Positions 1-64,000 of a stretch of DNA of 64,000 nucleotides are shown here, one piece after another. The stretch lies in sequence record MZ868638.1; one strand, written 5' to 3'. How positions within the stretch are numbered: the stretch's first letter is position 1; each line of letters starts with the position of its first letter. Below the pieces are notes generated by a model that was given only the letters and a program-made list of their open reading frames with translations, did no database searches and was not told the origin of the DNA. This DNA is from Escherichia phage vB_EcoM-pEK20. A program made the translations under genes and the position numbers.

Positions 1-33
1 AACATTTAAAACAGGAACTTGGAAAGCGTATAT

Positions 34-315
34 ATGAAAACATATAGTGAATTTTTATCAGAATCTATTCTTAACGAAGCTACTGACACATTTGCAACTA
101 AGCTAGGTGCAGCTTTGGTTGAAGCTGAAAGTTTATTAGCACGTATTTCTGAACTTGCTAGTAAGATAGATACTCGCAAATTTGAGCGCACCAGTGATAT
201 CGTTAAGCTTGAAGCCTTGTTGCGTATGTGCGATAAACCGGAAGAAATCGCTAAGAACGGCTCGCTGATGAAACAACGTCTTGAAAAATATATTTCAGGC
301 GCTTCAGAAAAATAG
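34..315 (+). CDS. Internal-protein-like, capsid-targeted (N-terminal CTS MKTYSEFLSE)
   Basis: ORF 19-315, internal ATG at 34; N-terminus matches T4 internal protein capsid targeting sequence MKTYQEFIAE with LxE prohead protease site; sits upstream of denV like ipII/ipIII. Confidence 0.5.
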   Translation: MKTYSEFLSESILNEATDTFATKLGAALVEAESLLARISELASKIDTRKFERTSDIVKLEALLRMCDKPEEIAKNGSLMKQRLEKYISGASEK

Positions 316-316
316 T

Positions 317-346
317 GTTTACTTCCTCCAAGGGTTTTGATACTAT
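317..346 (+). promoter_or_regulatory. T4-type early promoter (GTTTAC -35, TACTAT -10); spacer TTCCTCCAAG is inverted repeat of RBS region CTTGGAGGAA at 361-370
   Basis: GTTTAC at 317-322, 18-nt spacer, TACTAT at 341-346, immediately upstream of denV. Confidence 0.45.
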
Positions 347-373
347 ACATTCATCAACTACTTGGAGGAAATT

Positions 374-787
374 ATGACTCGTATCAATTTAACACTTGTT
401 TCTGAACTGGCCGACCAACATCTTATGGCTGAGTATCGTGAATTACCACGCGTATTTGGTGCAGTCCGTAAACATGTTCAAAACGGTAAACGTGTAAAGG
501 ATTTTAAAATCTCTCCAACATTTATCTTAGGCACAGGTCACGTAACATTCTTTTACGACAAACTCGAATTTTTACGTTTACGCCAAATCGAGCTAATCGC
601 TGAATGCTTGAAACGTGGTTTCAAAATCAAGGACACGACTGTCCAGGATATTTCCGACATCCCTGCCGAATTTCGTAATAATTATGTCCCGTCCGAAGCG
701 TCCATTGCGATAAGTCAAGCACGCTTAGATGAAAAAATTGCTCAACGTCCGACTTGGTACAAATACTATGGTAAATCAATTTACTAA
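374..787 (+). CDS. denV: Endonuclease V, pyrimidine-dimer DNA glycosylase / AP lyase
   Basis: Protein [35 protein letters not shown]... is near-identical to T4 DenV as recalled; start at internal ATG 374 of ORF 362-787. Confidence 0.95.
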
Positions 788-793
788 GGAAAA

Positions 794-910
794 ATGAAAA
801 TGTATCAAGAATTTATCATTGAAGCAGAGGCCAAAGGTCCTAAAGTAGATGTTGACGATATTGGATATGATTTTAACAACTTCGGAATTATTTCTGGCGG
901 TAAAGCTTAA
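794..910 (+). CDS. Small CTS-tagged peptide (38 aa), internal-protein-like
   Basis: ATG 794, MKMYQEFIIEAEAKGPK...; same N-terminal motif as neighbouring ORFs; below the 60-aa cut-off of the ORF track. Confidence 0.35.
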   Translation: MKMYQEFIIEAEAKGPKVDVDDIGYDFNNFGIISGGKA

Positions 911-913
911 ACG

Positions 914-943
914 GTTTACGCTTAAGTATTAATATGGTATAAT
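914..943 (+). promoter_or_regulatory. T4-type early promoter
   Basis: GTTTAC 914-919, TATAAT 938-943, upstream of ORF 974. Confidence 0.4.
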
Positions 944-973
944 TGCTCTATCAAAACAAACAAGGAAACAAAA

Positions 974-1288
974 ATGAAAACCTATAAAGAATTTATTGCA
1001 GAATCCGCCAACCAACGCGTTGAAGGTGGTTATATTTGGATTGAACAAGTTGAGCCACCGAGCCGCACTTCTACAGGTAAATGGAAAATTACTGTTGATG
1101 GTCCTGGTGGTAAACGTAGGACTCTTAAAGAAATTAATGGGTACTATGAAGAAGCTCTTTCGGATGCAGGAACTTACATGATGCAAATCATGATTAAAAA
1201 CCCTGAAAACCGTTTTGCAGCTAAAGTCTTCCGCCGTATTGGTAATAAACTTTATGATGCATATTCTAAAAACTTCCCTAAAGAATAA
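974..1288 (+). CDS. Internal-protein-like, capsid-targeted (CTS MKTYKEFIAE), 104 aa
   Basis: N-terminal CTS motif; rest has no family I can name. Confidence 0.5.
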   Translation: MKTYKEFIAESANQRVEGGYIWIEQVEPPSRTSTGKWKITVDGPGGKRRTLKEINGYYEEALSDAGTYMMQIMIKNPENRFAAKVFRRIGNKLYDAYSKNFPKE

Positions 1289-1314
1289 CATAAATTAAAA
1301 CAATAGGAAAAAAA

Positions 1315-1617
1315 ATGAAAACATATCAAGAATTTATTACTGAAGCGCGAGTGAGTGCAGGTAAATTAGAAGCCGCTATAAATAAAAAGGCCCATTCATT
1401 TCATGATTTGTCCGATAAAGACCGTAAGAAACTTGTAAGCCTTTATATTGACAAAGAGCGTATTCTCGCTCTTCCTGGCGCTAATGAAGGTAAACAGGCC
1501 AAGCCTTTGAATGCCGTCGAAAAGAAAATTGATAACTTTGCTTCTAAATTCGGTATGTCTATGGATGACCTTCAGCAAGCGGCTATCGAAGCAGCTAAAG
1601 TAATTAAAGGTAAATAA
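1315..1617 (+). CDS. Internal protein (T4 IP family), CTS MKTYQEFITE
   Basis: 100 aa; N-terminus and body resemble T4 internal protein sequences as recalled. Confidence 0.55.
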   Translation: MKTYQEFITEARVSAGKLEAAINKKAHSFHDLSDKDRKKLVSLYIDKERILALPGANEGKQAKPLNAVEKKIDNFASKFGMSMDDLQQAAIEAAKVIKGK

Positions 1618-1619
1618 CA

Positions 1620-1649
1620 GTTTACTTTCTCCTAGAATTGTGATAGTAT
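1620..1649 (+). promoter_or_regulatory. T4-type early promoter
   Basis: GTTTAC 1620-1625, TAGTAT 1644-1649; precedes denV-like remnant. Confidence 0.4.
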
Positions 1650-1674
1650 ATTCATAATTACTTGGATGGGTAAA

Positions 1675-1804
1675 ATGACTTATATTAATTTGACTTTAGT
1701 ATCTAAATTTGCTGATCAACATTTAATCGCCGAATACTGTGAATTGCCACGTGTTTTTTGGTATAATTCGTAAACACGTGGCAAAAATATTTACATTCAA
1801 ATAA
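1675..1804 (+). pseudogene. denV-like 5' remnant (N-terminal ~43 codons, frameshifted)
   Basis: [28 protein letters not shown] matches DenV residues 1-28; a T7 run at 1754-1759 shifts frame, +1 frame continues FGIIRKHV (DenV FGAVRKHV) then stops at 1802-1804. Confidence 0.6.
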
Positions 1805-1946
1805 AATGGGAACAACCTGGACCTCATGATTCTATGAGGGATTCCCGCCAACCTGTAATAAGGTCGAGCCCAAGTGCGGTAATGGGTAAATACAGAAATG
1901 GACAATTCATGCGCCACGGAACGGCCCCAACCTTAAGAGAAACTAA

Positions 1947-2486
1947 ATGAGAACATTTTTAACCGGACCTTATCTATCCCTGATGAATGCTTTTACACAC
2001 CATTCTGATGCTAGAGTAGAAGAAATTTGTAAGAACGGTTATGCCCCACCATTTGAAGACGTACTCAAGCAGTACTGTACACTTCGTTTAGACGGTGGCA
2101 GACAATCCGGTAAATCAATTGCTGTGACTAATTTTGCTGCTAATTGGTTGTATGATGGCGGAACGGTTATTGTTCTTTCTAATACTTCAGCTTATGCTAA
2201 AATTTCTGCTGGCAACATTGAAAAAGAATTTTCTCGTTATTCTAGCGACGATATTCGATTCCGTTTATTTACTGATTCTGTTCGTAGTTTTATTGGTAAT
2301 GAAGGACATAAATTCCGTGGATTAACACTTTCTCGTATTCTGTACATAATTGACGAGCCTATTAAAGCTCCTGATATGGATAAGATTTACGACATCCATA
2401 TTAAAACAGTCCAACACTGTTGCAAAAGCAAATATTGCATCGGCGGTAATGCTCGTCCTCAATTTTTTGTGATTGGAATGCAATGA
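1947..2486 (+). CDS. Small P-loop NTPase (Walker A GGRQSGKS, Walker B ILYIIDEP)
   Basis: Motifs read from translation; family not assignable by eye. Confidence 0.4.
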   Translation: MRTFLTGPYLSLMNAFTHHSDARVEEICKNGYAPPFEDVLKQYCTLRLDGGRQSGKSIAVTNFAANWLYDGGTVIVLSNTSAYAKISAGNIEKEFSRYSSDDIRFRLFTDSVRSFIGNEGHKFRGLTLSRILYIIDEPIKAPDMDKIYDIHIKTVQHCCKSKYCIGGNARPQFFVIGMQ

Positions 2487-2791
2487 TGACCGCTATTGAA
2501 GTTTTTGAGTACTGTTATAACAGCCCAGTATGCAATAAAAGGGCCCTTGTAGAAAATTATGAGATTTACCATTTTAAACCTAAACGATACCGTTTGACTA
2601 AAGGTCCGTTCGCAGGGCAGCAGGTTCTTTGTACTGCTCCTAATGCACGGTTGATGACTAGTATTCCACATTTCAAAATGGAATTTATTGATGGGCCATT
2701 TAAAGGATTAATCACTCAAAGTTTAATGGCGTTTAATTCCGACCCATTTTTGATTAAAGAAAAAACTTGGATAAATTTATTTTCTAATTGA
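2483..2791 (+). CDS. Hypothetical protein, start overlaps stop of upstream NTPase (ATGA)
   Basis: ORF with overlapping start/stop suggesting translational coupling. Confidence 0.3.
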   Translation: MMTAIEVFEYCYNSPVCNKRALVENYEIYHFKPKRYRLTKGPFAGQQVLCTAPNARLMTSIPHFKMEFIDGPFKGLITQSLMAFNSDPFLIKEKTWINLFSN

Positions 2792-2797
2792 GGTTAT

Positions 2798-3160
2798 ATG
2801 AAAGCATATCAAATTCTTGAAGGTGAACATAAAGGCACTATTTATTTTGAAGACGGTACTCAAGCCCGGATTATTGTCTCTAAGACTTTTAAAGAAGACA
2901 CTATTGTAGACCCGGAAATTTTCTACGGTTTGAATGCTCGTGAAATTGAAATTGAACATCAACCTAAAGTTAAAATTGAAGGTGGTCAACACCTGAACGT
3001 TAACGTTCTGCGTCGCGAAACTCTGGAAGATGCAGTTAAGCATCCAGAAAAATATCCGCAGCTGACCATCCGTGTATCCGGTTATGCAGTTCGCTTTAAC
3101 TCTCTGACTCCGGAACAGCAGCGCGACGTTATCGCTCGTACCTTTACCGAGAGTCTATAA
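2798..3160 (+). CDS. Autonomous glycyl radical cofactor (GrcA/YfiD-like)
   Basis: C-terminal ~58 aa [59 protein letters not shown] matches E. coli GrcA as recalled, including the glycyl-radical motif RVSGY. Confidence 0.85.
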
Positions 3161-3384
3161 TGGCTAAATTGATTATAGAAGGGTCTGAAGATGTTTTAAA
3201 ATGTTTTGCCGCCTGGTTTAGTTGCCCAGGCGAGCAATCATTCATTGAAGCATTTAGAACGGGTGATATTACTGGAAACTATCCGACAACTGATATCACT
3301 GTACGTGGATATGGTATTAATGAGCCTATCCAATTGGTCGAATATGACCTTGCCACCGATGAGGAAATTCCTTATGTCGATTGA
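3160..3384 (+). CDS. Hypothetical protein
   Basis: ORF only. Confidence 0.3.
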   Translation: MAKLIIEGSEDVLKCFAAWFSCPGEQSFIEAFRTGDITGNYPTTDITVRGYGINEPIQLVEYDLATDEEIPYVD

Positions 3385-3619
3385 AGACATCAAAGGCTAC
3401 AAGCCGCATACCGATGATAAAATCGGTAAAGTGAACGCTATTAAAGATGCCGAAGTTCGTTTAGGACTTATTCTAGACGCCCTGGCAGAAGAAGCATTAT
3501 CAGCAAATACTCCTGAAGCTCTGACGGCTTTGTCCCAATTGAACTGTGCTAAAGAACGCCTAAAGGAAGCTAGTATGTGGGCTTGTCGTGCGGTATTTCA
3601 ACCAGAGGAAAAATACTAA
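3374..3619 (+). CDS. Hypothetical protein
   Basis: Internal ATG of ORF 3206-3619, overlaps upstream stop. Confidence 0.3.
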
Positions 3620-3918
3620 TGGCTCAAATCCTATCAGGCTTTGGAACTCATTATGAAGCATCTCGACGCATAACTGAAAGCAATCCTTTTGGCCTTGTTC
3701 CGAAGCACAAGAAAATTCAAAGCCTTGATGACTTTGAGAATCGCCTATGGGCCCTCTTTAATGAGTACAAGGCATATCTGAAAGAAGACGCTGACGATTG
3801 TCTTGAAGAAGATGAGATTGCGTATTACGAACAACGCCTTGAACAGCTCAAGAACTTCCACCAGGTTCGTGACGAAGTATCTAAAGCAGTTAAAAAGTTA
3901 ATTCCTTTCAAAGAGTAG
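3619..3918 (+). CDS. Hypothetical protein
   Basis: ATG 3619 overlapping upstream stop (TAATG). Confidence 0.3.
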
Positions 3919-3946
3919 TTTACTTCTCCTCTAGTTGTGTTACTAT
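3918..3946 (+). promoter_or_regulatory. T4-type early promoter with stem-loop (PeSL-like)
   Basis: GTTTAC 3918-3923, TACTAT 3941-3946; arm TTCTCCTCTAGTTG 3924-3937 pairs with CAACTAGAGGAGAA 3955-3968. Confidence 0.45.
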
Positions 3947-3974
3947 AGACCTGTCAACTAGAGGAGAAATCAAA

Positions 3975-4433
3975 ATGACTATCAATTCAGACGTTTTTAT
4001 CCGCCGCAATAAACTCCGTCGAATCTTTGAAACGGAGTTCCGCAAAATAAATGCCAGTATAAAAGATGCTGCAAAGTCTCTTGGACTACCGGGCTTTCAT
4101 ATCAAGTATTCTCAACATCTCTTAGATCGTGCCATCCAGAGAGAAATAGATGAGAATTACGTTTTTGAATTATTTCATAAAGTAAAAAATCATGTTAAAG
4201 AAGTTGCAGAATTTTTATCAATGCCGGCACGTCCAGATGTTGATGAAGATTTTGTCGAAGGTGTCGAATATCGCCCAGGCCGTTTAGAAATAACTGATGG
4301 AAATCTTTGGTTAGGACTTACAGTTTGTCGCGAAAATCCAGCATTCAAAATGAAGACTCTTCAATGCAGAATGGCTATTATTAACAATAAACGACTACCA
4401 GGAAAAGCTTCTAAAGCAGTGATTAAAATCTAG
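3975..4433 (+). CDS. regB: RegB-like sequence-specific endoribonuclease
   Basis: 152 aa; resembles T4 RegB as recalled and lies between denV and tk. Confidence 0.55.
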   Translation: MTINSDVFIRRNKLRRIFETEFRKINASIKDAAKSLGLPGFHIKYSQHLLDRAIQREIDENYVFELFHKVKNHVKEVAEFLSMPARPDVDEDFVEGVEYRPGRLEITDGNLWLGLTVCRENPAFKMKTLQCRMAIINNKRLPGKASKAVIKI

Positions 4434-4441
4434 AGGTAAAC

Positions 4442-4984
4442 ATGAGAAAAGCACTACTCGCTGGTCTATTTGCTCTTTCATTATCAGCACATAGCTCCGA
4501 GCATACTTTTAGTAATGTCCAACTCGATAACTTGAATTATGCTTATCAGTTTGGGGAACAGTTTTCTAAGGATGGAAAATTTAAAACGCATGAAAATATG
4601 CATAAGAAAGGACTTGGATACATAATGGCCGCAATACTATGGCAGGAATCATCTGCCGGTATTAATCTTAAAGATAAGAAAGGTCACCATGCGTATGGAA
4701 TGTTCCAAAATTATCTACCAACAATGAGGGCAAGAATTAACCAACTTGGTTATAATATGACTGATGCCCAAATTAAGAAAATGCTATCTAAGCGGTCTAA
4801 TTCAGCCAGATGGGCTTATATAGAATTTTCTTATTGGTTAAATATACATAACGGGGATATAAGGAAAGCCTTATCCTCATATAATGCGGGATGGAAGACA
4901 AGTGCTGGAAGTAAATATGCTTCTGAAGTCCTAGAAAAGGCTAATTACCTTAAATCAAATAAACTACTGGAAATAAAAGAATGA
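4442..4984 (+). CDS. Periplasmic lytic transglycosylase-like protein with signal peptide
   Basis: Signal peptide MRKALLAGLFALSLSA; Slt-type motifs E-S-S (WQESSAG), GMFQ and YNAGW. Confidence 0.5.
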   Translation: MRKALLAGLFALSLSAHSSEHTFSNVQLDNLNYAYQFGEQFSKDGKFKTHENMHKKGLGYIMAAILWQESSAGINLKDKKGHHAYGMFQNYLPTMRARINQLGYNMTDAQIKKMLSKRSNSARWAYIEFSYWLNIHNGDIRKALSSYNAGWKTSAGSKYASEVLEKANYLKSNKLLEIKE

Positions 4985-5328
4985 CCAAAATGTTGGCTTT
5001 AATAGTTGGCTTGGTTTCATTTAACGCTCTTGCTAATACTACATATACTGATGTAACGGAGTATACAAACAGAACGGCGTCTGATTATTGTGGTAAAAGT
5101 CAAGAGTGTAAAGTAGATTTTTCACAAAAATTGTTATATGCGTATAAAGACGGAGAAAAAGACGGGGCGTCTAGTAGGTTCAAGGCGTCTACTTTAATTA
5201 AAAGATACTATAAAAAATGGCAAATATTAGAATGCTCGGTGGCGGAACCTAAAGATAAGGCGGCATGCAATTCTATGGTGGACCGTCTAGTTGACTCTTA
5301 TACTAGAGGACTTGTAGCAAGTGATTAA
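4981..5328 (+). CDS. Secreted small protein (signal peptide, Cys-containing)
   Basis: N-terminal hydrophobic signal MTKMLALIVGLVSFNALA. Confidence 0.35.
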   Translation: MTKMLALIVGLVSFNALANTTYTDVTEYTNRTASDYCGKSQECKVDFSQKLLYAYKDGEKDGASSRFKASTLIKRYYKKWQILECSVAEPKDKAACNSMVDRLVDSYTRGLVASD

Positions 5329-5788
5329 AAACTATATCAAGGGCGATATTGTCGCCCTGTTTTCTAAAGGTAATAATATTGCTCATGGGTGCAATTGTTT
5401 TCATACAATGGGCGCCGGTGTAGCAGGTCAATTGGCAAAGGCTTATCCAAAAATTTTAGAAGCCGATAAACTTCAAACCGAATTCGGAGATGAGTCTAAA
5501 CTCGGGACTTATTCGGTTTATGAAAAATATTTTAAGACCCATAAAGCTTATTGCTTTAATCTTTATACACAGTTTGAGCCGGGACCTAATTTTGAGTACT
5601 ATGCTTTAATGAATTGTATAATAGAATTAAATGAATTCGGAAAAAATAAGATAACAAAGCCTGTAATTTATATGCCAAGAATTGGTGCAGGTATAGGTGG
5701 TGGAAACTGGGATATCATTGAAGAAATTCTTGATACATATTCCACTAAACTAGAAATTGTGATTGTTGATTGGGAACCATTATTATGA
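5321..5788 (+). CDS. Macro-domain protein (ADP-ribose binding / hydrolase family)
   Basis: GDIVALFSKGNNIAHGCNCFHTMGAGVAGQL and PRIGAGIGGGNW resemble macro-domain motifs; GTG start. Confidence 0.5.
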   Translation: MIKNYIKGDIVALFSKGNNIAHGCNCFHTMGAGVAGQLAKAYPKILEADKLQTEFGDESKLGTYSVYEKYFKTHKAYCFNLYTQFEPGPNFEYYALMNCIIELNEFGKNKITKPVIYMPRIGAGIGGGNWDIIEEILDTYSTKLEIVIVDWEPLL

Positions 5789-5997
5789 ATGTGCATTACC
5801 CACATCCGTTTGATCCTAAAAATAAAGCAGTAATTATTCGTCAATGGGAACGCATTTGTCGTACTAAATGTCCAATTAATAGTCCACATGATGTAGATAA
5901 AGACTACATCGGAACATTCGTTGAATATACCTTTATTGATAAGAAAGGTCGTAAACAACATGTAGAAGAATATTGCTTAAAGGTTACATGGTTATGA
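5785..5997 (+). CDS. Hypothetical protein
   Basis: ORF only. Confidence 0.3.
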   Translation: MNVHYPHPFDPKNKAVIIRQWERICRTKCPINSPHDVDKDYIGTFVEYTFIDKKGRKQHVEEYCLKVTWL

Positions 5998-6179
5998 GTT
6001 TAAGTAAAGAACAAAAAGACATACTATTTTCTCTTATTCACGAAGTTATGGATAAAAATAGTGAATTGGAAAAAGTTTGCGATGAATGCGGTCCTTTTAA
6101 TACCGACGAATACGAAGAACTGTGTAAAGATTTCGACGATAAAGAACAAGAACTTATTGATTATATAAATTCCTTATGA
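5994..6179 (+). CDS. Hypothetical acidic protein
   Basis: ORF only. Confidence 0.3.
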   Translation: MSLSKEQKDILFSLIHEVMDKNSELEKVCDECGPFNTDEYEELCKDFDDKEQELIDYINSL

Positions 6180-6373
6180 TTACTCGCGAACAAAAGAATG
6201 AAATACGATTTTTAATCAGCGAAATTATTAGTTTAGAACGAGATTTATCTTTTGAATTGGCTTCGGATTATGGAGATGCTGAAACATACTACGAATTAGT
6301 AAAATCTATCGATAAAGCTGAAAATGATTTAGAAACATATTTAGAAAATTTAACTAAGGACTCTTATGGCTAG
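6176..6373 (+). CDS. Hypothetical acidic protein
   Basis: ORF only. Confidence 0.3.
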   Translation: MITREQKNEIRFLISEIISLERDLSFELASDYGDAETYYELVKSIDKAENDLETYLENLTKDSYG

Positions 6374-6947
6374 TTTAATTTTTACATATGCCGCTATGAA
6401 CGCTGGTAAGTCTGCTTCATTACTTACTGCCGCTCATAACTATAAAGAACGTGGCATGGGTGTATTAGTTCTTAAACCGGCTATTGATACTCGCGATTCA
6501 AAAGGTGAAATAGTCTCTCGTATTGGTATTCGTCAGGACGCCAATATAATTACAAAAGACATGGATATCTTTGAATTCTATAAATGGGCTGCAGCACAAA
6601 AGGATATTCATTGTGTATTTGTTGACGAAGCTCAATTCTTAACTACTGAAAAGGTGTATCAACTTAGTCGTATTGTTGACGTATACAATGTGCCGGTAAT
6701 GGCATATGGACTACGAACAGATTTTAAAGGTAATCTATTTGAAGGTTCTCAAGCATTAATGGCTATTGCCGATAAGCTTGTTGAACTTAAAGGTGTCTGT
6801 CATTGTGGTAAAAAGACCACAATGGTAGCTAGAGTCACGGAAGACGGACTTCCAATTATAGATGGCAGTCAAATTGAAATTGGTGATACTGATAGATATG
6901 TGTCATTATGCCGGAAGCATTGGAATGATTTGACAGGGTTGTTATAA
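6366..6947 (+). CDS. tk: Thymidine kinase
   Basis: P-loop AAMNAGKS plus C-terminal Zn motif CHCGKK...CRKH; matches T4 Tk. Confidence 0.9.
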   Translation: MASLIFTYAAMNAGKSASLLTAAHNYKERGMGVLVLKPAIDTRDSKGEIVSRIGIRQDANIITKDMDIFEFYKWAAAQKDIHCVFVDEAQFLTTEKVYQLSRIVDVYNVPVMAYGLRTDFKGNLFEGSQALMAIADKLVELKGVCHCGKKTTMVARVTEDGLPIIDGSQIEIGDTDRYVSLCRKHWNDLTGLL

Positions 6948-6974
6948 ATACTAATATCTAACCAAGAGGTATAT

Positions 6975-7187
6975 ATGCAGCAATTAAACGAAAGACAACT
7001 TCGTAATCTTACTGTAACCCAATTGGATGAAATCCGAAGAGAATTAGGACATTCTATTTCTCATTTAAACGAGGATATCCGTCAAACTGGTTCTAAAGCT
7101 GATTATACACGCAAGCGCAAGCTGGAAAAATACCTCACAGATGTTAAGGCCGTCCAAAGGCGAAAAATAAATACTGGCCAAAATTAA
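6975..7187 (+). CDS. Hypothetical protein (rI.-1 position)
   Basis: ORF between tk and rI. Confidence 0.35.
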
Positions 7188-7199
7188 CAGGAGGCCTAT

Positions 7200-7502
7200 A
7201 TGGCCTTAAGAGCGATAGCTGTCATAGCGATGCTGGGGTTTTTTGCAGCAACAACTCCTATCGTTGGTACTGCACATATCGACCCATATTTTGATAACTT
7301 TATGGAATCAGGGATTAAAAACGTATATACTTTGTTTGAAATTCAAAATGTCGAGAATTCTGAAAAATTCTATAAGTATATGGCAAAGCATTACAAAAAT
7401 AGCCCCTGTGATGATGCATTTGAATGTCATGAACAAGGCATAAAAACCGCCAGACAATTTGCCGAGTTCATGAAAATAAAATTAGAGCCTACATCTATCT
7501 AA
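7200..7502 (+). CDS. rI: Lysis inhibition regulator RI (antiholin-binding)
   Basis: Signal-anchor plus NxDPxFDxFMESGIxxVYxLFE motif, matches T4 RI as recalled. Confidence 0.8.
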   Translation: MALRAIAVIAMLGFFAATTPIVGTAHIDPYFDNFMESGIKNVYTLFEIQNVENSEKFYKYMAKHYKNSPCDDAFECHEQGIKTARQFAEFMKIKLEPTSI

Positions 7503-7508
7503 TTTACT

Positions 7509-7537
7509 AGCCCCTTCCTTATGGTTGGGGCTTTTTG
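7509..7537 (+). terminator. Rho-independent terminator
   Basis: GCCCC 7510-7514 / GGGGC 7527-7531 hairpin followed by T5. Confidence 0.55.
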
Positions 7538-7547
7538 GCATTTAGCA

Positions 7548-7576
7548 GTTTACTTCTCCTCAGGTTGTGTTATAGT
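7548..7576 (+). promoter_or_regulatory. T4-type early promoter
   Basis: GTTTAC 7548-7553, TATAGT 7571-7576; spacer TTCTCCTC is inverted repeat of GAGGAGAA at RBS. Confidence 0.45.
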
Positions 7577-7603
7577 AGTCCTTACTTACTAGAGGAGAAC
7601 GTT

Positions 7604-7783
7604 ATGACACGTAAAGAAAAAATTTCTAAGTTAATGTTTTTGATTGAAGAGTACGCTAATGCGGTATCTGATTGGGAAAATGCTCATGGTTGCGAAGATG
7701 GAGACATCGACATTAACAGAGCTATGAAAAAGATGGCTGAAGCCCACACCGAATTGCAAATGTATGTTAACGAGATTATGTGA
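7604..7783 (+). CDS. Hypothetical protein
   Basis: Internal ATG with GAGGAGAA SD. Confidence 0.35.
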   Translation: MTRKEKISKLMFLIEEYANAVSDWENAHGCEDGDIDINRAMKKMAEAHTELQMYVNEIM

Positions 7784-7790
7784 GGATATT

Positions 7791-8000
7791 ATGCTTTACG
7801 ATTATACTGGAAAATCTGAAGACGGTGTACTTGAACTTTTACCTGAAAGCGCTGAAGATGACGATATGACGACGGTGATGTTTTGTAAAAATGGCCCTGG
7901 GGATAAGGGATGGATTTATCTTCGTCAAGAAAATGACTTAATTGTTTTGGACCCTAAACAAGTTGAAGAACTTTATCAACATTTAAAACACAATCGGTAG
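7791..8000 (+). CDS. Hypothetical protein
   Basis: ORF only. Confidence 0.3.
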   Translation: MLYDYTGKSEDGVLELLPESAEDDDMTTVMFCKNGPGDKGWIYLRQENDLIVLDPKQVEELYQHLKHNR

Positions 8001-8029
8001 TTTACGTCTTGGTAGGACTATGATATAGT
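8000..8029 (+). promoter_or_regulatory. T4-type early promoter with stem-loop
   Basis: GTTTAC 8000-8005, TATAGT 8024-8029; TTGGTAGGA 8009-8017 pairs with TCCTACCAA 8032-8040. Confidence 0.4.
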
Positions 8030-8345
8030 AATCCTACCAAAACAAATGGAGAACAAAATGAAACTTTTGCTTATCGCTTATGTTGTAGTACAATACAATT
8101 ATCCGATGTTTACTTATAACATGGTAAACGGCATAGTGAATCTTATTGAAACGAGTATGGTAAAATGACCCGTGAACAAGCTAATAAATTGATGGACCTT
8201 ATCCGTGACTTACGTGAAGCCGATTCAGATTTGAATGATGTAGCTTATCATGCGGTAAATGATAACGAAGACTTTTATGAAAATCAGGTTGATGCTTGCC
8301 AGAATGCTTTGGTGAATTTTGTTGAAACTTTAATTGGTGAATAAT

Positions 8346-8879
8346 ATGAAAACTGTAATTGAAACAACCGAGTTGTTTGGTGATTTATGTATCGAAAAAC
8401 GTGGTTATGTGTATGTTCTGACACAAGAAGATGATGCTGCTACTATTCTTCCTATGGAACTGGACAAGATTTTGAAACTCAATCCGTCTGGACGTCGTCG
8501 AGAGGTAATTAACATTGGTAAAGACCTCCAAGTTCGTTTTTATCCTGGTCTTTACAATGTGGCTAATATCGAAACTGAAGACGAATGTTTTTCTATTAAT
8601 AATTGGAAAACATTCGTCACTAAGGTGAAAGAATTAATGGAATCTGAAACAGCCAAAAAGGCCAAACTTCAATGGGCTAAATGCCGTAATGCTTTTATTA
8701 CAAATCAGGACCGCCCTGACTATACAACAGTCCTAGGCGTTAATCCTTCTTATGAAGATGGTGATGTCGTAGTTATTCGTCAAATTGATGACCTTCGTCA
8801 ACATATCGTTACATTAGACAAAGATGAAGCAGTTGCTCTTAAAGCTTATCTTGATTCTATTATCCCGACTTTGAAATAA
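8346..8879 (+). CDS. Hypothetical protein
   Basis: ORF only. Confidence 0.35.
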   Translation: MKTVIETTELFGDLCIEKRGYVYVLTQEDDAATILPMELDKILKLNPSGRRREVINIGKDLQVRFYPGLYNVANIETEDECFSINNWKTFVTKVKELMESETAKKAKLQWAKCRNAFITNQDRPDYTTVLGVNPSYEDGDVVVIRQIDDLRQHIVTLDKDEAVALKAYLDSIIPTLK

Positions 8880-8888
8880 GGAATTATT

Positions 8889-9362
8889 ATGATTATCAAT
8901 GAAAACTCTTGGCACTTTAAAATTTATGCCGCGTTCAATAGTACATGGAATCGCCCGAAAACGTTGTGTGCTTATTTTTGGAAAACGTTAATCCCGGTAT
9001 TGGCTGTTTCAATTATTGGATTTGCGATTTTAGCAGCAGTCGTAATCATTGGCCAGGAAATTTTAACTAAATTCTTTGTTTTTAGCAGTCTATGGACATT
9101 AGTTCCAGCCTCAATTGGCGTAGGCATTTTAATGGTAGCAGTCATGGCTTTTATTGCTACCGGGTTGGTAATTGGCCCGTCTTGGCTGTTAGACAAATAT
9201 AACGACAGAAAATATTATAAAGAAATTGAGCTCATTGCGCAAAACCAAGAACGAATTAAAAATGGACTAGAGCCTATTGAACGTAAGAAATCATTAATAG
9301 GTGAATACCTTAAAGCTCGTAAAGAAAAAATCTGTCCTACTCTTGAATATAAGGCTAAATGA
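8889..9362 (+). CDS. Integral membrane protein (about 3 TM segments)
   Basis: Long hydrophobic stretches in translation. Confidence 0.4.
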   Translation: MIINENSWHFKIYAAFNSTWNRPKTLCAYFWKTLIPVLAVSIIGFAILAAVVIIGQEILTKFFVFSSLWTLVPASIGVGILMVAVMAFIATGLVIGPSWLLDKYNDRKYYKEIELIAQNQERIKNGLEPIERKKSLIGEYLKARKEKICPTLEYKAK

Positions 9363-10348
9363 TGAAAACGATTGTTAAGGCTTACTTTGGTAGCCATCTT
9401 TATGGAACGTCTACTCCTGAATCTGACATCGATTTTAAAGAAATTTATGTCCCTCATGCTCGTGATATCTTGACCGGTAACGTTAAAGAACACATGAGCA
9501 AGAACACGAATAACACATCTTCTAAGAACACAAAAGACGACGTGGACCATGAGTTGTATAGTCTCAAATATTTCTTTAAACTAGCTGCAGATGGCGAAAC
9601 CGTCGCATTAGATATGCTTCACACTCCACCAAGTTTAGTAGTTAAATCTGATTTGCCTGATGTATGGAAGTATATTCAAGATAACAGGTCTCGTTTCTAT
9701 ACCACTAACATGAAATCTTATTTAGGGTATGTCCGTAAGCAAGCTTCTAAATACGGTGTCAAGGGTTCTCGACTGGCTGTTCTTCGTCAAGCCCTTAAAC
9801 GTTCTAATGAATGGGGACAATACTTTGATAATGGTGCAGTAATTCGTTTATCACATATGAAGAATGTTCTGCCTGTAGGTGAATTTGCTTCGTGGATTGA
9901 AACTGAAAACGAGAAAACAGGTAAGCAAACATTCTATAATCTGTTAGACCGTAAATTCCAAGACACGTTAACCAATAAAGAGTTCAATGCCATCCTGGTT
10001 AAACTGGAAGAGAACTATGGTGAACGTGCTCGTAAGGCAGAAGCTAACGAAGGTATTGATTGGAAAGCATTGAGTCATGCATGTCGTGGTGGACTTCAAC
10101 TATTAGAAATTTATAAAACCGGCGACCTGGTTTACCCACTTCAGGATGCTCCATTTATTCTCGATGTTAAGCTCGGTAAACATACGTTTAAAACTGTACA
10201 AGAATTCCTAGAAGATATCGTCGACCAAGTTGAACATGCGTCAGAACAAGCTGCCAAGAACGGTATGCAACAAAAAGTAGATATGAGTTTCTGGGATGAT
10301 TTCCTTGAACAAGTCTATCTCGAAAATCATAATTCTTACTATAAATAA
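9359..10348 (+). CDS. Pol-beta-superfamily nucleotidyltransferase-fold protein
   Basis: FGSHLYGTSTPESDIDF fits the GS-x(9-13)-DxD nucleotidyltransferase signature. Confidence 0.45.
   Translation: MMKTIVKAYFGSHLYGTSTPESDIDFKEIYVPHARDILTGNVKEHMSKNTNNTSSKNTKDDVDHELYSLKYFFKLAADGETVALDMLHTPPSLVVKSDLPDVWKYIQDNRSRFYTTNMKSYLGYVRKQASKYGVKGSRLAVLRQALKRSNEWGQYFDNGAVIRLSHMKNVLPVGEFASWIETENEKTGKQTFYNLLDRKFQDTLTNKEFNAILVKLEENYGERARKAEANEGIDWKALSHACRGGLQLLEIYKTGDLVYPLQDAPFILDVKLGKHTFKTVQEFLEDIVDQVEHASEQAAKNGMQQKVDMSFWDDFLEQVYLENHNSYYK
10340..10347 (+). promoter_or_regulatory. Candidate T4 late promoter TATAAATA
   Basis: Exact TATAAATA 33 nt upstream of ORF 10380. Confidence 0.35.
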
Positions 10349-10379
10349 GTAGATAAATAACCATTAACTTGAGGTAAAT

Positions 10380-10646
10380 ATGAAAAAATTAGTAATTGGT
10401 TTATTCGCAGTAATGATGGCATTCTCTGTTGGTGCTACCACGGGTGCAGGAGCTGGTGGTAACCAGTCTTCTGGGCCTTCTAATGGTTCGGTAAATGCAT
10501 CACATTCTCAGGGTATTGAGAACATTAGATCAAGCTATATTAATAGCACCGCCGGACAAGCAACTGAAGCATGGTCAAAGGGCCGAGTAGTTACTCGCTC
10601 CGTATTCTGTGATATGCCTAATTATGTTGCTAAGTGCGATAAGTAA
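10380..10646 (+). CDS. Small secreted protein (signal peptide, Gly/Ser-rich)
   Basis: MKKLVIGLFAVMMAFSVGA signal. Confidence 0.4.
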   Translation: MKKLVIGLFAVMMAFSVGATTGAGAGGNQSSGPSNGSVNASHSQGIENIRSSYINSTAGQATEAWSKGRVVTRSVFCDMPNYVAKCDK

Positions 10647-10742
10647 ATGTGGGGACCTTCGGGTCCCTTTAGGGGGTTAAAATATTTAAAAAAGTGGTGT
10701 ACATGCTTTTAGGATATGTTATTATAGACCTATCGAAACGAA

Positions 10743-11744
10743 ATGAGTAAATTGGAGAATAAAATGTTCAACGTTCAAATCAAAAAAGGTATCTATCGTA
10801 ATAACGAAATCTCTGGTTCTTATGTTGCCACAAAGACCTGGTTCCCGGCAAAGCTTAATCCTGAATGTTCCCACTTAGGTGATGGTAAAATTTTCGTTAT
10901 GATTGATGGTTCTGAACGTGGAGTATGGGTCTTCAAATCAGACATCGTAATGGAAGGAGTTGAGACGTCACCAGTTGCAGTTGTTGAAAGCACTGAAGAT
11001 ATGAAAACTCGTATCAACAAACGCTTTAAAGTAATGAACATGATGACGAATGGCATTATCGATGGCAAAATTCGTTCACTCATTATTTCAGGTGCAGCCG
11101 GTATTGGTAAGACGTATTCTCTGGATAAAGCACTTAATAATGCTAATGATAACGGTTTCATCAAATACAAAAGCATTAATGGTAAAATCTCCGGTATTGG
11201 CCTTTACGAACAACTTTGGCTCAACCGTGATGCGGACAGCGTTCTCTTAATCGACGACGTTGACGTATTCTCGGATATGGACATCTTGAACCTTCTTAAA
11301 GCAGCATTAGATACCGGAGATAAACGCAAAGTTTGCTGGAGCACTGCGTCATCTTATCTCGATGATAAGGGTATTGATAAAGAATTTGAGTTTGAAGGTA
11401 CTATCGTTTTCATTACAAACGTTGATATCGATAAAGAGTTAGAACGCGGTTCGAAACTTGCCCCACACCTTCAAGCTTTAGTATCTCGTTCAGTGTATCT
11501 CGACCTTGGAGTACACTCTAATGAAGAGATTATGGTTCGAGTTGAAGATGTAATATTATCTACTGACATGATGCAGAAACGTGGTCTGACAGATGCAGAA
11601 ACGTATAAAGCATTGTCCTGGATGAAGGCTAACGTATCTCGTCTTCGCAATGTATCATTACGTACGGCTCTTTACGTAGCAGATTTTATTTCAACTGATA
11701 AAGATGGTTGGGAGGAAATCTCTGAAGTAACTTTACTGAAATAA
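10743..11744 (+). CDS. P-loop ATPase (Walker A GAAGIGKT, Walker B LLIDDVD)
   Basis: Motifs read from translation. Confidence 0.5.
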   Translation: MSKLENKMFNVQIKKGIYRNNEISGSYVATKTWFPAKLNPECSHLGDGKIFVMIDGSERGVWVFKSDIVMEGVETSPVAVVESTEDMKTRINKRFKVMNMMTNGIIDGKIRSLIISGAAGIGKTYSLDKALNNANDNGFIKYKSINGKISGIGLYEQLWLNRDADSVLLIDDVDVFSDMDILNLLKAALDTGDKRKVCWSTASSYLDDKGIDKEFEFEGTIVFITNVDIDKELERGSKLAPHLQALVSRSVYLDLGVHSNEEIMVRVEDVILSTDMMQKRGLTDAETYKALSWMKANVSRLRNVSLRTALYVADFISTDKDGWEEISEVTLLK

Positions 11745-11882
11745 GCTTATAGGAAGTTCTGAGGTAACAAAAGCCATAAAGATGAATAATCATATGGCTT
11801 ACCTCAAAGAAGGACACCAGGAACCTACTGAGGGCATAGAAATATTTAAAAATAATGATGTACAAATCAAAGAGGATATGTT

Positions 11883-12170
11883 ATGGATTTTATGCAAAAA
11901 ATTAAAGCCGCAGTAGAACTCTATGCTCATCGTATGGTTAGTTCTACAATGCAATATAGCGAGGAGGTTCGCCAGGACTCTTCCTTGAAAGGAAAAACTA
12001 AAGCCTTAATTACCTTAGATCGTTTGCAAAAGAATGCCATAGAGATGCTCCAGTACGACAAGGCTGTATATAAGAAAGAACAGGAAGAGAAACTTAAATC
12101 TGAAAAATTACAGAAAATTCCGAAATCGGTTTGGTTCAGTGGAAAAAATACCGAAAAAAGTTTCTTTTAG
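11883..12170 (+). CDS. Hypothetical protein
   Basis: ORF only. Confidence 0.3.
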   Translation: MDFMQKIKAAVELYAHRMVSSTMQYSEEVRQDSSLKGKTKALITLDRLQKNAIEMLQYDKAVYKKEQEEKLKSEKLQKIPKSVWFSGKNTEKSFF

Positions 12171-12172
12171 TT

Positions 12173-12201
12173 GTTTACAAGGTCTATAGTTATGTTATTA
12201 T
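12173..12201 (+). promoter_or_regulatory. T4-type early promoter with stem-loop
   Basis: GTTTAC 12173-12178, TATTAT 12196-12201, GGTCTATA/TATAGACC inverted repeat. Confidence 0.4.
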
Positions 12202-12228
12202 AGACCTATCAACTACTGGAGGTAAAAC

Positions 12229-12756
12229 ATGAACGCTAAAGATATTTTCAACCTGGTAAATTATAACGACGGTAAATTTAAATCTGAAGCACAAAGCAAG
12301 TTCTTTAATGACGTTGCTTATGGTAACGAGATTACCGTGGACGGAGGTCAGATTTTCAAATCTCGCTGGAATTGGATTGCTATCATCGATTCAGTTGGAA
12401 TTGTGGAAGTCTACAAAAACACTAACAAAAAACGTACATTATTCTGGTCTCGTGAAACTAACGAGCAGTACAAAAAGGATAAAGCATCTCGTTTATCCAA
12501 AGTAACCCAGGAAGATATCGAGTTTATCAAGAAAGATATCGAGATGTACGAAAATTTAATCGCTGAAGACCAGGCAGTACTCGACAAGTTTGACGAAATT
12601 AAAGCTTCTCGTGAAATCCCTGACTTCATGAAAGAAACAGTAAATGAACGATACGCTCTCACTTCAGAACGTATTGCAAACTATACAAAACAGAAAGCAG
12701 AACGTATTAGTACTCTTCGGAAATTTGAAGAACGTTTAAAGACGGTTCACGCATAA
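12229..12756 (+). CDS. Hypothetical protein
   Basis: ORF only. Confidence 0.35.
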   Translation: MNAKDIFNLVNYNDGKFKSEAQSKFFNDVAYGNEITVDGGQIFKSRWNWIAIIDSVGIVEVYKNTNKKRTLFWSRETNEQYKKDKASRLSKVTQEDIEFIKKDIEMYENLIAEDQAVLDKFDEIKASREIPDFMKETVNERYALTSERIANYTKQKAERISTLRKFEERLKTVHA

Positions 12757-12818
12757 ACGCTTTACCCAAGGACGGGTTATAATGGTTTTGAGTTCCAATT
12801 CAATCTGAGGAAATAGTT

Positions 12819-13814
12819 ATGAGCATTACATCTGATGCGGTAAAACATGAAATTAACGGTTTATGTGCTTCACAGATTAAAGTGTGGTTTAAAGACCATA
12901 ATGATCGCAGAGCACTTAATTATGAGCAAATTGCTATCCAAGTTCATCAATTACTGACTAGTAAATTTGATTTTCATATGCCGTCTGAAATTTATACTAA
13001 TCTACCACGAGCGCTTATTAAAGCGTGTAAAGGTTACGGAAAATCAATGGCCGATGGAATCTTCAGCGCGCTGAATAAACTTAACGTTCTGTCGATGATT
13101 AACTCTAACAACATCCTGCGTAATCTAGGACGTACTGATTTGTTCGGCCGTGAACAGTGTAAAATGCCTTTGAAATGGATTGTTGCTCATCTTAACGAGA
13201 ACCAAACACGTTTTATGGCCGTATCAGCACGCTTACAAATGGGTCTAGATCGTCAGATGAACTTTAAAACTCATCCACGTTATTCAGGTTCAACAGACTT
13301 TTATAAATGTGAGCTTCAAAAGGTTGCAGGTAAAACTGTCTTAGTAGTTCGTGTAACGTTTGAAGGACGACGTCAAGGATATTTTGACCTAATCGGCTCT
13401 GGACTTAAACATTGTGGATTTATTGACGAAGTTGATATCAAGCGAGACAGCATTGGATACCGTATTGGATATGTTTGTACTCTTAAAGAAGAGATTTCAG
13501 GACCAGCACCAGGACTAAAAGACGTTAGATATAAAGACGAACTCGTTGAAGAAATAAAAGAAGTTGAATATGATATCAACCAAGAAGATGCTCTTAAAGA
13601 CCTTATTGATGAACTAAACCAAGACGTTATTCCGGTTCAGAAATTTGAATCAAAACATGCTGAGCAAATCAAATACTTTGAAGCTTTGATTAACGAACTT
13701 AATGTAACTATTCAACAGACTGATGATGAAATCTCACGATTAGCAGGCTTAAACGGTAAAAATAAAACAGAACGAGCTAATCTTATCCAGGTAGTAAAAC
13801 TTCTTAAGGAATGA
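12819..13814 (+). CDS. Hypothetical protein with C-terminal coiled coil
   Basis: Charged heptad-like C-terminal ~60 aa. Confidence 0.35.
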   Translation: MSITSDAVKHEINGLCASQIKVWFKDHNDRRALNYEQIAIQVHQLLTSKFDFHMPSEIYTNLPRALIKACKGYGKSMADGIFSALNKLNVLSMINSNNILRNLGRTDLFGREQCKMPLKWIVAHLNENQTRFMAVSARLQMGLDRQMNFKTHPRYSGSTDFYKCELQKVAGKTVLVVRVTFEGRRQGYFDLIGSGLKHCGFIDEVDIKRDSIGYRIGYVCTLKEEISGPAPGLKDVRYKDELVEEIKEVEYDINQEDALKDLIDELNQDVIPVQKFESKHAEQIKYFEALINELNVTIQQTDDEISRLAGLNGKNKTERANLIQVVKLLKE

Positions 13815-13869
13815 TGTACAACCAAGGATGGTTGGAGTATAATAAATTTTTCAACATGAGGAATATAAA

Positions 13870-14805
13870 ATGGCTTCTATTACACGTAGAGAACTTATCA
13901 AAGAATTTACCTCGAACGCATATACCCCAGGACCTAATCCTATCCGTATGCCTGTAAAGACTCCTGAAGAGATTGAGGAAATCTGTTCATATTATGGGAT
14001 TAATTCTCGTAAGTTTACTCAATTTGAATGCGTTACTAACACACCCGTTAAAGAGTTCATTAAAAATGGTGAGTTCAGCCGTTTATTAGCCAAACAGAAA
14101 CTTCGTAATTTTTGTATTGGCGGTGAAGGACAATATTTCGCTAAGCAGTTCAGGAATAACCTTAACAATCTGATGGCCATTGCTTCTCGTATTCGTCCTC
14201 AAGCAATTAACATGAAACATTTGAAATATACTTACGATAAGTTAGAAATCATGGTTATCAGTGAGAACGAGTTCACTCTTACGTATAAACCTAAGAATGA
14301 TAACGTTGCTCGTGTATTCCACCAAGCGTTGGAAGTTTTAGGTGATAATATCCACCAGATTAAAGCAATTTATTCTCGTGAGCTTAATATTATCAACCCT
14401 ATCAAGAATAAGGGCCATATCGCTATCCAGGCTCGTGTATCTGTTGGTAAAAAGGTTCCTGCGCCATGGTGGCACAAAGACTCTGAATACTATCAAAATC
14501 TTAAAAAGGAAAATGCAACGTTCGAAGCGTCAATTACTACAACCCCAATTGGCAATGCTGAAGTTCAAGGTGCATATTTTACTGCTCCATCTATATACAC
14601 TTCACCGTCGACTAAACTGGAAATCTCTAACGGTCTTCTTCCTGCCGAAGATTACTATTATAATCAAATCAAAGCCACTGTGGACCAACTGTCTGTTGAA
14701 CTTGACAAAGCACAAGCTAAGCTTCGTGATGCTCAACAAGTAGTTACCAAGCTCCAGTTGCAGTACTCTAAACTTTTTAACGCAATGAATGCATTAAAAT
14801 CATAA
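13870..14805 (+). CDS. Hypothetical protein with C-terminal coiled coil
   Basis: Same architecture as neighbours. Confidence 0.35.
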   Translation: MASITRRELIKEFTSNAYTPGPNPIRMPVKTPEEIEEICSYYGINSRKFTQFECVTNTPVKEFIKNGEFSRLLAKQKLRNFCIGGEGQYFAKQFRNNLNNLMAIASRIRPQAINMKHLKYTYDKLEIMVISENEFTLTYKPKNDNVARVFHQALEVLGDNIHQIKAIYSRELNIINPIKNKGHIAIQARVSVGKKVPAPWWHKDSEYYQNLKKENATFEASITTTPIGNAEVQGAYFTAPSIYTSPSTKLEISNGLLPAEDYYYNQIKATVDQLSVELDKAQAKLRDAQQVVTKLQLQYSKLFNAMNALKS

Positions 14806-14809
14806 ATCA

Positions 14810-14839
14810 GTTTACAACCAAGGATGGTTGGAGTATAAT
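14810..14839 (+). promoter_or_regulatory. T4-type early promoter cassette (repeated)
   Basis: GTTTAC 14810-14815, TATAAT 14834-14839; about 48 nt identical to 57277-57324. Confidence 0.45.
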
Positions 14840-14867
14840 CTTTCTATCTTAACGAGAGGAAAATATT

Positions 14868-15812
14868 ATGACACGTTCACATTACATTGATTATTTTGCA
14901 GGTCTTATCGCTAACGTTCATGCCCAACGTGCTTCTGGTTCATTAGGATTTGATGTTCCACACCGAGTTGTAGTAAGTGGTATTCTTCGCGATTTTGGTA
15001 CATACACAGGCCAAGAAAATCATATCTGTAAAGATACTCAGAATGCATATTCTCATTCATTAGGGACACTGCTTCAATGGTTCAAACGTTCTCGTTTATT
15101 ATCTTCTACTGTAGCTCGCGATAACATTAAAAACTTTATGAAGCCGAGCTTTATTAAATCTGTGACATCTAAAACCGATTTGGTTGAATTCACTATTGTT
15201 AATGATGTTAAAAAGACTCATTTGGCTGATTGGTTATCTACCATTCCTGAAACTAAATTTGCTGATAAATTTGCTTGTGAATTCAATAACCAAGTGAATA
15301 TGCTTTTTAAACATTCTCGTAAATTATTCACAGGCGGCGATGATCGTACAAATAAAGTTCATGTTAAAGATTGGGTTACTGCAGTATTCAAACCAACCGG
15401 TAATGGTAACGCATCATTATCAATTGATATCCAGGTTCCTTATTACTACTCACGTAATCTCGGTACCATGAAAGCCGAAGAAATTAATAAGCACAACAAA
15501 ACCATTCGTTCGCTGTCTTATAAACTTCGCATGATGTTAAGAATCATGGACGTGGTAGAAATGTATGATGAAACCGAAGATAATGGTTCAATGTTATACA
15601 GTTCTCGCATTCAAATTAAGTTGAAGAACCCTAACGAGTATAAGCCTATTAAAGAGCCTAAAGCAGAAAAAGTTGATAACTTAAGAGAAGAACGCGAATA
15701 TCTCAAATCTCGTCTGAAAGAAGTCGAAGCCCAGATTGCAGAACAAACTAAATCGTTAAAAGCTCTGAATGCGAAAGCGGATGGCTTACGAAATGCCATT
15801 GAGGTGTTATAA
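14868..15812 (+). CDS. Hypothetical protein with C-terminal coiled coil
   Basis: Same architecture as neighbours. Confidence 0.35.
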   Translation: MTRSHYIDYFAGLIANVHAQRASGSLGFDVPHRVVVSGILRDFGTYTGQENHICKDTQNAYSHSLGTLLQWFKRSRLLSSTVARDNIKNFMKPSFIKSVTSKTDLVEFTIVNDVKKTHLADWLSTIPETKFADKFACEFNNQVNMLFKHSRKLFTGGDDRTNKVHVKDWVTAVFKPTGNGNASLSIDIQVPYYYSRNLGTMKAEEINKHNKTIRSLSYKLRMMLRIMDVVEMYDETEDNGSMLYSSRIQIKLKNPNEYKPIKEPKAEKVDNLREEREYLKSRLKEVEAQIAEQTKSLKALNAKADGLRNAIEVL

Positions 15813-16117
15813 TGAAACTACGTCTTTTAGAGGATATTGATATGAGCACTAATCATGGCTTGGTTAAGTTTATTGACGATAGTTCAAAGATTGAATTTGT
15901 TCAGCGAGATAAAATCCACGGTGAAGAAGAGTTCGTTCCTCCGGCATGGAACGAAATCATGAAAATGGTTGAACGACGTGAAAATGCTGCCAAATCGGCA
16001 GCAAAACATCCATGTCCGGAATGTGGAACTATCCAAGTCCAACTGGTTAACTGGACCACTGATAACTTGAAATTGAAATGCCGTAAATGCTTCCACAAAT
16101 TTGAGAGAACATTATAA
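15812..16117 (+). CDS. Zinc-ribbon protein (CPECG...CRKC)
   Basis: Two CxxC pairs near C-terminus. Confidence 0.35.
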   Translation: MKLRLLEDIDMSTNHGLVKFIDDSSKIEFVQRDKIHGEEEFVPPAWNEIMKMVERRENAAKSAAKHPCPECGTIQVQLVNWTTDNLKLKCRKCFHKFERTL

Positions 16118-16530
16118 TGAGATATAGCTTTCGTTGTTTTATCGCAGCTTTAGTTTTTGCTATTATTCCATTCATTTGGAACAGCCAGAATACTTACATG
16201 GAAACTAAAGTAATTCCTGTGGAGGTAGTGGAATTAATCTCAGGCCAATCTACAGGAAAATATTCTAAATTAGAATTTATTGCAGTCTATAAAGATGAGC
16301 AAGGACGAGTTTTTGACAGGCGTGTATCGCCGTCGTTTTATACGCTTCTGAATAAAGGTGATACGATAGCTATAGAAATTCGTGAGATGGATATAAAACA
16401 AACTACTAAAGATAACTTGATTTGGTTCTTTGGTACAGTGTTGTTGGTTTCTATCTGTATCACAGGTTTTATTACATGTATTGTATTTGGCATTGCATAT
16501 TTAATCGATGAAAGGAAAAATAATGTTTAA
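16117..16530 (+). CDS. Membrane protein
   Basis: N- and C-terminal hydrophobic segments. Confidence 0.35.
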   Translation: MRYSFRCFIAALVFAIIPFIWNSQNTYMETKVIPVEVVELISGQSTGKYSKLEFIAVYKDEQGRVFDRRVSPSFYTLLNKGDTIAIEIREMDIKQTTKDNLIWFFGTVLLVSICITGFITCIVFGIAYLIDERKNNV

Positions 16531-16786
16531 AGTGTACGGGTATGACTCTACTATTCATAAATGCATTTATTGCGATAATGCGAAACGATTGCTGACTGTT
16601 AAGAAACAACCATTCGAATTCATTAATGTTATGCCAGAAAAAGGTGTGTTCGATGATGAGAAAATTGCTGAGCTTCTGGTTAAGCTTGGTCGTGAATCAC
16701 AAGTTGGATTGACTATGCCTCAAGTGTTTGCTCCTGATGGAACTTCGATCGGTGGCTTTGACCAACTACGAGAATATTTTAAATGA
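16523..16786 (+). CDS. nrdC: Thioredoxin/glutaredoxin for ribonucleotide reductase
   Basis: MFKVYGYDSTIHKCIYCDNAKRLL... matches T4 NrdC as recalled (CxxC motif). Confidence 0.85.
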   Translation: MFKVYGYDSTIHKCIYCDNAKRLLTVKKQPFEFINVMPEKGVFDDEKIAELLVKLGRESQVGLTMPQVFAPDGTSIGGFDQLREYFK

Positions 16787-17139
16787 CATATTCATTAAAT
16801 CTTAAAGATTTCCAAGATGTATACGAAGTTTGTGCCAATGAACTTGGTCCTGATGCTCCAACTATTATTGAAGTTTTAAATGTGCTCCCTTCATCATTAG
16901 CTTACGAAGCCAAATCATGGGGTTGGAACGACACTGTCGTTCGTGATGACCTTTACGTCCTGATGAACGATATGATGGTTAAAAAGGCAGAACCGGTTGC
17001 ACCAATGGTTACCATTACCGTTGAAGAATATAATCGCCTGCAAGCCATTGAAGAGCTTCTGTGGAACATTGAATGTGACCTGCCATCCGGACTAGAATCC
17101 TGGATTGATTATGAAGAGCTCAATAAACTCCGGGGTTAA
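16783..17139 (+). CDS. Hypothetical protein
   Basis: ORF only. Confidence 0.3.
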   Translation: MTYSLNLKDFQDVYEVCANELGPDAPTIIEVLNVLPSSLAYEAKSWGWNDTVVRDDLYVLMNDMMVKKAEPVAPMVTITVEEYNRLQAIEELLWNIECDLPSGLESWIDYEELNKLRG

Positions 17140-17267
17140 ACCGTGGTATTCGGCTCGATGGGAGACAGTCGAGCCAGACGTCGAAACAGTTTACAATGAC
17201 GAAGAAACGTGTTATGATGAACCTTCAATAAATGAATTAATTGATATGGAAATGGGAAGAGATTATT

Positions 17268-17438
17268 ATGCAAGTTAAATTATTGTACCGTTTATTAAAA
17301 AATGGCAAGCATGATTGGTATTTGCTTATTAAAACCGATCCGAATTTTTTCTCTGGACAACCATTTACAGTTCGTCCTACTAAACGTCAGCTTCGCAAAG
17401 CTAAACGTTCTCATCGTAACTTTTATAGAGAATATTGA
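17268..17438 (+). CDS. Small protein with basic C-terminal tail VRPTKRQLRKAKR
   Basis: Internal ATG of ORF 17241-17438; shares tail motif with 17863-18042 and 46456-46668. Confidence 0.35.
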   Translation: MQVKLLYRLLKNGKHDWYLLIKTDPNFFSGQPFTVRPTKRQLRKAKRSHRNFYREY

Positions 17439-17439
17439 T

Positions 17440-17853
17440 ATGAATATTTCTGAAACTCGCGGTAAATGGTTCAAGATTGTTAAAGAAGACGAAGAACTCC
17501 AAGATAAGTTTCCTGAATTAAAGAAAGATACGATCATCAAGGTAATTGGTACTACTACCGAAGATGGTTATGGCGACCATGGCATTATCGAAGTGATGTT
17601 GAACACAGGTGAGAAACTTTGCATCTATGACCGTGATACTTCTCTTTGGTGCTTCTGGGAATCCCATTCAATAGATGAACTCGAAGAAATTGACCAAGTA
17701 GTTTGTGATGGTGGACTTGGCGAATTCAAAGGTGAACGTATTTCTTATGCTTTAGCTAAATTAGCCGCCCAAGAAAATAATGACGGTTATGAAGGTAATC
17801 TGATGCAAGCCGCAGCGGAATACATTGAATATTTAGAAAGACGTTTAAGTTAA
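17440..17853 (+). CDS. Hypothetical protein
   Basis: Internal ATG 17440 of ORF 17302-17853. Confidence 0.35.
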   Translation: MNISETRGKWFKIVKEDEELQDKFPELKKDTIIKVIGTTTEDGYGDHGIIEVMLNTGEKLCIYDRDTSLWCFWESHSIDELEEIDQVVCDGGLGEFKGERISYALAKLAAQENNDGYEGNLMQAAAEYIEYLERRLS

Positions 17854-17862
17854 GGGCTTATT

Positions 17863-18042
17863 ATGAAAACTGCATTATTTTTTGGCGAAAGAACAAACGG
17901 TCAAAAATCTTGGAAATTTGTTATAATTGGTGCTCCAAACAATCCGAACATGAGGACTTCAATCATTTCGGTAACACGTCCTACTAAAAGAATGATTCGC
18001 CAATACAAACGTTTTCATCGAGACTTTTATAACGTTTACTAA
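17863..18042 (+). CDS. Small protein with basic C-terminal tail TRPTKRMIRQYKR (paralog)
   Basis: 59-aa ORF not in track; same tail motif. Confidence 0.35.
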   Translation: MKTALFFGERTNGQKSWKFVIIGAPNNPNMRTSIISVTRPTKRMIRQYKRFHRDFYNVY

Positions 18043-18044
18043 AT

Positions 18045-18052
18045 TATAAATA
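18045..18052 (+). promoter_or_regulatory. T4 late promoter TATAAATA followed by hairpin (CCCTTA / TAAGGG)
   Basis: Exact TATAAATA 30 nt upstream of gene 49; T4 gene 49 is known to have a late promoter. Confidence 0.45.
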
Positions 18053-18081
18053 CCCTTATCTATTTAAGGTAAGGGTTTATC

Positions 18082-18555
18082 ATGTTATTATCAGGCGCAA
18101 AATATAAAGAAGAAAAACAAAAATTTTATGATGCACAGAACGGTAAGTGTCCTATTTGCCACCGTGAATTAGACCCTGATGTTCAAGGTAACCATCTTGA
18201 CCACGACCACGAATTAAACGGGCCAAAAGCCGGTAGAGTTCGTGGATTACTCTGTAATCTGTGCAACGCAGCAGAAGGTCAAATGAAGCATAAGTTCAAC
18301 CGTTCCGGTCTTAAAGGACGTGATGTCGACTACCTCGAATGGCTTGAAGCTCTTCTTGCTTATTTGAAACAAGATTATTCTGATAATAATATCCATCCTA
18401 ATTTTGTTCCAGACAAAACTAAAGAGTTCTCAAGACTAGGTAAAGAGGAAATGATGGCTGAGATGCTTCAAAGAGGATTTGAATATAATGAATCTGATAC
18501 CAAAACACAATTAATAGCTTCATTCAAAAAGCAGCTTAGAAAGAGTTTAAAATGA
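18082..18555 (+). CDS. 49: Endonuclease VII (Holliday junction resolvase)
   Basis: HLDHDHELNGPKAGRVRGLLCNLCN motif and length 157 aa match T4 gp49. Confidence 0.9.
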   Translation: MLLSGAKYKEEKQKFYDAQNGKCPICHRELDPDVQGNHLDHDHELNGPKAGRVRGLLCNLCNAAEGQMKHKFNRSGLKGRDVDYLEWLEALLAYLKQDYSDNNIHPNFVPDKTKEFSRLGKEEMMAEMLQRGFEYNESDTKTQLIASFKKQLRKSLK

Positions 18556-20369
18556 AAATTGAAAAAGAAATTGAAGGATTAATTCATAAAACTAATAAAG
18601 ATCTTTTGAACGAGAATGCTAATAAAGATTCTCGTGTTTTTCCAACTCAACGGGACCTTATGGCTGGTATTGTGTCTAAGCACATTGCCAAAAATATGGT
18701 CCCGTCTTTTATTATGAAAGCACATGAAAGCGGAATTGTCCATTTCCATGATATTGATTATTCCCCTGCTCTTCCATTTACTAATTGCTGTTTAGTAGAT
18801 TTAAAAGGAATGCTTGAAAACGGGTTTAAGCTAGGTAATGCTCAAATTGAAACGCCTAAATCGATTGGTGTTGCTACTGCAATTATGGCACAAATTACCG
18901 CACAGGTTGCTTCACATCAGTACGGCGGAACGACTTTTGCTAATGTAGATAAAGTACTTTCTCCTTATGTTAAACGCACCTATGCAAAACATATTGAGGA
19001 TGCAGAAAAATGGCAAATCGCTGATGCGTTGAATTATGCCCAATCTAAAACAGAAAAAGACGTATACGATGCATTTCAAGCTTATGAGTATGAAGTAAAT
19101 ACTCTTTTTAGCTCAAACGGTCAAACGCCTTTTGTAACAATTACATTTGGTACTGGAACTGACTGGACTGAACGAATTATTCAGAAAGCAATTCTTAAAA
19201 ACCGCATTAAAGGCCTTGGTCGTGATGGAATAACTCCTATTTTCCCTAAACTTGTTATGTTCATTGAAGAGGGTGTCAATCTTTATAAAGACGACCCGAA
19301 CTATGATATTAAGCAGCTTGCTCTAGAGTGTGCAAGCAAAAGAATGTATCCTGATATTATTTCAGCTAAGAACAATAAAGCTATCACTGGTTCATCTATT
19401 CCTGTTTCTCCAATGGGTTGTCGTAGTTTCTTGAGTGTATGGAAAGATTCGACTGGAAATGAAATTCTTGATGGACGTAATAATCTTGGTGTTGTAACAC
19501 TGAATCTTCCTCGTATTGCGTTAGATTCTTATATTGGAACACAATTCAATGAACAGAAATTTGTTGAGCTATTTAATGAACGAATGGATCTGTGTTTTGA
19601 AGCCTTGATGTGTAGAATTAGTTCTTTAAAGGGTGTTAAAGCAACAGTTGCTCCTATTCTTTACCAAGAAGGTGCATTTGGGGTTCGTCTTAAACCTGAT
19701 GATGATATAATTGAGCTATTTAAAAACGGTAGAAGTTCAGTGTCTTTAGGATACATTGGTATTCACGAATTGAATATTCTTGTCGGTCGTGATATTGGAC
19801 AGGAAATTTTGACTAAAATGAATGCTCGTCTTAAGCAGTGGACTGAAAGAACCGGTTTTGCTTTTAGCTTGTATTCTACTCCTGCTGAAAACCTGTGCTA
19901 TCGCTTCTGTAAACTTGATACTGAAAAATATGGAAGTGTAAAAGATGTTACTGATAAAGGCTGGTACACTAATAGTTTCCATGTTTCAGTAGAAGAAAAT
20001 ATCACTCCGTTTGAAAAGATTTCTCGCGAAGCCCCATATCATTTCATTGCGACTGGCGGACACATTTCTTATGTTGAACTTCCTGATATGAAAAATAACC
20101 TAAAAGGTCTTGAGGCTGTCTGGGATTATGCTGCGCAACATTTAGATTATTTTGGTGTTAATATGCCAGTAGATAAATGTTTTACGTGTGGAAGTACCCA
20201 TGAAATGACTCCTACCGAAAACGGATTTGTTTGTTCTATTTGTGGAGAAACTGATCCTAAAAAGATGAACACAATAAGAAGAACTTGTGGTTATCTTGGA
20301 AATCCTAACGAACGTGGATTTAATCTCGGCAAAAATAAAGAAATCATGCATAGGGTTAAACACCAATGA
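18552..20369 (+). CDS. nrdD: Anaerobic ribonucleoside-triphosphate reductase (glycyl radical enzyme)
   Basis: 605 aa, continuous ORF, C-terminal Zn/Cys motif and glycyl-radical region RRTCGY. Confidence 0.95.
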   Translation: MKIEKEIEGLIHKTNKDLLNENANKDSRVFPTQRDLMAGIVSKHIAKNMVPSFIMKAHESGIVHFHDIDYSPALPFTNCCLVDLKGMLENGFKLGNAQIETPKSIGVATAIMAQITAQVASHQYGGTTFANVDKVLSPYVKRTYAKHIEDAEKWQIADALNYAQSKTEKDVYDAFQAYEYEVNTLFSSNGQTPFVTITFGTGTDWTERIIQKAILKNRIKGLGRDGITPIFPKLVMFIEEGVNLYKDDPNYDIKQLALECASKRMYPDIISAKNNKAITGSSIPVSPMGCRSFLSVWKDSTGNEILDGRNNLGVVTLNLPRIALDSYIGTQFNEQKFVELFNERMDLCFEALMCRISSLKGVKATVAPILYQEGAFGVRLKPDDDIIELFKNGRSSVSLGYIGIHELNILVGRDIGQEILTKMNARLKQWTERTGFAFSLYSTPAENLCYRFCKLDTEKYGSVKDVTDKGWYTNSFHVSVEENITPFEKISREAPYHFIATGGHISYVELPDMKNNLKGLEAVWDYAAQHLDYFGVNMPVDKCFTCGSTHEMTPTENGFVCSICGETDPKKMNTIRRTCGYLGNPNERGFNLGKNKEIMHRVKHQ

Positions 20370-20836
20370 ATTATGATAGATTTTATCCTTGCGATTTTGT
20401 GAATGGCCCTGGTTGCAGGGTCGTTCTTTTCGTTACAGGTTGTTTGCATAAATGCGAAGGGTGTTATAATAAATCAACATGGAATGCTAGAAATGGTATT
20501 CCATTCACAGGTGAAACACTAGAGCAATTAATTGAATGTTTGAATAATGATTATATAGAAGGATTAACTATAACTGGAGGAGACCCTCTCTATCCCGATA
20601 ACAGAGATGTTGTTCATTGCATTGCTCAAACAGTAAAAAATCTTTATCCCAATAAAAGCATTTGGTTGTGGACAGGATATAAGTTTGAAGATATTAAACA
20701 ACTAGAAATGCTTAAATATGTTGATGTTATTATTGATGGGAAGTATGAGAAAAATCTTCCGACCAAAAAACTGTGGCGAGGATCAGATAATCAGCGACTT
20801 TGGTCAAATACCGATGGGGTGTGGAAACATGATTAA
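20366..20836 (+). CDS. nrdG: Anaerobic RNR activating enzyme (radical SAM)
   Basis: Cys motif CLHKCEGC; position after nrdD. Confidence 0.9.
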   Translation: MNYDRFYPCDFVNGPGCRVVLFVTGCLHKCEGCYNKSTWNARNGIPFTGETLEQLIECLNNDYIEGLTITGGDPLYPDNRDVVHCIAQTVKNLYPNKSIWLWTGYKFEDIKQLEMLKYVDVIIDGKYEKNLPTKKLWRGSDNQRLWSNTDGVWKHD

Positions 20837-20946
20837 ATTGAATTACATTATGGATACTATAAATGATATGATTTTTCGTTTTGGTCCAGAATTTTATTCG
20901 CAGTATAGTTTGGTGTTTATCAATGCTTAGTTAATTAAGGGTAAAT

Positions 20947-21162
20947 ATGTATAAATTTCGTAAAGGTTTAGCTGATTTTCTTACAACTGTAACGTTCTTT
21001 TTGTTTATGGCAGTTGGAGCTATTTTTCTTATTCCTTTTACTGTTGTATTTTTCTTGATTAGTTTAATTTCTCCGGAAAAGGGTTTATCCTCCAGCGAAT
21101 TCAATGAACGTTTGGACAAAATTACTAATAAACTGAATTCTGTTCTTGATAAAAAGGCTTAA
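20947..21162 (+). CDS. Small membrane protein
   Basis: Hydrophobic core. Confidence 0.35.
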   Translation: MYKFRKGLADFLTTVTFFLFMAVGAIFLIPFTVVFFLISLISPEKGLSSSEFNERLDKITNKLNSVLDKKA

Positions 21163-21164
21163 TT

Positions 21165-21482
21165 ATGATTAGTTTTGAGCGGTATGTGGTAGAGAGTTGG
21201 AAAGGTTTTGATATGTTCGGTAATGACTATTATTTTTACGAATGTAATCTAAATCCTAGTTTTTGGGCTGGACGTGAACGAGATCTCGAAGAAATTAATG
21301 CTCGTGCCGAATTGTTAGGTGAACTGCCTACAGTTTATTTTACCTTTGATGAATCTGGATTTGTTATCCAGGTTTATTTTCCTGAAGAAAACTCTGGCGA
21401 GGATTCTGTTAATCCTCCTTATTGGGCTTACCAAGGAATTATTTCTCGTGGAACAAAACTCGAACTTAAAGAACAAGATTGA
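21165..21482 (+). CDS. Hypothetical protein
   Basis: ORF only. Confidence 0.4.
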   Translation: MISFERYVVESWKGFDMFGNDYYFYECNLNPSFWAGRERDLEEINARAELLGELPTVYFTFDESGFVIQVYFPEENSGEDSVNPPYWAYQGIISRGTKLELKEQD

Positions 21483-21771
21483 AATTTATGGCATCCCTGA
21501 AGAAGTAGGACGTTGTCCGGGATGTTATACTGTTACAAAACTTTTAAAGGAGCTCAATGCTCCTTATACGTTTTATAAAGTCCTCACTAATAATGGTAAG
21601 ATTGAATATGACCGTCCTTTAATCGTATCTCTTGCTAAACGTGCAGGATTCACTTCACTTAATATTCGTTATCCTGTCATATTTTTAAATGATAAGAAAC
21701 AAAAGAATATTGCAGAGTTTAAAAAGTCCTTGATTTCATTAGGATATGACTCCGATATCATAGAAGATTGA
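21478..21771 (+). CDS. nrdH: Glutaredoxin-like protein (CPGC motif), no canonical in-frame start
   Basis: IEIYGIPEEVGRCPGCYT... thioredoxin-fold; the only in-frame ATG (21319) lies in an L-rich overlap with the upstream gene; start given at ATT 21478 is a guess. Confidence 0.45.
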   Translation: MEIYGIPEEVGRCPGCYTVTKLLKELNAPYTFYKVLTNNGKIEYDRPLIVSLAKRAGFTSLNIRYPVIFLNDKKQKNIAEFKKSLISLGYDSDIIED

Positions 21772-21880
21772 CCAGGTGCCGCCTGGTCTTCTTTATCTCA
21801 TTTCTAATATAATCCATTGGAATCTTCACTTCACTATCTCCTTGTGCCCCTCTCAAATCAAAAAATATTTTCATAAAACA

Positions 21881-21909
21881 GTTTACATCCTCAATAGATG
21901 TGTTAAGAT
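21881..21909 (+). promoter_or_regulatory. T4-type early promoter
   Basis: GTTTAC 21881-21886, TAAGAT 21904-21909. Confidence 0.35.
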
Positions 21910-21937
21910 TAAACCATCTACTATAGAGGAAAATAAA

Positions 21938-22120
21938 ATGACAATTGAAGATAAAGAAATTAAGGTCGACCAGTACTATTCTGTCAACGGTAGTGCAGTA
22001 CAGATAACCAGAGTTTCAAGCCTGGATGTTTGGTACCGTTCGATCAAATATCCAGAAATTGGTGAAATGCTTTGTGACCGTGGTATCTTCTGTTCAATTG
22101 CGAAGGAAATTAAGCCATGA
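21938..22120 (+). CDS. Hypothetical protein
   Basis: Internal ATG with SD. Confidence 0.3.
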   Translation: MTIEDKEIKVDQYYSVNGSAVQITRVSSLDVWYRSIKYPEIGEMLCDRGIFCSIAKEIKP

Positions 22121-22365
22121 TTAGTTTAGATTCAAAGAAAGTTGTTCTAACCCTTAAAGTTAATGATGAGCGTCTAGTATTCGTTACCATTTCAGATTTG
22201 CATGTTGAAATTGCTAATGGCGTCCGTACTTATCAAACGTCTAAAACACAATGGGACTATATCCCAATGTTGACGCTTACTCAGCGTTTAGAATCAATCG
22301 GTCTTAAAGACCTTTCAGTAAGTGAAGTGAATTTTATCAAACGCGTTGTATCAATCAACCTCTGA
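22117..22365 (+). CDS. Hypothetical protein
   Basis: ORF only. Confidence 0.3.
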   Translation: MISLDSKKVVLTLKVNDERLVFVTISDLHVEIANGVRTYQTSKTQWDYIPMLTLTQRLESIGLKDLSVSEVNFIKRVVSINL

Positions 22366-22372
22366 GGTACTT

Positions 22373-22666
22373 ATGGGTAAAACGTATCGTCGTAAAGATT
22401 TGAAAGTTCGTGATTACGACTATTTTGGTAAACGTAAAGCTCCTGACGGTGTTAGCCACAAAGACATGGTTGAAAACATTTTCCGCTCAGATAAATGGAA
22501 ACGTATGAAAGGCGTTGATTCTGAAGTCAAGAACGAAATGAATCGACAACTCCGCAAAGAAGTTCGTAAGTTGAAAAAAGATGTTTACAGTAAAGAAGAT
22601 TATGATTATAATACTTCTCATACTGAAGCCAAACGTAAAGCTAATGAATGTTATCGTTACAGTTGA
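22373..22666 (+). CDS. Hypothetical basic protein
   Basis: Internal ATG of ORF 22346-22666. Confidence 0.3.
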   Translation: MGKTYRRKDLKVRDYDYFGKRKAPDGVSHKDMVENIFRSDKWKRMKGVDSEVKNEMNRQLRKEVRKLKKDVYSKEDYDYNTSHTEAKRKANECYRYS

Positions 22667-22673
22667 GGAAATT

Positions 22674-22808
22674 ATGAATATCAAACGAATGCTTTTTAAG
22701 CAGGGATTATATACTTTAAATGTTAATCCAAAGGGTGATACAACTAAATGGTCTGTAAATGACTGGATTAAGTTCATCGATGAAAATGGGGCGTGGAACA
22801 CAAAATGA
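22674..22808 (+). CDS. Hypothetical small protein
   Basis: ATG 22674 with GAGGAA SD. Confidence 0.3.
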   Translation: MNIKRMLFKQGLYTLNVNPKGDTTKWSVNDWIKFIDENGAWNTK

Positions 22809-23005
22809 ATCCTGAAAATATTGTGTCATGGCAACTTCGTGAAGAACGTGCCGAATTCTTTGCCAATATGAAACTCAACGGCGTTGAGGACGAAGACTTT
22901 TTACGTTGGTTCTGGATTTACAAATACAAAGAATGCCAGCACGCTGTACTACTGACTTGTGCAGCTATGTATGAAGGCTGGAAAGGCGCTAAAAAGTTCG
23001 GTTAA
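22805..23005 (+). CDS. Hypothetical protein
   Basis: ORF only. Confidence 0.3.
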   Translation: MNPENIVSWQLREERAEFFANMKLNGVEDEDFLRWFWIYKYKECQHAVLLTCAAMYEGWKGAKKFG

Positions 23006-23068
23006 TAATGTACAACGATAGGAAGACGTGTTATTATCTTCCTATCGTCTTAAAATGAGGAAAATATC

Positions 23069-23308
23069 ATGGAACAAGAATTAGACGTTATTACATCGAA
23101 AAAACGTCTTGAAGTCGTAGTGAATGGCTCAACTATTAAGTTTGTATATGACACTTTAACTGATGCTATTACCGTTAGTTGTGGTGGAAAGGCTTTTAGT
23201 CTAGATTCTACTGAAAACAAATACCCGTTCTATAAAGGTATCTTTGATATGGGTGTTGATATCAGTGTTCGTCAAGCAAACTATTTACATTATCTTATCA
23301 CGGAATAA
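23069..23308 (+). CDS. Hypothetical protein
   Basis: ORF only. Confidence 0.3.
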   Translation: MEQELDVITSKKRLEVVVNGSTIKFVYDTLTDAITVSCGGKAFSLDSTENKYPFYKGIFDMGVDISVRQANYLHYLITE

Positions 23309-23376
23309 TGCACAAACTCTTGAGAGCAGAGTATAATGCTCTCTCATTGGATAATAAAATAACCGAGGAAAATAAT

Positions 23377-23709
23377 ATGTCTACTAAAATCAAAAACGTA
23401 GTTAATTCTTTCGCTTTCGATAAAGTTGTTGCTCTTCTGGAATCCGGCAATATTGTTACTCCTCAAGTCCTTGACGCGTGGGAATTCCGTCTTTATGAAA
23501 TCATGCAAAAACACGACCAGAAAATTGGACGTAATTCTATTCGTGAAATTCTAGTACAATATATTCTTTCTGAATTTGACGTTGCTGCATTTGGTGTTGA
23601 ATCTAAAGCTTATCAGAAACATGAAATCTCTGAAAAGACTATCCGTCGTATGAAAAATCAACGTAAGAAAAAATTCGTTGACCTGAAAATTGTTAAGGCG
23701 GTAAAATGA
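23377..23709 (+). CDS. Hypothetical protein
   Basis: Internal ATG with SD; alternative start 23308. Confidence 0.3.
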   Translation: MSTKIKNVVNSFAFDKVVALLESGNIVTPQVLDAWEFRLYEIMQKHDQKIGRNSIREILVQYILSEFDVAAFGVESKAYQKHEISEKTIRRMKNQRKKKFVDLKIVKAVK

Positions 23710-23933
23710 GTGTATTAACAGAATCTTTGATTAATGACCTGCGTCTAGCTGGTTACGAAGTTGGTACAAATAGCCTAGGTCTTTCTCAGATTGAAGGGCT
23801 TGGATTTATCCTAGAATATGAATTCAAACAATGGTGGCTATATGCTACGGCTGACGATGCGTTGAATATCGATTTCGTTGACCAATTTGATTCGTTGGAT
23901 GATGCTCTTGAAGCAGCAAAGGAACTAGAATGA
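23706..23933 (+). CDS. Hypothetical acidic protein
   Basis: ORF only. Confidence 0.3.
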   Translation: MSVLTESLINDLRLAGYEVGTNSLGLSQIEGLGFILEYEFKQWWLYATADDALNIDFVDQFDSLDDALEAAKELE

Positions 23934-24199
23934 AATTAACTCGAATCAGTATAACTGAAGAAAAGCTGGGCGAATTTTATGTTGACGAATACATGAAAGT
24001 CACGTATTTTCCATTCGTTAAAGGTGTTGGTTTTTGGGAAACTCATGTATCTCAATTAAACGAAGGCGACTATAACGAAACACATGAGAACTTTTTAGAT
24101 TTTCTTTATAATGCCGGTCTTACTGAGCTTTATATCGATATCCATGAGTTCAAACGTTTAATGGAAAAAGTGTTTCAGGCTTATTGTTTGCTCCGATAG
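23930..24199 (+). CDS. Hypothetical protein
   Basis: ORF only. Confidence 0.3.
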   Translation: MKLTRISITEEKLGEFYVDEYMKVTYFPFVKGVGFWETHVSQLNEGDYNETHENFLDFLYNAGLTELYIDIHEFKRLMEKVFQAYCLLR

Positions 24200-24271
24200 T
24201 ATCTCGTGCTTTAAGATAGGTCTCTAAATATTATGATATAATAGACCTATGAATTGAGCTAAGAGGTACTT

Positions 24272-24829
24272 ATGACCGAACAAAAACCTAAAAATAACTA
24301 TGTGAATAATAAAGAGCTTCTCGCCGCTATAATCGAGTGGAAAAAGGAGCTCTTAAATAATAAAGACCCAAACAAAATTATTCGTCAGAATGATACCATC
24401 GGTTTAGCAATTATGCTTATCGCCGAAGGCCTGTCCAAACGTTTCAACTTTTCAGGATATACCCAGTCTTGGAAGCAGGAGATGATTGCAGATGGGATTG
24501 AAGCCTCTATTAAGGGACTTCATAATTTCGACGAAACTAAGTACAATAACCCACATGCATACATAACTCGAGCTTGTTTTAATGCTTTTGTCCAACGTAT
24601 CAAAAAAGAACGTAAGGAAGTTGCAAAGAAATATAGTTACTTCGTTCATAACGTCTACGACAGTCATGACGATGATATGGTAGCGTTGGTAGATGAAACG
24701 TTTATTCAAGACATCTACGATAAAATGACGCATTATGAAGAATCCGCTTATAAAGCTCCTGGGGCTGAAAAGAAGGAAGTTGTTAGCGATTCGCCTAGTT
24801 TGGATTTTTTATATGAGGATGACAATTGA
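24272..24829 (+). CDS. 55: Late transcription sigma factor gp55
   Basis: 185 aa, near-identical to T4 gp55 as recalled. Confidence 0.9.
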
Positions 24830-25028
24830 CATCTCTAACTACTTAGAAGAACCTTTTGACGAAGCAATCCCTTATTTGGTAAAACTGTTGGGTCGTGAAT
24901 TTAAAATTAATTTTGACATCGACCCTTTGAACCCACATGACGTGTCATTTTCGATAAATGGGACTCCGGTTGAGTATGAGTTCTGTATTGAAGAGGATGG
25001 ACGTTTTTATTTTAATTTAATGAGATAA
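24813..25028 (+). CDS. Hypothetical protein
   Basis: Internal ATG of ORF 24735-25028. Confidence 0.3.
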
Positions 25029-25029
25029 T

Positions 25030-25353
25030 ATGACTACCGAGATTATTGAAAATAAAGAAGCAGAAGATGCAGTAGCTAAAATGCTACAAGAAATCCAAAA
25101 GAAAAATGAAGCTGAAGCACGTAAAAAATCCGAAAAGATTCTTAAAAAGAATCGTTTTGAACTAAACCGTCTTTATGCTCATGCTCAAGAAGCAGCAATT
25201 CAAAACAACTTCGAAGCTTACGAATATGCTATTAAGAAATCTCGGGATATTCTACGACAACCATATAATGACAAGTTAATTAAAATCCAGTGGATTACTA
25301 CTCGTCAGGCTATTGAGGACATCATTAATGGCGCTAGTTCAAACAAAGTTTAA
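25030..25353 (+). CDS. Hypothetical protein
   Basis: ORF only. Confidence 0.3.
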   Translation: MTTEIIENKEAEDAVAKMLQEIQKKNEAEARKKSEKILKKNRFELNRLYAHAQEAAIQNNFEAYEYAIKKSRDILRQPYNDKLIKIQWITTRQAIEDIINGASSNKV

Positions 25354-25746
25354 ACGTCTGAAGCTGAACGCAGGGTTCACCCTTAAATTGGGAGGTCCTC
25401 TTTGTGTTAAAATTTCTGAAAAGGAATATCACGACGGTTCTATTACAGAAATTTGTCCGCCTATTGTAAAGGCAGACCCAAAACAACTCGTGTGGGTTGA
25501 TTCATTTCAAGTTAAGAAATGGTGGAAACGATGAGAGAAATCGATTTAGGCATTTTCTGAGAGGTGCTTATGCATGACGAACATCCCGACTTCTGAAAAT
25601 TTCGATAAAATCCGTAAAGGCAAAGCAGAAAGAATGAGACGTTTTAAAGAGTCTTATGATAAAGCTAAAGCCGAAGGAACTATTACATACAAGCCCATTC
25701 GATTTAAAAGTTCAAATGAGCCTCTGTACGGTGTACTATGTGGATA

Positions 25747-25771
25747 GGAACTCTTCGGAGTTCCTTTTTTG
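25747..25771 (+). terminator. Rho-independent terminator (UUCG loop)
   Basis: GGAACTC-TTCG-GAGTTCC then T6. Confidence 0.6.
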
Positions 25772-25793
25772 CTTTATAAACGGATGATAGAAT
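25770..25793 (+). promoter_or_regulatory. Candidate MotA-dependent middle promoter
   Basis: TGCTTTA 25770-25776, 11-nt gap, TAGAAT 25788-25793, upstream of gene 47. Confidence 0.4.
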
Positions 25794-25816
25794 GAATTAA
25801 CTAATGAGGAAATAAT

Positions 25817-26836
25817 ATGAAAATTTTAAATTTAGGTGATTGGCATTTAGGTGTTAAAGCCGATGATGAGTGGGTTCAATCCATTCAGTTGGATGGAATT
25901 AAGCAGGCGATAGAATATTCTAAGAAAAATGGAATTACTACATGGATTCAATACGGCGATATTTTTGATGTGCGAAAAGCAATCACGCATAAAACTATGG
26001 AGTTCGCACGTGAAATAGTTCAAATGCTTGATGATGCTGGTATTACCCTACATACTGTTGTAGGAAACCATGATATGCACTTTAAAAATACTTTAACTCC
26101 AAACGCTTCTACTGAGCTTTTAGCTAAATATCCTAATGTTAAAGTATATGATAAGCCTACTACAGTAGATTTTGACGGATGTTTGATTGATTTAATTCCT
26201 TGGATGTGCGAAGAAAATACTGGTGAAATTCTTGAACATATCAAAACTTCATCTGCTTCTTTTTGTGTTGGGCACTGGGAACTGAATGGTTTTTATTTCT
26301 ATAAAGGAATGAAGTCTCATGGGCTTGAACCTGATTTTTTAAAGACCTATAAACAAGTCTGGTCCGGCCACTTCCACACAATCTCTGAAGCTGCTAACGT
26401 CAAATATATTGGGACACCATGGACCCTTACTGCAGGTGATGAAAACGACCCTCGAGGATTCTGGGTATTTGACACCGATGTTGAACGTATGGAATTTATT
26501 CCTAATGAAACAACATGGCATCGACGAATCACTTATCCGTTTAAAGGCAAAATCAATTATTCTGATTATACTAATCTAGCCGTACGTGTTATAGTATCAG
26601 AAATTGATTCAGAGTTGACTAAGTTTGAATCTGAACTTGAAAAAGTAGTTCACTCTCTTCGTATGGTTTCTAAAGTTGATAACAGTGTTGAATCTGATGA
26701 CGACCAGGAAATCGAGATTAAATCACTTCAAGATATCATTAAAGAATATATTGACGCGATTCCAGATATCTCAGACGAAGACAGAGAAGCGCTGGTCAAA
26801 TATTCCAACGAACTTTATATTGAGGCAACACAATGA
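25817..26836 (+). CDS. 47: Recombination endonuclease subunit gp47 (Mre11-like)
   Basis: Phosphoesterase motifs GDWHLG, GNHD; matches T4 gp47. Confidence 0.9.
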   Translation: MKILNLGDWHLGVKADDEWVQSIQLDGIKQAIEYSKKNGITTWIQYGDIFDVRKAITHKTMEFAREIVQMLDDAGITLHTVVGNHDMHFKNTLTPNASTELLAKYPNVKVYDKPTTVDFDGCLIDLIPWMCEENTGEILEHIKTSSASFCVGHWELNGFYFYKGMKSHGLEPDFLKTYKQVWSGHFHTISEAANVKYIGTPWTLTAGDENDPRGFWVFDTDVERMEFIPNETTWHRRITYPFKGKINYSDYTNLAVRVIVSEIDSELTKFESELEKVVHSLRMVSKVDNSVESDDDQEIEIKSLQDIIKEYIDAIPDISDEDREALVKYSNELYIEATQ

Positions 26837-27090
26837 CTTTAGATGAATTTAACAATGCTGGACTCAGGCTTGAAGTTGAAATGGACGTTAAAGATGATGA
26901 TGGATTCGAGAACACTATCAAGTATTGGATTGAGCCATTACGTGTTGAAGGCAATGAAGTTAAAGCAGTTCATGTCTGCACCGACTGGGCTATTGAATTT
27001 AGCTTTAATATAATGGACAACGATACTCCTGGCTCTATTCTTAAAATGGCTGAAGCGTGTATTGAGGACGCGTATAATGACGAAGACTGA
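26833..27090 (+). CDS. Hypothetical acidic protein
   Basis: ORF only. Confidence 0.3.
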   Translation: MTLDEFNNAGLRLEVEMDVKDDDGFENTIKYWIEPLRVEGNEVKAVHVCTDWAIEFSFNIMDNDTPGSILKMAEACIEDAYNDED

Positions 27091-27937
27091 CTATGAAACT
27101 CAAATTTATAAAATTCTTAAAACCTCCTTCCCTTCGTGGGAAGGACTTGATGAGTATTTAAACTTTATAAAAACTAATTCCACTAATAAAGTAAAAGGAC
27201 TGACTCAGGTTCACCATATACTACCAAAATCTATTTTTCCAGATTTTAAAACATGTAAATGGAACTTGTGTCATTTAAGTCATTATAACCATTTTATTGC
27301 ACATAGCATTTTGGCAAAAACTGGCAACCACAAGATGATTAACGCGCTTCAAAGAATGTATACCGGGCGATTTAATTTAAATTGTACAACGCATGAACTA
27401 AATAATATAGCCGAGGCGTATTCTTTAGAATTCGAAAATGTTTGTAAAGTTAATTCTATAAAAATGACATTATACTATTCCAATCAGGATAATAGAATTA
27501 AGATTAGTCAAGCTTTAAAAGCATGGTTTAAAAATCCGGAAAATTTAAAGAAACATAGAATTATGACAAGTTCAAAGGAATTTAAAGAAACCGTCTCTAT
27601 TATGACCCAAAAGTGGTTTAGTGACCCTATTAATAAACAAAAACATTTGGATGCTTGTCGTAAAATATCTAAAACAACCGAATATAGAGAATCATTATCG
27701 GCTGGAGTTTCACGCAGTTGGAAAAATCCTAAAGTTAGAGACACTCATTTGAAATCTAGAAGAAAAGGATATCATTGGGAAAATTTTGATATGCTTTACG
27801 TTGAATGGGTTAAAATGAACAAACCTAAATATGTAACTTTTTCTAAAAATTTAGTCAATTTAGGATATCCTATACAAAGTTCTTTACAGGCTTTAGTTTC
27901 TGAATTCATGAGGAAAAATTTAAGTGAAAACATTTAA
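27077..27937 (+). mobile_element. Free-standing HNH homing endonuclease gene (mob-like) between genes 47 and 46
   Basis: HNH motif VHHILPKS...N...L...H...H; C-terminal repeated WxNP...KH modules; overlaps GTG start of gene 46. Confidence 0.55.
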
Positions 27938-29612
27938 ATTAAATCGTGTTCGTTATAAAAATATAATGTCTGTTGGGCAAAATTTTATCGATATCCAATT
28001 AGATAAAGTCCAAAAGACCTTAATCACAGGTAAAAATGGTGGTGGTAAATCTACGATGTTAGAAGCCATTACTTTCGGACTTTTCGGTAAACCATTTCGT
28101 GATGTTAAGAAAGGGCAAATCATTAATAGCACGAACAAGAAAGAGCTCTTAGTTGAGCTTTGGATGGAATTCGATGGTAAAAAATACTTCATTAAACGTG
28201 GCCAAAAACCCAATATTTTCGAAATCTCCGTTGACGGTGTTCGTCTTGATGAATCTGCCAGCAGTCGTGACTTCCAAGAAGAATTTGAACGCAGCATCGG
28301 AATGTCATACGCGTCTTTTAAACAAATCGTTGTGCTTGGGACGGCAGGGTATACCCCTTTCATGGCTCTTAGCACCCCTGCTCGCAGAAAACTTGTCGAA
28401 GACCTTTTAGAAGTCGGCACACTCGCTGAAATGGATAAAATCAATAAGTCTCAAGTTCGAGAACTTAATTCCCAGGGACAAGTTCTCGATGCCAAGAAAG
28501 ATGGTATTATCCAACAAATTAAGATTTATAACGAGAATATCGAACGTCAAAAGAAATTATCTGGTGATAATGTAGCGCGTCTACAGAATATGTATGACGA
28601 CCTAGCCAAAGAAGCTCGTTCATTAAAAGCAGAAATCGAAGAAGCTAATGAGCGACTACTTAATATCGTTCTTGATGAAGACCCTACTGAGGCATTCAAC
28701 AAGATAGGACAAGAAGCATTCTTGATTAAATCTAAAATCGACTCATATAACAAAGTTATTAAGATGTATCATGACGGTGGCACATGTCCTACTTGTGCAT
28801 CACAGTTGCACCAGGGTGATCCTATTGTCTCTAAGATTACCGATAAGCTTCACGAATGTAATCACTCATTCGAACAACTTACATGTCACAGAGATAATCT
28901 GAGTGTCTTAGTGGACGAATATAGAGCTAATGTTAAGACTAAACAGGACCTTGCATCTGATATTCGTACCAAGAAACAAGCAATGATTGCCACTATTGAT
29001 AAAGCTAAGAAAGTTAAAGCTGCAATAGAACAAGCCTCAGCGGAATTTATCGACCATGCCGATGAGATAGCTTTGCTTCAAAAAGAACTTGATAAAATCA
29101 TTAAAACAAAATCGGATATCGTTCTTGAAAAATACCATCGTGGTATTATCACAGATATGTTAAAAGATTCTGGTATTAAAGGTGCTATCATTAAAAAATA
29201 TGTGCCTCTGTTCAACAAACAGATTAACCATTATCTTAAAATCATGGAAGCTGATTACGTGTTTTCTATTGACGAAGAATTCAATGAATCTATAAAATCA
29301 CGTGGTCGTGAAGAGTTCAGTTATGCTTCATTTAGTCAAGGTGAAAAGGCACGTATCGATATCGCATTGTTGTTTACATGGCGAGATATTGCTGAAAAGG
29401 TCTCTGGTGTTAGAATCAATACATTAATTATGGACGAAGTCATGGATTCCGCGACTGATTCTGAAGGTATTAAAGCTATTTCAACAATTCTTAACTCTCT
29501 AACCGATGCAAACGTGTTTATAATTAGTCACAGAGACCATGACCCACAAGCTTATGGACAACATCTTCAAATGAGCAAAGTTGGACGATTTACTGTAATG
29601 ACTGTTTCATAA
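27924..29612 (+). CDS. 46: Recombination endonuclease subunit gp46 (Rad50-like)
   Basis: Walker A GKNGGGKST, zinc hook CPTC, near-identical to T4 gp46. Confidence 0.9.
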   Translation: MKTFKLNRVRYKNIMSVGQNFIDIQLDKVQKTLITGKNGGGKSTMLEAITFGLFGKPFRDVKKGQIINSTNKKELLVELWMEFDGKKYFIKRGQKPNIFEISVDGVRLDESASSRDFQEEFERSIGMSYASFKQIVVLGTAGYTPFMALSTPARRKLVEDLLEVGTLAEMDKINKSQVRELNSQGQVLDAKKDGIIQQIKIYNENIERQKKLSGDNVARLQNMYDDLAKEARSLKAEIEEANERLLNIVLDEDPTEAFNKIGQEAFLIKSKIDSYNKVIKMYHDGGTCPTCASQLHQGDPIVSKITDKLHECNHSFEQLTCHRDNLSVLVDEYRANVKTKQDLASDIRTKKQAMIATIDKAKKVKAAIEQASAEFIDHADEIALLQKELDKIIKTKSDIVLEKYHRGIITDMLKDSGIKGAIIKKYVPLFNKQINHYLKIMEADYVFSIDEEFNESIKSRGREEFSYASFSQGEKARIDIALLFTWRDIAEKVSGVRINTLIMDEVMDSATDSEGIKAISTILNSLTDANVFIISHRDHDPQAYGQHLQMSKVGRFTVMTVS

Positions 29613-29666
29613 ACGCTTTAACACGATGTGGTTATAATGACCACATCAAATTAAATGGAGAACAAC

Positions 29667-29855
29667 ATGGAGTATTCAACTGGCCAACATCTTCTCGTTG
29701 TCCCTGAAATTAAAAAATATGTTTTGACCAATACGTTTTCAGGTGAAGAACATATTGTTACTGAACAAATGCTCAAATCTGCTTTTAAAGATGAGTATAA
29801 TAAAATAATGTCTAATCGCAATTCCGCATGGACAGTTACCGACTTCTACGAATAA
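29667..29855 (+). CDS. Hypothetical protein
   Basis: Internal ATG of ORF 29655-29855. Confidence 0.3.
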   Translation: MEYSTGQHLLVVPEIKKYVLTNTFSGEEHIVTEQMLKSAFKDEYNKIMSNRNSAWTVTDFYE

Positions 29856-29867
29856 GAGAGAAATAAT

Positions 29868-30284
29868 ATGTTTACTACTGCTAAAGGTTTCACTGCTGCT
29901 GATCTGAAAGTTACTTCTATCCGTACTGACGCTAACCCACATAACCATAATCGTGTTCGTAAAGCATGGGTCCTGCATTGTGATGACGCAAGTGCTAAAA
30001 AGCTTCAATCTCTTCCACAAGAAACTCGTTTTATGATTTATGGTTTTATTGATAACGATGTATCTGATATGTGGATTCATCTGATGCGTAAGCACTATAA
30101 AGATTCTATTGAAGCCGGCGGAAAAATCGTTCTTGATAAAGATGGTTCTGAGCGTCTGGAAGATTTCTACTGTGTTGATGCCGACGAACAACTAATTGCA
30201 GCTGGCGAAATTGTTGCTTCTAAAATTCCAGAATATATTGAATCACTGCCTGAAGCTATTAAAAAGCAAATGGTTGCTGCATAA
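29868..30284 (+). CDS. rpbA: RNA polymerase binding protein RpbA-like
   Basis: Position between 46 and 45 and size; sequence not verified from memory. Confidence 0.4.
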   Translation: MFTTAKGFTAADLKVTSIRTDANPHNHNRVRKAWVLHCDDASAKKLQSLPQETRFMIYGFIDNDVSDMWIHLMRKHYKDSIEAGGKIVLDKDGSERLEDFYCVDADEQLIAAGEIVASKIPEYIESLPEAIKKQMVAA

Positions 30285-30324
30285 TAAATTTGTTAAACTT
30301 TGAATTGTCTTGAAAGGAAATAAA

Positions 30325-31011
30325 ATGAAACTGTCTAAAGATACTATCGCTATTCTGAAAAACTTTGCCTCTATTAACTCCGGCATTCTGCTGAGTCAAG
30401 GTAAATTTATTATGACTCGTGCAGTTAATGGCACAACTTATGCGGAAGCAAATATCTCTGATGAAATTGATTTTGACGTAGCACTTTATGATTTGAATAG
30501 CTTCTTAAGCATTTTGAGTCTAGTGTCTGATGATGCTGAAATTTCAATGCACACCGATGGCAATATTAAAATTGCAGATACACGTTCCACGGTTTATTGG
30601 CCTGCCGCTGACAAGAGCACCATTGTTTTTCCTAATAAGCCAATTCAATTTCCAGTGGCTTCTGTGATTACTGAAATTAAAGCTGAAGACCTTCAACAAT
30701 TGCTTCGAGTTTCACGTGGTCTTCAGATTGATACAATTGCTATTACAAATAAAGATGGTAAAATTGTTATCAATGGCTATAATAAAGTTGAAGATTCTGG
30801 ACTAACTCGTCCTAAGTATTCTTTGACTCTTACCGATTATGATGGTTCTAACAACTTTAACTTCGTAATCAATATGGCTAATATGAAAATCCAGCCAGGT
30901 AACTATAAAGTAATGTTGTGGGGAGCTGGTGATAAAGTTGCAGCCAAGTTTGAAAGCTCTCAAGTAAGTTATGTTATTGCGATGGAAGCCGATTCTACTC
31001 ACGACTTCTAA
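30325..31011 (+). CDS. 45: Sliding clamp gp45
   Basis: 228 aa from ATG 30325, near-identical to T4 gp45. Confidence 0.9.
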   Translation: MKLSKDTIAILKNFASINSGILLSQGKFIMTRAVNGTTYAEANISDEIDFDVALYDLNSFLSILSLVSDDAEISMHTDGNIKIADTRSTVYWPAADKSTIVFPNKPIQFPVASVITEIKAEDLQQLLRVSRGLQIDTIAITNKDGKIVINGYNKVEDSGLTRPKYSLTLTDYDGSNNFNFVINMANMKIQPGNYKVMLWGAGDKVAAKFESSQVSYVIAMEADSTHDF

Positions 31012-31086
31012 GTCAAAGCTTTACGTTTAATGTAGTACTATTATGGAGGAGAAATCCTCCAGTTTAATGATAATGAGGAAAATTAC

Positions 31087-32049
31087 ATGATTACTATCAA
31101 TTCCAAAGAACACATTCTAGAACAGAAATATCGTCCTTCTTCCATTGACGAATGTATTCTGCCTGCGTATGACCATGAAACATTCAAGTCTTTAGTATCT
31201 AAAGGAAAACTTCCTCATATTATTTTGCACTCTCCTTCTCCTGGTACAGGTAAAACAACCGTAGCAAAAGCATTATGTAATGATATCAATGCCGAAATGA
31301 TGTTCGTCAACGGTTCTGATTGTAAGATTGATTTTGTGCGTGGTCCGTTAACCGCATTCGCTCGTTCAGTCTCAATGGAAGGCAAGCCTAAAGTTATTGT
31401 TATTGATGAATTTGACCGTAGTGGCCTCGCCGAATCACAACGTCACCTTCGTACATTCATGGAAGAATTCTCTAGTAACTGCTCTATTATTATTACTGCT
31501 AACAACATCGATGGAATTATTGAACCATTACGTAGTCGTTGTCGAGTTATCGAATTCGGACGTCCAACCGAAGAAGATAAAATCTCGATGATGAAGAAAA
31601 TGATTCATCGTATGGTTGAAATCTGTAAGAACGAAAATATCGAAATCGCTGATATGAAAGTTGTTGCAGCTCTGGTTAAAAAGAACTTCCCGGACTTTCG
31701 TCGCACAATTGGACAATTAGACCAGTACTCGTCTAAAGGTGTTCTTGATGCGGGTATTTTGTCTATCGTAACTAATGACCGTGGCACGGTCTCTGATGTT
31801 ATCGAAGCAATGAAGAACAAAGATATCAAACAGCTTCGTGCATTAGCTCCAAAATATGCCGCAGATTATTCATGGTTCATCGATAAATTAGTTTCAGAAT
31901 GTTATGACCAAGTTGCACCTGGTAAAAGTATTATTTCGCTTTATGAAATTGCAGGCGAAAACAATAAGTTTCATGGATTAGCAAGTAATATTGAATTACA
32001 TGTTATGTATATGCTTCTTCAACTGACCTGCGAACTGACTTGGAAATAA
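31087..32049 (+). CDS. 44: Clamp loader large subunit gp44 (AAA+)
   Basis: Walker [11 protein letters not shown]; matches T4 gp44. Confidence 0.9.
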
Positions 32050-32050
32050 T

Positions 32051-32614
32051 ATGAACTTATTCGATGATGACGTCCAGCTTAACGAGCACCAAATTGCATG
32101 GAAGTCTAATGACGCTGATGCGATTCAAAAATGTGCTGATATGTTTAAAGAAAAACCTGAGAATGAATTCTTTAAAATCATTAATGCTATTAATGAAAAG
32201 AAATCTATGTCAATTGCTCAGGTCGACTACTCAAAATTTATGGTTGAGAACTCATTATCCCAGTTCCCAGAATGTATGCCAGCTGTTTACATGATGAACT
32301 TAGTCGGTTCTGAATTAAGTGATGAAGCGCACTTCAACTATATGATGGCGGCAATTCCGCGTGGTCGTCGATTCTCTAAATGGGCTAAACTAGTCGAAGA
32401 CACTTCAGAGTTACTAGTTATCAAACTGTTGATGAAACATTACACAATCAACATGAATGATGCTACTGAGTATAAGCGGCTCCTTGAAAAAAATAACAAG
32501 TTGCCAATAGTCCTTAAAGAACTGAAGGCCATGGTCACTGATGAGTTTCTCAAAGAAGTTACAAAAAATGTGAAAGAACAAAAACAATTTAAAAAATTAG
32601 CATTGGAATGGTAA
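32051..32614 (+). CDS. 62: Clamp loader small subunit gp62
   Basis: 187 aa, position and similarity to T4 gp62. Confidence 0.85.
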
Positions 32615-32616
32615 AA

Positions 32617-32985
32617 ATGATTGAAATTAAATTGAAGAACCCTGAAGATTTTCTGAAAGTCAAAGAGACTTTGACCCGTATGGGCATCGCTAATAACAAG
32701 GATAAAGTCCTTTACCAGTCTTGTCATATCCTCCAAAAGCAAGGTAAATACTATATCGTCCACTTTAAAGAAATGCTGCGTATGGACGGACGTCAGGTTG
32801 ATATTGATGGTGAAGACTATCAGCGACGTGATTCGATTGCTCAGTTGCTTGAAGACTGGGGATTGATTGTTATTGAAGACTCTGCTCGTGAAGATCTGTT
32901 TGGTCTGACTAATAACTTCCGCGTTATCTCTTTTAAACAGAAAGATGACTGGACTTTGAAAGCAAAATATACAATTGGTAATTAA
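32617..32985 (+). CDS. regA: Translational repressor RegA
   Basis: MIEIKLKNPEDFLKVKETLTRMGIANNKDKVLYQSCHILQK... matches T4 RegA. Confidence 0.9.
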   Translation: MIEIKLKNPEDFLKVKETLTRMGIANNKDKVLYQSCHILQKQGKYYIVHFKEMLRMDGRQVDIDGEDYQRRDSIAQLLEDWGLIVIEDSAREDLFGLTNNFRVISFKQKDDWTLKAKYTIGN

Positions 32986-32989
32986 AGCA

Positions 32990-33010
32990 ATGGGACTTCG
33001 GTCCCATTTG
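32990..33010 (+). terminator. Rho-independent terminator (UUCG loop)
   Basis: TGGGAC-TTCG-GTCCCA then TTT. Confidence 0.5.
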
Positions 33011-33066
33011 GAGTATAATAAGTTCATCAACAAACAAAAGACAATAACTCGTCTAAAGGAAATTAA

Positions 33067-35778
33067 ATGAAAGAATTTTACTTAACGGTTGAACAGATTG
33101 GTGATTCAATTTTTGAACGTTACATCGATTCTAACGGTCGTGAACGTACTCGTGAAGTAGAATATAAACCATCACTGTTTGCTCATTGTCCAGAAAGTCA
33201 GGCTACGAAATATTTCGATATCTACGGTAAGCCGTGTACTCGTAAGTTGTTCGCCAATATGCGTGATGCCTCCCAATGGATTAAACGCATGGAAGATATC
33301 GGACTTGAAGCACTTGGCATGGACGATTTCAAATTGGCGTATTTGTCCGACACTTATAACTATGAAATAAAATACGACCATACAAAAATTCGTGTGGCTA
33401 ACTTCGACATCGAAGTAACATCTCCAGATGGGTTCCCTGAGCCATCACAAGCAAAACATCCGATTGATGCTATCACTCATTATGACTCAATTGACGACAG
33501 GTTCTACGTATTTGACCTTTTGAATTCTCCATACGGTAATGTAGAAGAATGGTCTATCGAAATTGCGGCTAAGCTTCAAGAACAAGGTGGTGATGAAGTT
33601 CCATCCGAAATTATCGATAAAATCATTTATATGCCGTTTGATAACGAAAAAGAATTGTTGATGGAATATCTCAACTTCTGGCAACAGAAAACTCCTGTCA
33701 TTTTGACTGGATGGAACGTTGAGTCATTTGATATTCCATATGTGTATAACCGAATCAAGAATATTTTTGGCGAATCTACTGCGAAACGTTTATCACCACA
33801 TCGTAAAACTCGTGTTAAAGTTATCGAAAACATGTATGGTTCTCGTGAAATCATTACATTGTTCGGTATCTCTGTTCTTGATTACATTGACCTTTACAAA
33901 AAATTCTCTTTTACCAATCAACCATCATATTCTCTGGATTACATTTCAGAATTTGAATTGAACGTTGGTAAACTGAAATATGACGGCCCTATTTCTAAGC
34001 TTCGTGAAAGCAATCACCAACGATATATTTCTTATAACATTATCGACGTATATCGTGTATTGCAAATTGACGCTAAGCGTCAGTTCATCAACTTGAGTTT
34101 GGACATGGGTTATTATGCTAAGATACAGATTCAATCTGTGTTTAGCCCAATTAAAACATGGGATGCTATTATTTTTAATAGCCTTAAAGAGCAGAACAAG
34201 GTGATTCCACAAGGTCGTTCTCACCCGGTTCAACCTTATCCAGGCGCTTTTGTTAAGGAACCTATTCCAAATCGGTACAAATATGTAATGAGTTTCGACC
34301 TTACATCTCTGTATCCAAGTATTATTCGCCAAGTGAATATTAGCCCAGAAACAATAGCAGGAACGTTTAAAGTAGCTCCATTGCATGATTATATTAACGC
34401 TGTTGCTGAACGTCCTTCTGATGTGTACAGTTGTTCTCCTAACGGCATGATGTATTATAAAGACCGTGACGGTGTTGTTCCAACTGAAATCACTAAGGTC
34501 TTTAATCAACGTAAAGAACATAAAGGTTACATGCTTGCAGCTCAACGTAATGGTGAAATAATTAAAGAGGCATTGCATAATCCTAATCTTTCTGTTGACG
34601 AACCATTAGATGTTGATTATCGTTTCGACTTCAGTGATGAGATTAAAGAAAAGATTAAAAAGTTGTCTGCTAAATCTCTTAACGAAATGTTGTTTAGAGC
34701 TCAACGTACTGAAGTTGCAGGTATGACTGCCCAAATTAACCGTAAATTGCTTATCAACTCACTTTATGGTGCACTTGGCAACGTTTGGTTCCGTTATTAT
34801 GATTTGCGTAATGCTACTGCAATCACAACATTCGGGCAAATGGCTTTACAGTGGATTGAACGTAAAGTTAATGAATATTTGAATGAAGTTTGTGGCACAG
34901 AAGGTGAAGCTTTCGTTCTTTATGGTGATACAGACTCTATTTACGTATCTGCTGATAAAATTATCGATAAGGTTGGTGAATCTAAATTCCGTGATACCAA
35001 CCATTGGGTAGACTTCTTAGATAAGTTTGCACGTGAACGTATGGAACCAGCTATTGATAGAGGTTTCCGTGAAATGTGTGAATACATGAACAATAAACAA
35101 CACTTAATGTTCATGGACCGAGAAGCTATCGCTGGGCCTCCACTCGGTTCTAAAGGTATTGGTGGATTCTGGACTGGTAAGAAACGTTATGCATTAAACG
35201 TGTGGGATATGGAAGGTACTCGTTACGCTGAGCCTAAACTCAAAATCATGGGTCTAGAGACTCAGAAATCTTCGACTCCTAAAGCAGTACAGAAAGCTCT
35301 TAAAGAATGTATTCGTCGTATGCTTCAAGAAGGTGAAGAATCATTACAAGAATATTTTAAAGAGTTTGAAAAAGAATTCCGTCAATTGAATTATATTAGC
35401 ATCGCGTCGGTATCTTCTGCGAATAACATTGCTAAATATGATGTAGGTGGATTCCCTGGTCCCAAATGCCCGTTCCATATTCGTGGAATTCTGACGTATA
35501 ACCGGGCTATCAAAGGTAATATCGATGCACCACAAGTTGTAGAAGGTGAAAAAGTATATGTTCTGCCTTTACGTGAAGGAAACCCATTCGGTGATAAATG
35601 TATCGCATGGCCTTCTGGTACTGAAATCACAGATTTAATTAAAGACGATGTACTTCATTGGATGGACTACACTGTTCTCCTTGAGAAGACATTTATTAAA
35701 CCACTTGAAGGATTCACATCAGCAGCGAAACTCGATTACGAGAAGAAAGCATCTCTGTTCGATATGTTCGATTTTTGA
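33067..35778 (+). CDS. 43: DNA polymerase (family B)
   Basis: 903 aa; matches RB69 gp43 (MKEFYLTVEQIGDSIFERYIDSNGRERTREVEYKPSLFAHCPESQATKYFDIYGKPC...) as recalled; motifs DIE exonuclease, YGDTDS. Confidence 0.97.
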   Translation: MKEFYLTVEQIGDSIFERYIDSNGRERTREVEYKPSLFAHCPESQATKYFDIYGKPCTRKLFANMRDASQWIKRMEDIGLEALGMDDFKLAYLSDTYNYEIKYDHTKIRVANFDIEVTSPDGFPEPSQAKHPIDAITHYDSIDDRFYVFDLLNSPYGNVEEWSIEIAAKLQEQGGDEVPSEIIDKIIYMPFDNEKELLMEYLNFWQQKTPVILTGWNVESFDIPYVYNRIKNIFGESTAKRLSPHRKTRVKVIENMYGSREIITLFGISVLDYIDLYKKFSFTNQPSYSLDYISEFELNVGKLKYDGPISKLRESNHQRYISYNIIDVYRVLQIDAKRQFINLSLDMGYYAKIQIQSVFSPIKTWDAIIFNSLKEQNKVIPQGRSHPVQPYPGAFVKEPIPNRYKYVMSFDLTSLYPSIIRQVNISPETIAGTFKVAPLHDYINAVAERPSDVYSCSPNGMMYYKDRDGVVPTEITKVFNQRKEHKGYMLAAQRNGEIIKEALHNPNLSVDEPLDVDYRFDFSDEIKEKIKKLSAKSLNEMLFRAQRTEVAGMTAQINRKLLINSLYGALGNVWFRYYDLRNATAITTFGQMALQWIERKVNEYLNEVCGTEGEAFVLYGDTDSIYVSADKIIDKVGESKFRDTNHWVDFLDKFARERMEPAIDRGFREMCEYMNNKQHLMFMDREAIAGPPLGSKGIGGFWTGKKRYALNVWDMEGTRYAEPKLKIMGLETQKSSTPKAVQKALKECIRRMLQEGEESLQEYFKEFEKEFRQLNYISIASVSSANNIAKYDVGGFPGPKCPFHIRGILTYNRAIKGNIDAPQVVEGEKVYVLPLREGNPFGDKCIAWPSGTEITDLIKDDVLHWMDYTVLLEKTFIKPLEGFTSAAKLDYEKKASLFDMFDF

Positions 35779-35818
35779 TATAATGTCATGGACGGTAAAC
35801 TAATTAAATGAGAGAAAT

Positions 35819-36454
35819 ATGAAAACTACTCCTATTACTATCGCTATTGACGCAATCATAAAACAAGCTTCTTCTTTGGCCGCTATGGCCAAAGTAATTA
35901 GTCAAAACCCTGCTCGTTATAATGCTATTCTAGAAACTCTTCGACGCCCGGGACTTAGTAATTATGAAAGTCGTGTAATTATTACAGGTGTGGGTAAGAA
36001 TGCTAATATTGCAACTAAAGCTTCTGAGACATTTGCTTCACTTGGTATCCCGAGTATGTACTTGAACACCGGGCATTATTCTCACGGTGATGCAGGATTC
36101 ATTGCGCCTAATGATGTGTTGATTCATATTAGTCGTTCTGGTAAAACTGAAGAAATGATAGGCGTGGCTAAGCATCTTAAAATGATTCGTCCGAACGTCA
36201 AACAGATTCTGTTGCATTGTAACCCAGACATTCCACAAGAAAATGAAGCCCTTTTTGATTACTCTTTCTGTACAGGCATCGCAGTAGAGGTTGATGAGAA
36301 TTCTCTGGCTCCGACTATGTCCACTACATTGTTGTTAGCGCTTATCGATACGTTTGCTATCAACCTTTCGTCTGAACGTGGATTTACCTCTAATGACTTC
36401 CTTAAGTTCCACCCTGGCGGTGCACTAGGTGCCATGTTACGAGGCGAACAATGA
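35819..36454 (+). CDS. SIS-domain sugar-phosphate isomerase, KdsD/GutQ-like (D-arabinose-5-phosphate isomerase family)
   Basis: GVGKNANIATKASETFASLGIPS...HGDAGF...HISRSGKTEE...LAPTMSTT...RGFTSNDFLKFHPGGALG parallels the E. coli KdsD SIS domain motif for motif. Confidence 0.75.
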   Translation: MKTTPITIAIDAIIKQASSLAAMAKVISQNPARYNAILETLRRPGLSNYESRVIITGVGKNANIATKASETFASLGIPSMYLNTGHYSHGDAGFIAPNDVLIHISRSGKTEEMIGVAKHLKMIRPNVKQILLHCNPDIPQENEALFDYSFCTGIAVEVDENSLAPTMSTTLLLALIDTFAINLSSERGFTSNDFLKFHPGGALGAMLRGEQ

Positions 36455-36635
36455 AAGCAATAACAATAGGACTTTTACTATTGATGCTTGTCATGACTAT
36501 CTACTGGAGCTTAACGGCTCCAGTAATGATTCCGACTCTTATAATCGGATGGATTATGATTGGACTACAAGCAAAGTATGAATGCTTTAACTAGAATAGT
36601 GTACAATACTCCTACTTACCAATGAGGACCACAAC

Positions 36636-38324
36636 ATGAAAAAAGCTGTTATTCTTGGTGCTGGACTGGCAACTCGTTTGTATCCAATAACGCATCATAT
36701 TCCTAAGGTGCTTGTTAACTATAAACAAGACACTATTCTGAGCAATTTGTATACAATTTATTCTGACCTTGGCGCAGATGAAATTATTGTAGTAGTTCAT
36801 TCAAAATTTGCTGAAACTGTTCGAGCTTATTGTGAGCAAGAAGGGTTCAATGTGACTATTCGTACAGTTGATGAAGCGTATGGTTCCGCTTATGCTCTTG
36901 CTAAATTACACAAAGATTTAGACGGCCATAATGTAATTGTTAACTGGTGTGATATTATTCCCGATTTTGGTTCATGGTCTTGGAATGTTAACGCAATCTA
37001 TGTTAAGGGCGACGAATGTCGTTATAATTTCGACGGTGAAAATATCACTAACGTAGGTTCAACAGGTGGTAATGTTGTAGGAATTTATCAGTTCAAAGAC
37101 TGGGAATTCTATATGGGTTCTACTGATGAGGAAATTCATGAATACTGCAAAGGACGTGATTTCGTAGAATTCCTTTACGGCAGCGCATTCAATAAATCAG
37201 AGCTTATGAATATCATCGACCTTGGTGATATGCCTAAACTTGAAAAAGCTCATGAAGTTCGTGAACTTAATCGTAGTTTTAATGCAGTTGAAATTGGCGA
37301 AGAAACGGTAACAAAGATTGCTTTAACAGAACAGGGCGTTGCACTTCAAAAAGATGAAGTCAATTGGTATAAGAAAGTTAAATCAGATTCAGTTCCACGG
37401 ATTGTAAGTTATCATCCTGGCGGCCACTTTATTATGGAACGCATTAAAGGTAAGCCAGCATTTGAATATATTAAATCCAAATCGAGTCTTGCTCGTCCAC
37501 AAATTGTTGATGCAATTTTAGACGCACTGAAATTCAGCACAGACACTTATTTTGTAAGTCCTGAAACTGTTCGTCGTGATTTCACTAAAGAATTCTATAC
37601 GAAAGTTATTGATCGTTGTGAAAGTATTCAACCATTGATTGATTCATTTGGTAAAATCACACATGTGAACTACACTAAGATTGGGCGTCTGAAGCCAATG
37701 CTGAAACAAGCTTTAGAACACCTTATTCGTTATCATAACCGTTCTCAGGGACAGTACTCTGTTATTCATGGTGACCCGAACTTCAGTAATACTATGATTA
37801 CTGATAATGGTGAAGTCAAGTTTATCGACCCTCGTGGATATTTTGGTGAAACCAAGATTTATGGGCCAAAATTGTATGATGAAGCTAAAGTGCTTTATGC
37901 TGTTTCAGGTTATGATGAATTCAACGCTAATCCGACCTGGGGTCAGTTTACTATTGATGAAACAACTTGTAATGTGACTATTAACATCAATCCATTAGTT
38001 TACAAATATGGAAAGATGAGTTCGTTTAATGAGTATCATCATTTGGCTGTAGCAATTATCTGGATTGCATTAGGTGGTTATTTCAAGAATAATCCACTTA
38101 AAGCGGTAGCCGCATATTATAAAGGTATGGAACTTCTGACTAAGCAATTACGTAACATGGGCCGTGTACTTCAGGACGGCACTATTAGTTATGATGTAGC
38201 AGAACCTGTAACGGCTACTCTGATTACAAAAAATCCTGGTAAATGGGTACTAACTGATAAAGAAACTGGTGTTTCTTATCGTCCAATCGGTGGCGATATC
38301 ACTCATCAATGGGAACGAATCTAA
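36636..38324 (+). CDS. Bifunctional sugar-1-phosphate nucleotidyltransferase (N-term) / APH-like sugar kinase (C-term)
   Basis: N-term KAVILGAGLATRLYPIT...PKVL is the GxGTRLxPxT nucleotidyltransferase signature; C-term IHGDPNFSNTMI plus KFIDPRGYFG is the HGDxxxxN / D-x-G catalytic pair of APH/choline-kinase-fold kinases. Confidence 0.7.
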   Translation: MKKAVILGAGLATRLYPITHHIPKVLVNYKQDTILSNLYTIYSDLGADEIIVVVHSKFAETVRAYCEQEGFNVTIRTVDEAYGSAYALAKLHKDLDGHNVIVNWCDIIPDFGSWSWNVNAIYVKGDECRYNFDGENITNVGSTGGNVVGIYQFKDWEFYMGSTDEEIHEYCKGRDFVEFLYGSAFNKSELMNIIDLGDMPKLEKAHEVRELNRSFNAVEIGEETVTKIALTEQGVALQKDEVNWYKKVKSDSVPRIVSYHPGGHFIMERIKGKPAFEYIKSKSSLARPQIVDAILDALKFSTDTYFVSPETVRRDFTKEFYTKVIDRCESIQPLIDSFGKITHVNYTKIGRLKPMLKQALEHLIRYHNRSQGQYSVIHGDPNFSNTMITDNGEVKFIDPRGYFGETKIYGPKLYDEAKVLYAVSGYDEFNANPTWGQFTIDETTCNVTININPLVYKYGKMSSFNEYHHLAVAIIWIALGGYFKNNPLKAVAAYYKGMELLTKQLRNMGRVLQDGTISYDVAEPVTATLITKNPGKWVLTDKETGVSYRPIGGDITHQWERI

Positions 38325-38710
38325 TGCACCGTGTAGAAAACATGCTTAATCTTTGTTTTGATGTCGATGATTGTATAACAGAGTGGAATAACAACCGTGA
38401 TTACGTGAACTTCAAACCAGACGTCGAAATGGTGACTGCCATTAATGCCCTGTACGATGCAGGGCATACCATAACGCTTTACACTGCTCGCGGTATGAAG
38501 TCAGTCGGTCCTGGTCGTATAGCAATTGACATTCTCCCAAGTCTGATTCAGAACTTGGCAAACATTGGATTGAAGTACCATAATTTGCTAACACATAAAC
38601 CAGTATATGATTGGATTATCGACGACAAAGCTATGCGTCCTGACGAATTCAAAGCTCTTATGAATAAAGGCGAATTCGAAACATTTAAATCGTATAAACC
38701 GAATCTATAA
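38324..38710 (+). CDS. HAD-superfamily phosphatase, KdsC-like
   Basis: FDVDDCIT (KdsC FDVDGVLT), TLYTAR, IIDDKAM (motif IV DD); start 38324 overlaps upstream stop, alternative 38309. Confidence 0.6.
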   Translation: MHRVENMLNLCFDVDDCITEWNNNRDYVNFKPDVEMVTAINALYDAGHTITLYTARGMKSVGPGRIAIDILPSLIQNLANIGLKYHNLLTHKPVYDWIIDDKAMRPDEFKALMNKGEFETFKSYKPNL

Positions 38711-38766
38711 TAATTTAAGTAAGACCTGCAAAAACCATCGCGTCAATTAACGTGAGATGCAAAAAA

Positions 38767-39927
38767 ATGAATACTTTTAAAATCGGAACGAATTTTGATT
38801 TAGCTCTTCTTGATAAAATCGTAGAGCTCAATAAAACTTATCCTAATAGCTTGATAAACGAAGTATACGGCTCTACAAGAGAAATGGCTTTTGTAGCAGC
38901 CAGACCTGATTTTAGGCTTCCTGACGTTGACAAAAAGATGTTAGAAGATTACGTTAAACGTTGTAACGAATTAGGTATTTGCTTTAACTATACACTCAAC
39001 ACGATAAATCCTGGTTCAAAAAGAGAACTAGTTGAGTGGAAGAAGAAAGCTATTCAGGATTATGTTCAGTATCTTTGGTCAATAGGCGTATGGCGTATTA
39101 CTATCGCTAACCCTGTTGTTATGGAAATTGTTCGTGAAGTCAATAAAGACATTGAGATTGAAGTTTCAACAATTCTACATGTCGATGCTGTAACTCAAAT
39201 CAAATACTTGCATGACCAGTATAATATCAAAAAGGTCTGCTGTGGAATTCATAAGAACCGTTCGGTTTCTTTCCTGAAGCGTGCAGCAGAGTTTTGCAAT
39301 AAGAACAATATAATATTTGAAGTTCTTGTAAATGAGTTCTGTTCTAATGCTGGTAAAGGGTATACAACACATTGTAGCTATCGTGACTCTTGCTATATTT
39401 TCCATAGTACTGATGTTACCGCTGATGATGCTAAATCCTTAAATGGATATCCAATGCAACACTGCATTAAAGCTCGTGATACAGATCCATTTAACTGGTT
39501 GAGAACTCGTTTTGTTCGTCCTCAAGATTTGAAACTTTATAATGATATTGGTATCACTCAATTCAAAGTTTCAGGACGTACAGGTAGCACAGACTACATT
39601 TTGAAAGTTCTTGAAGCTTATGCTTCCGAAAAATTTGAAGGTAATTTGTTGGAATTGTGGAAGCCTTTAGAGACCATTTTCACTCTTGAAAATGAGACCG
39701 AGTTTTCACATACGGTAAATATTGAAACCTCTTTGTTAGATGGCTTTTTAGAAAAAAGGTGGTTCAGACATCCAGATTTCGATTGTGCTAATGAAATCTG
39801 TGGGACGACGTGTACATATTGTGAAAGATATTATAAACGTCAATTATCTAAAAATGGGTTATCAGAAAACTCTATATCTATTATTGATATAACTAACTCT
39901 GACGACGCTTTGAGGTACCCAGAATGA
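38767..39927 (+). CDS. Cys-rich enzyme of unknown family (possible Fe-S/metal-binding)
   Basis: Central Cys cluster KVCCGIH...EFCNKNN...EFCSNAGKGYTTHCSYRDSCY and C-terminal CANEICGTTCTYCERYY; fold not assignable by eye. Confidence 0.4.
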   Translation: MNTFKIGTNFDLALLDKIVELNKTYPNSLINEVYGSTREMAFVAARPDFRLPDVDKKMLEDYVKRCNELGICFNYTLNTINPGSKRELVEWKKKAIQDYVQYLWSIGVWRITIANPVVMEIVREVNKDIEIEVSTILHVDAVTQIKYLHDQYNIKKVCCGIHKNRSVSFLKRAAEFCNKNNIIFEVLVNEFCSNAGKGYTTHCSYRDSCYIFHSTDVTADDAKSLNGYPMQHCIKARDTDPFNWLRTRFVRPQDLKLYNDIGITQFKVSGRTGSTDYILKVLEAYASEKFEGNLLELWKPLETIFTLENETEFSHTVNIETSLLDGFLEKRWFRHPDFDCANEICGTTCTYCERYYKRQLSKNGLSENSISIIDITNSDDALRYPE

Positions 39928-40206
39928 TTTCTAGAAAAACTTTTAACCACCAACTTAATGAAGAGATTTTGACTATGAAAATTAACAGCAACGAACAAAT
40001 TCTTAAAAAGGCCCTTATGGGCCTGTTTGAAACCAAAGCGGCTTAAAGTGATTAAAGAACCTGTTCAATTGTAATACTACGCTGATGCATTTCTTCATAG
40101 TGTCCTTGGAAGTATCGATGCCGAAGCTCTACGTTATATCAACATCGCTAAGAAATTCAAATAAGCTTTATGAATTGAGTATATAATAAATTGTATTGAG
40201 GTAAAC

Positions 40207-40923
40207 ATGGGAAAACATAACACAATGAAATATATTAAAGCCGCAGATTTTCAATCCGCATTTAAAGCTGTCAATCGTGAAATTTTAGAAAACCCGGAAT
40301 TCGTAACTGATTCTCGTATTGGACGTTGTAATGAAATTGGGTCTATGACAGTAGTTGTTGACACTCCATCATCATTCAAAATGACCGACCCACGTATTAA
40401 CCGCATCTCTTATGAATATGCTGAAGACTTCTGGAAGTTTATGGTTTCTGGTGGTACTGATGCAGAAGAAGCATTTAAGGCATATCCTAACGTTGCTAAA
40501 TTTATTTCTAAACCTAAATCAGACGCTTTGCCTGCAAACTTCAACACTTTCTACGGTCCACGAATTGCGGCCCAATTACCAGCTCTTTTAAAAGAACTTA
40601 AAGAGAAGCCTAACTCTCGAAGAGTTGTGTTTCAAATTCTTGAAAGTTCTGATCAGGCTTTGCTTGATTCGGACGAAACGCTTGAATATCCATGTACTGA
40701 CTCAGTGACTTATTATATTCGTGATGGTAAGCTTTATACCCACTGCCATATGCGTTCTCAGAACTGTGCTGTTGTTATGCAGTTGGATTTTTATCTCCAA
40801 GGAAAATTACTTCATTATATCGCTAACGAATGTGGTGTAGAAGTTGGTGATTATACTCATACCATGGTAAGTGCCCATGTGTTTGAACGTGATTTTGATT
40901 ATGTTAAAGGATTCCTTGACTAA
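40207..40923 (+). CDS. 42: Thymidylate-synthase-fold pyrimidine hydroxymethylase (gp42-like, divergent)
   Basis: KPNSRRVVFQIL (TS NPxSRR), YPCTDSV (nucleophile PC), MRSQNCAVVMQLD (TS RSxD...N/D specificity position is Asp); position equals T4 gene 42. Confidence 0.65.
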   Translation: MGKHNTMKYIKAADFQSAFKAVNREILENPEFVTDSRIGRCNEIGSMTVVVDTPSSFKMTDPRINRISYEYAEDFWKFMVSGGTDAEEAFKAYPNVAKFISKPKSDALPANFNTFYGPRIAAQLPALLKELKEKPNSRRVVFQILESSDQALLDSDETLEYPCTDSVTYYIRDGKLYTHCHMRSQNCAVVMQLDFYLQGKLLHYIANECGVEVGDYTHTMVSAHVFERDFDYVKGFLD

Positions 40924-41822
40924 TGGCTATTTTCCGCGTACCTATCTTGAGTATGCGGTCTTATGAAACTGGACAGTATGCTATCCTTAAGGATGGCAAC
41001 TTCCAACTTCATTTGCACCGTGCTAATCCAGGTGATGTGATTACATATCCACGTAATGCATCTGATATTAAAGAATGTGAACGTCTTTTCCCAGAATTTA
41101 AGTTTGTTCCATTATGGTATAAAGATAACGCGTATAACACTCGTAAATATTTCTGGTCTGAAAATGAATTTGTGGTTGATTCATTAATTGCTTATTATGA
41201 TTGTGATTTTCTAATAACAGATATCACTGGATATGATGGTGCTTTTGATGTAGAATTCAATTTCAATATCACCGCAGACCCTAATAAACCGCGTTTTTAT
41301 ATTGACGAATTCTTAAAAACCGACATGTTGTCGGTTAATCGTTCACTTCAAACTACTGTGTTGAATGAACGTCAAAAGGAAGTGCTGGTTAACGCTGGTG
41401 CGGATGGTAATAAGATTATCGTAACGCAGAAAGTTATACGTCCTTCCATCATGCAGCGTCTTGTAGGTGATTTGGCTCCTATTCATCTAGATGGTATTTT
41501 TCATCCATTTCGAATTAGTGACCCGTGCTATCGTTTTGAACAAGTGGTTGAATGTGCAATTCAATTAGGCCAACCGCTTTATATAACCGATCCAAATAAT
41601 AGCTTCGACAGAAATAAGTATCCTGAAGAAGCGCTGATTCGAATTTTTAAACCAACTAAAACCGAGTACTATCAAATTCTTAAAGGACGTCCAAAGATTC
41701 AATATTTCGAAAATCCTGAAGAAGTATTCCATCCAGGTCTTGGTGAGTTCATCTACTTTAATGCTTTAATTTCTTCGCCGTATAATATACCTAAATACGA
41801 AGATGTCGTAATCGAGGAATAA
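40923..41822 (+). CDS. Hypothetical protein at the T4 beta-gt position
   Basis: 299 aa; no motif I can assign. Confidence 0.35.
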   Translation: MAIFRVPILSMRSYETGQYAILKDGNFQLHLHRANPGDVITYPRNASDIKECERLFPEFKFVPLWYKDNAYNTRKYFWSENEFVVDSLIAYYDCDFLITDITGYDGAFDVEFNFNITADPNKPRFYIDEFLKTDMLSVNRSLQTTVLNERQKEVLVNAGADGNKIIVTQKVIRPSIMQRLVGDLAPIHLDGIFHPFRISDPCYRFEQVVECAIQLGQPLYITDPNNSFDRNKYPEEALIRIFKPTKTEYYQILKGRPKIQYFENPEEVFHPGLGEFIYFNALISSPYNIPKYEDVVIEE

Positions 41823-41823
41823 A

Positions 41824-42372
41824 ATGGCTAAAATTATTTTAGTAGATGGCCCGGATAATGCTGGTAAAACAACTTTCATTAATGACATAATGGAAATTAG
41901 TGAAAGATATGTAAAGATTGATTTCCCTAAACGAACGGTTGATGGACGTTTCGATGTTAAGTCTCGAAATGAAGTTGGCTGTTTCGAAACGATGCTGAAT
42001 TATTTAGACCCTACTAAGATTTATCTGTTAGATCGTGGATATATTAGTAACTGGGTTTACGGACGTATTCGACAAGATGCGGACTCGGTTCTTGACGTTT
42101 ATGAACAGGATTATGTTCGTCTTTGCCAAAACCATGATGTGTTCACAATTATTTTAACACGTAACGAAATGACTGAAAGTTTTGAAGACGACCTTATTAC
42201 TTTGTCTTCATTCGGTTTTAATACAGTAATTTCATATTTTGAAGAGTTTGCAATCCATAACGAAATCCAAACGTATCAATTACTTAATCATGATGGTGCT
42301 AACAAAGTTATAGGATTTAATGCAAGCGAACGTAATAATTTGATTACAGAAATTATCAAATGGGCTCGTTAA
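41824..42372 (+). CDS. Tmk-like P-loop nucleoside monophosphate kinase
   Basis: IILVDGPDNAGKTT Walker A and LLDRGYISNWVYG resemble thymidylate kinase DRY motif region. Confidence 0.45.
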   Translation: MAKIILVDGPDNAGKTTFINDIMEISERYVKIDFPKRTVDGRFDVKSRNEVGCFETMLNYLDPTKIYLLDRGYISNWVYGRIRQDADSVLDVYEQDYVRLCQNHDVFTIILTRNEMTESFEDDLITLSSFGFNTVISYFEEFAIHNEIQTYQLLNHDGANKVIGFNASERNNLITEIIKWAR

Positions 42373-42471
42373 GAGCCTGTTTAAAGTTTTAAATGCTGTA
42401 TAACCCTTAGTATATAATCGTCTTATCTTTTAAACATGAGTAAAATATAATGATGCCTATGGAAAAATACA

Positions 42472-43644
42472 ATGTCTGATTTAAAATCTCGTCTGATTAA
42501 AGCTTCTACTTCTAAAATGACTGCAGACTTGACTAAGTCTAAGTTGTTTAATAATCGCGATGAAGTCCCTACTCGTATTCCGATGTTGAATATTGCATTA
42601 GGTGGTGCACTGAATGCTGGGTTGCAATCAGGCTTAACTATTTTTGCTGCTCCTTCTAAACACTTTAAAACGTTGTTTGGACTGACCATGGTTGCAGCAT
42701 ATATGAAGAAATATAAAGATGCAATTTGTTTGTTCTATGATTCAGAATTTGGTGCTTCAGAATCTTATTTTCGTTCGATGGGTGTTGATTTAGACCGTGT
42801 AGTTCATACTCCGATTCAATCTGTCGAACAACTTAAAGTTGATATGACTAATCAGCTTGACGCGATTGAACGCGGTGATAAAGTTATTATCTTTATCGAT
42901 TCAATTGGTAATACTGCATCTAAGAAAGAAACCGAAGATGCGTTGAACGAGAAAGTTGTAGGTGATATGTCTCGTGCTAAGGCACTTAAATCTCTGTTCC
43001 GCATTGTGACTCCTTATCTGACTATTAAAGATATTCCGTGTGTTGCAATCAACCATACAGCAATGGAAATTGGCGGACTATATCCTAAAGAGATTATGGG
43101 TGGTGGTACAGGTATTCTTTACTCTGCTAACACTGTATTCTTTATCTCTAAACGTCAGGTTAAAGAAGGTACAGAATTGACCGGTTATGACTTCACGTTG
43201 AAAGCAGAAAAATCTCGTACAGTTAAAGAGAAATCTACTTTCCCAATCACAGTCAATTTCGATGGCGGTATCGACCCATTCAGTGGCTTGTTAGAAATGG
43301 CAACTGAAATTGGTTTTGTAGTTAAGCCTAAAGCCGGGTGGTATGCTCGAGAATTCCTTGACGAAGAAACAGGCGAAATGATTCGTGAAGAGAAATCATG
43401 GCGTGCTAAAGCTACTGATTGTGTAGAATTCTGGGGACCGTTGTTTAAACACAAACCTTTCCGAGATGCAATTGAAACTAAATATAAACTAGGTGCTATC
43501 TCTTCTATTAAAGAAGTCGATGACGCTGTTAACGACCTTATTAATTGCAAAGCAACAACTAAAGTTCCGGTTAAAACTTCTGATGCTCCGTCTGCAGCAG
43601 ATATAGAAAACGACCTTGACGAAATGGAAGATTTCGATGAATAA
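42472..43644 (+). CDS. uvsX: RecA-like recombinase UvsX
   Basis: 390 aa; RecA core motifs, matches T4 UvsX. Confidence 0.9.
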   Translation: MSDLKSRLIKASTSKMTADLTKSKLFNNRDEVPTRIPMLNIALGGALNAGLQSGLTIFAAPSKHFKTLFGLTMVAAYMKKYKDAICLFYDSEFGASESYFRSMGVDLDRVVHTPIQSVEQLKVDMTNQLDAIERGDKVIIFIDSIGNTASKKETEDALNEKVVGDMSRAKALKSLFRIVTPYLTIKDIPCVAINHTAMEIGGLYPKEIMGGGTGILYSANTVFFISKRQVKEGTELTGYDFTLKAEKSRTVKEKSTFPITVNFDGGIDPFSGLLEMATEIGFVVKPKAGWYAREFLDEETGEMIREEKSWRAKATDCVEFWGPLFKHKPFRDAIETKYKLGAISSIKEVDDAVNDLINCKATTKVPVKTSDAPSAADIENDLDEMEDFDE

Positions 43645-43978
43645 TCTCGATGATTTAAATCTAGAAATCGTTGATGAATCCCCTTCTTCGGAAGGGGAAG
43701 ACATTCGCAAAGAACGAGTGTTTAATGAATCTCTTAAAATTGTCCGTTCAGCAATGGAAAATGTCATTCAAGAGATTCTGATTACGCTTGAAGATGGTTC
43801 TCATCATATAGTCTATATTACAAAACTAGACTGGGTTGATGGTAAAATCGTAATGGACTTTGCAGTTCTTGACCAGGACAGAAAAGCAGAACTTGCACCA
43901 CATGTTGAAAAATGTGTTACAATGCAAGTACAACAAGCTTTTAATGAACGGGCCAAGAAAAAATTTAGATTCTTTTAA
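43637..43978 (+). CDS. 40: Head vertex assembly chaperone gp40-like
   Basis: Position between uvsX and 41; start could be 43616 or 43637. Confidence 0.5.
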   Translation: MNNLDDLNLEIVDESPSSEGEDIRKERVFNESLKIVRSAMENVIQEILITLEDGSHHIVYITKLDWVDGKIVMDFAVLDQDRKAELAPHVEKCVTMQVQQAFNERAKKKFRFF

Positions 43979-43987
43979 GGAGTTATC

Positions 43988-45430
43988 GTGGTAGAAATTA
44001 TTTTGTCTCATCTAGTATACGACCAGGCTTATTTTTCTAAGGTCTGGCCTTATATGGATTCTGAGTATTTTGAGCGTGGACCGGCAAAAAATGTCTTTAA
44101 AATTATAAAGAGCCACGTTAACGAATATAATGCAATGCCGTCTATCAATGCATTAAAGGTGGCTTTAGATAACAGTTCTTTAACTGAAGCCGAATATAAA
44201 GGAACTTCAGACCTAATTGAAAAATTGGCTGATACTCCTGAAGACCACGAATGGTTGGTTAAAGAAACTGAGAAATATGTCCAGCAAAAAGCGATGTATA
44301 ATGCTACATCCAAAATCATTGAGATTCAGTCTAATGCTGAACTACCTCCAGAACAACGTAACAAGAAAATGCCTGACGTAGGAGCTATTCCTGATATTAT
44401 GCGTCAAGCACTTTCAATTTCGTTTGATAGTTATGTTGGACATGACTGGATGGAAGACTATGAAGCACGCTGGCTTTCTTATCTGAACAAAGCACGTAAG
44501 GTCCCGTTCAAATTAAACATTCTGAATAAAATCACTAAAGGTGGTGCTGAAACCGGTACACTGAATGTTTTAATGGCTGGTGTTAACGTTGGTAAATCTT
44601 TAGGCCTTTGTTCACTTGCTGCAGATTATCTTCAAACAGGTCATAATGTTCTTTATATTTCCATGGAAATGGCTGAAGAAGTTTGTGCTAAGCGTATAGA
44701 TGCAAACATGCTTGACGTATCACTCGATGATATCGATGATGGTAACGTATCTTATGCTGAATATAAAGCCAAGATGGAAAAATGGCGTTCAAAATCCACA
44801 TTAGGACGTTTAGTGGTTAAACAGTATCCTACTGGCGGAGCTAATGCTAATACATTCCGTGCATTGCTTAATGAATTGAAACTCAAGAAGAACTTTGTGC
44901 CATCTGTAATCATGGTTGATTACTTAGGTATTTGTGGGTCTTGTCGTATCAGAGTTTACACTGAAAATAGCTACACATTAGTTAAAGCTATCGCAGAAGA
45001 ACTTCGTGCATTAGCAGTAGAATCTGAAACAGTTCTATGGACTGCAGCTCAAGTAGGACGTGCAGCATGGGATGCTTCGGATATGAACATGAGCGATATT
45101 GCAGAATCAGCAGGTTTACCAGCAACGGCAGATTTCATGTTGGCCGTAATTGAAACCGAAGAACTTGCACAAGCTGAACAACAACTTATCAAACAAATCA
45201 AATCACGATATGGTGATAAGAATAAGTGGAATAAATTCCTGATGGGTGTACGTAAAGGCAACCAGAAATGGATTGAGATTGAGCAAGAAGGCATGAACAC
45301 ATCTAACACAGTAAATGAAAACGCAGGTGCTCAGATGCGTCAGGCAGAGGTGAATCGTACGGAACGCGTAGGTAAAGCCAAAGCAACACGTGCTGACCTA
45401 GATAGCTTAGCCAATGAGTTAAAATTTTAA
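43988..45430 (+). CDS. 41: Replicative DNA helicase gp41 (DnaB-like)
   Basis: GTG start MVEIILSHLVYDQAYFSKVWPYMDSEYF matches T4 gp41; Walker A GVNVGKS. Confidence 0.9.
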   Translation: MVEIILSHLVYDQAYFSKVWPYMDSEYFERGPAKNVFKIIKSHVNEYNAMPSINALKVALDNSSLTEAEYKGTSDLIEKLADTPEDHEWLVKETEKYVQQKAMYNATSKIIEIQSNAELPPEQRNKKMPDVGAIPDIMRQALSISFDSYVGHDWMEDYEARWLSYLNKARKVPFKLNILNKITKGGAETGTLNVLMAGVNVGKSLGLCSLAADYLQTGHNVLYISMEMAEEVCAKRIDANMLDVSLDDIDDGNVSYAEYKAKMEKWRSKSTLGRLVVKQYPTGGANANTFRALLNELKLKKNFVPSVIMVDYLGICGSCRIRVYTENSYTLVKAIAEELRALAVESETVLWTAAQVGRAAWDASDMNMSDIAESAGLPATADFMLAVIETEELAQAEQQLIKQIKSRYGDKNKWNKFLMGVRKGNQKWIEIEQEGMNTSNTVNENAGAQMRQAEVNRTERVGKAKATRADLDSLANELKF

Positions 45431-45435
45431 TAAAA

Positions 45436-45456
45436 AGGAGACTTCGGTCTCCTTTC
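45436..45456 (+). terminator. Rho-independent terminator (UUCG loop)
   Basis: GGAGAC-TTCG-GTCTCC then TTT. Confidence 0.5.
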
Positions 45457-45518
45457 GGGGTTTACATCTTCCTCTAGGCATGATATGATGTACTTACACA
45501 AACCAAGAGGAAAACATT

Positions 45519-45893
45519 ATGAATATGTCTCAAGCAATTTTTACTGCAATCACCGAAAACACAACTGTTGAAGTAGTTTCTCCGCTGGCAACCTACGTTA
45601 TTCTTGCTCCTAAAACTATTGTATCTCGTATGGAAAACATGGGCAAACGTATCGTACAAATTGTTGGAGCCGGAAATCAAAAACTTGATTATCTGCGAAC
45701 CATCAAAGCTTATGAACATTTCCAACTCGAAAAAGGTTCTCCTATCCAGGTAGAACTCGTAAATGGTGATATTGTTCGAGCAATGTTCCATCATTTCTAT
45801 GCATTGAATGACCCATCTAAAGCGGTTCGTTTAATTGCATACGACGCAAACCAAAACGAAATCAACGCAGATGTATCTAAATTACGTTTTTAA
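45519..45893 (+). CDS. Hypothetical protein
   Basis: ORF only. Confidence 0.35.
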   Translation: MNMSQAIFTAITENTTVEVVSPLATYVILAPKTIVSRMENMGKRIVQIVGAGNQKLDYLRTIKAYEHFQLEKGSPIQVELVNGDIVRAMFHHFYALNDPSKAVRLIAYDANQNEINADVSKLRF

Positions 45894-45922
45894 GTTTACT
45901 TCTCCAGTAGTTGTGTTATTAT
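45894..45922 (+). promoter_or_regulatory. T4-type early promoter with stem-loop (PeSL-like)
   Basis: GTTTAC 45894-45899, TATTAT 45917-45922; TTCTCCAGTAGTTG pairs with CAACTACTGGAGAA 45931-45944. Confidence 0.45.
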
Positions 45923-45948
45923 AGACCTATCAACTACTGGAGAACAAA

Positions 45949-46266
45949 ATGAAAACCATCGATTGTAAAGCAGAATTTAAGATTTTTTATCACGGTTCAA
46001 GTAGTTCAGCTAACATCGAAAACATGCTTTGTCCTCCTGAGGAAACAGGAGTTCTGTCTGAAACCGGACGTAAGAAAAACTTGGATCGTGTATTCTTTAC
46101 TGAAGATATCGGTTTAGCAAAGATTTATGCAGGACGAGCAGCACGCTCTTATGGAGGTGAACCACGTCTCTATCGAGTAATTTCTCCGGTAGACGTAGTT
46201 CAAATGAATAATACTAAAGGTGCTACAGTTTATCACGCTGAATGGGCATTTTGCGAGGAAATATGA
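45949..46266 (+). CDS. Small protein with PARP-like HGS motif
   Basis: FYHGSSSS...CPPEE...VFFTEDIGLAKIYA parallels the PARP NAD-site HGS...PPE...YFA pattern; only 105 aa. Confidence 0.3.
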   Translation: MKTIDCKAEFKIFYHGSSSSANIENMLCPPEETGVLSETGRKKNLDRVFFTEDIGLAKIYAGRAARSYGGEPRLYRVISPVDVVQMNNTKGATVYHAEWAFCEEI

Positions 46267-46454
46267 GCAAATTAACTAAAGTTACTTTTATTGGTTGGTT
46301 TAAAAGTGGTGAGATGTTCACTAAAGATATCATGTTATCAGGTGACCGTGAAGAAATCGAGTGGGTTGCTGTACAACTCGCTGAAGTGAACAGTGCACTT
46401 GTTAAAGCATTTGTTAATGACGAGAAAGTTTTTGAAGCTGATTTCAGAGGATAA
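46263..46454 (+). CDS. dmd: Dmd, antitoxin against host RnlA/LsoA RNases
   Basis: MSKLTKVTFIGWFKSGEMFTKDIM...VNSALVKAFVNDEKVFEADFRG matches T4 Dmd as recalled. Confidence 0.8.
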   Translation: MSKLTKVTFIGWFKSGEMFTKDIMLSGDREEIEWVAVQLAEVNSALVKAFVNDEKVFEADFRG

Positions 46455-46455
46455 T

Positions 46456-46668
46456 ATGTATTCAACTGTGTTTAAACCATCAACATACGAATTTGCATCA
46501 ACTACACAATGGAAAGCTCTTATTCTGGAAGGATGGGAACTAATGATGGACTGTGAAGCATCTGAAAAGTTTCCACACGGCAAAGTGGACTTCGTTAAAT
46601 TTGCTGTACGTCCGACTAAACGACAGATTCGTCAAGAAAAACGCAAATTTCGCAAAAGTTTAAAATAA
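46456..46668 (+). CDS. Small protein with basic C-terminal tail VRPTKRQIRQEKRK (paralog)
   Basis: Internal ATG of ORF 46393-46668; same tail motif as 17268 and 17863 ORFs. Confidence 0.35.
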   Translation: MYSTVFKPSTYEFASTTQWKALILEGWELMMDCEASEKFPHGKVDFVKFAVRPTKRQIRQEKRKFRKSLK

Positions 46669-46728
46669 CTGTTTACAAGCACCACATACTGTGTTACTAT
46701 CTTTTTATCAACTACAGAGGAAATTGAA

Positions 46729-47097
46729 ATGAAAAAATTAATCGCTTTAGCAATGGTATTTGGATTAACCGGATGTGGTGCCCATGGCTTTATCCCTAAT
46801 AACGTTGGCCAACTGATTTACAATCCGAATGTTAAACAGTATGACCAACCTAAAGTTGAAGTGGAAGACCCGGTTACTGTAGGTAATCGAATGATTCAAG
46901 CTGATGCCCATGCTCAACGTTATCGTGACTCTGATACTGTAGCATTGTCAAAAGAACAACGCGTTAAAGAACATTGTCTACAATCTACTGAAATCGCATT
47001 CATTCGCTATGTTGAAACAACTGGTAAAGAGCCTACCCAGAAACAAATCGCAAATAACTACGTCCAGTGTATTGAACGTTTAAACAAATTTAACTAA
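46729..47097 (+). CDS. Lipoprotein (lipobox LTGC)
   Basis: MKKLIALAMVFGLTGC signal/lipobox. Confidence 0.5.
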   Translation: MKKLIALAMVFGLTGCGAHGFIPNNVGQLIYNPNVKQYDQPKVEVEDPVTVGNRMIQADAHAQRYRDSDTVALSKEQRVKEHCLQSTEIAFIRYVETTGKEPTQKQIANNYVQCIERLNKFN

Positions 47098-47158
47098 TTG
47101 GTTTACACCAAAGTTAAAATAAGATACTATAAACATAACAAATCAAGAGGAAATTAAC

Positions 47159-47407
47159 ATGGAATTATTCGTAGCTAGTTCAGTAGCAGTTTTAATCGCA
47201 GGTATTGGTTCAATCATCATTTACATGTTGCCTTGGGTAATCGCACTTATTCGTGGCACAAAAAGCACAACAGCAATCTTCTTTGTATCTTTACTCTTTA
47301 ACTGGACGATGATTGGTTGGATTGGAACTTTAATTTGGTCTATCGTTGCCGAAAAGAAATCTGCTCAGCAGCCTCAACAAGTAATTATTATTCGCGAAAA
47401 AGAATAA
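47159..47407 (+). CDS. Small two-TM membrane protein, Imm-like (superinfection immunity candidate)
   Basis: Two hydrophobic helices, adjacent to sp. Confidence 0.35.
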   Translation: MELFVASSVAVLIAGIGSIIIYMLPWVIALIRGTKSTTAIFFVSLLFNWTMIGWIGTLIWSIVAEKKSAQQPQQVIIIREKE

Positions 47408-47470
47408 ACTTGTTTACATTATAGATGGACTATAGTATAGTAGTCCTATCAAATCAACTAAGGAGTTAAA

Positions 47471-47764
47471 ATGAAAAAGTTATCATTGGCAGCAATCTTA
47501 CTTGCAGTATCATGTGCACCAGCTCCAGTTACGGCAGGTTATGATAAAGACCTCTGTGAGTGGTCAATGACTGCAAATCAAGAAGATGTTGAACAACAAA
47601 TCTTCTCTGATATCATGAACATCACTAAACGAGACCGTCCTAATATGGTTAATAAAGTTGTTGAACAACTTAAGTCTGGCGGTATCATGCAGTACAACTA
47701 TGTTTTGTATTGTGACCCTAATTTCGATAACAAAGATATCGTAACCGAAATCACAGGTGAATAA
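47471..47764 (+). CDS. sp: Spackle periplasmic protein (superinfection exclusion, gp5 lysozyme inhibitor)
   Basis: AGYDKDLCEWSMTANQEDVEQQI...GGIMQYNYVLYCDPNF matches T4 Sp as recalled. Confidence 0.75.
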   Translation: MKKLSLAAILLAVSCAPAPVTAGYDKDLCEWSMTANQEDVEQQIFSDIMNITKRDRPNMVNKVVEQLKSGGIMQYNYVLYCDPNFDNKDIVTEITGE

Positions 47765-47765
47765 C

Positions 47766-48416
47766 ATGATTTATTACATGCACAAAAATGCGCCATTTAA
47801 ATATGGTAAATTTCCTAATGCGCAATGTTATAATATAACGCCGAATGAAAATAATAACGGATATCATATTGGTGTAATTTTTGTAATTGTTAAAGATAAC
47901 GAAATCGTTGCCTGGGCAGATTTTAAAGGTACAACATATGATGTTAATCCTGTGCCTTTCACATATTACAATATAATGGATTTGGCATATGATTATAATT
48001 GGTTTAATCACGACGCGTTGGCTCATATTGAAGGTGTAGGATTTGACATCTCTTATTCTAGCTATTCATTATGTCCTATGAGCCGAGCTCACGGTAAAGA
48101 TGCATCATATCTTTCATTTCGGAAACGTGTAAACTTCAAACGTAGTACAGAGTATGTCGGTGGACTCTTTGTTAAAGATAATAAAATAACCCGTATTAGT
48201 TATCCTCTAAGTGTAGGTCAAAAAGATGTTGATGTTGATTTAGACTTAACTGAAAATAACATTAATCATATTGCTTCTGTATATTTTGATATCGATGAAA
48301 AAATTGTAGTGTGTGGATACGAATTACCACCCGAAGAAAAGGCTGAAGCAATTGAAGTCGAATTAGAAATTTCTGTCGATGACCAAATATTTAATGCATT
48401 TATGAATCGAGGTTAA
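47766..48416 (+). CDS. Hypothetical protein
   Basis: ORF only. Confidence 0.3.
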   Translation: MIYYMHKNAPFKYGKFPNAQCYNITPNENNNGYHIGVIFVIVKDNEIVAWADFKGTTYDVNPVPFTYYNIMDLAYDYNWFNHDALAHIEGVGFDISYSSYSLCPMSRAHGKDASYLSFRKRVNFKRSTEYVGGLFVKDNKITRISYPLSVGQKDVDVDLDLTENNINHIASVYFDIDEKIVVCGYELPPEEKAEAIEVELEISVDDQIFNAFMNRG

Positions 48417-48417
48417 A

Positions 48418-48615
48418 ATGACTACTGCAATTTGCACTGGTTCTAAAATTAGTGTTTTTACAAGTTTTGAAGATTATGAAGTTATTTCAAAACACCAATG
48501 CCATATTAGCGTAAAAGCTAATGACGGTGTAATTTGGAATATTCCACAGTATGAAGGCACTACATATGAAGTCACAGATATAAATGGTGACAAAGCAATC
48601 TTTGTAATTGATTAA
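48418..48615 (+). CDS. Hypothetical protein
   Basis: ORF only. Confidence 0.3.
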   Translation: MTTAICTGSKISVFTSFEDYEVISKHQCHISVKANDGVIWNIPQYEGTTYEVTDINGDKAIFVID

Positions 48616-48634
48616 ATATACTCAGGAGGTACCT

Positions 48635-49102
48635 ATGGGTATTATTAACACTGCAATAGATTCTGTTTACGCATATAAGTTTATTCGACTAATGCAAAAA
48701 CCTTTTACTGAATGGAAAGCATACGAAGCCAAAATCATCGATGAACGTGGAAGTGTTCTTAAACGTCCTTCCACTCCTGAAGAGAAAGCGGCTTATACAC
48801 CTTTTCATGCTTCAGTTCGTTCAATGAAGCGAATGATGAGCACTGTTCCAGGTCTTAATGGAATGGCCTCAATGATGTCTGCCTGGAGTGCTGTAGCTTC
48901 ACGCTATAACATTACGGAAGAACAGCAGAAAGAAATATTTAAAGAACTCCCTTTATTTGAGGATATGGTTGCTGGTGATTCAGGTGGCAGCCCTCAAGCT
49001 ATTGCATCAGGAACAACTACAGGTGCAGTAGTAAATAAAGGTCCAGAACAAATTCCTTCCAAGAAAAGAAAGCGAATTAAAGTAAATATTAATAAGTTGT
49101 GA
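48635..49102 (+). CDS. Hypothetical protein
   Basis: Internal ATG with GGAGG SD. Confidence 0.35.
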   Translation: MGIINTAIDSVYAYKFIRLMQKPFTEWKAYEAKIIDERGSVLKRPSTPEEKAAYTPFHASVRSMKRMMSTVPGLNGMASMMSAWSAVASRYNITEEQQKEIFKELPLFEDMVAGDSGGSPQAIASGTTTGAVVNKGPEQIPSKKRKRIKVNINKL

Positions 49103-49141
49103 TAAGATGGCCTTATTAATTTAAGGCCTCTGGAGAATACT

Positions 49142-50164
49142 ATGGCTGAATGGATAGATAATGAATTTGCTTATCGCGCGTTTTCTCACCTACCTCGTTT
49201 TAGACAAATCAATAATTCAAGCACATTTAAATTAACATTTCGATGTCCAGTTTGTGGCGACTCCCAGACAGATGCAATGAAAGCTCGCGGATGGTATTAT
49301 GGCGGTACTCCTGGTAATGTACATTGTTATAATTGCCAATACCACAATACAATTTCCGGATACTTAAAAGAGTATGATGAAGAGCTTTATCGCGAATATC
49401 TAATGGAAGTTCGTAAAGAAAAAGCTAGAATGGAACCAAAGATTGAAAAGGTTCCTGAACATAAACCAGAACCGGAGAAAAAGACTATAAATTCTTTGCC
49501 GTCTTGTTCTCGTCTGGACAAGCTGCCCGAAGAGCATCCTATTGTGAAATATGTTAAGTCTCGGTGTATTCCTAAAGAATCGTGGAACAGATTATGGTTC
49601 ACATTAGAATGGCCTAAATTGGTCAACAAGATTCAACCTGGTACGTATAAGAAAGAGATTCCCGAACCACGTTTAGTGATTCCTATTTTTAATAAAGATG
49701 GGAAGGCCGAGTCATTCCAAGGACGTGCACTTCGTAAAGATGCTCCTCAGAAATATATCACTATTAAAGCGTTTGAGTCTGCAACAAAAATTTATGGTGT
49801 TGAACGTGTTAAGGAAGGGGACGTCTGGGTAATGGAAGGCCCTATTGATAGTTTATTCATACCCAATGCAATCGCTATTACAGGCGGCTCAATAGATTTA
49901 GATGTGGTACCATTTAAAGAACGTCGGGTATGGGTAATGGATAATGAACCTAGGCATCCGGATACTATAGCTCGCATGAAGCGATTAGTTGATGCAGGCG
50001 AACGTGTCATGTTCTGGGACCGAGCTCCGTGGAGATCAAAGGATGTGAATGATATGGTAATGAAAGAAAATGCAACACCACAAGAAATTTTAGAATATAT
50101 GAAACAGAATATTTCAAGTGGGTTGCATGCTAAAATGAGATTATCTCGTTATTCGAAGATTTAA
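49142..50164 (+). CDS. 61: DNA primase gp61
   Basis: Zinc ribbon CPVCGD...CYNC and TOPRIM region; matches T4 gp61. Confidence 0.9.
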   Translation: MAEWIDNEFAYRAFSHLPRFRQINNSSTFKLTFRCPVCGDSQTDAMKARGWYYGGTPGNVHCYNCQYHNTISGYLKEYDEELYREYLMEVRKEKARMEPKIEKVPEHKPEPEKKTINSLPSCSRLDKLPEEHPIVKYVKSRCIPKESWNRLWFTLEWPKLVNKIQPGTYKKEIPEPRLVIPIFNKDGKAESFQGRALRKDAPQKYITIKAFESATKIYGVERVKEGDVWVMEGPIDSLFIPNAIAITGGSIDLDVVPFKERRVWVMDNEPRHPDTIARMKRLVDAGERVMFWDRAPWRSKDVNDMVMKENATPQEILEYMKQNISSGLHAKMRLSRYSKI

Positions 50165-50358
50165 ACAAGCCCTATAATAGCAAAGGCCAAATCAACTACA
50201 GTATCCAATGGAACAGAAGGAACCATAACACCATGGGCAACTAACAATGGTGCAATCCCGAAGTTCCATGAAATAATGCCACCTACAACTATTGCAGCGA
50301 TAGCAGTTTTCTTTTTATTGCCTTTAATAGCGTTGATTAACGATGGAAGTTTAAACAT
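50161..50358 (-). CDS. Small two-TM membrane protein on the opposite strand
   Basis: Reverse-strand ORF with strong SD (TAAGGAGATATT-ATG) in an intergenic gap. Confidence 0.45.
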   Translation of the reverse strand: MFKLPSLINAIKGNKKKTAIAAIVVGGIISWNFGIAPLLVAHGVMVPSVPLDTVVDLAFAIIGLV

Positions 50359-50447
50359 AATATCTCCTTAGTTACCTATTATTTATTACGCTTTATAAAA
50401 TTAATGTTAGAATTAACTTCTCTTATACTGAATTGAAAGGAAAAATA

Positions 50448-50969
50448 ATGGCACACTTTAACGAATGTTCACAACTTATTTCTGGTGTTGATAAAGCAGA
50501 AGAAGCTTATTTTAATGCTCTGATTCACGAAGATAAAGACCCTCTGCAGGTAATGCTTGATATGCAGAAATCTTTACAGGTTCGTCTGGCAAATGACAAG
50601 CCTGAACATAACAAACATCCTGATGAATTGGCCACTGCTGGTGATGTTGTTGATTGGCTGCGTAATCAGAAAGATTATATTGATGATGAATTCCGTGAAC
50701 TGTTGACTTCACTTGGTGGTATGAGCAATGGTGAAAAAGCCGCTAGCTCTGTATGGAAGCCGTGGAAAGCACAACATGCTGAATATCGAAATCGTCGTAT
50801 CGATGAACTGTCTCCTGAAGACCAGCTTGAAATTAAATTTGAAATGATTGATATTCTGCATTTCGTTCTAAATATGTTCCAAGGTCTAGGACTTTCTGCT
50901 GAAGAAATCTTCAAACTGTATTACCTGAAAAACCAACACAACTTTGAACGCCAGGATAATGGTTACTAA
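50448..50969 (+). CDS. 56: dCTPase / dCTP pyrophosphatase gp56 (MazG-like)
   Basis: MAHFNECSQLISGVDK...DPLQVMLDMQ...SPEDQLEIKFEMID matches T4 gp56 as recalled. Confidence 0.85.
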   Translation: MAHFNECSQLISGVDKAEEAYFNALIHEDKDPLQVMLDMQKSLQVRLANDKPEHNKHPDELATAGDVVDWLRNQKDYIDDEFRELLTSLGGMSNGEKAASSVWKPWKAQHAEYRNRRIDELSPEDQLEIKFEMIDILHFVLNMFQGLGLSAEEIFKLYYLKNQHNFERQDNGY

Positions 50970-51014
50970 TTAAGTTATAAATACACCTGTAATTAAACAA
51001 CAAAGGAGTTAATT

Positions 51015-51251
51015 ATGGGTGGTTACGTTAATATCAAAACCTTTACGCATCCTGCAGGTGAAGGCAAAGAAGTTAAAGGTATGGAAGTTTCTGTACCGTT
51101 TGAGATTTATTCAAACGAACATCGGATTGCGGATTCTCATTACCAAATCTTTCCGTCAGAAAAGGCAGCTTATTCTGATGTCGTTTCTGATGCAGCAACT
51201 TGGAAAACTAAGAACGCTGCAATGTTTACCCCTACACCAGTAAGTGGTTAA
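51015..51251 (+). CDS. Hypothetical protein
   Basis: ORF only. Confidence 0.3.
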   Translation: MGGYVNIKTFTHPAGEGKEVKGMEVSVPFEIYSNEHRIADSHYQIFPSEKAAYSDVVSDAATWKTKNAAMFTPTPVSG

Positions 51252-51259
51252 ATAATTTA

Positions 51260-51286
51260 AGGAATCCTTCGGGATTCCTTTTTTTG
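51260..51286 (+). terminator. Rho-independent terminator (UUCG loop)
   Basis: GGAATCC-TTCG-GGATTCC then T7. Confidence 0.65.
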
Positions 51287-51352
51287 TTTCTACAGTTTAC
51301 AACCACTAAAAACTGTGTTAAGATATTATTACTTACTCAAGAGGAGAACAAT

Positions 51353-51580
51353 ATGTTAAATCGTTGGATTAAACCTAATAACACATTAGGTGCTTTGATT
51401 GCTCAAGAAGTTTCGTTGAAATATGGTCTTGGATATTATGACGACGTAGTCGTACACTCATTCATGATGGATGGTGAAGACGTCAAATTTAATGCCGAAA
51501 TCCGTTGGGATGATGGTGGTGTTCGTTTTGTTCGAGGAACAATTAATGCTTACGATGCTGAAGAAGTTGTTTGCTGTTAA
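51353..51580 (+). CDS. Hypothetical protein
   Basis: Internal ATG; promoter GTTTAC 51295-51300 upstream. Confidence 0.35.
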   Translation: MLNRWIKPNNTLGALIAQEVSLKYGLGYYDDVVVHSFMMDGEDVKFNAEIRWDDGGVRFVRGTINAYDAEEVVCC

Positions 51581-51593
51581 ACCAGGCGAAGGT

Positions 51594-51782
51594 ATGATGC
51601 CTATTCCTGATACACGTGAAAAGGCTTGGGAATACATTGGTGACGGCATGATGGAAGAAGTTATTCGTCCAAAGTCTGCTTCAAGCTCTTCAAGTTATAA
51701 TCATTCATACGTATCGTCTTGGTCTGGTGATTCTGGGTCAAGTTATTCTGATTGTGATTCAAGCTCAGGGAGCTGCGAATGA
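51594..51782 (+). CDS. Hypothetical protein with Ser-rich C-terminal tail
   Basis: SASSSSSYNHSYVSSWSGDSGSSYSDCDSSSGSCE tail; start uncertain. Confidence 0.25.
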   Translation: MMPIPDTREKAWEYIGDGMMEEVIRPKSASSSSSYNHSYVSSWSGDSGSSYSDCDSSSGSCE

Positions 51783-51957
51783 ACAAGATAGTTAAATGGT
51801 TTAAAAGCTGGGACGATGGTGTCGGTCCAGAAGATTGGCTGGATGTTCTTGAAGAGAATATGGCTAAAGAATTCCAGAAACATGAAGAAAAGCTCGTCGA
51901 AGATGAAGGCGAACGTATTGTAAAACTTTATATGGGTGAACCATCGAGGAAATTATA

Positions 51958-52317
51958 ATGGATGCTATGCTATTTAAAATGTATTTGCTTGAAGCCAAGT
52001 CATTTAAACATATACCAGTGGAAGATAAGACTCCACTAGAAATAGCTATTCTAATTAACAAAAGTCTAAATAATCCGCAATATATCGTAGAAGAATTCTG
52101 CAAATTGCAGATTCCTAAAGGTTACAAAATTCGTGTAGAGCGAGTTGGAGCTATTACTCGTTCTAAAAATTCTCCGTTTAGTCTTGAAGAAGGCATAAAG
52201 GACTTAGGTTATGAATCTACGGAAAATGCAGTTTATGTGAATCCTGAAAAGCGTTTAGACTTGTTTGAAAAGCGAGACCATAAGTATTTTGCCAAAAATA
52301 CTTTATTACATCATTAG
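51958..52317 (+). CDS. Hypothetical protein
   Basis: ORF only. Confidence 0.3.
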   Translation: MDAMLFKMYLLEAKSFKHIPVEDKTPLEIAILINKSLNNPQYIVEEFCKLQIPKGYKIRVERVGAITRSKNSPFSLEEGIKDLGYESTENAVYVNPEKRLDLFEKRDHKYFAKNTLLHH

Positions 52318-52413
52318 CAGATTTAGTCCATTTGCAACGAGCTATTTGGAAATTTTTTAAGACAAAAGGTGTAGCGCTAGAAACATTCTCTGAACCTGCT
52401 AGTTTTTATCTAG

Positions 52414-52602
52414 GTGAATAATATGGACCTTATGAGTATGTTTGACGAGCCTGAAGTTGAGGCTCCTAAAGTGCATCGTAGTGAACTTATTGATGAACTA
52501 GATAGTATTATACAACGACACGGCTTTAGTTTACCTGTTGAAGCCCTGAAAGACCTTGCATCTTATTATGACGACCCTCCACCATGGAGTCCTTGGAAAT
52601 GA
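52414..52602 (+). CDS. Hypothetical acidic protein
   Basis: ORF only. Confidence 0.3.
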   Translation: MNNMDLMSMFDEPEVEAPKVHRSELIDELDSIIQRHGFSLPVEALKDLASYYDDPPPWSPWK

Positions 52603-52818
52603 AAGAGAAATTGAAAGAGAAATTCTTACTAGAAATCAAGGAAAAAGACTTTGAGACATGGTATCGAATGGTGAAAGGGCTGACATTGCTTTTTAAAGCA
52701 TCGTTATTCATGTTAGAACAACCTGGTCCTGATGGGCCTTTAGTAGGAAAGCTTAAAAAGTAGTTTACATTCCCTCCTCTCGTGTTATGATAGGCTTATC
52801 TTTAAATGGAGGTCTATC

Positions 52819-53400
52819 ATGACATGTCAATCTGAACTTCAAGAACGCGAATACCTAACAAATCTGATTGATAGCAAATTCACCCGCCAAGAACAAAACA
52901 TTCTCTGGGCCTGCACCGATTCTAAGGAAGACCCGGATTTCCACTATGAATTAGACCATCTTGTTCGTAAGCATATGACTTCTACAGTGCCAGTAGAACT
53001 CTACCGTGGTGTAACTCCAGAAGAAGTAGAACGTCTTTCCCTTCTTTCTGTGGGATGCCATTGGTCTCCTGGACGAGTAACATCGTTCACAACTGATTTC
53101 AGTACAGCTCGTCAATTCTCCGGGAGATGGGAATATCAGACGTACACTATTCTTAGTCTCAGGAATGCTCCATTCATTTTTGATTACTACCAAAACATGG
53201 TTAACATTGTACTTGCCGGAAAGAACCCTAAGCATGTTATGGAAGAAACGCGTGTTGACGTCCTAGATATGATTGAATCTGAACAAGAATACATGGTCTC
53301 AGGTATCTCTAGATTTGAGATTGTGGAAATTGAAGAGTTAGAGTATGACCCTTTGTCTCGAGTATACAAAATCATTCACTTAAAGATGTTGAATTTTTAG
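52819..53400 (+). CDS. modB: ADP-ribosyltransferase, ModB-like (R-S-E class)
   Basis: LYRGV (Arg), FTTDFSTA (S-T-S region), EQEYMV (E-x-E); position after gene 56 like T4 modB. Confidence 0.5.
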   Translation: MTCQSELQEREYLTNLIDSKFTRQEQNILWACTDSKEDPDFHYELDHLVRKHMTSTVPVELYRGVTPEEVERLSLLSVGCHWSPGRVTSFTTDFSTARQFSGRWEYQTYTILSLRNAPFIFDYYQNMVNIVLAGKNPKHVMEETRVDVLDMIESEQEYMVSGISRFEIVEIEELEYDPLSRVYKIIHLKMLNF

Positions 53401-53457
53401 TGTACAAACTCTACCTACGATGATACTATACTTTTATCAACCACAGGAGAAACCTAA

Positions 53458-54066
53458 ATGTTTATGCCGTATAACGAGTGTGAAATTGAAGAAATGGTTC
53501 GTCGTGCTCAAAACCCCGAATATCAAGATGTATTGCAGTACGAAATTGATAGTCAATTCAGCGACATTGAACAAAGTGTACTGTGGCAGTGTATGGAAAA
53601 CAAGCCAGACTGTATTCAACAGGAGTTAAGTTCAATCGTTCGTAGAAATTGGACGTCTTCTGTTCCTGAGACAATGTATCGTGGAATCTCTAAGAAAACT
53701 ATAGCCACACTCGATGATAAAGGTATTGGTAGTATTATTAAATTTGACAGAGTAATGAGCTTCAGCCCAGTGTTCGGTGTAGCACGTAACTTTGCTTCGT
53801 ATAATTTTTACGGAACATTTAATATGTTCTGCATCAAAGATGCACCATTTGCTTTCAACTTCCGTGAACATATGCTTAATATGATTCTGGCTGCACCATC
53901 TTGTGAGTTCAATGGAGCTTTCCCTGAAGCGACAAGACGGTCTAATGCTAGACTTATATCTGACGAATGTGAATTTATGCTCCCTATAGGGACTACACTG
54001 CGTGTAGATTCTATTATTCAAGATGGACGTTATACAATCTGGAATCTGTCTATTGTCAGTTACTGA
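53458..54066 (+). CDS. modA: ADP-ribosyltransferase, ModA-like (R-S-E class)
   Basis: MYRGI, MSFSPVFGVA, ECEFML; paralog of the upstream gene. Confidence 0.5.
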   Translation: MFMPYNECEIEEMVRRAQNPEYQDVLQYEIDSQFSDIEQSVLWQCMENKPDCIQQELSSIVRRNWTSSVPETMYRGISKKTIATLDDKGIGSIIKFDRVMSFSPVFGVARNFASYNFYGTFNMFCIKDAPFAFNFREHMLNMILAAPSCEFNGAFPEATRRSNARLISDECEFMLPIGTTLRVDSIIQDGRYTIWNLSIVSY

Positions 54067-54218
54067 CTGAATTGGAATAACCGGATGGAACTCAGAACCA
54101 TTATAACACATAAAAAATTAAAGCATTTTATGAAAAAAGAGTGTACACTACCTGAGGGCATGATATTATAAGCTTATCAGCTAAATGACCTAACGTCCGT
54201 AAGACAGAGGAAAATATT

Positions 54219-54965
54219 ATGTTGTCAAATAATAAAATTAACAAAATCAATCGTCGTCTTGACCACACCAGAGCTTCTGCGAAGAGACGCTCTAAGGATT
54301 TTAACTTAGACTTTAATTACCTTAAAAACATTCTTGATCAAAAGGTCTGCGCTTACTCAGGTGAATCTTTTAATAACTCTGTTGAAGGTGAGAAATTATC
54401 CTTAGAACGTTTTAATAATGATATCGGCTACATTAAAGGTAATGTTATCCCAGTTAAGAAAAAATATAACACGGCTCGTTCTGATTTAACATTAGAAGAA
54501 CTTATTGAGAAACGTGATGCCATTGCAAGACGTATCGCTAATCCTTCTGCCCGTAAAGTAGAGAAACTTAATCTCGACGAGAAGAAATGGGCCCAAATTA
54601 AAAAGGTTTATGGTACTATTTTAAAAATCCGAGCAAAACGTGAAAATCGTGTTAAGCATATGGCGAACATGATGAAAAATCAACCTTTATCTAACGAATC
54701 TAAACTTAGAATTGTTGCTTTGAAAGCACGCATTAATGGCTCACATCAAGCAGAAGGCCATGAACTTACTAAACTCAACGTTCTTCTTAAAGGCTCTGAC
54801 TGGAAAACTAAAACTAAATTAACTGACGCTGAATCGCTTTTCGATACATATGATAAAGTTATCCAAGGTCTGCAACGTTTTGAAAAGATTGGTTTCATTG
54901 GTAAATTAAAATTGAAACGTGGCTTACCACTTAGCGCATCATTATTCCAACTGATTAAAGGTTAA
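54219..54965 (+). CDS. Srd-like protein (positional assignment)
   Basis: 248 aa between mod genes and dda; sequence not verified. Confidence 0.3.
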   Translation: MLSNNKINKINRRLDHTRASAKRRSKDFNLDFNYLKNILDQKVCAYSGESFNNSVEGEKLSLERFNNDIGYIKGNVIPVKKKYNTARSDLTLEELIEKRDAIARRIANPSARKVEKLNLDEKKWAQIKKVYGTILKIRAKRENRVKHMANMMKNQPLSNESKLRIVALKARINGSHQAEGHELTKLNVLLKGSDWKTKTKLTDAESLFDTYDKVIQGLQRFEKIGFIGKLKLKRGLPLSASLFQLIKG

Positions 54966-54967
54966 TT

Positions 54968-55279
54968 ATGGTTTATGTATATGCAATAGTTTATCGAGAT
55001 ATGGAAGGATTTACTGTCCCGGTTCCACTTGATGAGCATCGTCCTGCAGTATTTTTTAGAAAAGATATTGCAGATAAAGTTTTCGATACTTTGAAAACAC
55101 AGTATAAAACGGATTTAAAAATGGGAGTTCTAAGAATGGTCGAAACTCCGCGTAAGTTCTGGTTTAATAAGCTTGAAATGAAACACGTTAAACTAGATGC
55201 GGAGACGCAAAAATTGTATCAACGAATCCTGGACACAGGACGTATTGTTAGTATTCCAATTGCAGGGACTTTACGATGA
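54968..55279 (+). CDS. Hypothetical protein
   Basis: ORF only. Confidence 0.3.
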   Translation: MVYVYAIVYRDMEGFTVPVPLDEHRPAVFFRKDIADKVFDTLKTQYKTDLKMGVLRMVETPRKFWFNKLEMKHVKLDAETQKLYQRILDTGRIVSIPIAGTLR

Positions 55280-56589
55280 CATTTGATGATTTGACTGAAG
55301 GCCAGAAAAACGCCTTCAACGTTGTTATGAACGCTATTAAAGAAAAGAAACATCACGTAACTATTAATGGGCCTGCTGGTACAGGTAAAACAACCCTTAC
55401 TAGATTCATCGTTGAAGCCCTTATTTCTTCTGGAGAATCAGGTATTATTTTAGCAGCCCCTACACATGCTGCTAAAAAGGTTCTAAGCAAACTTGCGGGT
55501 CAAGAAGCATCGACTATTCATAGCATTCTTAAAATCAACCCAACTACATACGAAGAAAACGTATTATTTGAACAGAAAAAGGTTCCAGACTTAGCCTTGT
55601 GTCGTGTACTGTTATTTGATGAAGCGTCAATGTGCGACCGTTCTCTGTTTAAAATAATGTTAGCTAGTATCCCTAAATGGTGTACAGTAATTGGAATCGG
55701 CGACCGATGTCAGATTCGTCCGGTAGACCCAGGCGAATCAACTGCGTATCTAAGTCCTTTCTTCACTCACAAAGACTTCGTGCAATGCAACCTTACAGAA
55801 GTTAAACGTAGCAACGCACCAATTATTGATGTTGCGACTGATATTCGTAATGGCAAATGGATCTACGATAAAGTAGTTGATGGGCATGGTGTTCATGGAT
55901 ATACAGACCTTAAATCGTATATGATGAACTATTTTAACGTCGTTAAAACTCCTGAAGACCTTTTCGAAAATCGAATGATGGCATTCACAAATAAGTCGGT
56001 GGACAAGTTAAATTCAATTATTCGCCGAAAACTTCTTGAAACAGAAAAACCATTTATTAAAGACGAAGTCATTGTTCTACAAGAGCCGTTTACTAAGACA
56101 TATAAGCTAGATGGTAAAAATATGACCGAAATGCTTTTCAATAACGGTCAATTCGTTCGTATTCGAGATGCTGTAGAAACGTCTACATTCGTTAAAGCAC
56201 GTGGTGTTTCAGGCGAATATATGATACGATACTGGAATCTTACAGTAGAAACGTATGGGGATGATGAAGAATACATCCGCGAAGATATAAAGGTTATTTC
56301 TTCTGAAGAAGAGCTTTATAAATTCAATTTGTTTTTGGCTAAGACCGCAGAAACATACAAATTTTGGAATAAAGGTGGTAAAGCTCCATGGAGCGAATTC
56401 TGGGATGCTAAACGTATGTTCACTAAGGTGAAGGCACTACCAGTATCAACCTTCCATAAGGCCCAGGGTATGTCTGTTGACACGGCCTTTGTTTATACAC
56501 CGTGTATCCATTACGCCGATTCAGAATTAGCTAAACAGTTATTGTATGTCGGCACAACTCGTGGTCGGTTTGACGTCCATTTTATTTGA
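55276..56589 (+). CDS. dda: Dda DNA helicase (SF1B)
   Basis: Walker A GPAGTGKTT, motif LFDEASM; matches T4 Dda. Confidence 0.9.
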   Translation: MTFDDLTEGQKNAFNVVMNAIKEKKHHVTINGPAGTGKTTLTRFIVEALISSGESGIILAAPTHAAKKVLSKLAGQEASTIHSILKINPTTYEENVLFEQKKVPDLALCRVLLFDEASMCDRSLFKIMLASIPKWCTVIGIGDRCQIRPVDPGESTAYLSPFFTHKDFVQCNLTEVKRSNAPIIDVATDIRNGKWIYDKVVDGHGVHGYTDLKSYMMNYFNVVKTPEDLFENRMMAFTNKSVDKLNSIIRRKLLETEKPFIKDEVIVLQEPFTKTYKLDGKNMTEMLFNNGQFVRIRDAVETSTFVKARGVSGEYMIRYWNLTVETYGDDEEYIREDIKVISSEEELYKFNLFLAKTAETYKFWNKGGKAPWSEFWDAKRMFTKVKALPVSTFHKAQGMSVDTAFVYTPCIHYADSELAKQLLYVGTTRGRFDVHFI

Positions 56590-56598
56590 GAGAAAATT

Positions 56599-57276
56599 AT
56601 GAGCACTGATGTTATTATAGATTTTGAAACATTCGGCAATACATCAAAAGCGGCTGTTATTGACCTTGCGGTTATTGCATATAATTCCGACCCTGAAGTT
56701 GTTGAATCATTTGAAGAACTTGTTCAACGAGGTAAGCGAATTAAATTTAATTTAGCTTCTCAGAAAGGGAAGCGAGTTTTCGCTAAATCCACTATGAAAT
56801 GGTGGAAAGAACAATCGGCTGAAGCACGTAAAAACTTGGCTCCGTCTGAAGACGATGTCACTACGCTTGAAGGCATTAAAATCTTTTTAGACTATTGCCG
56901 AGCTAATAAAGTTGACCAATGGAAATCACAGATGTGGTGTCGTGGTATGAGCTTTGACTTCCCGATATTGGTCGATTTGATTCGTGACCTCTATCGTGAT
57001 GAAGGTGTTCCTGAACCAGAGATTGATACTGATAAATTAGAACCGGTTAAATTCTGGGCTCAACGTGATATTCGTACGGCAATCGAAGCTTACTCGTTGA
57101 CACGAGGATTAAGTATGTGTCCATTACCGATGGGTACGCTAAAAGGATTCGTTGCCCATGATAGTATTCATGATTGTGCTAAAGATATTTTGATGTTAAA
57201 ATATGCTCAGCGTTATGCGCTTGGTCTTGAAGATGTCCCTGAGAATCCTGACCCGTTAAGTGTAAAACAGCGATAA
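56599..57276 (+). CDS. dexA: Exonuclease A (DEDD 3'-5' exonuclease)
   Basis: IIDFETFG exo motif I and HDSIHDCAKD motif; position after dda. Confidence 0.8.
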   Translation: MSTDVIIDFETFGNTSKAAVIDLAVIAYNSDPEVVESFEELVQRGKRIKFNLASQKGKRVFAKSTMKWWKEQSAEARKNLAPSEDDVTTLEGIKIFLDYCRANKVDQWKSQMWCRGMSFDFPILVDLIRDLYRDEGVPEPEIDTDKLEPVKFWAQRDIRTAIEAYSLTRGLSMCPLPMGTLKGFVAHDSIHDCAKDILMLKYAQRYALGLEDVPENPDPLSVKQR

Positions 57277-57281
57277 AATCA

Positions 57282-57311
57282 GTTTACAACCAAGGATGGT
57301 TGGAGTATAAT
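57282..57311 (+). promoter_or_regulatory. T4-type early promoter cassette (repeated)
   Basis: GTTTAC 57282-57287, TATAAT 57306-57311; about 48 nt identical to 14805-14852. Confidence 0.45.
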
Positions 57312-57341
57312 CTTTCTATCTTAACCAAACGGGAAACAATT

Positions 57342-57836
57342 ATGAATATCAATACTACGTCTACTTACATCCTGAAAGACGAAAAACAAATCAACTGGTA
57401 CGGTGCTTCAGTGCGAGCTTATGAAAAGTTTTGTGAAATTTTAGGTGCCACTCAAGGTAATAGTTTCACTATTGTTAACTTCATTAAACAAGTTGAAGGC
57501 CCTTGGTTATTCTTAGAAATTAAAAATTCATACGGTACAATTTCTACTACTGCCATCCCAAGCACCGACTTTGAACTGTTGATTGAAGAAGCACCTGTTA
57601 AAGATGGTCTCCACTTTGATATGGATATCGTTTGTATGTACGGTACTCTGATTAAGCCTATTGAGCCTACTGATTTATTGTGTAAATATGTTTCAATTCG
57701 ACGCCCATTCGATGGTCCAGTAAATGGATGGGTAACTGACCAGTGGATTGAAGATGGGGTTGAACTTCTGAACGTTGTTCATGCCGGTGATTTTAGTGTG
57801 GTTCCACGTAGTGCAGTAGTTAATATTCTAAATTAA
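57342..57836 (+). CDS. Paralog family member A (C-terminal DQWIEDGVELLNVVHAGDFSVV motif)
   Basis: One of three tandem paralogs. Confidence 0.4.
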   Translation: MNINTTSTYILKDEKQINWYGASVRAYEKFCEILGATQGNSFTIVNFIKQVEGPWLFLEIKNSYGTISTTAIPSTDFELLIEEAPVKDGLHFDMDIVCMYGTLIKPIEPTDLLCKYVSIRRPFDGPVNGWVTDQWIEDGVELLNVVHAGDFSVVPRSAVVNILN

Positions 57837-57897
57837 TGTTGTACATCCAAGGATGGATGGAGTATAATGAATTCAATTTAACAAAGAGAGAAAAATT

Positions 57898-58353
57898 ATG
57901 ATTACTATTGGTGAAATTAAGCGTGTATCAACTGCATCCCGGTCTAAAGCCGCAGGTCGTCTGGTTGAAGTGGTAGGACTTCGCACAAATGGCATGGGAC
58001 GCATTAAAGAAGTTAAAGTTCGAATCATTCCTAGTTTTGGACGCCAGGATACTCAGCACGCTTACGTAAGTCCTAAATTCTTGGAAACTCCTGTGAGCGC
58101 TCATTTTGCTTCTACTGAACCTAATGCACAGTTCAAATGGGCCTTGTGTAAAGGTGTTGAATTCCAGACTGATAAAGAATTTGACTTCATCGATGAATAC
58201 GGTTATCCAAGCAAAACTGATACTATGTGTGGCTTCATTAGTGACCAATGGGTTGAAGATGGTGAAAAGTTATACAATATCGTATTCTTAGGTGACTTCC
58301 GAGTTGTTAAAGAATCTGAAATCACTCGTTATGTGTCTCCTCGTAAAGCTTAA
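57898..58353 (+). CDS. Paralog family member B (ISDQWVEDGEKLYNIVFLGDFRVV)
   Basis: Tandem paralog. Confidence 0.4.
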   Translation: MITIGEIKRVSTASRSKAAGRLVEVVGLRTNGMGRIKEVKVRIIPSFGRQDTQHAYVSPKFLETPVSAHFASTEPNAQFKWALCKGVEFQTDKEFDFIDEYGYPSKTDTMCGFISDQWVEDGEKLYNIVFLGDFRVVKESEITRYVSPRKA

Positions 58354-58362
58354 GGAATTATT

Positions 58363-58782
58363 ATGAATATTGTAAATCTCTCTACAGGTGATTACGTATA
58401 TGTATCTGTTGCTTCTCGCTCTAAAGTTGCCGGGAAGTTGGTTGAAGTTCTTTCTGTGAGTGATCCGGTTTTTGGTCGTAACCAAGTTAAAGTTCGTGAC
58501 GCCGATGGTAACATTGGTTACGTTAAAAGCCAATTTATTGAACCAGAAGAAAAAGCGTTCAAATGGAAACTGGGCAGATCAGTTTTAGTTGTAAAAGACT
58601 ACGAGTTCACCATTGCCGCTGCGACAGATGGAACACCGTGGACAACGAATCAAGTTGCTGGTTTTATTTCGGACCAATGGGTAGAAGATGGTGTTAAGCT
58701 TTATAACATTGTTTTCGCTGGGCAGTTCATGGTAGTTCCTGAGTTCCAAATCAAAAAATATTGTCCAGCATCTTTTGCATAA
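58363..58782 (+). CDS. Paralog family member C (ISDQWVEDGVKLYNIVFAGQFMVV)
   Basis: Tandem paralog. Confidence 0.4.
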   Translation: MNIVNLSTGDYVYVSVASRSKVAGKLVEVLSVSDPVFGRNQVKVRDADGNIGYVKSQFIEPEEKAFKWKLGRSVLVVKDYEFTIAAATDGTPWTTNQVAGFISDQWVEDGVKLYNIVFAGQFMVVPEFQIKKYCPASFA

Positions 58783-58841
58783 AGTTGTTTACTTCTCCTC
58801 CGGTTTTGATATTATAACCATATCAACCAGAGGAGAATAAT

Positions 58842-59366
58842 ATGTTAGTTTACCGCGTAGAACGTAGTTTTTGTACTCAACGTGAATCATTACCAGGAAT
58901 TGCTATCGAAGATGGTAAAGCCGTCAGAATTTGGGAAACCTCTTGGAATAAAGAACCTCGTTCGCCGTATGGTTGGTCGGGCACCGACAACTCTGAAGAA
59001 ACATGGGAGTTCCTTGATAAGCATGGAATACTCTCAGGTAACTTCTACCATCACGGCGACAACTATAATGTCCCTAATCGTCCTACAGTAAATGAAGACA
59101 AACTCCTTGAACAAAATATCTTAAGATACTATAGAATTGAGCACACATTTGAATTGAGTGAAGATTGGGCTCAAGGGTTCTATTTTGGATTTGAAAGTGT
59201 TGACGCGGTTTATGCATGGTTTGATGACCAGGTGGATGTTGAACTCTTGAAAGCTAAAGGATACTACATCGCGGTCTATGAAGCACCTGATTTCATCCTC
59301 GGAAGTTGTCAATTAATGTTTAGACGTTCATTGGCAGAACAAGTTGATTTTATTTTGCTAAAATGA
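58842..59366 (+). CDS. Hypothetical protein
   Basis: ORF; promoter GTTTAC 58787-58792 upstream. Confidence 0.35.
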   Translation: MLVYRVERSFCTQRESLPGIAIEDGKAVRIWETSWNKEPRSPYGWSGTDNSEETWEFLDKHGILSGNFYHHGDNYNVPNRPTVNEDKLLEQNILRYYRIEHTFELSEDWAQGFYFGFESVDAVYAWFDDQVDVELLKAKGYYIAVYEAPDFILGSCQLMFRRSLAEQVDFILLK

Positions 59367-59423
59367 TGTACAACAACTATGGTCTATGATACTATAGACC
59401 TATCAAAACAAGAGGAGAATATT

Positions 59424-59651
59424 ATGAAACGTCAAATCATTAAAAACGTAACTACTGATTCAAACATCGATGAGTTTGAAGATGTTCTGTTTAATCCTGA
59501 TTTAGTTGTTGTACAGAAAAACTGGACCGAATTTTTATGCTACACTGAAGTGGTTTACGTTTACGAAAAACTCGGCGATGAAATGCCTATCTATGGTATC
59601 TTCCGTGAAATCACTGAAAACGGTACAACTTATTGGAAGGAAACTTACTAA
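59424..59651 (+). CDS. Hypothetical protein
   Basis: Internal ATG; 5' part of ORF 59379-59651 is a promoter/stem-loop cassette. Confidence 0.35.
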
Positions 59652-60061
59652 TGGCTAATAAATTCCGCGTTAACTCATGGTACCAATTTATAGATAAACG
59701 TGCCCAAGAAGAGTTTATTAAAGACCACACTGATAATGGGATTTATGCACGACGTCTTGGCATGGAACCATTTAAAGTATTAGATGTTGACCATCTTGGT
59801 CGTCCTACTAAAATTGTGACATCTACTGGCACGGTTGGATACGCAACAGGCGGTGATATCCTTGATGAAAACTTTATCTGGCTCTCCACGAATGAAGCAG
59901 AGTTCTTTGACGAAGTTGAAAATCCATATCAAGCGTCCGAAGAGCAAGATTCTGGTGAACTTGAAGAATTGTCTGAATTTCCTGTGATGACGATTACTAT
60001 CGAAAATAATGACCAGGCATGGTCTTTGTATCAAATGTTGAAAGCACATTTTAAGGAATAA
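59651..60061 (+). CDS. Hypothetical acidic protein
   Basis: ATG overlapping upstream stop (TAATG). Confidence 0.35.
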
Positions 60062-60063
60062 TA

Positions 60064-60243
60064 ATGCCCTTATACGACTATAAATGCCAATCTGAAGATT
60101 GTGGTCATGAATATGAAAAAATTAAAAGGATTTCTGAACGAGAAAACGATGTTTGCCCTGAATGTCATCGTCTGTCTACTCGTCGGGTTTCTGCTCCTAA
60201 ACATGTGAACGGTGGTTTTTACGACTTACTTAAGAAGGGTTAA
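60064..60243 (+). CDS. Small zinc-ribbon protein (CxxC...CxxC)
   Basis: 59-aa ORF not in track: MPLYDYKCQSEDCGHEYEK...CPECHRL. Confidence 0.35.
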   Translation: MPLYDYKCQSEDCGHEYEKIKRISERENDVCPECHRLSTRRVSAPKHVNGGFYDLLKKG

Positions 60244-60245
60244 TT

Positions 60246-60671
60246 ATGGCTTTTAAAGGTTTTGAAGTTGGTAAGAAATATCGTATTATCAAAGGACAGG
60301 AAGATAATTTCTTGAGAATTCTTAATACGACTGGTAAACGTCTTAATACTAATCTGCATACTACTTTATTGTCCAAAGATTTTATTGTGGAAGAGATGAT
60401 TGGTTACGGCGTTTCTGTGATTGCTGTAGAAGCCGTAGGCGATTATGGCCGAACTATTCATAGTATGCAAGGTGATATTCTGCTTTATGGTGCAGAATTT
60501 AAATTCTTTGAAGAAGTTCCGGAACCAGATACAGCTGTCGATTTCAAAAAAGGCTCTATAGAATTTGTTGATGGTTCGGTGATCGTATCAGGCGATGTGG
60601 TCATTACAGTTAAAAGTGAACAAGGGCGTTTGGCTGCAATTGATGCACTTCAGAAAATTAAATTTAAATAA
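60246..60671 (+). CDS. Hypothetical protein
   Basis: ORF only. Confidence 0.35.
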   Translation: MAFKGFEVGKKYRIIKGQEDNFLRILNTTGKRLNTNLHTTLLSKDFIVEEMIGYGVSVIAVEAVGDYGRTIHSMQGDILLYGAEFKFFEEVPEPDTAVDFKKGSIEFVDGSVIVSGDVVITVKSEQGRLAAIDALQKIKFK

Positions 60672-60689
60672 GGGCTTCGGCCCTTTTTG
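60671..60689 (+). terminator. Rho-independent terminator (UUCG loop)
   Basis: GGGC-TTCG-GCCC then T5. Confidence 0.55.
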
Positions 60690-60734
60690 CTTTAGATTTC
60701 GGATGATAGAATACCTTCATAACGAGGAGACAAC

Positions 60735-62552
60735 ATGATTAAAAATGAAATTAAGGTATTGTCAGATGTAGAACATATTAAGAAACGCAGTGGCATGTAT
60801 ATTGGTTCTTCGGCTAAAGAAGCACATGAGCGTTTTTTGTTTGGTAAATATCAACAAGTTGAATATGTTCCTGGTCTGGTTAAATTAATCGATGAGATTA
60901 TTGACAACTCGGTTGATGAAGCTATTCGTACATCATTTAAGTTTGCAAATAAAATTGATGTGCAAATTAAAAATAATCAAGTTTCGGTGGAAGATAACGG
61001 ACGTGGTATTCCTCAAGGTTTAGTTACCGACCAAACAGGTGAACAAATTCCTGGGCCTGTAGCAGCCTGGACTATTCCAAAGGCCGGTGGTAACTTTGGT
61101 GATGACTCTGAACGCAAGACTGGTGGTATGAACGGCGTCGGGAGTAGTTTAACTAATATCTTCTCTACGTTGTTTACAGGCATCACGTCAGATGGCGAAA
61201 ATGAAATCACTGTTAACTGTTCAAACGGAATGGAAAACAAATCATGGTCTTCTAAGAAATCTAAAGGTAAAGGCACTAAAGTAATCTTCACTCCTGATTT
61301 CTCTTCATTTGAAGAGCATAATTTATCTCAAATTTATTTAGATATTACTTTAGACCGACTTCAAACATTGGCAGTCGTTTATCCTGATATCAAGTTCACA
61401 TTTAATGGTAAAAAGGTTGATGGTAATTTTAAACGATTTGCTAAACAATTTGGTGAAGATAACATCATTCAAGAAAATGATAAAGTCTCTATAGCATTCA
61501 CAACATCACCAGATGGCTTCCGTCATTTAACTTATGTGAATAACATCCATACTAAAAATGGTGGTCATCATGTTGAATGCGTAATGGATGATATCTGCGA
61601 ACATCTTTTGCCAGGTATTAAAAAGAAATATAAGGGTATTGAAGTCACTAAAGCTCGTGTTAAAGAATGTCTCACAATGTTGATGTTTATTAGAGACATG
61701 AGCAATATGCGTTTTGATTCTCAGACTAAAGAACGTTTAACGTCAACGTATGGTGATATTCGTAATCATATCCAATTAGATGCTAAGAAAATTGCTCAGG
61801 CACTTCTTAAAAACGAAGCCTTGATTATGCCTATTGTTGAAGCAGCATTAGCTCGTAAATTGGCGGCAGAAAAGGCTGCAGAAACTAAAGCAGCTAAAAA
61901 GGCAACTAAAGCTAAGGTTCATAAGCATATTAAAGCTAACCAATGTGGTAAAGATGCAGATACGACATTGTTCTTAACAGAAGGTGATTCGGCAATTGGT
62001 TATCTCATTGATGTTCGTGACCGTGAACTACATGGTGGATTCCCATTACGTGGTAAGGTGATGAATAGCTGGGGTATGTCATATGCTGATATGATGAAGA
62101 ACAAAGAGCTCTTTGATATCTGTGCTATCACAGGTCTTATTCTTGGTGAAAAGGCAGAGAATACGAACTATCGTAATATTGCAATTATGACTGATGCCGA
62201 TCATGACGGTCTTGGAAGCATTTATCCGGCTTTGCTTGCTTTCTTTAGTAATTGGCCTGAATTGTTTGAACAAGGACGTATTCGTTTTGTTAAAACGCCT
62301 GTAATTATTGCACAAATTGGCAAAACTCAAAAATGGTTTTATACTGCAGCTGAGTATGAAGAAGTTAAAGATACACTGCCTAAGCATAGTATTCGATACA
62401 TCAAGGGATTGGGCTCCCTTGAAAAGTCAGAATATCGTGAAATGATTCAGAACCCTGTGTACGACGTAGTTAAACTTCCTGAAAATTGGAAAGAACTATT
62501 TGAAATGTTGATGGGTGACGATTCAGAACTTCGTAAAGAATGGATGTCCTAA
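60735..62552 (+). CDS. 39: Topoisomerase II large (ATPase, GyrB-like) subunit, uninterrupted 39+60 equivalent
   Basis: 605 aa continuous ORF; N-terminal GHKL ATPase and C-terminal TOPRIM (FLTEGDSA, MTDADHDG). Confidence 0.9.
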   Translation: MIKNEIKVLSDVEHIKKRSGMYIGSSAKEAHERFLFGKYQQVEYVPGLVKLIDEIIDNSVDEAIRTSFKFANKIDVQIKNNQVSVEDNGRGIPQGLVTDQTGEQIPGPVAAWTIPKAGGNFGDDSERKTGGMNGVGSSLTNIFSTLFTGITSDGENEITVNCSNGMENKSWSSKKSKGKGTKVIFTPDFSSFEEHNLSQIYLDITLDRLQTLAVVYPDIKFTFNGKKVDGNFKRFAKQFGEDNIIQENDKVSIAFTTSPDGFRHLTYVNNIHTKNGGHHVECVMDDICEHLLPGIKKKYKGIEVTKARVKECLTMLMFIRDMSNMRFDSQTKERLTSTYGDIRNHIQLDAKKIAQALLKNEALIMPIVEAALARKLAAEKAAETKAAKKATKAKVHKHIKANQCGKDADTTLFLTEGDSAIGYLIDVRDRELHGGFPLRGKVMNSWGMSYADMMKNKELFDICAITGLILGEKAENTNYRNIAIMTDADHDGLGSIYPALLAFFSNWPELFEQGRIRFVKTPVIIAQIGKTQKWFYTAAEYEEVKDTLPKHSIRYIKGLGSLEKSEYREMIQNPVYDVVKLPENWKELFEMLMGDDSELRKEWMS

Positions 62553-62594
62553 GCTCCTTCTGGAGCTTCATTTTAATTTTAATAAGGCTTAATT

Positions 62595-63695
62595 ATGAAA
62601 GTTATGTTTATCCCATCTCGTGCAGTCCCATTTAATCCTGACCGTGTACAAGGTGGTCTTGAAGCAGTACATTTAAATGTGTTGAAATATCTTGTGTCCA
62701 TCGGTGCTGATATTGATTATATCGGCTTTGATAATGACACGTTTGGTGACTGGAAAGTTACACACCATCCTGTTGGTCATCTGACTAAATTTAGTCTAGG
62801 TATGAGTTATACTATGGCTCGTAAGATTGTTGAACTAGCCGGCATCCATGAATACGATTTTGTTGTTACTATGGAACCGACTAAACTAACCGTTCAGGCA
62901 ATTAAAGACGCAGGTCTCTCTAAAGTTCATAAGAATTTTATGGCAACACCATTTGAACCGGTATCTCGTGGCATTGTTCAAATTTGGGACCAGACTATTC
63001 AAATTCATAAGAATGGTGGTAAGAGTTATGCTCCTACTAAAGCCTTCCGTGAATTTGAACGCAAATATTGTTATATGACTTCAGGTCTGACTGACAAAAT
63101 TGATTATGATTATTGGCGAGCAAATCCGTTGTTTGAAGCCGAAGATTATCCGGTTATTTGTTTGAATGAGAAACCTGAAGTTCTTCCGGCGACTGATCTG
63201 ATTATTAGTGCACAACGTTATGACACTAAAATGCGTCGTACTGATGTTGCTCTTGAAGCGATTAAAGCACTAGGCGAAAATGGTGTAGGATACTGTCCAA
63301 GCAAATGGGCACCACCAGCTAAATATCCTGTTATTATTGATGCTCCACACAGTGAAATCATGGAACGTCTTAAAACAGCTAAAGCGCTTATTAATACGTG
63401 TCCTGACACAGGTACGGTAGAGAATAGTTCTATTGAAGCCATCTCTAAAGGTGTCCCTGTAATCCAGTTAGTTTTTAAGGATTATCCTCATGCGACATTC
63501 GAATACGACCCAGATACTGTGCGTGTAGAAATTGATTCCTCTACTCCTAAGAAAGAAGTAGTTGCGCTTTACACAAAAGCTGTATTAGAATTCACTGACA
63601 CATACGAAGCTCGAGTTAAACGTGCTGAAGCAGTATGGAAGAAGTATAACCGAGATGCAGTTGTTGCGATGTGGGATAAAATCTTCACAGCGTAA
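62595..63695 (+). CDS. GT-B fold glycosyltransferase (candidate hydroxymethyl-cytosine sugar transferase)
   Basis: N-terminal Rossmann-like beta-strand/Gly loop and E-x7-E-like region SIEAISKGVPVI; sits between gene 39 and rIIA.1. Confidence 0.55.
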   Translation: MKVMFIPSRAVPFNPDRVQGGLEAVHLNVLKYLVSIGADIDYIGFDNDTFGDWKVTHHPVGHLTKFSLGMSYTMARKIVELAGIHEYDFVVTMEPTKLTVQAIKDAGLSKVHKNFMATPFEPVSRGIVQIWDQTIQIHKNGGKSYAPTKAFREFERKYCYMTSGLTDKIDYDYWRANPLFEAEDYPVICLNEKPEVLPATDLIISAQRYDTKMRRTDVALEAIKALGENGVGYCPSKWAPPAKYPVIIDAPHSEIMERLKTAKALINTCPDTGTVENSSIEAISKGVPVIQLVFKDYPHATFEYDPDTVRVEIDSSTPKKEVVALYTKAVLEFTDTYEARVKRAEAVWKKYNRDAVVAMWDKIFTA

Positions 63696-63787
63696 ATCCT
63701 GAATCGCCTGAGGCACTATTACACATAAGATGATAAATTATATGGTCTTTAGTAATAGTGCCCTAGGAATCTACTGAAGAGAATATT

Positions 63788-63988
63788 ATGAGAACATATA
63801 ACGTGGACTTGGAACTTTTTGATAAAGCAGTGCTCCGGGAATTCCGGCTTATCCAAAGATTTTTTGATATCGAATCAGCTGAAGCCTTTAAAGAACGCTT
63901 TAAGGAAATTCGATATAAAATACAAACCGATACAGCTACTAAAGAAGAACTTCTTGAAGTAGCAGAAATTTTTAAACGTAACTTGTGA
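63788..63988 (+). CDS. rIIA.1-like small protein
   Basis: Position at end of the early region; sequence not verified. Confidence 0.3.
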   Translation: MRTYNVDLELFDKAVLREFRLIQRFFDIESAEAFKERFKEIRYKIQTDTATKEELLEVAEIFKRNL

Positions 63989-64000
63989 TGAGAGAAAAAT

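Follow-up and report, generated by a model that had tools for sequence, protein, structure and literature searches.

Introduction

The DNA of phage RB69 contains arabinosylated 5-hydroxycytosine, in which the sugar is ether-linked, and not arabinosyl-hmC (PMC13326640). The gene cassette for this modification was described in 2025–2026, and Lee et al. (NAR 2026, PMC13326640) identified RB69 gp48 and DLP3 gp80, which carry D169N/N177D, as flavin-dependent 5-hydroxy-dCMP synthases. In the same work the RB69 gene 1 kinase, gp159, phosphorylated 5-hydroxy-dCMP to its diphosphate in vitro, and gp159 and the synthase together sufficed for 5-hydroxy-dC to appear in E. coli plasmid DNA. Activities have also been reported for AfhE and AfhF of phage HY126, in the form in which PMC13326640 cites them.

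The cassette contains a further, small kinase. It appears as RB69p045 in a 2021 survey, which called it a thymidylate-kinase homolog presumably involved in modification (PMC8056088), and Table 1 of PMC13326640 (2026) gives RB69p045 and DLP3 gp78 as the “nucleotide kinase” in the cytosine-arabinosylation cluster, on structural grounds only. The existence of the kinase is therefore already in the literature. We found no assay of it in the accessible literature, our coverage of which was partial so that an earlier assay is possible, and a phage Tn-seq preprint using Bas46 gives no essentiality data for the gene.

Arabinosylated 5-hydroxycytosine DNA bears on how phages withstand restriction enzymes, CRISPR and defences based on glycosylases, and on the choice of therapeutic phages. 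The kinase and the U32-family protein are the conserved cassette genes for which we found no tested role in the accessible literature. Knowing the substrate of the kinase would decide whether a dedicated 5-hydroxy-dCMP kinase is needed and whether addition of the first sugar precedes or follows replication, while a merely redundant dNMP kinase would reduce the result to routine annotation.

Two described enzyme groups offer the closest comparisons. Thymidylate kinases (TMPK, EC 2.7.4.9; the human, yeast, vaccinia A48R and M. tuberculosis enzymes) have a fold in common with the kinase studied here. The 5-HMUDK enzymes (M6 gp54 and ViI gp67) are, like it, small phage P-loop kinases encoded in hypermodification clusters beside a thymidylate-synthase homolog.

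Results

The kinase gene lies in a 5-hydroxycytosine arabinosylation cassette

The window analysed here is a stretch of 64,000 nucleotides from Escherichia phage vB_EcoM-pEK20 (MZ868638.1). Every gene from the DNA polymerase (33067..35778) through uvsX (42472..43644) lies on one strand, and the kinase gene is found between these two genes together with the cassette:

35819..36454, plus strand: arabinose-5-P isomerase
36636..38324, plus strand: bifunctional nucleotidyltransferase/APH-like kinase (AfhE homolog)
38309..38710, plus strand: HAD phosphatase (AfhF homolog)
38752..39927, plus strand: U32-family protein
40207..40923, plus strand: thymidylate-synthase homolog, flavin-dependent 5-hydroxy-dCMP synthase (RB69 gp48 ortholog), from its PDB match
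40923..41822, plus strand: GT1, first arabinosyltransferase (299 aa; RB69 gp46:47 ortholog), from PHROG 3891 and synteny
41814..41826, plus strand: junction of GT1 stop and kinase start, read directly off the sequence
41824..42372, plus strand: kinase ORF (182 codons, 182 aa), an ATG-to-TAA reading frame
62595..63695, plus strand: predicted second glycosyltransferase (366 aa), an ORF that follows the gene for the topoisomerase II large subunit

The isomerase, AfhE homolog, HAD phosphatase and U32 protein were assigned from Pfam and PHROG matches, from the annotation of near-identical phages and from the roles given in PMC13326640. GT1 corresponds to arabinosyltransferase 1 in Table 1 of that paper, and the ORF at 62595..63695 has the position of RB69 gp3, a predicted arabinosyltransferase 2 (PMC13326640, PMC13390438). 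A chorismate-mutase ORF was sought after the U32 gene and none was found in the window. Scanning 35.5–42.6 kb for promoters and terminators gave sites that were no more frequent than in shuffled sequence.

The synthase matches 9iqc/9ir2/9iqu in the PDB (E 2.5e-162), and its sequence (...HMRSQNCAVVMQLD..., with the pattern MRSQN...D) carries both D169N and N177D in E. coli ThyA numbering. The initial annotation of the window, which was made from sequence alone, had placed the kinase directly after a hydroxymethylase cluster; judged by 9iqc/9ir2 and the D169N/N177D pair, the neighbour is instead a 5-hydroxy-dCMP synthase (PMC13326640). Orthology and synteny with the RB69 gp45–gp55 and HY126 Afh cassette hold across the locus, with the kinase beside the D169N/N177D synthase.

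A GAGG ribosome-binding site (41814–41817) precedes the GT1 stop TAA (41820–41822), which is separated by one base from the kinase ATG (41824–41826), a close packing of the kind seen in translationally coupled operons. The kinase ORF is not due to chance: tblastn found it in 343 phage records, with an identity of at least 95% in 152. RB69p045 (NP_861735.1), which is identical at 180 of 182 positions (99%), and DLP3 gp78 are orthologs of the window kinase. Over the surrounding 7.7 kb, more than 150 genomes of Mosigvirus, the RB69 group, share 97–98.5% identity with the window, phage HY126 among them with 98.3%. When 1.84 billion proteins were searched with the kinase family profile, 310 cluster representatives matched at E≤1e-3. 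The gene is thus real and well conserved, and it encodes a small TMPK-like enzyme.

The fold is that of a TMPK-type nucleoside monophosphate kinase

Standard family models were of little help with the kinase. PF02223 gave no match at E≤0.1 and Pfam otherwise returned P-loop noise only, TIGR00041 scored 15.6 bits where 83.25 are required and covered only the P-loop, and phmmer against PDB sequences gave chance matches, with no TMPK below E 0.05. As these methods stopped at the level of the P-loop or of chance, the assignment needed comparison of folds and of profiles. PHROG 761, annotated “thymidylate kinase”, matches the window kinase at E 5e-45. An AlphaFold model built with 20 homologs has a pLDDT of 88 and a pTM of 0.84, and its fold is the P-loop NMP-kinase fold of the TMPK type; Foldseek searches of the model against the PDB and against viral models gave the same TMPK-type picture. 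In profile–profile comparison by hhalign, using TMPK sequences that share less than 20% identity with the kinase, the kinase family aligned with four TMPKs over 141 columns (Prob 94%, E 1.3e-7), and a wide family of 49 members did so with Prob 96.9% and E 1.9e-10.

The initial annotation had described a second P-loop kinase with a likeness to TMPK, and this is borne out by the Walker A motif, the D70-R71 pair and the predicted structure, which is a TMPK-type kinase fold. It had also called the enzyme an addition to the gene 1 kinase of T4-like phages. That too is correct: RB69 and Morganella phage MP1 carry a gene 1 kinase elsewhere in the genome (gp159 in RB69), gene 1 is absent from the window, and the T4 gene 1-type dNMP kinase (PF21448) shows neither sequence similarity nor close structural similarity to the window kinase. 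Both are phage-encoded, acidic P-loop kinases, and both would supply replication with modified dNMPs.

The active site keeps the residues for a free deoxynucleotide

To describe the active site we counted residues by column in 49 aligned family members, whose identity goes down to about 20%. The features compared are as follows:

41848..41871, plus strand: Walker A/P-loop G9-P-D11-N-A-G14-K15-T16, aligned to human TMPK D15
41923..41934, plus strand: F34-P35-K36-R37, aligned with FPER/FPQR of human and vaccinia TMPK (2v54 profile search; hhalign)
41962..41973, plus strand: S47-R48-N49-E50, opposite human S73-A-N-R76 in hhalign
42031..42060, plus strand: D70-R71-G-Y-I-S75-N76-W-V-Y79, aligned to human D96-R97...S101...F105
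42160..42198, plus strand: R113 and the acidic F120-E-D122-D123-L-I at the position of the TMPK LID, family-specific and with no TMPK counterpart

What the sequence has in common with TMPK is a P-loop Asp where the 3'-OH is bound, a motif resembling FPxR, and the catalytic D-R pair. G9, G14, K15, D70 and R71 are each present in all 49 members and D11 in 46, so that a Walker A motif with the acidic 3'-OH residue and a D-R motif are both in place. The third residue of the latter is Gly, and the “DRY” region of the initial annotation is therefore right as to the D-R pair but reads D-R-G-Y (LLDRGYISN). K36 is found in 39 of 49 members, and a profile search of PDB sequences aligns the FPKR region to vaccinia TMPK 2v54 at E 0.003. 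Downstream of D-R the family keeps Ser or Thr at 75 (47/49), Asn or Asp at 76 (49/49) and Tyr at 79 (47/49). This S-N...Y arrangement is like that of M. tuberculosis TMPK (DRYVASNAAY); Y79 aligns with human F105, a position that is Tyr in the yeast, E. coli and M. tuberculosis enzymes. In TMPKs, the counterparts of D11, R37 of FPKR, E50, D70-R71, S75 and Y79 contact the 3'-OH, the acceptor phosphate, thymine O4, the phosphates, the base edge and the sugar 2' position, respectively. Retention of the residues with which TMPK binds a free dNMP is the pattern of an enzyme that holds a free 2'-deoxynucleoside monophosphate.

The differences from TMPK go beyond the low identity (<20%) and the missed Pfam and TIGRFAM thresholds. 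E50 is probably at the position of the thymine-O4-binding Arg (human R76, M. tuberculosis R74), as judged from an alignment of low identity. Position 50 is Glu or Asp in 31 of 49 members and Arg in none, while the counterpart of human R76 is invariant across the four aligned TMPKs. Exchange of this Arg for Glu or Asp would suit the 4-amino group of cytosine. Neither the P-loop (type I) nor the LID (type II) has a catalytic Arg: position 12 of the P-loop is Asn in the window kinase, Asn or Gly in 38 of 49 members and Arg in two, and the LID segment 114–128 has no basic residue and contains the acidic F-x-D-D motif as F-E-D-D-L-I. In this region R113 (42/49), D122 (48/49), D123 (43/49) and N133 (45/49) are conserved, and the pLDDT of the model drops to about 66 over residues 121–130. 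The family is also shorter than TMPK by about 17 residues, namely helix alpha2 and the beginning of alpha3, which in TMPK lie over the base. Finally, unlike TMPK, the kinase is encoded inside a cytosine-modification cassette.

The kinase is acidic, as is the gene 1 kinase

The window kinase has a pI of 4.74 and a net charge of −10 at pH 7, and all 20 close relatives examined have a pI between 4.65 and 5.83. These values are like those of the RB69 gene 1 kinase, which acts on free nucleotides (pI 4.75, net charge −14 at pH 7). The DNA-acting enzymes M6 gp54 (5-hmdU DNA kinase; pI 8.66, +2.7 at pH 7) and T4 beta-glucosyltransferase (pI 9.05, +6 at pH 7) are basic. GT1 orthologs are all strongly acidic, with net charges of −8 to −18, against +6 for T4 beta-glucosyltransferase, and +0.6 and −7.7 for DLP3 gp76 and gp77, both of which act on DNA.

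The kinase accompanies the synthase and GT1 through several gene orders

By tblastn the synthase was found in 400 phage records. The numbers of records with kinase and with synthase are the same for Escherichia (176/176), Shigella (15/15), Enterobacter (9/9), Serratia (9/9) and Proteus (7/7), and similar for Klebsiella (25/26) and Acinetobacter (57/63). The cassette is complete in 20 Straboviridae loci, in which the kinase follows either GT1 or the HAD phosphatase; a locus search with the narrow family alignment recovered largely the same Straboviridae. In informative metagenomic contexts the kinase is always beside a MRS(Q/N)N...D synthase and/or a GT1 homolog, and further orders occur there, namely HAD-synthase-GT1-kinase, isomerase-AfhE-HAD-synthase-kinase-GT1 and a synthase-kinase fusion. 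Four different gene orders, and distant metagenomic phages as well, put the kinase beside the 5-hydroxy-dCMP synthase and/or GT1, and in the synteny tables GT1 is the gene that adjoins the kinase most constantly. Phage T4, which makes hmC, has no such kinase in the syntenic pol-uvsX locus, which holds 42, beta-gt and segA.

Phage MP1 departs from this pattern. Here the order is pol, two small ORFs, an intact kinase ortholog (54% identity, with all motifs) and uvsX, and tblastn of the 150 kb covered of its 163 kb gave no homolog of the synthase, GT1, AfhE, HAD, U32 or isomerase genes. MP1 has been listed as being without known base-modification enzymes (PMC8056088). A kinase without the cassette would mean either a recent deletion or a use of the kinase outside the pathway.

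Some relatives of the kinase are longer (314–357 aa) and have a basic C-terminal domain with a pI of about 9.5 and a weak match to HhH-GPD, which is DNA-glycosylase-like. The kinase::HhH-GPD fusions sit directly after the synthase, and on one contig the fusion adjoins an FMN reductase, an isomerase and an AfhE homolog. BLASTP of the C-terminal domain against the amino-acid:DNA transferase gp51 of phage M6 showed no similarity. The fusions recall the kinase/glycosylase-fold pairs of thymidine hypermodification, and a role at the level of DNA therefore stays a rival to one on free nucleotides.

Discussion

A probable kinase for a free 5-substituted dCMP

The best explanation of these observations is that the gene is a constant member of the phage cassette through which glycosylated 5-hydroxycytosine takes the place of cytosine. 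We put it at about an even chance that its product serves the 5-hydroxycytosine pathway by phosphorylating free 5-substituted dCMP, and is not an enzyme of the sugar route. The reading frame, its conservation, the fold, the motifs and the gene linkage come from the data; what the enzyme catalyses, on which acceptor, and how the phage gains from it we infer as follows. The enzyme would be a soluble, acidic, ATP-dependent kinase with the TMPK fold, which would bind 5-hydroxy-dCMP from the neighbouring synthase as a free mononucleotide; O-arabinosylated 5-hydroxy-dCMP is a less likely acceptor. The gamma-phosphate of ATP would be transferred to the 5'-phosphate of the acceptor to give the diphosphate, from which host NDP kinase would make the triphosphate that the phage polymerase uses. 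On this view the kinase would run parallel to the gene 1 dNMP kinase or relieve its load. The initial annotation had suggested a kinase dedicated to the modified nucleotide. This idea agrees with the TMPK fold, the dNMP-binding residues, the acidic charge and the linkage to the synthase through reshuffled gene orders, but the nucleotide would be 5-hydroxy-dCMP or a derivative and not hm-dCMP.

Several observations count against this reading. The activity proposed for the window kinase is the one demonstrated for gp159 (PMC13326640), and since gp159 already phosphorylates 5-hydroxy-dCMP a second kinase is not required for the step, which weakens the need for a dedicated enzyme. The MP1 ortholog without a cassette, and the HhH-GPD fusions with their suggestion of work on or near DNA, count against it as well. 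The want of a catalytic Arg in both the P-loop (Asn12) and the acidic LID also speaks against it, and the equivalence of E50 to the TMPK Arg comes from profiles of less than 20% identity and is to be taken as tentative.

Other readings of the kinase

The redundancy with gp159 would be explained if the kinase acted one step later, in that a second kinase would then be kept even though gene 1 handles 5-hydroxy-dCMP. GT1 would arabinosylate 5-hydroxy-dCMP before replication and the kinase would phosphorylate the bulky arabinosyl-5-hydroxy-dCMP for polymerisation, a possibility that we consider rather improbable. The conserved core formed by the synthase-GT1-kinase trio and the start of the kinase one base past the GT1 stop fit it, as do the acidic charge of the GT1 orthologs and the loss of 17 residues of alpha2 and alpha3 over the base. 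Moreover, the individual DLP3 glycosyltransferases were inactive on 5hoC-DNA with UDP-arabinose, and the experiments in PMC13326640 do not distinguish a first arabinosylation at the mononucleotide level from a post-replicative one. Against it, characterised T-even glycosylation is all post-replicative, E. coli DNA takes up 5-hydroxy-dC without GT1 (PMC13326640), and MP1 has the kinase without GT1; net charge is weak evidence here, for the DNA-acting transferase M6 gp51 is acidic as well. It is equally improbable, in our estimate, that the synthase, acidic GT1 and kinase make up a pre-replicative pathway from which the polymerase incorporates cytosine that is already glycosylated. Such a route, if true, would never expose bare 5-hydroxycytosine in phage DNA. 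Bare 5-hydroxycytosine is a mutagenic lesion and is excised by host endonuclease III and VIII. Another reading, in which the enzyme is a housekeeping kinase for dTMP, dUMP or dCMP and its link to the cluster is merely positional, also appears unlikely. The TMPK fold would suit it, many phages have a TMPK of their own, and MP1 keeps the kinase without 5hoC genes. However, the residue that is an invariant thymine-O4 Arg in TMPK is never Arg in the family, curated TMPK models were not reached, and the kinase stays linked to the D169N synthase in distant phages and across unrelated gene orders. The gene 1 kinase already handles dTMP and dGMP in these phages, and phosphorylation of dCMP would oppose the exclusion of cytosine from phage DNA.

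The kinase might instead work on the polymer, phosphorylating cytosine at its 5-hydroxyl, or the sugar attached to it at one of the sugar hydroxyls, in the manner of 5-HMUDK, and this we regard as quite doubtful. P-loop kinases of bases in DNA are often fused to or paired with transferases of the HhH glycosylase fold (PMC8989533), relatives of 5-HMUDK and of the window kinase alike occur fused to such domains, in the latter case to a basic HhH-GPD-like domain inside 5hoC-type clusters, and there is a weak profile similarity to M6 gp54 (Prob 81–90%). That similarity is, however, limited to the P-loop (30 columns, with the wide family), and F-E-G stands opposite the family D-R-G. M6 gp54 lacks the D-R pair and has Asn in place of the conserved P-loop Asp, which in TMPKs meets a free 3'-OH, and it is basic while the window kinase is strongly acidic. 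We therefore rejected 5-HMUDK as the closest family, since likeness to M6 gp54 is absent beyond the P-loop and the charges are opposite in sign. The chemistry differs as well: M6 gp54 creates a leaving group on DNA, which is unneeded for O-glycosylation, as glycosyl transfer from UDP-arabinose requires no prior phosphorylation, and the virion DNA of RB69 and DLP3 has ether-linked arabinosylated 5hoC, with no phosphorylated base reported (PMC13326640). Least probable of all, and very much so, is a kinase for arabinose or arabinose phosphate on the way to UDP-arabinofuranose, which corresponds to the sugar-nucleotide route that the initial annotation had offered as its other option. The isomerase, AfhE and HAD genes do always co-occur with the kinase in Straboviridae. 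Yet the steps from ribulose-5-P to UDP-arabinofuranose are all assigned, to the isomerase, the C-terminal kinase of AfhE (arabinose-5-P to the 1,5-bisphosphate), the AfhF phosphatase and the N-terminal uridylyltransferase of AfhE, following HY126 in the form cited in PMC13326640. The active-site motifs follow an NMP-kinase pattern, with K36-R37 where hydroxyl kinases have a catalytic Asp or Glu, and it is the synthase and GT1 that the kinase adjoins most constantly, not the sugar genes.

A kinase gene of Rhizobium phage RL38J1

In the hexose-modifying Rhizobium phage RL38J1 a gene for a “nucleotide kinase”, gp214, follows a synthase and a glycosyltransferase. We considered gp214 as an ortholog of the window kinase and rejected it, as hhalign aligned only 27 columns of the P-loop and the D-R pair is absent. 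With orthology unsupported, an argument that the kinase follows the base and not the sugar cannot rest on RL38J1. The glycosyltransferase of this phage is a remote homolog of GT1.

Kinase genes beside modifying synthases

In metagenomic phages the kinase family is found fused to a basic HhH-GPD (DNA-glycosylase-like) domain, directly 3' of a thymidylate-synthase homolog carrying D169N/N177D (E. coli ThyA numbering). The fusions, in the coordinates of their own contigs, are:

L005:8001-9074, kinase::HhH-GPD fusion P0059
L007:1446-2390, kinase::HhH-GPD fusion P0060
L008:127-1092, kinase::HhH-GPD fusion P0065

On contig L005 the fusion is followed by a gene for an NADPH-dependent FMN reductase (9068-9613), which could be the source of reduced flavin for the flavin-dependent hydroxylase.

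More distant TMPK-like P-loop proteins are also encoded in two other phage contigs (L029:8001-8543 and L030:6170-6673), 1-2 kb from thymidylate-synthase homologs with the motif RSCD...D. These homologs retain D169 and have N177D, the pattern of the dCMP-hydroxymethylase type. Dedicated TMPK-like kinases may also accompany other dCMP-modifying enzymes. Rhizobium phage RL38J1 (L004), which makes hexosylated 5-hydroxycytosine, also carries a pair of kinase-like genes close to the synthase gene (2948-3511 and 6748-7383), an arrangement parallel to that in Mosigvirus. Its gp219 is annotated as a dNMP kinase, while gp214 is a P-loop protein encoded after the glycosyltransferase; gp214 lacks the D-R motif and its assignment as an ortholog of the kinase is unsupported. 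Morganella phage vB_MmoM_MP1 carries an intact kinase ortholog between pol and uvsX (L023; NC_031020.1 20500-21030, L031), and the remaining cassette genes are all absent within 150 of its 163 kb.

The U32 gene and its downstream neighbor

Two features of the window lie upstream of the synthase gene:

38752..39927, + strand, U32 "peptidase" gene of the cassette
39924..40165, + strand, disrupted RB69p049 ortholog, following the U32 gene and preceding the synthase gene

The U32 proteins RlhA, TrhP and UbiU/V are prephenate-dependent hydroxylases that do not require O2, and prephenate is the product of chorismate mutase. In Marfavirus BM7 the U32 gene is followed by a gene for an 81-aa type II chorismate mutase (L003:7688-7933; scoring above threshold against Pfam CM_2, E 3.3e-9), and homologous open reading frames occupy the same relative position in 10 other loci (L015-L022, L027 and L028). 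The U32 protein and the chorismate mutase may together form an anaerobic pathway to 5-hydroxycytosine, complementing the synthase that relies on O2 and flavin. The U32 protein has previously been labelled just as a "sugar or heterocycle reductase" (Lee et al., NAR 2026; PMC13326640).

In RB69 the U32 and synthase genes are separated by RB69p049 (79 aa). Sequence comparison revealed no resemblance between this protein and the chorismate mutases that occupy the position in other genera. The ortholog in the window is frameshifted by an extra T near 40035 and a G-to-T change creates a TAA codon, leaving a 40-aa open reading frame; it is either a pseudogene or the result of a sequencing error.

Transferase charge and a candidate promoter

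The first arabinosyltransferase, GT1 (40923..41822, +), is strongly acidic, and so is each of the 13 orthologs checked (pI 4.7-5.8, net charge -8 to -18), whereas the T4 beta-glucosyltransferase (beta-gt) is basic (+6). The second transferase (62595..63695, +) is near neutral, at -2.7. The predicted acidity of GT1 gives a weak hint that the first sugar is added to an acceptor other than DNA.

Between the kinase stop codon and uvsX (feature 42394..42418, +) there is a TGCTGTA sequence, which differs at one base from the T4 MotA-box core TGCTTTA, with TATAAT 12 nt 3' of it at 42413-42418 (+). This layout is that of a T4 middle promoter, and the feature is a candidate promoter, presumably for uvsX.

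Follow-up and report, generated by a model that had tools for sequence, protein, structure and literature searches.

The 105-aa open reading frame that lies directly upstream of dmd in Escherichia phage vB_EcoM-pEK20 (positions 45949..46266, + strand) encodes a small protein for which structure modeling shows an ADP-ribosyltransferase (ART) fold. The nearest relatives of the protein are the Arr enzymes and the NAD-binding lobe of Tpt1, not the PARPs. The reading we favor, with a probability of about 60%, is that the protein is an independent, early, NAD+-dependent ADP-ribosyltransferase acting on a target that is conserved across Gammaproteobacteria. This reading is preferred because the ART fold with its conserved NAD-site residues is combined with extreme sequence constraint and with very diverse hosts, and because copies of the same domain are found within polyvalent and portal-fused proteins, whose entry into the cell is believed to accompany that of the DNA.

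The window, i.e., the whole stretch of 64,000 nucleotides that was analyzed (record MZ868638.1), belongs to an RB69-type T-even phage (Mosigvirus). The 1.8 kb surrounding the ART gene showed 98-99% identity to RB69 and to many Mosigvirus genomes. The gene starts with ATG, is 100% identical to RB69ORF040c, and was assigned to phrog_2110. A Shine-Dalgarno (SD) sequence, GGAG, is placed at 45938-45941, 7 nt 5' of the ATG. The product, MKTIDCKAEFKIFYHGSSSSANIENMLCPPEETGVLSETGRKKNLDRVFFTEDIGLAKIYAGRAARSYGGEPRLYRVISPVDVVQMNNTKGATVYHAEWAFCEEI, carries HGS at residues 15-17, PPEE at 29-32, and VFFTEDIGLAKIYA at 48-61, and these motifs were confirmed as the original prediction had listed them.

The next gene, dmd (46263..46454, + strand, 63 aa), was recognized by Pfam PF17587 (72.7 bits against a cut-off of 27, E 3.1e-20), by the PHROG Dmd family, and by the RB69 annotation. 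Dmd is an antitoxin mimic opposing RnlA/LsoA. The gene has its own ribosome site, GAGG, 5 nt upstream of its start. At the ATGA junction (46263-46266), the ART stop codon TGA (46264-46266) overlaps the dmd ATG (46263-46265); the predicted overlap of the two genes was thus verified by the sequence, the ORF list, and the Pfam and PHROG assignments of Dmd. The third gene, tifA (gp61.4; 46456..46668, + strand), begins 1 nt past the dmd stop and is the final gene of the ART-dmd-tifA unit. It was identified by 100% identity to RB69 gp61.4 and by matches to DUF7279 and phrog_2375. The RB69 TifA protein has been experimentally demonstrated to inhibit the ToxN RNase (PMC9391042). In RB69, the variable early region between genes 41 and 61 contains, besides tifA, the genes imm.1, imm, sp, and gp61.2. 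The last of these, gp61.2, is presumably the adfA gene.

The window protein itself gave no match in Pfam, NCBIfam, or PADLOC, nor in the PDB sequences, which were searched both by phmmer and by the first family profile. The fold was recognized by structure. The AF2 model, built on an alignment of 34 sequences, reached a mean pLDDT of 89.6 and a pTM of 0.79. It consists of six strands (residues 13-18, 48-51, 72-81, 84-87, 94-97, and 99-104) and one long helix (54-68), arranged as the split β-sheet of the ART fold. The model is weak only in the first ~10 residues, which are absent from the 96-aa homologs. When the model was compared with the PDB by Foldseek, Arr was the top match (probability 1.00), followed by Tpt1/KptA. 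In another structure search, the top match was the NAD-binding lobe of Tpt1, with 75 aligned residues of the 179-aa target. OspC3, PARP15, CARDS, diphtheria toxin, DarT, pertussis-like toxins, ParT/RES, and others followed at lower ranks. In BFVD, a 94-aa siphovirus protein named as an Arr-type transferase was matched (TMq 0.74, TMt 0.82). The check proposed in the original prediction, i.e., structure prediction and Foldseek, therefore returned an ART fold and not an unrelated one.

At the sequence level, Arr (PF12120, Arr-ms; PDB 2HW2 and 9IAF) is the sole family with a link to the window protein. When the broadened family profile was searched against PDB sequences, two Arr proteins made up the three best matches (best E 0.011), and the fourth, an aminotransferase, was weak (E 0.74) and looks like chance. 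Three of the 34 close homologs matched Pfam Arr-ms weakly (best E 0.026), and the window protein stayed below the threshold. Four distant relatives (P0126, P0132, P0148, and P0161) scored 26.9-29.4 bits against Arr-ms, above the gathering value of 25 but over model positions 1-67 of 99 only. The family is considered to be a sister group of Arr-ms and not a member of it, because the window protein lies below the threshold and the distant relatives pass only partially.

The likeness to Arr includes the His of the HG[ST] motif, the E-x-G-R loop motif, the strand-2 aromatic residue with the helix that follows it, and the small single-domain architecture. The differences are also clear. Arr has 143 aa, compared with 105 aa here; Y49 and W59 of Arr are replaced by Phe and Tyr in the window protein; and the C-terminal third is unlike, the alignment covering Arr-ms positions 1-67 of 99. 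In contrast to Arr, the window family is phage-borne, is predicted to be expressed early, and is absent from the plasmid collection. We see no grounds for assuming that the window ART uses rifamycin as its substrate.

With Tpt1/KptA, the protein shares the NAD lobe only and lacks the two-lobed architecture. The N-terminal RNA-binding lobe of Tpt1 carries an Arg-His-Arg-Arg tetrad, and there is no room for such a lobe in the window protein because it has only 105 aa. No sequence-level match to Tpt1/KptA was found in Pfam or by the PDB sequence profile. PARPs, with their H-Y-E catalytic domain, are likewise not the closest relatives. The original prediction of a PARP- or Tpt1-like ART core thus stands as to the ART fold and the affinity to Tpt1, but the closest relative is Arr and not PARP.

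It had also been suggested that the protein is too short for a full catalytic domain, and this did not hold. The model contains the full minimal ART core. By an exhaustive profile search of 1.84 billion representatives, 228 relatives of the domain were collected, and some homologs have just 96 aa. The same unit of ~95 aa was found as a discrete module, often C-terminal, in many phage proteins of 250-3900 aa. Its fusion partners were ART-PolyVal, NUDIX, CHAP, GNAT with Toprim-primase, a lambda-type portal with a 2H/Acb1-like phosphoesterase, and several phage domains of unknown function; all the recognized partners are phage families. On the evidence of the model and of the recurring module, ORF 45949-46266 encodes a complete minimal ART domain that is not truncated. 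The gene context of distant stand-alone homologs was uninformative, as their contigs are merely 0.5-0.8 kb. A link to conjugative plasmids was considered and dropped, since tblastn of the ART domain gave 0 matches in 72,556 plasmids.

The ORF is a real gene under strong purifying selection and not a chance motif. The protein matched phrog_2110 end to end (E 6.9e-60), 140 clusters (90% identity) of a large protein collection matched it, and its homologs were detected by tblastn in 609 of 50,697 phage records. Some of these homologs already have the GenBank label 'putative ADP-ribosyl transferase'. Compared with JS98-like and other enterobacterial T4-like phages, the dN/dS of the ART gene was about 0.08-0.11, while gp41 of the same phages is synonymously saturated. 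At the same loci, identity to the window protein was 80-89% for ART, 65-68% for gp41, 48-66% for Dmd, and 35-53% for TifA. The dN values were 0.087-0.155 for ART, about 0.25-0.26 for gp41, and 0.29-0.47 for Dmd. Synonymous divergence from the JS98-like phages was 0.81 for ART against about 2 for gp41, and recent lateral exchange, instead of constraint, could explain a part of the high ART identity.

The hosts of the 609 records are diverse. They include Klebsiella (116 records), Acinetobacter (68), Aeromonas (62), Enterobacter (29), and Vibrio (14). To our knowledge, T4, T2, and T6 have no homolog of ORF040c. In the literature, no experimental, biochemical, or genetic study of any member of the family was found. 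The mentions of an ORF040c concern same-numbered ORFs of other phages, and the HIDEN-SEQ preprint and the DarTG1 paper contain nothing on the ART gene.

By consensus scan, a promoter-like site of the T4-early type was located before the ART gene (45895..45922, + strand). It consists of a -35 element (G)TTTACT from 45895, a 16-nt spacer, and a -10 element TATTAT at 45917-45922 that is preceded by TG. The next site of this type (46672..46700, + strand) lies 5' of imm.1 and forms the downstream boundary of the ART-dmd-tifA unit. Further GTTTAC...TA(T/C)TAT sites with 16-17 nt spacing are placed before ORF041c (45461) and imm (47102). The same scan revealed no promoter-like site between ART, dmd, and tifA. 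Because such sites flank both ends and none lies inside, the three genes look like one early transcription unit in the RB69-type phage. The predicted operon shared with an anti-defense gene is therefore upheld for RB69-type phages, where tifA also belongs to it, but not as a family-wide coupling, since dmd adjoins ART in few of the loci that were scanned (see below).

An RNA hairpin was predicted over the same region (45900..45944, + strand), with 19-nt arms of 89% complementarity. Its folding energy was -21.1 kcal/mol (z -5.26), and 0 of 200 shuffled sequences folded as well. The 5' arm is in the promoter spacer, the -10 element is in the loop, and the 3' arm lies over the GGAG of the ART gene. 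Many related loci of enterobacterial phages have retained a TCTCC...GGAGA pairing. From this layout, we infer that the SD is masked on read-through transcripts from gene 41 or ORF041c. Transcripts from the local promoter would be made without the 5' arm, so the SD would be free on them. This suggests that the hairpin may tie ART synthesis to its own promoter. T4 uses start-site-dependent translation, and the hairpin over the ART SD resembles this device. A terminator-like hairpin inside the ART ORF (46034-46051) was attributed to chance, as it lies within coding sequence and 2 such sites were found where 1.2 are expected.

The shared transcription unit makes it reasonable to ask whether the ART is a dedicated counter-defense enzyme, which would ADP-ribosylate a host immune effector and form a three-gene anti-RNase cassette with dmd and tifA. 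We consider this unlikely, although several observations speak for it. The products of the two other genes of the unit, Dmd and TifA, are proven inhibitors of toxin-antitoxin RNases, and AdfA (gp61.2), imm, and sp are encoded just downstream. The ART gene is accessory, and its domain occurs in the polyvalent and portal-fused proteins whose early delivery was proposed in an interpretation of such proteins (PMC9503650). There are also precedents, since Csy1 is a target of AcrIF11 and MazF a target of T4 Alt. However, counter-defense proteins usually evolve fast, whereas the ART is more conserved than the replicative helicase. It is carried by phages of very different hosts, i.e., Vibrio, Aeromonas, Acinetobacter, and Klebsiella, and in the phages of those hosts it is not beside known counter-defense genes. 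Taken together, the conservation, the breadth of hosts, and the unrelated gene contexts favor a universally conserved target.

The two precedents also differ from the window protein. AcrIF11, an ADP-ribosylating anti-CRISPR, has no detectable sequence similarity to it, and its host range and context are different; its target, Csy1 of type I-F systems, is not universal. T4 Alt, ModA, and ModB are similar as early or injected ARTs of T-even phages that reprogram the host, and Alt modifies MazF, the toxin of a toxin-antitoxin system. They belong to the R-S-E clade, are much larger, and were not among the ART fold matches. In the published survey, they form a different family (PMC9503650).

The residues of the putative NAD site were compared by alignment with Arr, in which H15, E38, R41, F49, and Y60 correspond to H19, E40, R43, Y49, and W59. 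The HGS His and the aromatic residues of the VFFT...IY segment thus align with NAD-site residues of Arr, which agrees with the proposal that HGS is an NAD-site motif. The strand-1 His with its following Gly (H15-G16, in the form H-G-[ST]) was invariant both in the 34 sequences and in the broad alignment. Across the broad family, the invariant residues were H15, G16, E38, R41, F49, A57, Y60, G69, G70, and G91, and a basic GRKKN loop was nearly invariant. The Tyr of the H-Y-[EDQ] triad is replaced by an invariant Phe (F49), and Y60 is a second invariant aromatic residue. In the C-terminal third, the broad alignment contains no acidic residue that is invariant family-wide. E103 is invariant in the Straboviridae clade only, and position 88 is variable, mostly D, N, or E, with N in the window phage. 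Arr and Tpt1 modify a hydroxyl or a phosphate without dependence on the canonical Glu. Catalysis by the window protein is plausible because these closest structures work without that residue. For the protein as a whole, we infer that it binds NAD+ and is catalytically active, which kind of target it acts on, and when it is expressed.

The lack of a family-wide acidic catalytic residue and the replacement of the triad Tyr by Phe would also fit a protein that only binds NAD+ or ADP-ribose, i.e., a decoy or sponge for NAD+-derived immune signals or an NAD+ buffer. The protein is very small, and its best structural match in one search is the NAD-binding lobe of Tpt1; in Tpt1, the catalytic residues sit in the other lobe. 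Such a non-catalytic role, which the original prediction had raised as a decoy module, is not favored and is regarded as very unlikely. The closest relative by sequence, Arr, is enzymatically active and has a core of similar size. The ten invariant residues, including E38 and R41, and the GRKKN loop seem to go beyond the needs of a binding pocket. In polyvalent proteins, the domain sits among enzymatic effector domains, and a sponge would require stoichiometric abundance.

The linkage to dmd was examined in 66 loci (65 from IMG/VR and RB69) by iterated HMM searches over all ORFs. The dmd gene was directly downstream of ART in 11 of them (L001-L010 and L014), which belong to two enterobacterial clades; in the second of these clades, ART and dmd abut with a gap of 0. 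At the other loci, the gene 3' of ART encodes a 46-aa Cys-rich (Zn-ribbon) peptide, a 55-60-aa membrane peptide, a lipoprotein-like ORF, or a larger unrelated protein, and in Acinetobacter-type loci the nearest ORF of at least 35 aa is about 215 nt off. Annotated loci of Klebsiella, Acinetobacter, and Vibrio phages also showed unrelated contexts. The linkage is therefore lineage-restricted and does not characterize the family as a whole. Both genes are situated between genes 41 and 61, in an early region that is variable and dense in genes, and their adjacency looks like a result of this placement.

Record counts point in the same direction. Dmd was found in 798 records, nearly all from phages of Escherichia, Shigella, Yersinia, Salmonella, and Citrobacter, together with 2 Pseudomonas records and 6 further names. 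No Klebsiella, Acinetobacter, Aeromonas, or Vibrio phage is listed among these 798, and at least about 300 ART records come from genera that are missing in the Dmd listing. Conversely, 570 of the 798 Dmd records are in the class below 60% identity, whose sampled entries are T4/T2-type phages, and in Escherichia phages ART is rarer than Dmd (215 vs 596 records). Only about 230 records are estimated, from the Dmd classes of at least 60% identity, to carry both genes, and the host ranges of ART and Dmd are largely disjoint.

These distributions bear on the published proposal that the ART is a toxin and Dmd its cognate antitoxin, i.e., a phage type II toxin-antitoxin pair (Iyer et al. 2022, Viruses 14:1977). 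In that study, a 'p0068-family' ART was reported to precede Dmd in Escherichia, Shigella, and Salmonella phages, and the pair was predicted to act as a toxin-antitoxin system (PMC9503650). Both the phage groups and the gene pair of this 'p0068-like ART + Dmd' system (Iyer, Burroughs, Anantharaman, and Aravind 2022) match the window locus, and the window family is probably the p0068-like family. ARTs are often toxins of such systems, as in DarT, ParT, and RES, all of which are among the fold matches. In rnlAB, rnlA comes first, and the toxin-first order with the tight ATGA junction resembles rnlA-rnlB and lsoA-lsoB.

However, neither the distribution of the two genes nor their evolutionary rates support the toxin-antitoxin reading. 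The genes are adjacent at just 11 of the 66 loci, and elsewhere a Zn-ribbon peptide, a small membrane protein, or a lipoprotein-like ORF takes the place of dmd. No co-evolution of ART and Dmd was seen in allele pairing or in dN. The same 89%-identical ART adjoins two divergent types of Dmd allele (48% and 66% identity), and an ART with a dN of 0.087 stands beside Dmd values of 0.29-0.47, a 3- to 5-fold difference. The ATGA junction is generic in the RB69-type genome and not distinctive, since the annotated genes of a 9.8 kb region of RB69 include another 4-nt overlap, one 8-nt overlap, and several 1-nt gaps, and in other phages ART homologs have 4-nt overlaps with unrelated downstream genes. 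The toxin-antitoxin reading thus appears poorly supported by these sequence comparisons and is judged improbable.

The favored reading, i.e., an independent early enzyme with a conserved target, can be set out as follows. Expression of the ART would start immediately after infection from its own T4-early-type promoter, and in RB69-type phages the same transcript would add dmd and tifA. NAD+ would be held by H15 of the HG[ST] strand and by the aromatic residues F49 and Y60, and ADP-ribose would be passed to a target common to Gammaproteobacteria. Together with the basic GRKKN loop and the missing universal Glu, the affinity to Arr and Tpt1 gives a weak hint of a phosphate or hydroxyl acceptor or of a universal host protein. 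By analogy with these two relatives, the likeliest acceptor would be the end of a nucleic acid, a nucleotide or small molecule, or a host protein that is universally conserved, in preference to a strain-specific immune protein. The ART would act independently of Dmd.

A bolder form of this scheme is quite doubtful, but it is worth stating. At about 95-105 aa, the family would be the smallest known among free-standing ARTs; its NAD site would be of the His-Phe-Tyr type, and a universal catalytic Glu would be lacking. As soon as infection begins, it would modify a non-protein acceptor, for example a metabolite, a nucleotide signal, or a phosphate end of RNA or DNA. Working with Dmd and TifA in RB69-type phages, it would be the third and enzymatic arm of a cassette by which phage RNA is shielded from host toxin RNases.

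The fold class and the ART-Dmd neighborhood (PMC9503650), as well as the ADP-ribosyl transferase labels in GenBank, were already known. The affinity to Arr and Tpt1, the complete modular domain, the conservation above that of the helicase, the evidence against the toxin-antitoxin model, and the predicted layout of the ART-dmd-tifA operon with its SD-masking hairpin are new. The three genes are best regarded as functionally separable members of a single early transcription unit. The p0068-like ARTs were counted among the most frequent viral ARTs (Iyer et al. 2022, PMC9503650), and its presence in 609 of 50,697 records places the phrog_2110 family among the commonest ARTs of sequenced phages. 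Because the protein is small, soluble-looking, and encoded in the genetically tractable RB69, the search for its target is straightforward. Finding the acceptor would reveal further uses of NAD+ by T-even-type phages in the first minutes of infection.

Window positions 45900-45944 are predicted to fold into a strong hairpin, with a dG of -21.1 kcal/mol and z of -5.3, covering the spacer and -10 element of the promoter of ART, i.e., the 105-aa minimal ADP-ribosyltransferase-fold protein (45949-46266, plus strand). In the predicted fold, the Shine-Dalgarno sequence of ART is also sequestered. By this folding model, ART translation would be masked on read-through transcripts only. Many related phages keep a shorter TCTCC/GGAGA form of the hairpin.

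Further upstream, a tetraloop hairpin, i.e., GGAGAC-UUCG-GUCUCC followed by TTT, was located at 45437-45452, immediately 3' of the stop codon of gene 41, which encodes the helicase gp41, and immediately 5' of the next GTTTAC promoter. Other enterobacterial T4-like loci repeat a similar GGCTTCGGCC...TTTCGGGGTTTAC layout. The hairpin may act as a terminator or stabiliser. ORF041c (45519-45893; 124 aa, phrog_10668) matched no Pfam family and is preceded by an early-type promoter of its own (45461-45489). It was present in 3 of the 66 loci scanned, i.e., 65 IMG/VR loci and RB69, and only in RB69-type phages.

The gene after ART, dmd (46263-46454), encodes an antitoxin mimic against RnlA/LsoA. In L010 (4532-4873) and L014 (4498-4830), a second, longer ORF of 110-113 aa lies immediately 3' of dmd. 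Iterated search recognized these ORFs as Dmd homologues, and they may be tandem Dmd-like paralogues with a C-terminal extension. An acidic Cys-rich (CxxC...CxxC) peptide of 39-47 aa, beginning MEEFECVVCGC, was also observed. The peptide comes after dmd in the JS98-like phages L004-L009 (about 4514-4663) and immediately 3' of ART in L012, L016, L017, and L019, from which dmd is absent. These two placements show a presence/absence polymorphism of dmd in an otherwise conserved context.

Downstream of dmd, conflict genes are densely packed in 46456-48416. They run as tifA, i.e., the ToxN inhibitor, imm.1, imm and sp, which are superinfection exclusion genes, and gp61.2 (47757-48416), which we take to be AdfA, the anti-DarTG1 factor.

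When the ART genes of L004/L005 were compared with that of the window, dS was about 0.8, far below the value of about 2 in the adjoining gp41 of the same phage pair. This low divergence hints that Mosigvirus and JS98-like phages exchanged ART laterally in the fairly recent past, or that the gene is constrained at the codon level.

Fusions of the ART module were noted in the proteins P0169, P0159, P0137, and P0133. In a lambda-type portal fusion, the module of about 95 aa is accompanied by a 2H/Acb1-like phosphoesterase, whereas its neighbours in giant polyvalent proteins are a NUDIX domain and another ART, ART-PolyVal. Such combinations form a recurring context of NAD/ADP-ribose processing.

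Follow-up and report, generated by a model that had tools for sequence, protein, structure and literature searches.

A probable motB.1–motB–motB-like early-gene cluster behind dexA in Escherichia phage vB_EcoM-pEK20

Three consecutive genes next to dexA in Escherichia phage vB_EcoM-pEK20 (MZ868638.1) very probably represent the motB.1–motB–motB-like early-gene cluster of Mosigvirus, the RB69/JS09-type T4-like phages, with proteins built from two small barrels each and expression driven by predicted early promoters. The genes (P1, P2 and P3; Table 1) lie within the 64,000-nucleotide stretch analyzed here, hereafter the window. Their triplet pattern is real but ordinary, and the family was already in the literature. 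Its domains and the extra copy in RB69 have been described (PMC7827196, PMC12152347), which makes the finding a rediscovery; by itself the feature alters little and leads back to a paralog family of T4-like phages already in print.

Table 1. Positions in the window of the three genes, their motifs, the putative early-promoter cassettes and two context genes.
Feature	Position	Strand	Description
Early-promoter cassette before P1	57282-57311	+	GTTTACA-N17-TATAAT; palindromic spacer AACCA-AGGA-TGGTT
P1	57342-57836	+	motB.1-type gene, 164 aa
Motif DQWIEDGVELLNVVHAGDFSVV in P1	57738-57803	+	strands 2-4 of the modeled C-terminal barrel
Early-promoter cassette before P2	57840-57868	+	TGTACA-N17-TATAAT; spacer ATCCA-AGGA-TGGAT
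P2	57898-58353	+	MotB ortholog, 151 aa
Motif DQWVEDGEKLYNIVFLGDFRVV in P2	58243-58308	+	regular-expression match
P3	58363-58782	+	second full-length MotB paralog, 'MotB-like' = RB69ORF010c, 139 aa
Motif DQWVEDGVKLYNIVFAGQFMVV in P3	58672-58737	+	regular-expression match
goF (context)	59651-60061	+	74% identity to T4 GoF; phrog_622
RB69ORF005c-like gene (context)	60246-60671	+	phrog_622 E=7e-22; weak phrog_2333 match E=1.3e-3

The original prediction described three consecutive ORFs ending in a common motif, and this was borne out. The expression DQW[IV]EDG.[KE]L.N[IV]V..G.F.VV had exactly three matches in a six-frame translation of all 64 kb, one near the end of each ORF. Similarity reached past the short motif. 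Pairwise BLASTP values were well above chance for P1 and P2 (E=4e-10), P1 and P3 (E=3e-11) and P2 and P3 (E=2e-29), the last pair being alignable over its full length with 43% identity over 145 residues. Inside the window the likeness of P1 to P2 and P3 covered just 29–36 residues, rising to 72 against the Pfam profile and 94 C-terminal residues against T4 MotB (E=1e-11). The extent of this last alignment indicates that what the proteins have in common is an entire domain and not a mere motif. All three proteins scored above the 25-bit gathering cut-off of the Pfam MotB family PF17613: P2 at 124.7 bits (E=4.3e-36, residues 1–146), P3 at 81.8 bits and P1 at 34.6 bits, the latter in its C-terminal half only (residues 88–159). 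In PHROGs, P2 and P3 fell into phrog_1671, "MotB-like transcriptional regulator", and P1 into phrog_2333 (E=3.5e-81).

Gene order agreed with this assignment. The interval from dexA to the start of cef (56599–59400) was 95–99.8% identical at the nucleotide level to many Mosigvirus genomes. The gene directly upstream of P1 is dexA (56599–57276), confirming the predicted adjacency, and the order dda-dexA-P1-P2-P3-motB.2-cef-goF-39.2-ORF005c-39 parallels that of JS09 and RB69: dda, dexA, motB.1, motB, "MotB-like / similar to motB" (RB69ORF010c), motB.2, cef, goF, 39.2, RB69ORF005c and gene 39. The counterpart of P1 is labeled 'motB.1' in JS09, and that of P2 is MotB in both RB69 and JS09. The cluster is situated in the non-essential dexA-to-gene-39 region and keeps the position in the dexA–cef interval seen in Tevenvirinae genomes, with T4 and RB3 used for comparison.

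P2 is the ortholog of T4 MotB (47% identity, E=2e-41), with which it has in common its length class, its dexA–cef position, a KOW-like N-terminal domain bearing SRSKAAG and a C-terminal domain bearing DQWVEDG.KLYN.VF. P3 resembles T4 MotB in architecture at 39% identity, but T4 has no such second full-length copy, and the inter-domain linker of P3 is shorter. P1 is 37% identical to T4 MotB.1 (E=4e-26, residues 3–136); like it, P1 lies directly upstream of motB and has an N-terminal barrel homologous to GoF and RB69ORF005c. It differs from T4 MotB.1 in its length of 164 aa, an extra segment of ~20 residues (HFDMDIVCMYGTLIKPIE) and a complete MotB-type C-terminal domain (CTD). In the published account, MotB comprises a KOW-like N-terminal domain (NTD) and a conserved CTD, MotB.1 has the same CTD with a different NTD, and the two genes probably originated by duplication (PMC7827196). 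RB69 was reported to carry two motB genes, one motB.1 and a 29-aa CTD peptide (PMC7827196, section 3.2). The conserved CTD with alternative NTDs seen here matches the MotB/MotB.1 'categories 1–4' of Patterson-West et al. 2021 (PMC7827196).

AlphaFold2 models of P1 and P3 (mean pLDDT 78.7 and 84.1) each contained two small β-barrels and a linker. All three proteins are predicted to consist of two small SH3-like β-barrels, of which the C-terminal one is common to all. In P1, a GoF/MotB.1 'LSm-like' N-terminal barrel is followed by a low-confidence linker (residues 88–103, pLDDT <50) and a MotB-type C-terminal barrel (~109–164); pTM for this model was only 0.47. In P2 a linker connects a KOW-like N-terminal barrel, which is strongly basic, to the MotB C-terminal barrel; P3 repeats this pair of barrels, with a linker that is shorter and an NTD close to neutral. 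The models place DQW(I/V)EDG-x-(K/E)L-x-N(I/V)V at strands 2–3 and their turn in the shared barrel; in the AlphaFold2 model of P3 the motif runs from the last part of strand 2 through the turn into strands 3 and 4. The CTD core (F/W)(I/V)(S/T)DQW(I/V)EDG..L.N.V is present in all three proteins, and its columns do not vary in sets of 29 and 38 homologs. Whereas the CTD has been called an OB-fold (PMC7827196), the model resembles an SH3/Tudor-type barrel and not specifically an OB-fold.

The N-terminal parts had been predicted to be diversified. They do differ, but P1 and P2/P3 belong by hhalign and BLASTP to separate domain families and have not gradually diverged. P2 and P3 have in common the KOW-like signature G-x-x-x-x-VS-x-x-SRSK-x-AG-x-x-VEV in the N-terminal barrel, to which the P1 barrel is unrelated in sequence. 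The P1-type NTD instead aligned with the GoF/ORF005c NTD (hhalign probability 92.6%, E=4.7e-7, 79 columns), and the N-terminal half is predicted to form the bent five-stranded antiparallel β-sheet by which the LSm-like-fold family is recognized. MotB.1, GoF and Frd.2 have been assigned to that family by their N-terminal domains (Kim et al. 2025, PMC12152347). In wider relatives, one or two LSm-like modules, or a KOW-like one, precede a highly conserved MotB.1-type CTD with 72–88% identity to that of P1.

Searching 1.84 billion representatives with a profile built from the three CTDs gave only 30 matches, indicating that the family is small. The matches that were read were small MotB/MotB.1-type proteins, bar one spurious repeat protein. 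Long multi-repeat matches (570–2408 aa) appear to be spurious; the one read (P0183) was an unrelated repeat protein. When P1 and P2 were compared with PDB sequences, no relatives turned up, the lone result being a chance match to an SH3 domain (0.039). The motif as a receptor-binding or specificity tip was rejected: the proteins are small, lie behind early promoters and have an early DNA-binding protein as their relative, and they are not virion parts.

A copy of a repeated promoter cassette does precede each of the first two ORFs, as had been claimed. The 29-bp pattern T[GT]TACA[AT]CCAAGGATGG[AT]TGGAGTATAAT matches at 57283–57311 and 57840–57868 and recurs at 13815 and 14811; the window thus has four near-identical copies where zero are expected (none in 100 shuffles). 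Scored against a sigma-70-like consensus, TTTACA-N17-TATAAT reaches 11/12 and TGTACA-N17-TATAAT 10/12, and the cassettes are putative T4-type early (sigma-70-like) promoters. In 10 related genomes, the cassette before P1 likewise precedes the orthologous gene. Upstream of P3, which starts 9 nt past the P2 stop, no promoter of its own was found, and P3 is presumably co-transcribed with P2. P1 and P2 would thus each be driven by a predicted early promoter, with P3 riding on the P2 transcript.

The arrangement recalls the PeSL model of modular shuffling of phage genes (PMC2839356, PMC4122927). As in that model, repeated sigma-70-like early promoters (TTTACA-N17-TATAAT) occur in a hyperplastic region and sit exactly at insertion/deletion junctions between close relatives. 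They differ in having no adjoining terminator-type stem-loop: a scan beside either cassette returned no terminator-like hairpin, the sole palindrome being the 5-bp one inside the spacer. They are therefore not classed as PeSLs in the strict sense. The spacer palindrome itself was dropped as a candidate conserved structure, with a single paired change only and one variant that breaks a pair.

Function is best approached through T4 MotB, an early protein whose DNA binding is sequence-nonspecific and extends to both modified and unmodified DNA. It co-purifies with H-NS and StpA and alters H-NS footprints; its over-expression is toxic and raises H-NS-repressed host genes, and it doubles burst size (PMC6070864, PMC7827196). 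As modulators of host chromatin (H-NS) that phages encode, the MotB proteins hold moderate interest. By analogy, P2 would be made early and bind DNA tightly without sequence specificity, and would alter H-NS/StpA–DNA complexes, de-repress H-NS-silenced DNA and modestly lift burst size. Charge suggests where binding may lie. The N-terminal barrel carries a net charge of +8 in P2 (pI 11.3), +5 in T4 MotB and +1 in P3, while P1 is acidic throughout, at −9 for the whole protein. DNA binding would then reside mainly in the basic KOW-like N-terminal barrel, and P3, with its neutral NTD, and the acidic P1, with its RNA-chaperone-like fold, would be sub-functionalized partners and not redundant copies. 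Against a distinct role counts that a T4 motB.1 deletion gave no laboratory phenotype (PMC12152347).

Net charges of −3 in P1, −4 in P2 and −1 in P3 make the shared CTD acidic to neutral throughout the trio. Judged by net charge alone, it is thus more likely a common protein-contact or oligomerization module. This emphasis differs from the published option of an OB-fold that binds DNA, in which the CTD is a possible DNA-binding part and either domain could bind (PMC7827196). One extension of the protein-contact reading, an unlikely one in our view, casts the invariant acidic CTD as a docking or hetero-oligomerization module that would deliver exchangeable N-terminal barrels to a single host target, for example H-NS/StpA–DNA filaments. 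These barrels would be a basic KOW-type DNA binder (P2), a neutral variant (P3) and acidic LSm-like module(s) (P1 and its longer relatives). If true, the cluster would be a combinatorial toolkit with members swapped as promoter-flanked cassettes.

Similarly doubtful in our view is an RNA-directed role, in which P1 and perhaps all family members would regulate expression post-transcriptionally, a function proposed for the LSm-like GoF family, and the CTD would be an RNA- or ribosome-associated KOW or eIF5A-type barrel. The acidity of P1 is unfavorable to nucleic-acid binding, and small-barrel fold matches say little on function. MotB.1 was also without effect in a gene-41 5'UTR reporter, unlike GoF(D25Y), although the construct may have been the truncated 119-aa form.

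Copy-number variation among relatives, which the original prediction proposed as a check, was evident. In tblastn, the P1 CTD matched 780 phage records at 1672 places, with one to three CTD copies per genome; these counts rest on annotated phage records, an IMG/VR locus search with P2 having given 3 loci. Three copies occur in Mosigviruses and some Tequatroviruses (RB3, Aplg8), two in T4 and most Tequatroviruses, and one in Klebsiella phages and, among the matches listed, in the T2 record. RB3 and Aplg8 retain the motB.1-motB-motB-like order, but there motB.2 precedes motB.1. Conservation of this order in Tequatrovirus indicates that the duplication is old and maintained.

P1 is absent from three Mosigviruses, RPN187, VIPECOMC06 and PNJ-9. 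At each junction, which falls inside the promoter cassette, the P1 promoter on the left meets the P2 5' leader on the right, indicating that P1 and one promoter copy (557 bp) were lost via recombination between the promoter repeats. This mapping of motB.1 loss adds to the published account (PMC7827196). P1 and one promoter copy would thus behave as a cassette. PNJ-9 is also without motB.2, and there the −35 region of the motB.2 promoter is joined to the −10 region of the cef promoter. Metagenome assemblies contain P2-N/P3-C and T4-MotB-N/P3-C fusion proteins, which are consistent with unequal paralog recombination or with assembly chimeras.

Selection was assessed on orthologs taken from 14 related genomes, with Nei–Gojobori dN/dS calculated among 10–15 Mosigvirus genomes. 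Purifying selection acts on all three genes, with dN/dS of 0.12 for P1, 0.24 for P2 and 0.15 for P3; neighboring genes gave 0.04 (dexA), 0.11 (motB.2), 0.03 (cef) and 0.15 (goF). Within P2 the values were 0.24 for the NTD, 0.40 for the linker and 0.10 for the CTD, and 0.40 was the highest of any domain in the three genes, gene averages leaving room for a few positively selected sites. Mean dS was 0.19–0.36 for P1–P3 and 0.63 in the P2 NTD, against ~0.08 in dexA and motB.2. As dS is raised together with dN, the divergence points to imported, mosaic alleles and not to positive selection on point mutations.

These data bear on whether P3, P1 or both might be dispensable recent duplicates that lack a distinct function and are drifting to loss, which we hold to be very unlikely. 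Such decay would fit the three Mosigviruses missing P1, the frameshifted P1 in the RB69 reference record, the metagenomic P2-N/P3-C fusions that merge two copies into one, and the non-essential nature of the region in T4. However, P3 was intact in 15/15 genomes, and P1 in 10 of the 11 genomes with the whole gene, RB69 being the exception; the dN/dS values of both genes and the age of the duplication likewise speak against decay. For P3, conservation and dN/dS lead us to reject it.

The original prediction took the local expansion as a sign of a target-recognition arms race. On such a reading the paralogs would be diversifying specificity factors, perhaps anti-defense or host-factor-targeting, with N-termini positively selected to follow variable host targets. 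P1–P3 are indeed far more variable among Mosigviruses (78–98% protein identity) than dexA, motB.2 and cef (97–100%). Presence/absence polymorphism, the joining of the CTD to various kinds and numbers of N-terminal modules and a locus of the type housing host-takeover genes in T4-like phages, a non-essential early region, would also suit it. Yet dN/dS remains low in every gene and domain, and the excess divergence is matched by excess dS, which peaks in the P2 NTD, as expected of allele import. The P1 NTD ranks with the better conserved stretches of P1–P3 (dN/dS 0.11, dS 0.11), and T4 MotB, with its non-specific DNA binding (PMC6070864), is not a specificity determinant. The arms race is unsupported by these results and, in our estimate, improbable.

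The preferred reading, an old and maintained motB.1–motB–motB-like cluster, carries some points of use to workers on MotB: the second MotB copy has an old origin and evolves under purifying selection, the genes move in cassettes flanked by promoters, and the family-typical MotB.1 has a complete MotB CTD that the T4 reference annotation cuts off. A single additional G makes the 119-aa motB.1 product of the T4 reference end within the DQWI motif, and the next frame encodes EDGVELLNVVHAGEYSVVPRSAVVAILN. This G is found in AF158101/NC_000866 only, and in none of the eleven other T4/T4T records listed, nor in RB55 or RB59. A full-length 143-aa form of MotB.1 is widespread (representative P0011, 256 contigs). 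The motB.1 gene of the RB69 reference contains two frameshifts, and the 29-aa RB69ORF012c, the published RB69 CTD peptide, is its frameshifted tail.

The motB.1 gene in the T4 reference genome (NC_000866) encodes 119 aa and ends within the DQWI motif owing to one additional G; the remainder of the MotB-type C-terminal barrel is encoded by the next frame. Among the records listed, this G occurred only in AF158101/NC_000866, and was missing from eleven other T4/T4T records as well as from RB55 and RB59. Because of this confinement, native T4 MotB.1 is probably a 143-aa protein. Published work on MotB.1 describes a 13.8-kDa protein, with coordinates from NC_000866. Two frameshifts, at most ~60 nt apart, also break motB.1 of RB69 (AY303349). 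The annotated 29-aa RB69ORF012c, the 'category 3 peptide' of PMC7827196, is no more than the C-terminal remnant of this gene. The motB.1 ORF was unbroken, at 164 aa, in ten further Mosigvirus sequences.

Coordinates of frame breaks, junctions and promoter elements
Feature	Coordinates	Strand	Detail
T4 motB.1 frame break	NC_000866 (L002) 4142-4360; record 7253-7332	minus	ATTGGAAGATGG in place of ATTGAAGATGG
RB69 motB.1 frameshifted stretch	AY303349 (L006) 1290-1445		two +1 frameshifts
PNJ-9 motB.2 deletion junction	PNJ-9 (L009) 1858-1940; window 58783-58841 + 59366-59424		
LF82-33 motB ortholog	LF82-33 (L015) 1339-1896		in-frame stop met on ortholog extraction
Promoter cassette copies, second locus	window 13815-13843, 14811-14839		
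Spacer palindrome before motB.1-type gene	window 57288-57303		AACCA-AGGA-TGGTT
Spacer palindrome before motB ortholog	window 57845-57860		ATCCA-AGGA-TGGAT

PNJ-9 lacked motB.2, its junction joining the -35 region of the motB.2 promoter to the -10 region of the cef promoter. In T4 and RB3, motB.2 and a homologous promoter lie immediately after dexA, whereas in the window the gene follows the motB-like ORF. Given these different placements, promoter and motB.2 have evidently moved between genera as a module.

The N-terminal domain of the motB ortholog (window 57898-58083) was compared with L004, L005, L009 and L014. For this domain and the linker, dS among Mosigviruses was 0.5-0.6 versus ~0.08 for their flanking genes, and some alleles carried linker insertions of 8-14 residues. 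Together these features indicate allele replacement confined to the 5' half of motB. For the Mosigvirus LF82-33, the record gives the motB ortholog only as a shortened ORF of 111 aa, with a gap of ~220 nt after it; the gene may be frameshifted or a pseudogene. Three metagenome-assembly proteins (P0148, P0151 and P0149) were fusions of an N-terminal part resembling the motB ortholog or T4 MotB with a C-terminal part of the motB-like type, crossing over at FKW(K/A)L or DQWVEDG. These are either natural products of unequal recombination merging both copies or assembly chimeras on short contigs.

The 29-bp early promoter cassette was also found upstream of two of three consecutive ORFs at window 12819-15812 (311-331 aa; phrog_2257, phrog_2351 and phrog_1435; function unassigned). 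The copies at 14811 and 57283 have ~50 nt in common, 5' leader included, and these ORFs may represent a further set of promoter-flanked modules. The spacer palindromes before the motB.1-type gene and the motB ortholog differ by a paired A/T to T/A change, a single covarying pair; one spacer variant (GGACGG) disrupts a palindrome pair. The T4 motB promoter spacer is likewise partly palindromic (CTCTTGG-GA-CCAGAG).

What the first reader, a model, noticed from the sequence alone, without database searches (positions are those of the whole stretch)
62595..63695. GT-B glycosyltransferase next to gene 39, with alpha-gt and beta-gt slots lacking homologues
The 366-aa protein has a GT-B-like N-terminus and an E-x7-E-like motif (SIEAISKGVPVI). 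In T4, alpha-gt lies between 55 and 47 and beta-gt between 42 and uvsX. Here those positions hold small unknown ORFs (25030-25534) and an unknown 299-aa ORF (40923-41822). The donor pathway at 35.8-38.7 kb and this distant transferase are therefore likely two halves of one modification system. From memory, a putative arabinosyltransferase was proposed at this genomic location in RB69-type phages.
Basis: partly seen in the sequence, partly recalled or inferred. Interest (0 to 1): 0.7.

Follow-up and report, generated by a model that had tools for sequence, protein, structure and literature searches.

The report
Known phage DNA arabinose-adding enzyme
This gene encodes an already described, crystallised sugar-transferring enzyme of RB69-like phages that most likely adds the second arabinose to the phage's arabinose-decorated cytosines, so it is real but not new.

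Summary
The ORF is real: 62595..63695 (+), 366 aa, between the topoisomerase II large-subunit gene (39) and rIIA.1/rIIA. The window is a Mosigvirus (RB69-like). The protein is 99.2% identical to RB69 ORF003c/gp3, which was proposed as an arabinosyltransferase in 2018. It is also ~99% identical to the crystallised "phage HY126 glycosyltransferase" (PDB 9IQZ, and 9IR0 with UDP).

My AF2 model (pLDDT 92) is a GT-B fold. It lies closest to bacterial GT4-type retaining enzymes and is only distantly like T4 alpha-gt.

Three points need correction:
- The modified base is 5-hydroxycytosine, not hmC.
- The "unknown" 299-aa ORF in the beta-gt slot is itself a GT-B glycosyltransferase and the probable first arabinosyltransferase.
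- The E-x7-E motif is incomplete.

Gene distribution fits an extender role. The 366-aa family has 0 copies in mono-arabinosylated Thanatos, 1 in di-arabinosylated Mosigvirus and 2 in tri-arabinosylated Acinetobacter phages. In vitro work on the DLP3 homologues points the same way. The enzyme therefore most likely adds the second, beta-1,3-linked arabinofuranose from UDP-Araf.

Verdict: already known; low interest.

The parts
62595..63695 (+). 366-aa GT-B (GT4-like) DNA arabinofuranosyltransferase, orthologue of RB69 ORF003c/gp3 and of the HY126 glycosyltransferase (PDB 9IQZ/9IR0). Probable second-step (beta-1,3) Araf transferase.
62551..62568 (+). Terminator-like hairpin plus T-run between gene 39 and the transferase gene. 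An AAGG ribosome-binding site lies at 62585-62588.
   Evidence: Consensus scan and sequence. One such site is what shuffles also give, so this is weak evidence. It is conserved in HY126.
40923..41822 (+). 299-aa compact GT-B glycosyltransferase in the T4 beta-gt slot (= RB69 gp46:47, DLP3 gp79, Thanatos TH1_063). Probable first (alpha) arabinosyltransferase acting on 5-hydroxycytosine.
40207..40923 (+). Thymidylate-synthase homologue: 5-hydroxy-dCMP synthase (replaces T4 gp42 dCMP hydroxymethylase).
   Evidence: Pfam Thymidylat_synt. PDB 9iqc/9ir2 E=2.5e-162. 24% identical to T4 gp42. RSQN signature and 71% identity to DLP3 gp80. Activity shown for RB69 gp48 and DLP3 gp80 in PMC13326640.
35819..36454 (+). 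SIS-domain arabinose-5-phosphate isomerase (RB69 gp55 equivalent).
   Evidence: Pfam SIS, 1e-10. Syntenic with the DLP1/DLP3 'arabinose 5-phosphate isomerase'.
36636..38324 (+). Bifunctional sugar kinase / UDP-arabinose pyrophosphorylase (RB69 gp52:53, HY126 AfhE equivalent).
   Evidence: Pfam NTP_transferase N-terminal domain plus weak kinase-family C-terminal hits. PDB 1jyk, 1.9e-5. Function taken from PMC13326640 citing He et al. 2026.
38309..38710 (+). Small HAD-like phosphatase (RB69 gp51, HY126 AfhF equivalent): Araf-1,5-P2 to Araf-1-P.
   Evidence: Position between the pyrophosphorylase and ThyA-homologue genes, as for the DLP1 'HAD-like protein'. No Pfam hit. Function inferred from PMC13326640.
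38752..39927 (+). Peptidase_U32-like protein (RB69 gp50 equivalent). Role in the pathway unknown.
   Evidence: Pfam Peptidase_U32, 7.5e-11. Absent from the DLP1/DLP3 cluster.
41824..42372 (+). Nucleotide-kinase-like protein (RB69 gp45, DLP3 gp78 equivalent). In Acinetobacter phages the homologues of the 366-aa transferase follow it directly.
   Evidence: ORF. Synteny with the DLP1/DLP3 'putative thymidylate kinase'. No Pfam hit.

Best explanation
The 366-aa protein is the Mosigvirus DNA arabinofuranosyltransferase known as RB69 ORF003c/gp3, crystallised from phage HY126. From memory of Mahler et al. 2025, it is probably also the enzyme they named 'Aat'.

The proposed pathway:
1. The phage makes 5-hydroxy-dCMP with its thymidylate-synthase homologue and incorporates it during replication.
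2. The gene cluster beside gene 43 makes UDP-D-arabinofuranose.
3. The compact 299-aa GT-B enzyme in that cluster most likely puts the first, alpha-linked arabinose on the 5-hydroxyl.
4. The 366-aa enzyme then binds UDP-Araf in the cleft between its two Rossmann-like domains and transfers a second arabinofuranose onto O3 of the first sugar, on DNA. The product is beta-D-Araf-(1-3)-alpha-D-Araf-5-O-dC.

What is shown and what is inferred:
- Shown here or by deposited data: the GT-B fold, UDP binding by the near-identical HY126 protein, orthology to RB69 gp3, and the gene distribution.
- Shown for homologues only: DLP3 gp76 plus gp77 extend arabinosylated RB69 DNA with UDP-Araf.
- Inferred: the second-step assignment for this protein, the linkage it makes, and the roles of individual residues (G20-G21 loop, R208/R214 for the diphosphate, E281 for the ribose, E276 in place of the first Glu of EX7E).
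For: IDENTITY
- 363/366 identical to PDB 9iqz/9ir0. Foldseek labels these 'phage HY126 glycosyltransferase' and '...with UDP', released 2025-07-16.
- 99.2% identical to RB69 ORF003c, at the same locus.
- The HY126 locus is syntenic.

FOLD

LINK TO THE PATHWAY
- In Acinetobacter phages DLP1 and DLP3 the two homologues (43% and 40% identity) lie directly after the kinase gene of the arabinose cluster.

EXTENDER ROLE
- The 366-aa family occurs in about 210 phage records: one copy in Mosigvirus and two in Acinetobacter T4-likes. No Serratia or Shewanella record matches.
- The 299-aa family occurs in 348 records, including Serratia LC53 and Shewanella Thanatos-1; Serratia 92A1 is also a member.
- Reported chemistry matches the copy number: Thanatos is mono-arabinosylated, RB69/NP/Bas46/Bas47 mono+di, DLP3 tri (PMC13326640, PMC13390438, PMC12923530).
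- DLP3 gp76+gp77 with UDP-Araf convert RB69 DNA to the tri-arabinosyl form. None of the three DLP3 glycosyltransferases alone acted on plain 5hoC-DNA (PMC13326640, section 26).
- Deleting the arabinosyltransferase 'Aat' in Bas46 gave a viable phage that became sensitive to a defence system (PMC13216743 citing Mahler 2025).
Against: - No assay of this protein, or of RB69 gp3, is described in any paper I could read. The two papers most likely to contain one (He et al. 2026, Nat Chem Biol; Mahler et al. 2025, Cell Host Microbe) are not in the library.
- The PDB title names it 'the' HY126 glycosyltransferase, which would also fit a primary-transferase role.
- All close fold neighbours are retaining enzymes, whereas the assigned product is beta-linked. 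Whether that means retention or inversion depends on the anomer of the UDP-D-Araf donor, which I could not establish.
- The Thanatos homologue of the 299-aa protein was reported to have UDP-xylose pyrophosphorylase activity (PMC12838424). This clouds its assignment as first transferase.
- In DLP3 both paralogues were needed for a single addition, so 'one paralogue = one sugar' may be too simple.
- I did not verify that 'Aat' of Mahler et al. is this gene.
Confidence: 0.7

Rival explanations
1. It is the primary DNA arabinosyltransferase, putting the first arabinose on the modified cytosine. This is the proposal of Thomas et al. 2018 and of the first reader. On this view the 299-aa protein has another job, for example sugar-nucleotide synthesis.
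For: - It was the original candidate from profile searches (PMC6024577).
- The PDB entries call it 'phage HY126 glycosyltransferase' in the singular.
- The Thanatos homologue of the 299-aa protein showed UDP-xylose pyrophosphorylase activity in vitro (PMC12838424).
Against: - Phages reported to carry arabinosylated 5hoC but lacking any member of this family exist: Serratia LC53 and 92A1, and Shewanella Thanatos. They do have the 299-aa family (PMC13326640).
- The 299-aa protein is itself a GT-B fold, and the pathway already has an NTP-transferase domain protein.
- The DLP3 homologues gp76 and gp77 did not modify 5hoC-DNA but did extend arabinosylated DNA (PMC13326640).
Confidence: 0.15
2. It does not act alone. 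It is one subunit of a transferase complex (with the 299-aa enzyme or as a homo-oligomer), or it carries out both additions processively.
For: - DLP3 gp76 and gp77 were active only together (PMC13326640, section 26).
Against: - Mosigviruses have only one family member, so a paralogue heterodimer is impossible there.
- The gene lies about 20 kb from the 299-aa gene.
- Nothing I ran tests protein-protein contacts.
Confidence: 0.1
3. It glycosylates something other than DNA, such as a host envelope glycan, a phage protein or a small molecule. On this view its link to DNA modification is coincidental.
For: - The nearest fold neighbours act on lipids, LPS cores, thiols and pterins.
- In Mosigvirus the gene is not inside the modification cluster.
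Against: - The family is confined to phages that also carry the arabinose/5hoC cluster.
- In Acinetobacter phages it sits inside that cluster.
- The homologues act on DNA in vitro (PMC13326640).
Confidence: 0.03

Closest known systems
RB69 ORF003c / gp3 (NP_861693.1) and the phage HY126 glycosyltransferase (PDB 9IQZ apo, 9IR0 with UDP)
   Same: - Same protein for practical purposes: 363/366 identical to RB69 and 363/366 to the PDB chain.
- Same length and same position between gene 39(+60) and rIIA.1.
- Same companion cluster.
   Different: - Three conservative substitutions against RB69 (T56N, V231A, T327I).
- Three against the PDB chain (Y160H, G164A, S315F).
- None falls in the conserved motifs.
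Acinetobacter phage DLP3 gp77 and gp76 (experimentally active arabinosyltransferases 2/3)
   Same: - Same family: 42.6% and 40.3% identity over the full length.
- Same conserved GG loop, QR-D-x3-R and DTGTVEN-x3-EAIS-G-P motifs.
- Act on already arabinosylated DNA with UDP-Araf (PMC13326640).
   Different: - Two tandem paralogues located inside the cluster, against one displaced copy here.
- DLP3 goes on to a third (beta-1,5) arabinose.
- Both paralogues were required together in vitro.
Bacterial GT4-type retaining GT-B glycosyltransferases (BshA, PimA/PimB, MshA, WaaG, sucrose-phosphate synthase, BH4 glucosyltransferase)
   Same: - Two-Rossmann GT-B architecture.
- N-terminal Gly-Gly loop.
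- C-terminal E-A-x3-G-x-P helix.
- UDP-sugar donor.
   Different: - Only 10-14% identity.
- No Pfam Glycos_transf_1 or Glyco_trans_4 match.
- The first Glu of EX7E is replaced (T272/G273, with E276 nearby).
- Furanose donor.
- The acceptor is a sugar on duplex DNA.
T4 alpha-glucosyltransferase (GT72; PDB 1XV5/1Y6F) and beta-glucosyltransferase (GT63)
   Same: - Phage GT-B enzymes that glycosylate modified cytosines in DNA after replication from a UDP-sugar.
   Different: - No sequence similarity.
- Different genome position.
- Different base (5hoC rather than 5hmC) and different sugar (arabinofuranose rather than glucose).
- Probably acts on a sugar rather than on the base.
- The RefSeq label 'DNA alpha-glucosyltransferase' for the HX01 orthologue is a misnomer.
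T2/T6 second-step glucosyltransferase that makes gentiobiosyl-hmC
   Same: Functional analogy only (established knowledge): a second phage transferase that extends a sugar already attached to DNA, adding protection against defence systems.
   Different: Hexose rather than pentofuranose, and an hmC rather than a 5hoC base. Homology was not tested here.

Membership tests
RB69 gp3 / HY126 glycosyltransferase family (phage DNA arabinofuranosyltransferase, PHROG 8302) | Full-length sequence homology to RB69 ORF003c and to the crystallised HY126 protein | tested here: met
   99.2% identical to RB69 ORF003c. 363/366 identical to PDB 9iqz. PHROG 8302 E=1e-222 over positions 1-366.
RB69 gp3 / HY126 glycosyltransferase family (phage DNA arabinofuranosyltransferase, PHROG 8302) | Conserved genome position in Mosigvirus, between gene 39(+60) and rIIA.1 | tested here: met
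   Same order in the window, HX01, RB69 and HY126.
RB69 gp3 / HY126 glycosyltransferase family (phage DNA arabinofuranosyltransferase, PHROG 8302) | Co-occurrence with the 5-hydroxy-dCMP synthase and UDP-arabinose cluster | tested here: met
   The cluster is present at 35.8-42.4 kb. The family is found only in Mosigvirus and Acinetobacter T4-like phages, lineages that also carry the 299-aa family. In DLP1/DLP3 it is adjacent to the cluster.
RB69 gp3 / HY126 glycosyltransferase family (phage DNA arabinofuranosyltransferase, PHROG 8302) | Transfer of Araf from UDP-Araf to arabinosylated 5hoC in DNA | not testable with these tools
   Shown only for DLP3 gp76+gp77 together (PMC13326640). UDP binding by the HY126 protein is implied by the title of PDB 9ir0.
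GT-B fold glycosyltransferases | Two Rossmann-like beta/alpha/beta domains with an inter-domain cleft | tested here: met
CAZy GT4 / Pfam Glycos_transf_1 + Glyco_trans_4 | Significant match to the Pfam family models | tested here: not met
   0 Pfam families at E<=10 for this protein. Among 14 family members, one hit Glycos_transf_1 (most likely the outlier P0138) and three gave weak GT4-conflict hits.
CAZy GT4 / Pfam Glycos_transf_1 + Glyco_trans_4 | E-x7-E motif in the C-terminal domain | tested here: not met
   The second Glu is present (E281, nearly invariant). Position -8 is G273, and the canonical first Glu aligns with T272. E276 lies at -5 within the invariant DTGTVEN.
CAZy GT4 / Pfam Glycos_transf_1 + Glyco_trans_4 | N-terminal Gly-rich loop and a basic pair for the diphosphate | tested here: inconclusive
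   G20-G21 are nearly invariant, and R208 and R214 are invariant in the close family with PimA-like spacing. Their contacts were not examined because no coordinates were available.
T4 alpha-glucosyltransferase family (GT72) | Sequence homology to T4 a-gt and location between genes 47 and 55 | tested here: not met
T4 beta-glucosyltransferase family (GT63) | Sequence or close fold homology to T4 b-gt | tested here: not met

The most novel reading that the evidence does not exclude
The family is a sequence-orphan branch of GT-B enzymes specialised for extending a glycan on duplex DNA with a furanose donor. It has no Pfam match and only about 8 clusters among 1.84 billion representatives. An invariant DTGTVEN-x3-E element replaces the EX7E motif.

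If it works with retention, like all its fold neighbours, then the beta-1,3 product implies a UDP-beta-D-Araf donor. The compact 299-aa enzyme would then have to be an inverting GT-B. That would be an unusual pairing of mechanisms within one pathway, and possibly a new CAZy family.
Probability: 0.3. Interest if true: 0.35.

Novelty: already known. Interest (0 to 1): 0.15.

Why it matters
Arabinosylated 5-hydroxycytosine protects RB69-like phages, which are common in phage-therapy collections, from restriction enzymes, some CRISPR-Cas systems and glycosylases. The number of arabinoses changes which defences still work. Knowing which gene adds the second sugar allows phage DNA to be engineered with one or two arabinoses, and allows the modification state to be predicted from a genome.

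All of this has already been laid out in the 2018-2026 literature, and a crystal structure exists. For this scan, the practical value is threefold:
- Correcting database labels such as 'DNA alpha-glucosyltransferase', 'hypothetical protein' and 'phosphatidylinositol mannosyltransferase'.
- Correcting the hmC assumption.
- Recognising the 299-aa ORF as the second transferase of the system.

Tried and rejected
- Pfam scan of the protein: nothing even at E<=10.
- Profile search of PDB sequences with the family alignment: only the HY126 entry, no bridge to GT4.
- Word-indexed homologue search: 5 clusters. Exhaustive HMMER search: 16 hits, about 8 of them real. The family is too narrow to trace to a bacterial ancestor; only P0138 (E=5e-5) links it to canonical GT4.
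- tblastn and blastp with T4 alpha-gt and beta-gt: no relationship. 'Diverged alpha-gt' is rejected as a family assignment.
- The two most relevant papers (He 2026; Mahler 2025) could not be read by DOI or PMID. Full-text searches for '5ara-hC', 'HY126' and 'Aat' returned only citing papers.
- Bas47 was fetched at 1-7000 in the hope of finding the locus, but that record starts at the terminase genes. Not pursued further.
- The promoter/terminator scan gave no more sites than shuffled sequence. No regulatory claim is made.
- Model coordinates are not exposed to scripts, so residue-level contacts with UDP could not be checked.
Full report
**1. Observation**

- It begins 42 nt after the stop codon of a 605-aa gene 39(+60) topoisomerase II large subunit (60735..62552).
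- A 66-aa rIIA.1 homologue (63788..63988) follows it, and rIIA starts at the window's end, as shown by the annotated orthologous loci of HX01, RB69 and HY126.
- A megablast of 62000..64000 finds 153 full-length matches in phage genomes. The best is Escherichia phage HX01 at 99.4% (genus Mosigvirus, the RB69 group).
- The window is not HX01 itself, because HX01 has an HNH endonuclease gene in front of gene 39 that the window lacks.

**2. What the protein is**

Sequence libraries say little.
- Pfam gives no match even at E<=10.
- PHROGs places it in family 8302, 'unknown function'.

Comparison with solved structures is decisive.
- The protein is 363/366 identical to PDB 9IQZ/9IR0.
- Foldseek describes these entries as 'phage HY126 glycosyltransferase' and 'phage HY126 glycosyltransferase with UDP', released 2025-07-16.
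- HY126 (PP658200.1) is a Mosigvirus-like phage with the same topoisomerase - transferase - rIIA.1 - rIIA order. Its DNA is about 99% identical across the locus.
- The protein is also 99.2% identical to RB69 ORF003c (three substitutions).

**3. Motifs**

- The 'GT-B-like N-terminus' is real. RVQGGLEAV contains the Gly-Gly loop typical of GT4 enzymes, and G20-G21 are nearly invariant across the family.
- The 'E-x7-E-like' claim is only half right. E281 of IEAISKGVPVI is the second Glu of the motif and is nearly invariant.
- The residue eight positions upstream is G273. In the alignment with the one canonical relative (P0138: DE-SFGITALEA) the first Glu aligns with T272.
- The family instead has an invariant D271-T-G-T-V-E276-N277.
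- R208 and R214 (AQRYDTKMRR) are invariant in the close family and are spaced like the diphosphate-binding R196/K202 of PimA. This comparison draws on established knowledge of PimA, and I could not check contacts because model coordinates are not exposed.

**4. The T4 'slots'**

T4's gene order is as recalled: 42 - beta-gt - segA - uvsX, and 47 - 47.1 - alpha-gt - mobB - a-gt.2 to a-gt.5 - 55. Neither T4 transferase has a tblastn match in the window below E=1.

The alpha-gt slot:
- Between gene 55 (24272..24829) and gene 47 (25817..26836), the 'small unknown ORFs' are homologues of T4 a-gt.5, a-gt.4, a-gt.3 and a-gt.2 (46-76% identity).
- Only alpha-gt, mobB and 47.1 are missing.

The beta-gt slot is not empty of function:
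- The 299-aa ORF (40923..41822) has no Pfam or PDB sequence match.
- The window therefore encodes two GT-B transferases, one of them in the place where T4 keeps beta-gt.

**5. The pathway and the base**

From gene 43 to uvsX the window carries these genes:

| Coordinates | Product |
|---|---|
| 35819..36454 | SIS-domain sugar-phosphate isomerase |
| 36636..38324 | 562-aa NTP-transferase plus kinase-like protein |
| 38309..38710 | 133-aa protein |
| 38752..39927 | Peptidase_U32-like protein |
| 40207..40923 | Thymidylate-synthase homologue |
| 40923..41822 | 299-aa transferase |
| 41824..42372 | Kinase-like protein |

The thymidylate-synthase homologue points to 5-hydroxycytosine rather than hmC.
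- It is only 24% identical to T4 gp42.
- It is near-identical to PDB 9IQC/9IR2/9IQU (E=2.5e-162), which belong to the same deposit series as the transferase.
- It is 71% identical to DLP3 gp80.
- It carries RSQN where T4 gp42 has RSND. This is the D169N signature that Lee et al. (PMC13326640) define for 5-hydroxy-dCMP synthases. They verified the activity for RB69 gp48 and DLP3 gp80.

The published chemistry agrees.
- NMR shows that RB69 DNA carries beta-D-Araf-(1-3)-alpha-D-Araf-5-hydroxy-dC alongside the mono-arabinosyl form, not arabinosyl-hmC (PMC13326640, section 23).
- The Mosigvirus NP shows the same modification (PMC13390438). Bas46/Bas47 are reported to be doubly arabinosylated (PMC12923530).

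**6. Which step does the 366-aa enzyme perform?**

Three lines of evidence point to the second step.

Distribution:
- In 50,697 phage records the 366-aa family occurs in about 210. Mosigviruses have one copy each and Acinetobacter T4-like phages have two. No Serratia, Shewanella, Klebsiella or Yersinia phage name appears; one record is labelled Tegunavirus.
- The 299-aa family occurs in 348 records, including Serratia LC53, Shewanella Thanatos-1, Klebsiella, Yersinia and Dhakavirus phages, and also Serratia 92A1.
- Reported sugar counts follow the copy number of the 366-aa family: Thanatos mono (0 copies), RB69/NP/Bas46/Bas47 di (1 copy), DLP3 tri (2 copies) (PMC13326640, PMC13390438, PMC12923530).

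Neighbourhood:
- In DLP1 and DLP3 the two homologues (43% and 40% identity) sit directly after the kinase gene of the cluster. This ties the family to the pathway even though the Mosigvirus copy lies about 20 kb away.

Biochemistry on homologues:
- DLP3 gp76 plus gp77 with UDP-Araf add a third arabinose to RB69 DNA. None of the three DLP3 glycosyltransferases alone modified 5hoC-DNA (PMC13326640, section 26).

Published opinion agrees.
- PMC13326640 lists RB69 gp3 as 'beta-arabinosyltransferase 2' and gp46:47 as 'arabinosyltransferase 1'.
- Deleting the arabinosyltransferase 'Aat' in Bas46 left a viable phage with altered defence sensitivity (PMC13216743 citing Mahler 2025). From memory, Aat is this gene and adds arabinose to arabinosyl-hydroxycytosine, but I could not verify that.

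**7. Caveats**

- I found no direct assay of the Mosigvirus protein in any paper I could read. The two papers most likely to contain one are not held.
- The singular PDB title is compatible with a primary-transferase role.
- The fold neighbours are all retaining enzymes, whereas the assigned linkage is beta. Whether that is retention depends on the unknown anomer of the UDP-D-Araf donor.
- The Thanatos homologue of the 299-aa protein was reported as a UDP-xylose pyrophosphorylase (PMC12838424), which conflicts with its GT-B fold and its first-transferase assignment.
- I give 0.7 to the second-step model, 0.15 to the primary-transferase model, about 0.1 to an obligate-complex or dual-step model, and 0.03 to a non-DNA substrate.

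**8. Comparison with known families**

- It is a member of the RB69 gp3 / HY126 glycosyltransferase family. Identity, position and companion cluster were all tested and met.
- It has the GT-B fold (met).
- It works like a GT4 enzyme but fails the sequence tests for GT4 membership: no Pfam match and an incomplete EX7E motif.
- It is not a member of the T4 alpha-gt or beta-gt families. The RefSeq name 'DNA alpha-glucosyltransferase' for the HX01 orthologue and 'GDP-mannose-dependent ... mannosyltransferase' in another record are misnomers.

**9. Novelty and verdict**

- The gene was proposed as the RB69 arabinosyltransferase in 2018 (PMC6024577).
- Its near-identical orthologue has been crystallised with UDP (released 2025).
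- Its place as the second transferase of the arabinosyl-5-hydroxycytosine pathway is stated in 2026 papers.

What this analysis adds is corrections: the base is 5hoC, a second transferase sits in the beta-gt slot, EX7E is incomplete, and the role is probably that of an extender. Interest is low (0.15).

Noticed in passing
window 40923..41822: The 299-aa ORF in the T4 beta-gt slot has no Pfam or PDB sequence match, yet it models confidently as a compact GT-B glycosyltransferase. Its Thanatos homologue (TH1_063) was published as a UDP-xylose pyrophosphorylase, while Lee et al. 2026 propose the family as the first arabinosyltransferase. The two assignments conflict and the question is unresolved.
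   Followed up: partly
L007 (Shigella phage JK45, MK962757.1) 601..2204: The full-length transferase gene is followed by a 136-aa ORF whose last 130 residues are 100% identical to residues 237-366 of the transferase. This is either a ~500-bp partial tandem duplication or an assembly artefact. The record is classified as Tequatrovirus although its locus is Mosigvirus-like.
   Followed up: partly
window 60671..60735 versus L001 (HX01) 2057..2740: HX01 carries an HNH homing-endonuclease gene immediately upstream of, and overlapping the start of, gene 39. The window has only a 63-nt gap there, so this looks like a mobile-element presence/absence polymorphism among otherwise ~99% identical phages.
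   Followed up: no
window 24813..25744: Homologues of T4 a-gt.5, a-gt.4, a-gt.3 and a-gt.2 are retained in order between genes 55 and 47, while alpha-gt, mobB and 47.1 are cleanly absent (70-nt gap before gene 47). The small 'a-gt.x' genes are therefore not functionally tied to alpha-gt.
   Followed up: partly
window 38752..39927: A 391-aa Peptidase_U32-like protein (RB69 gp50 equivalent) sits inside the Mosigvirus arabinose/5hoC cluster but is missing from the DLP1/DLP3 cluster. Its role in the pathway is unknown.
   Followed up: no
phage collection: One record whose organism name starts with 'Tegunavirus' (the Yersinia TG1 group) matches the 366-aa family. The listed Yersinia phage records carry only the 299-aa family. 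This could be a mislabelled record or a di-arabinosylating Tegunavirus.
   Followed up: no
L008 (HY126, PP658200.1) 3001..4098: The GenBank HY126 protein reads GVLGIQ where the PDB chain from the same phage, the window and all relatives read GVPVIQ, inside the conserved E-A-x3-G-x-P motif. This is probably two sequencing errors in the genome record.
   Followed up: no
window 62551..62568: A 7-bp GC-rich hairpin followed by a T-run lies directly after the gene 39 stop codon and before the transferase's ribosome-binding site. It is conserved in HY126 and may be an attenuating terminator or an RNA-stability element.
   Followed up: no
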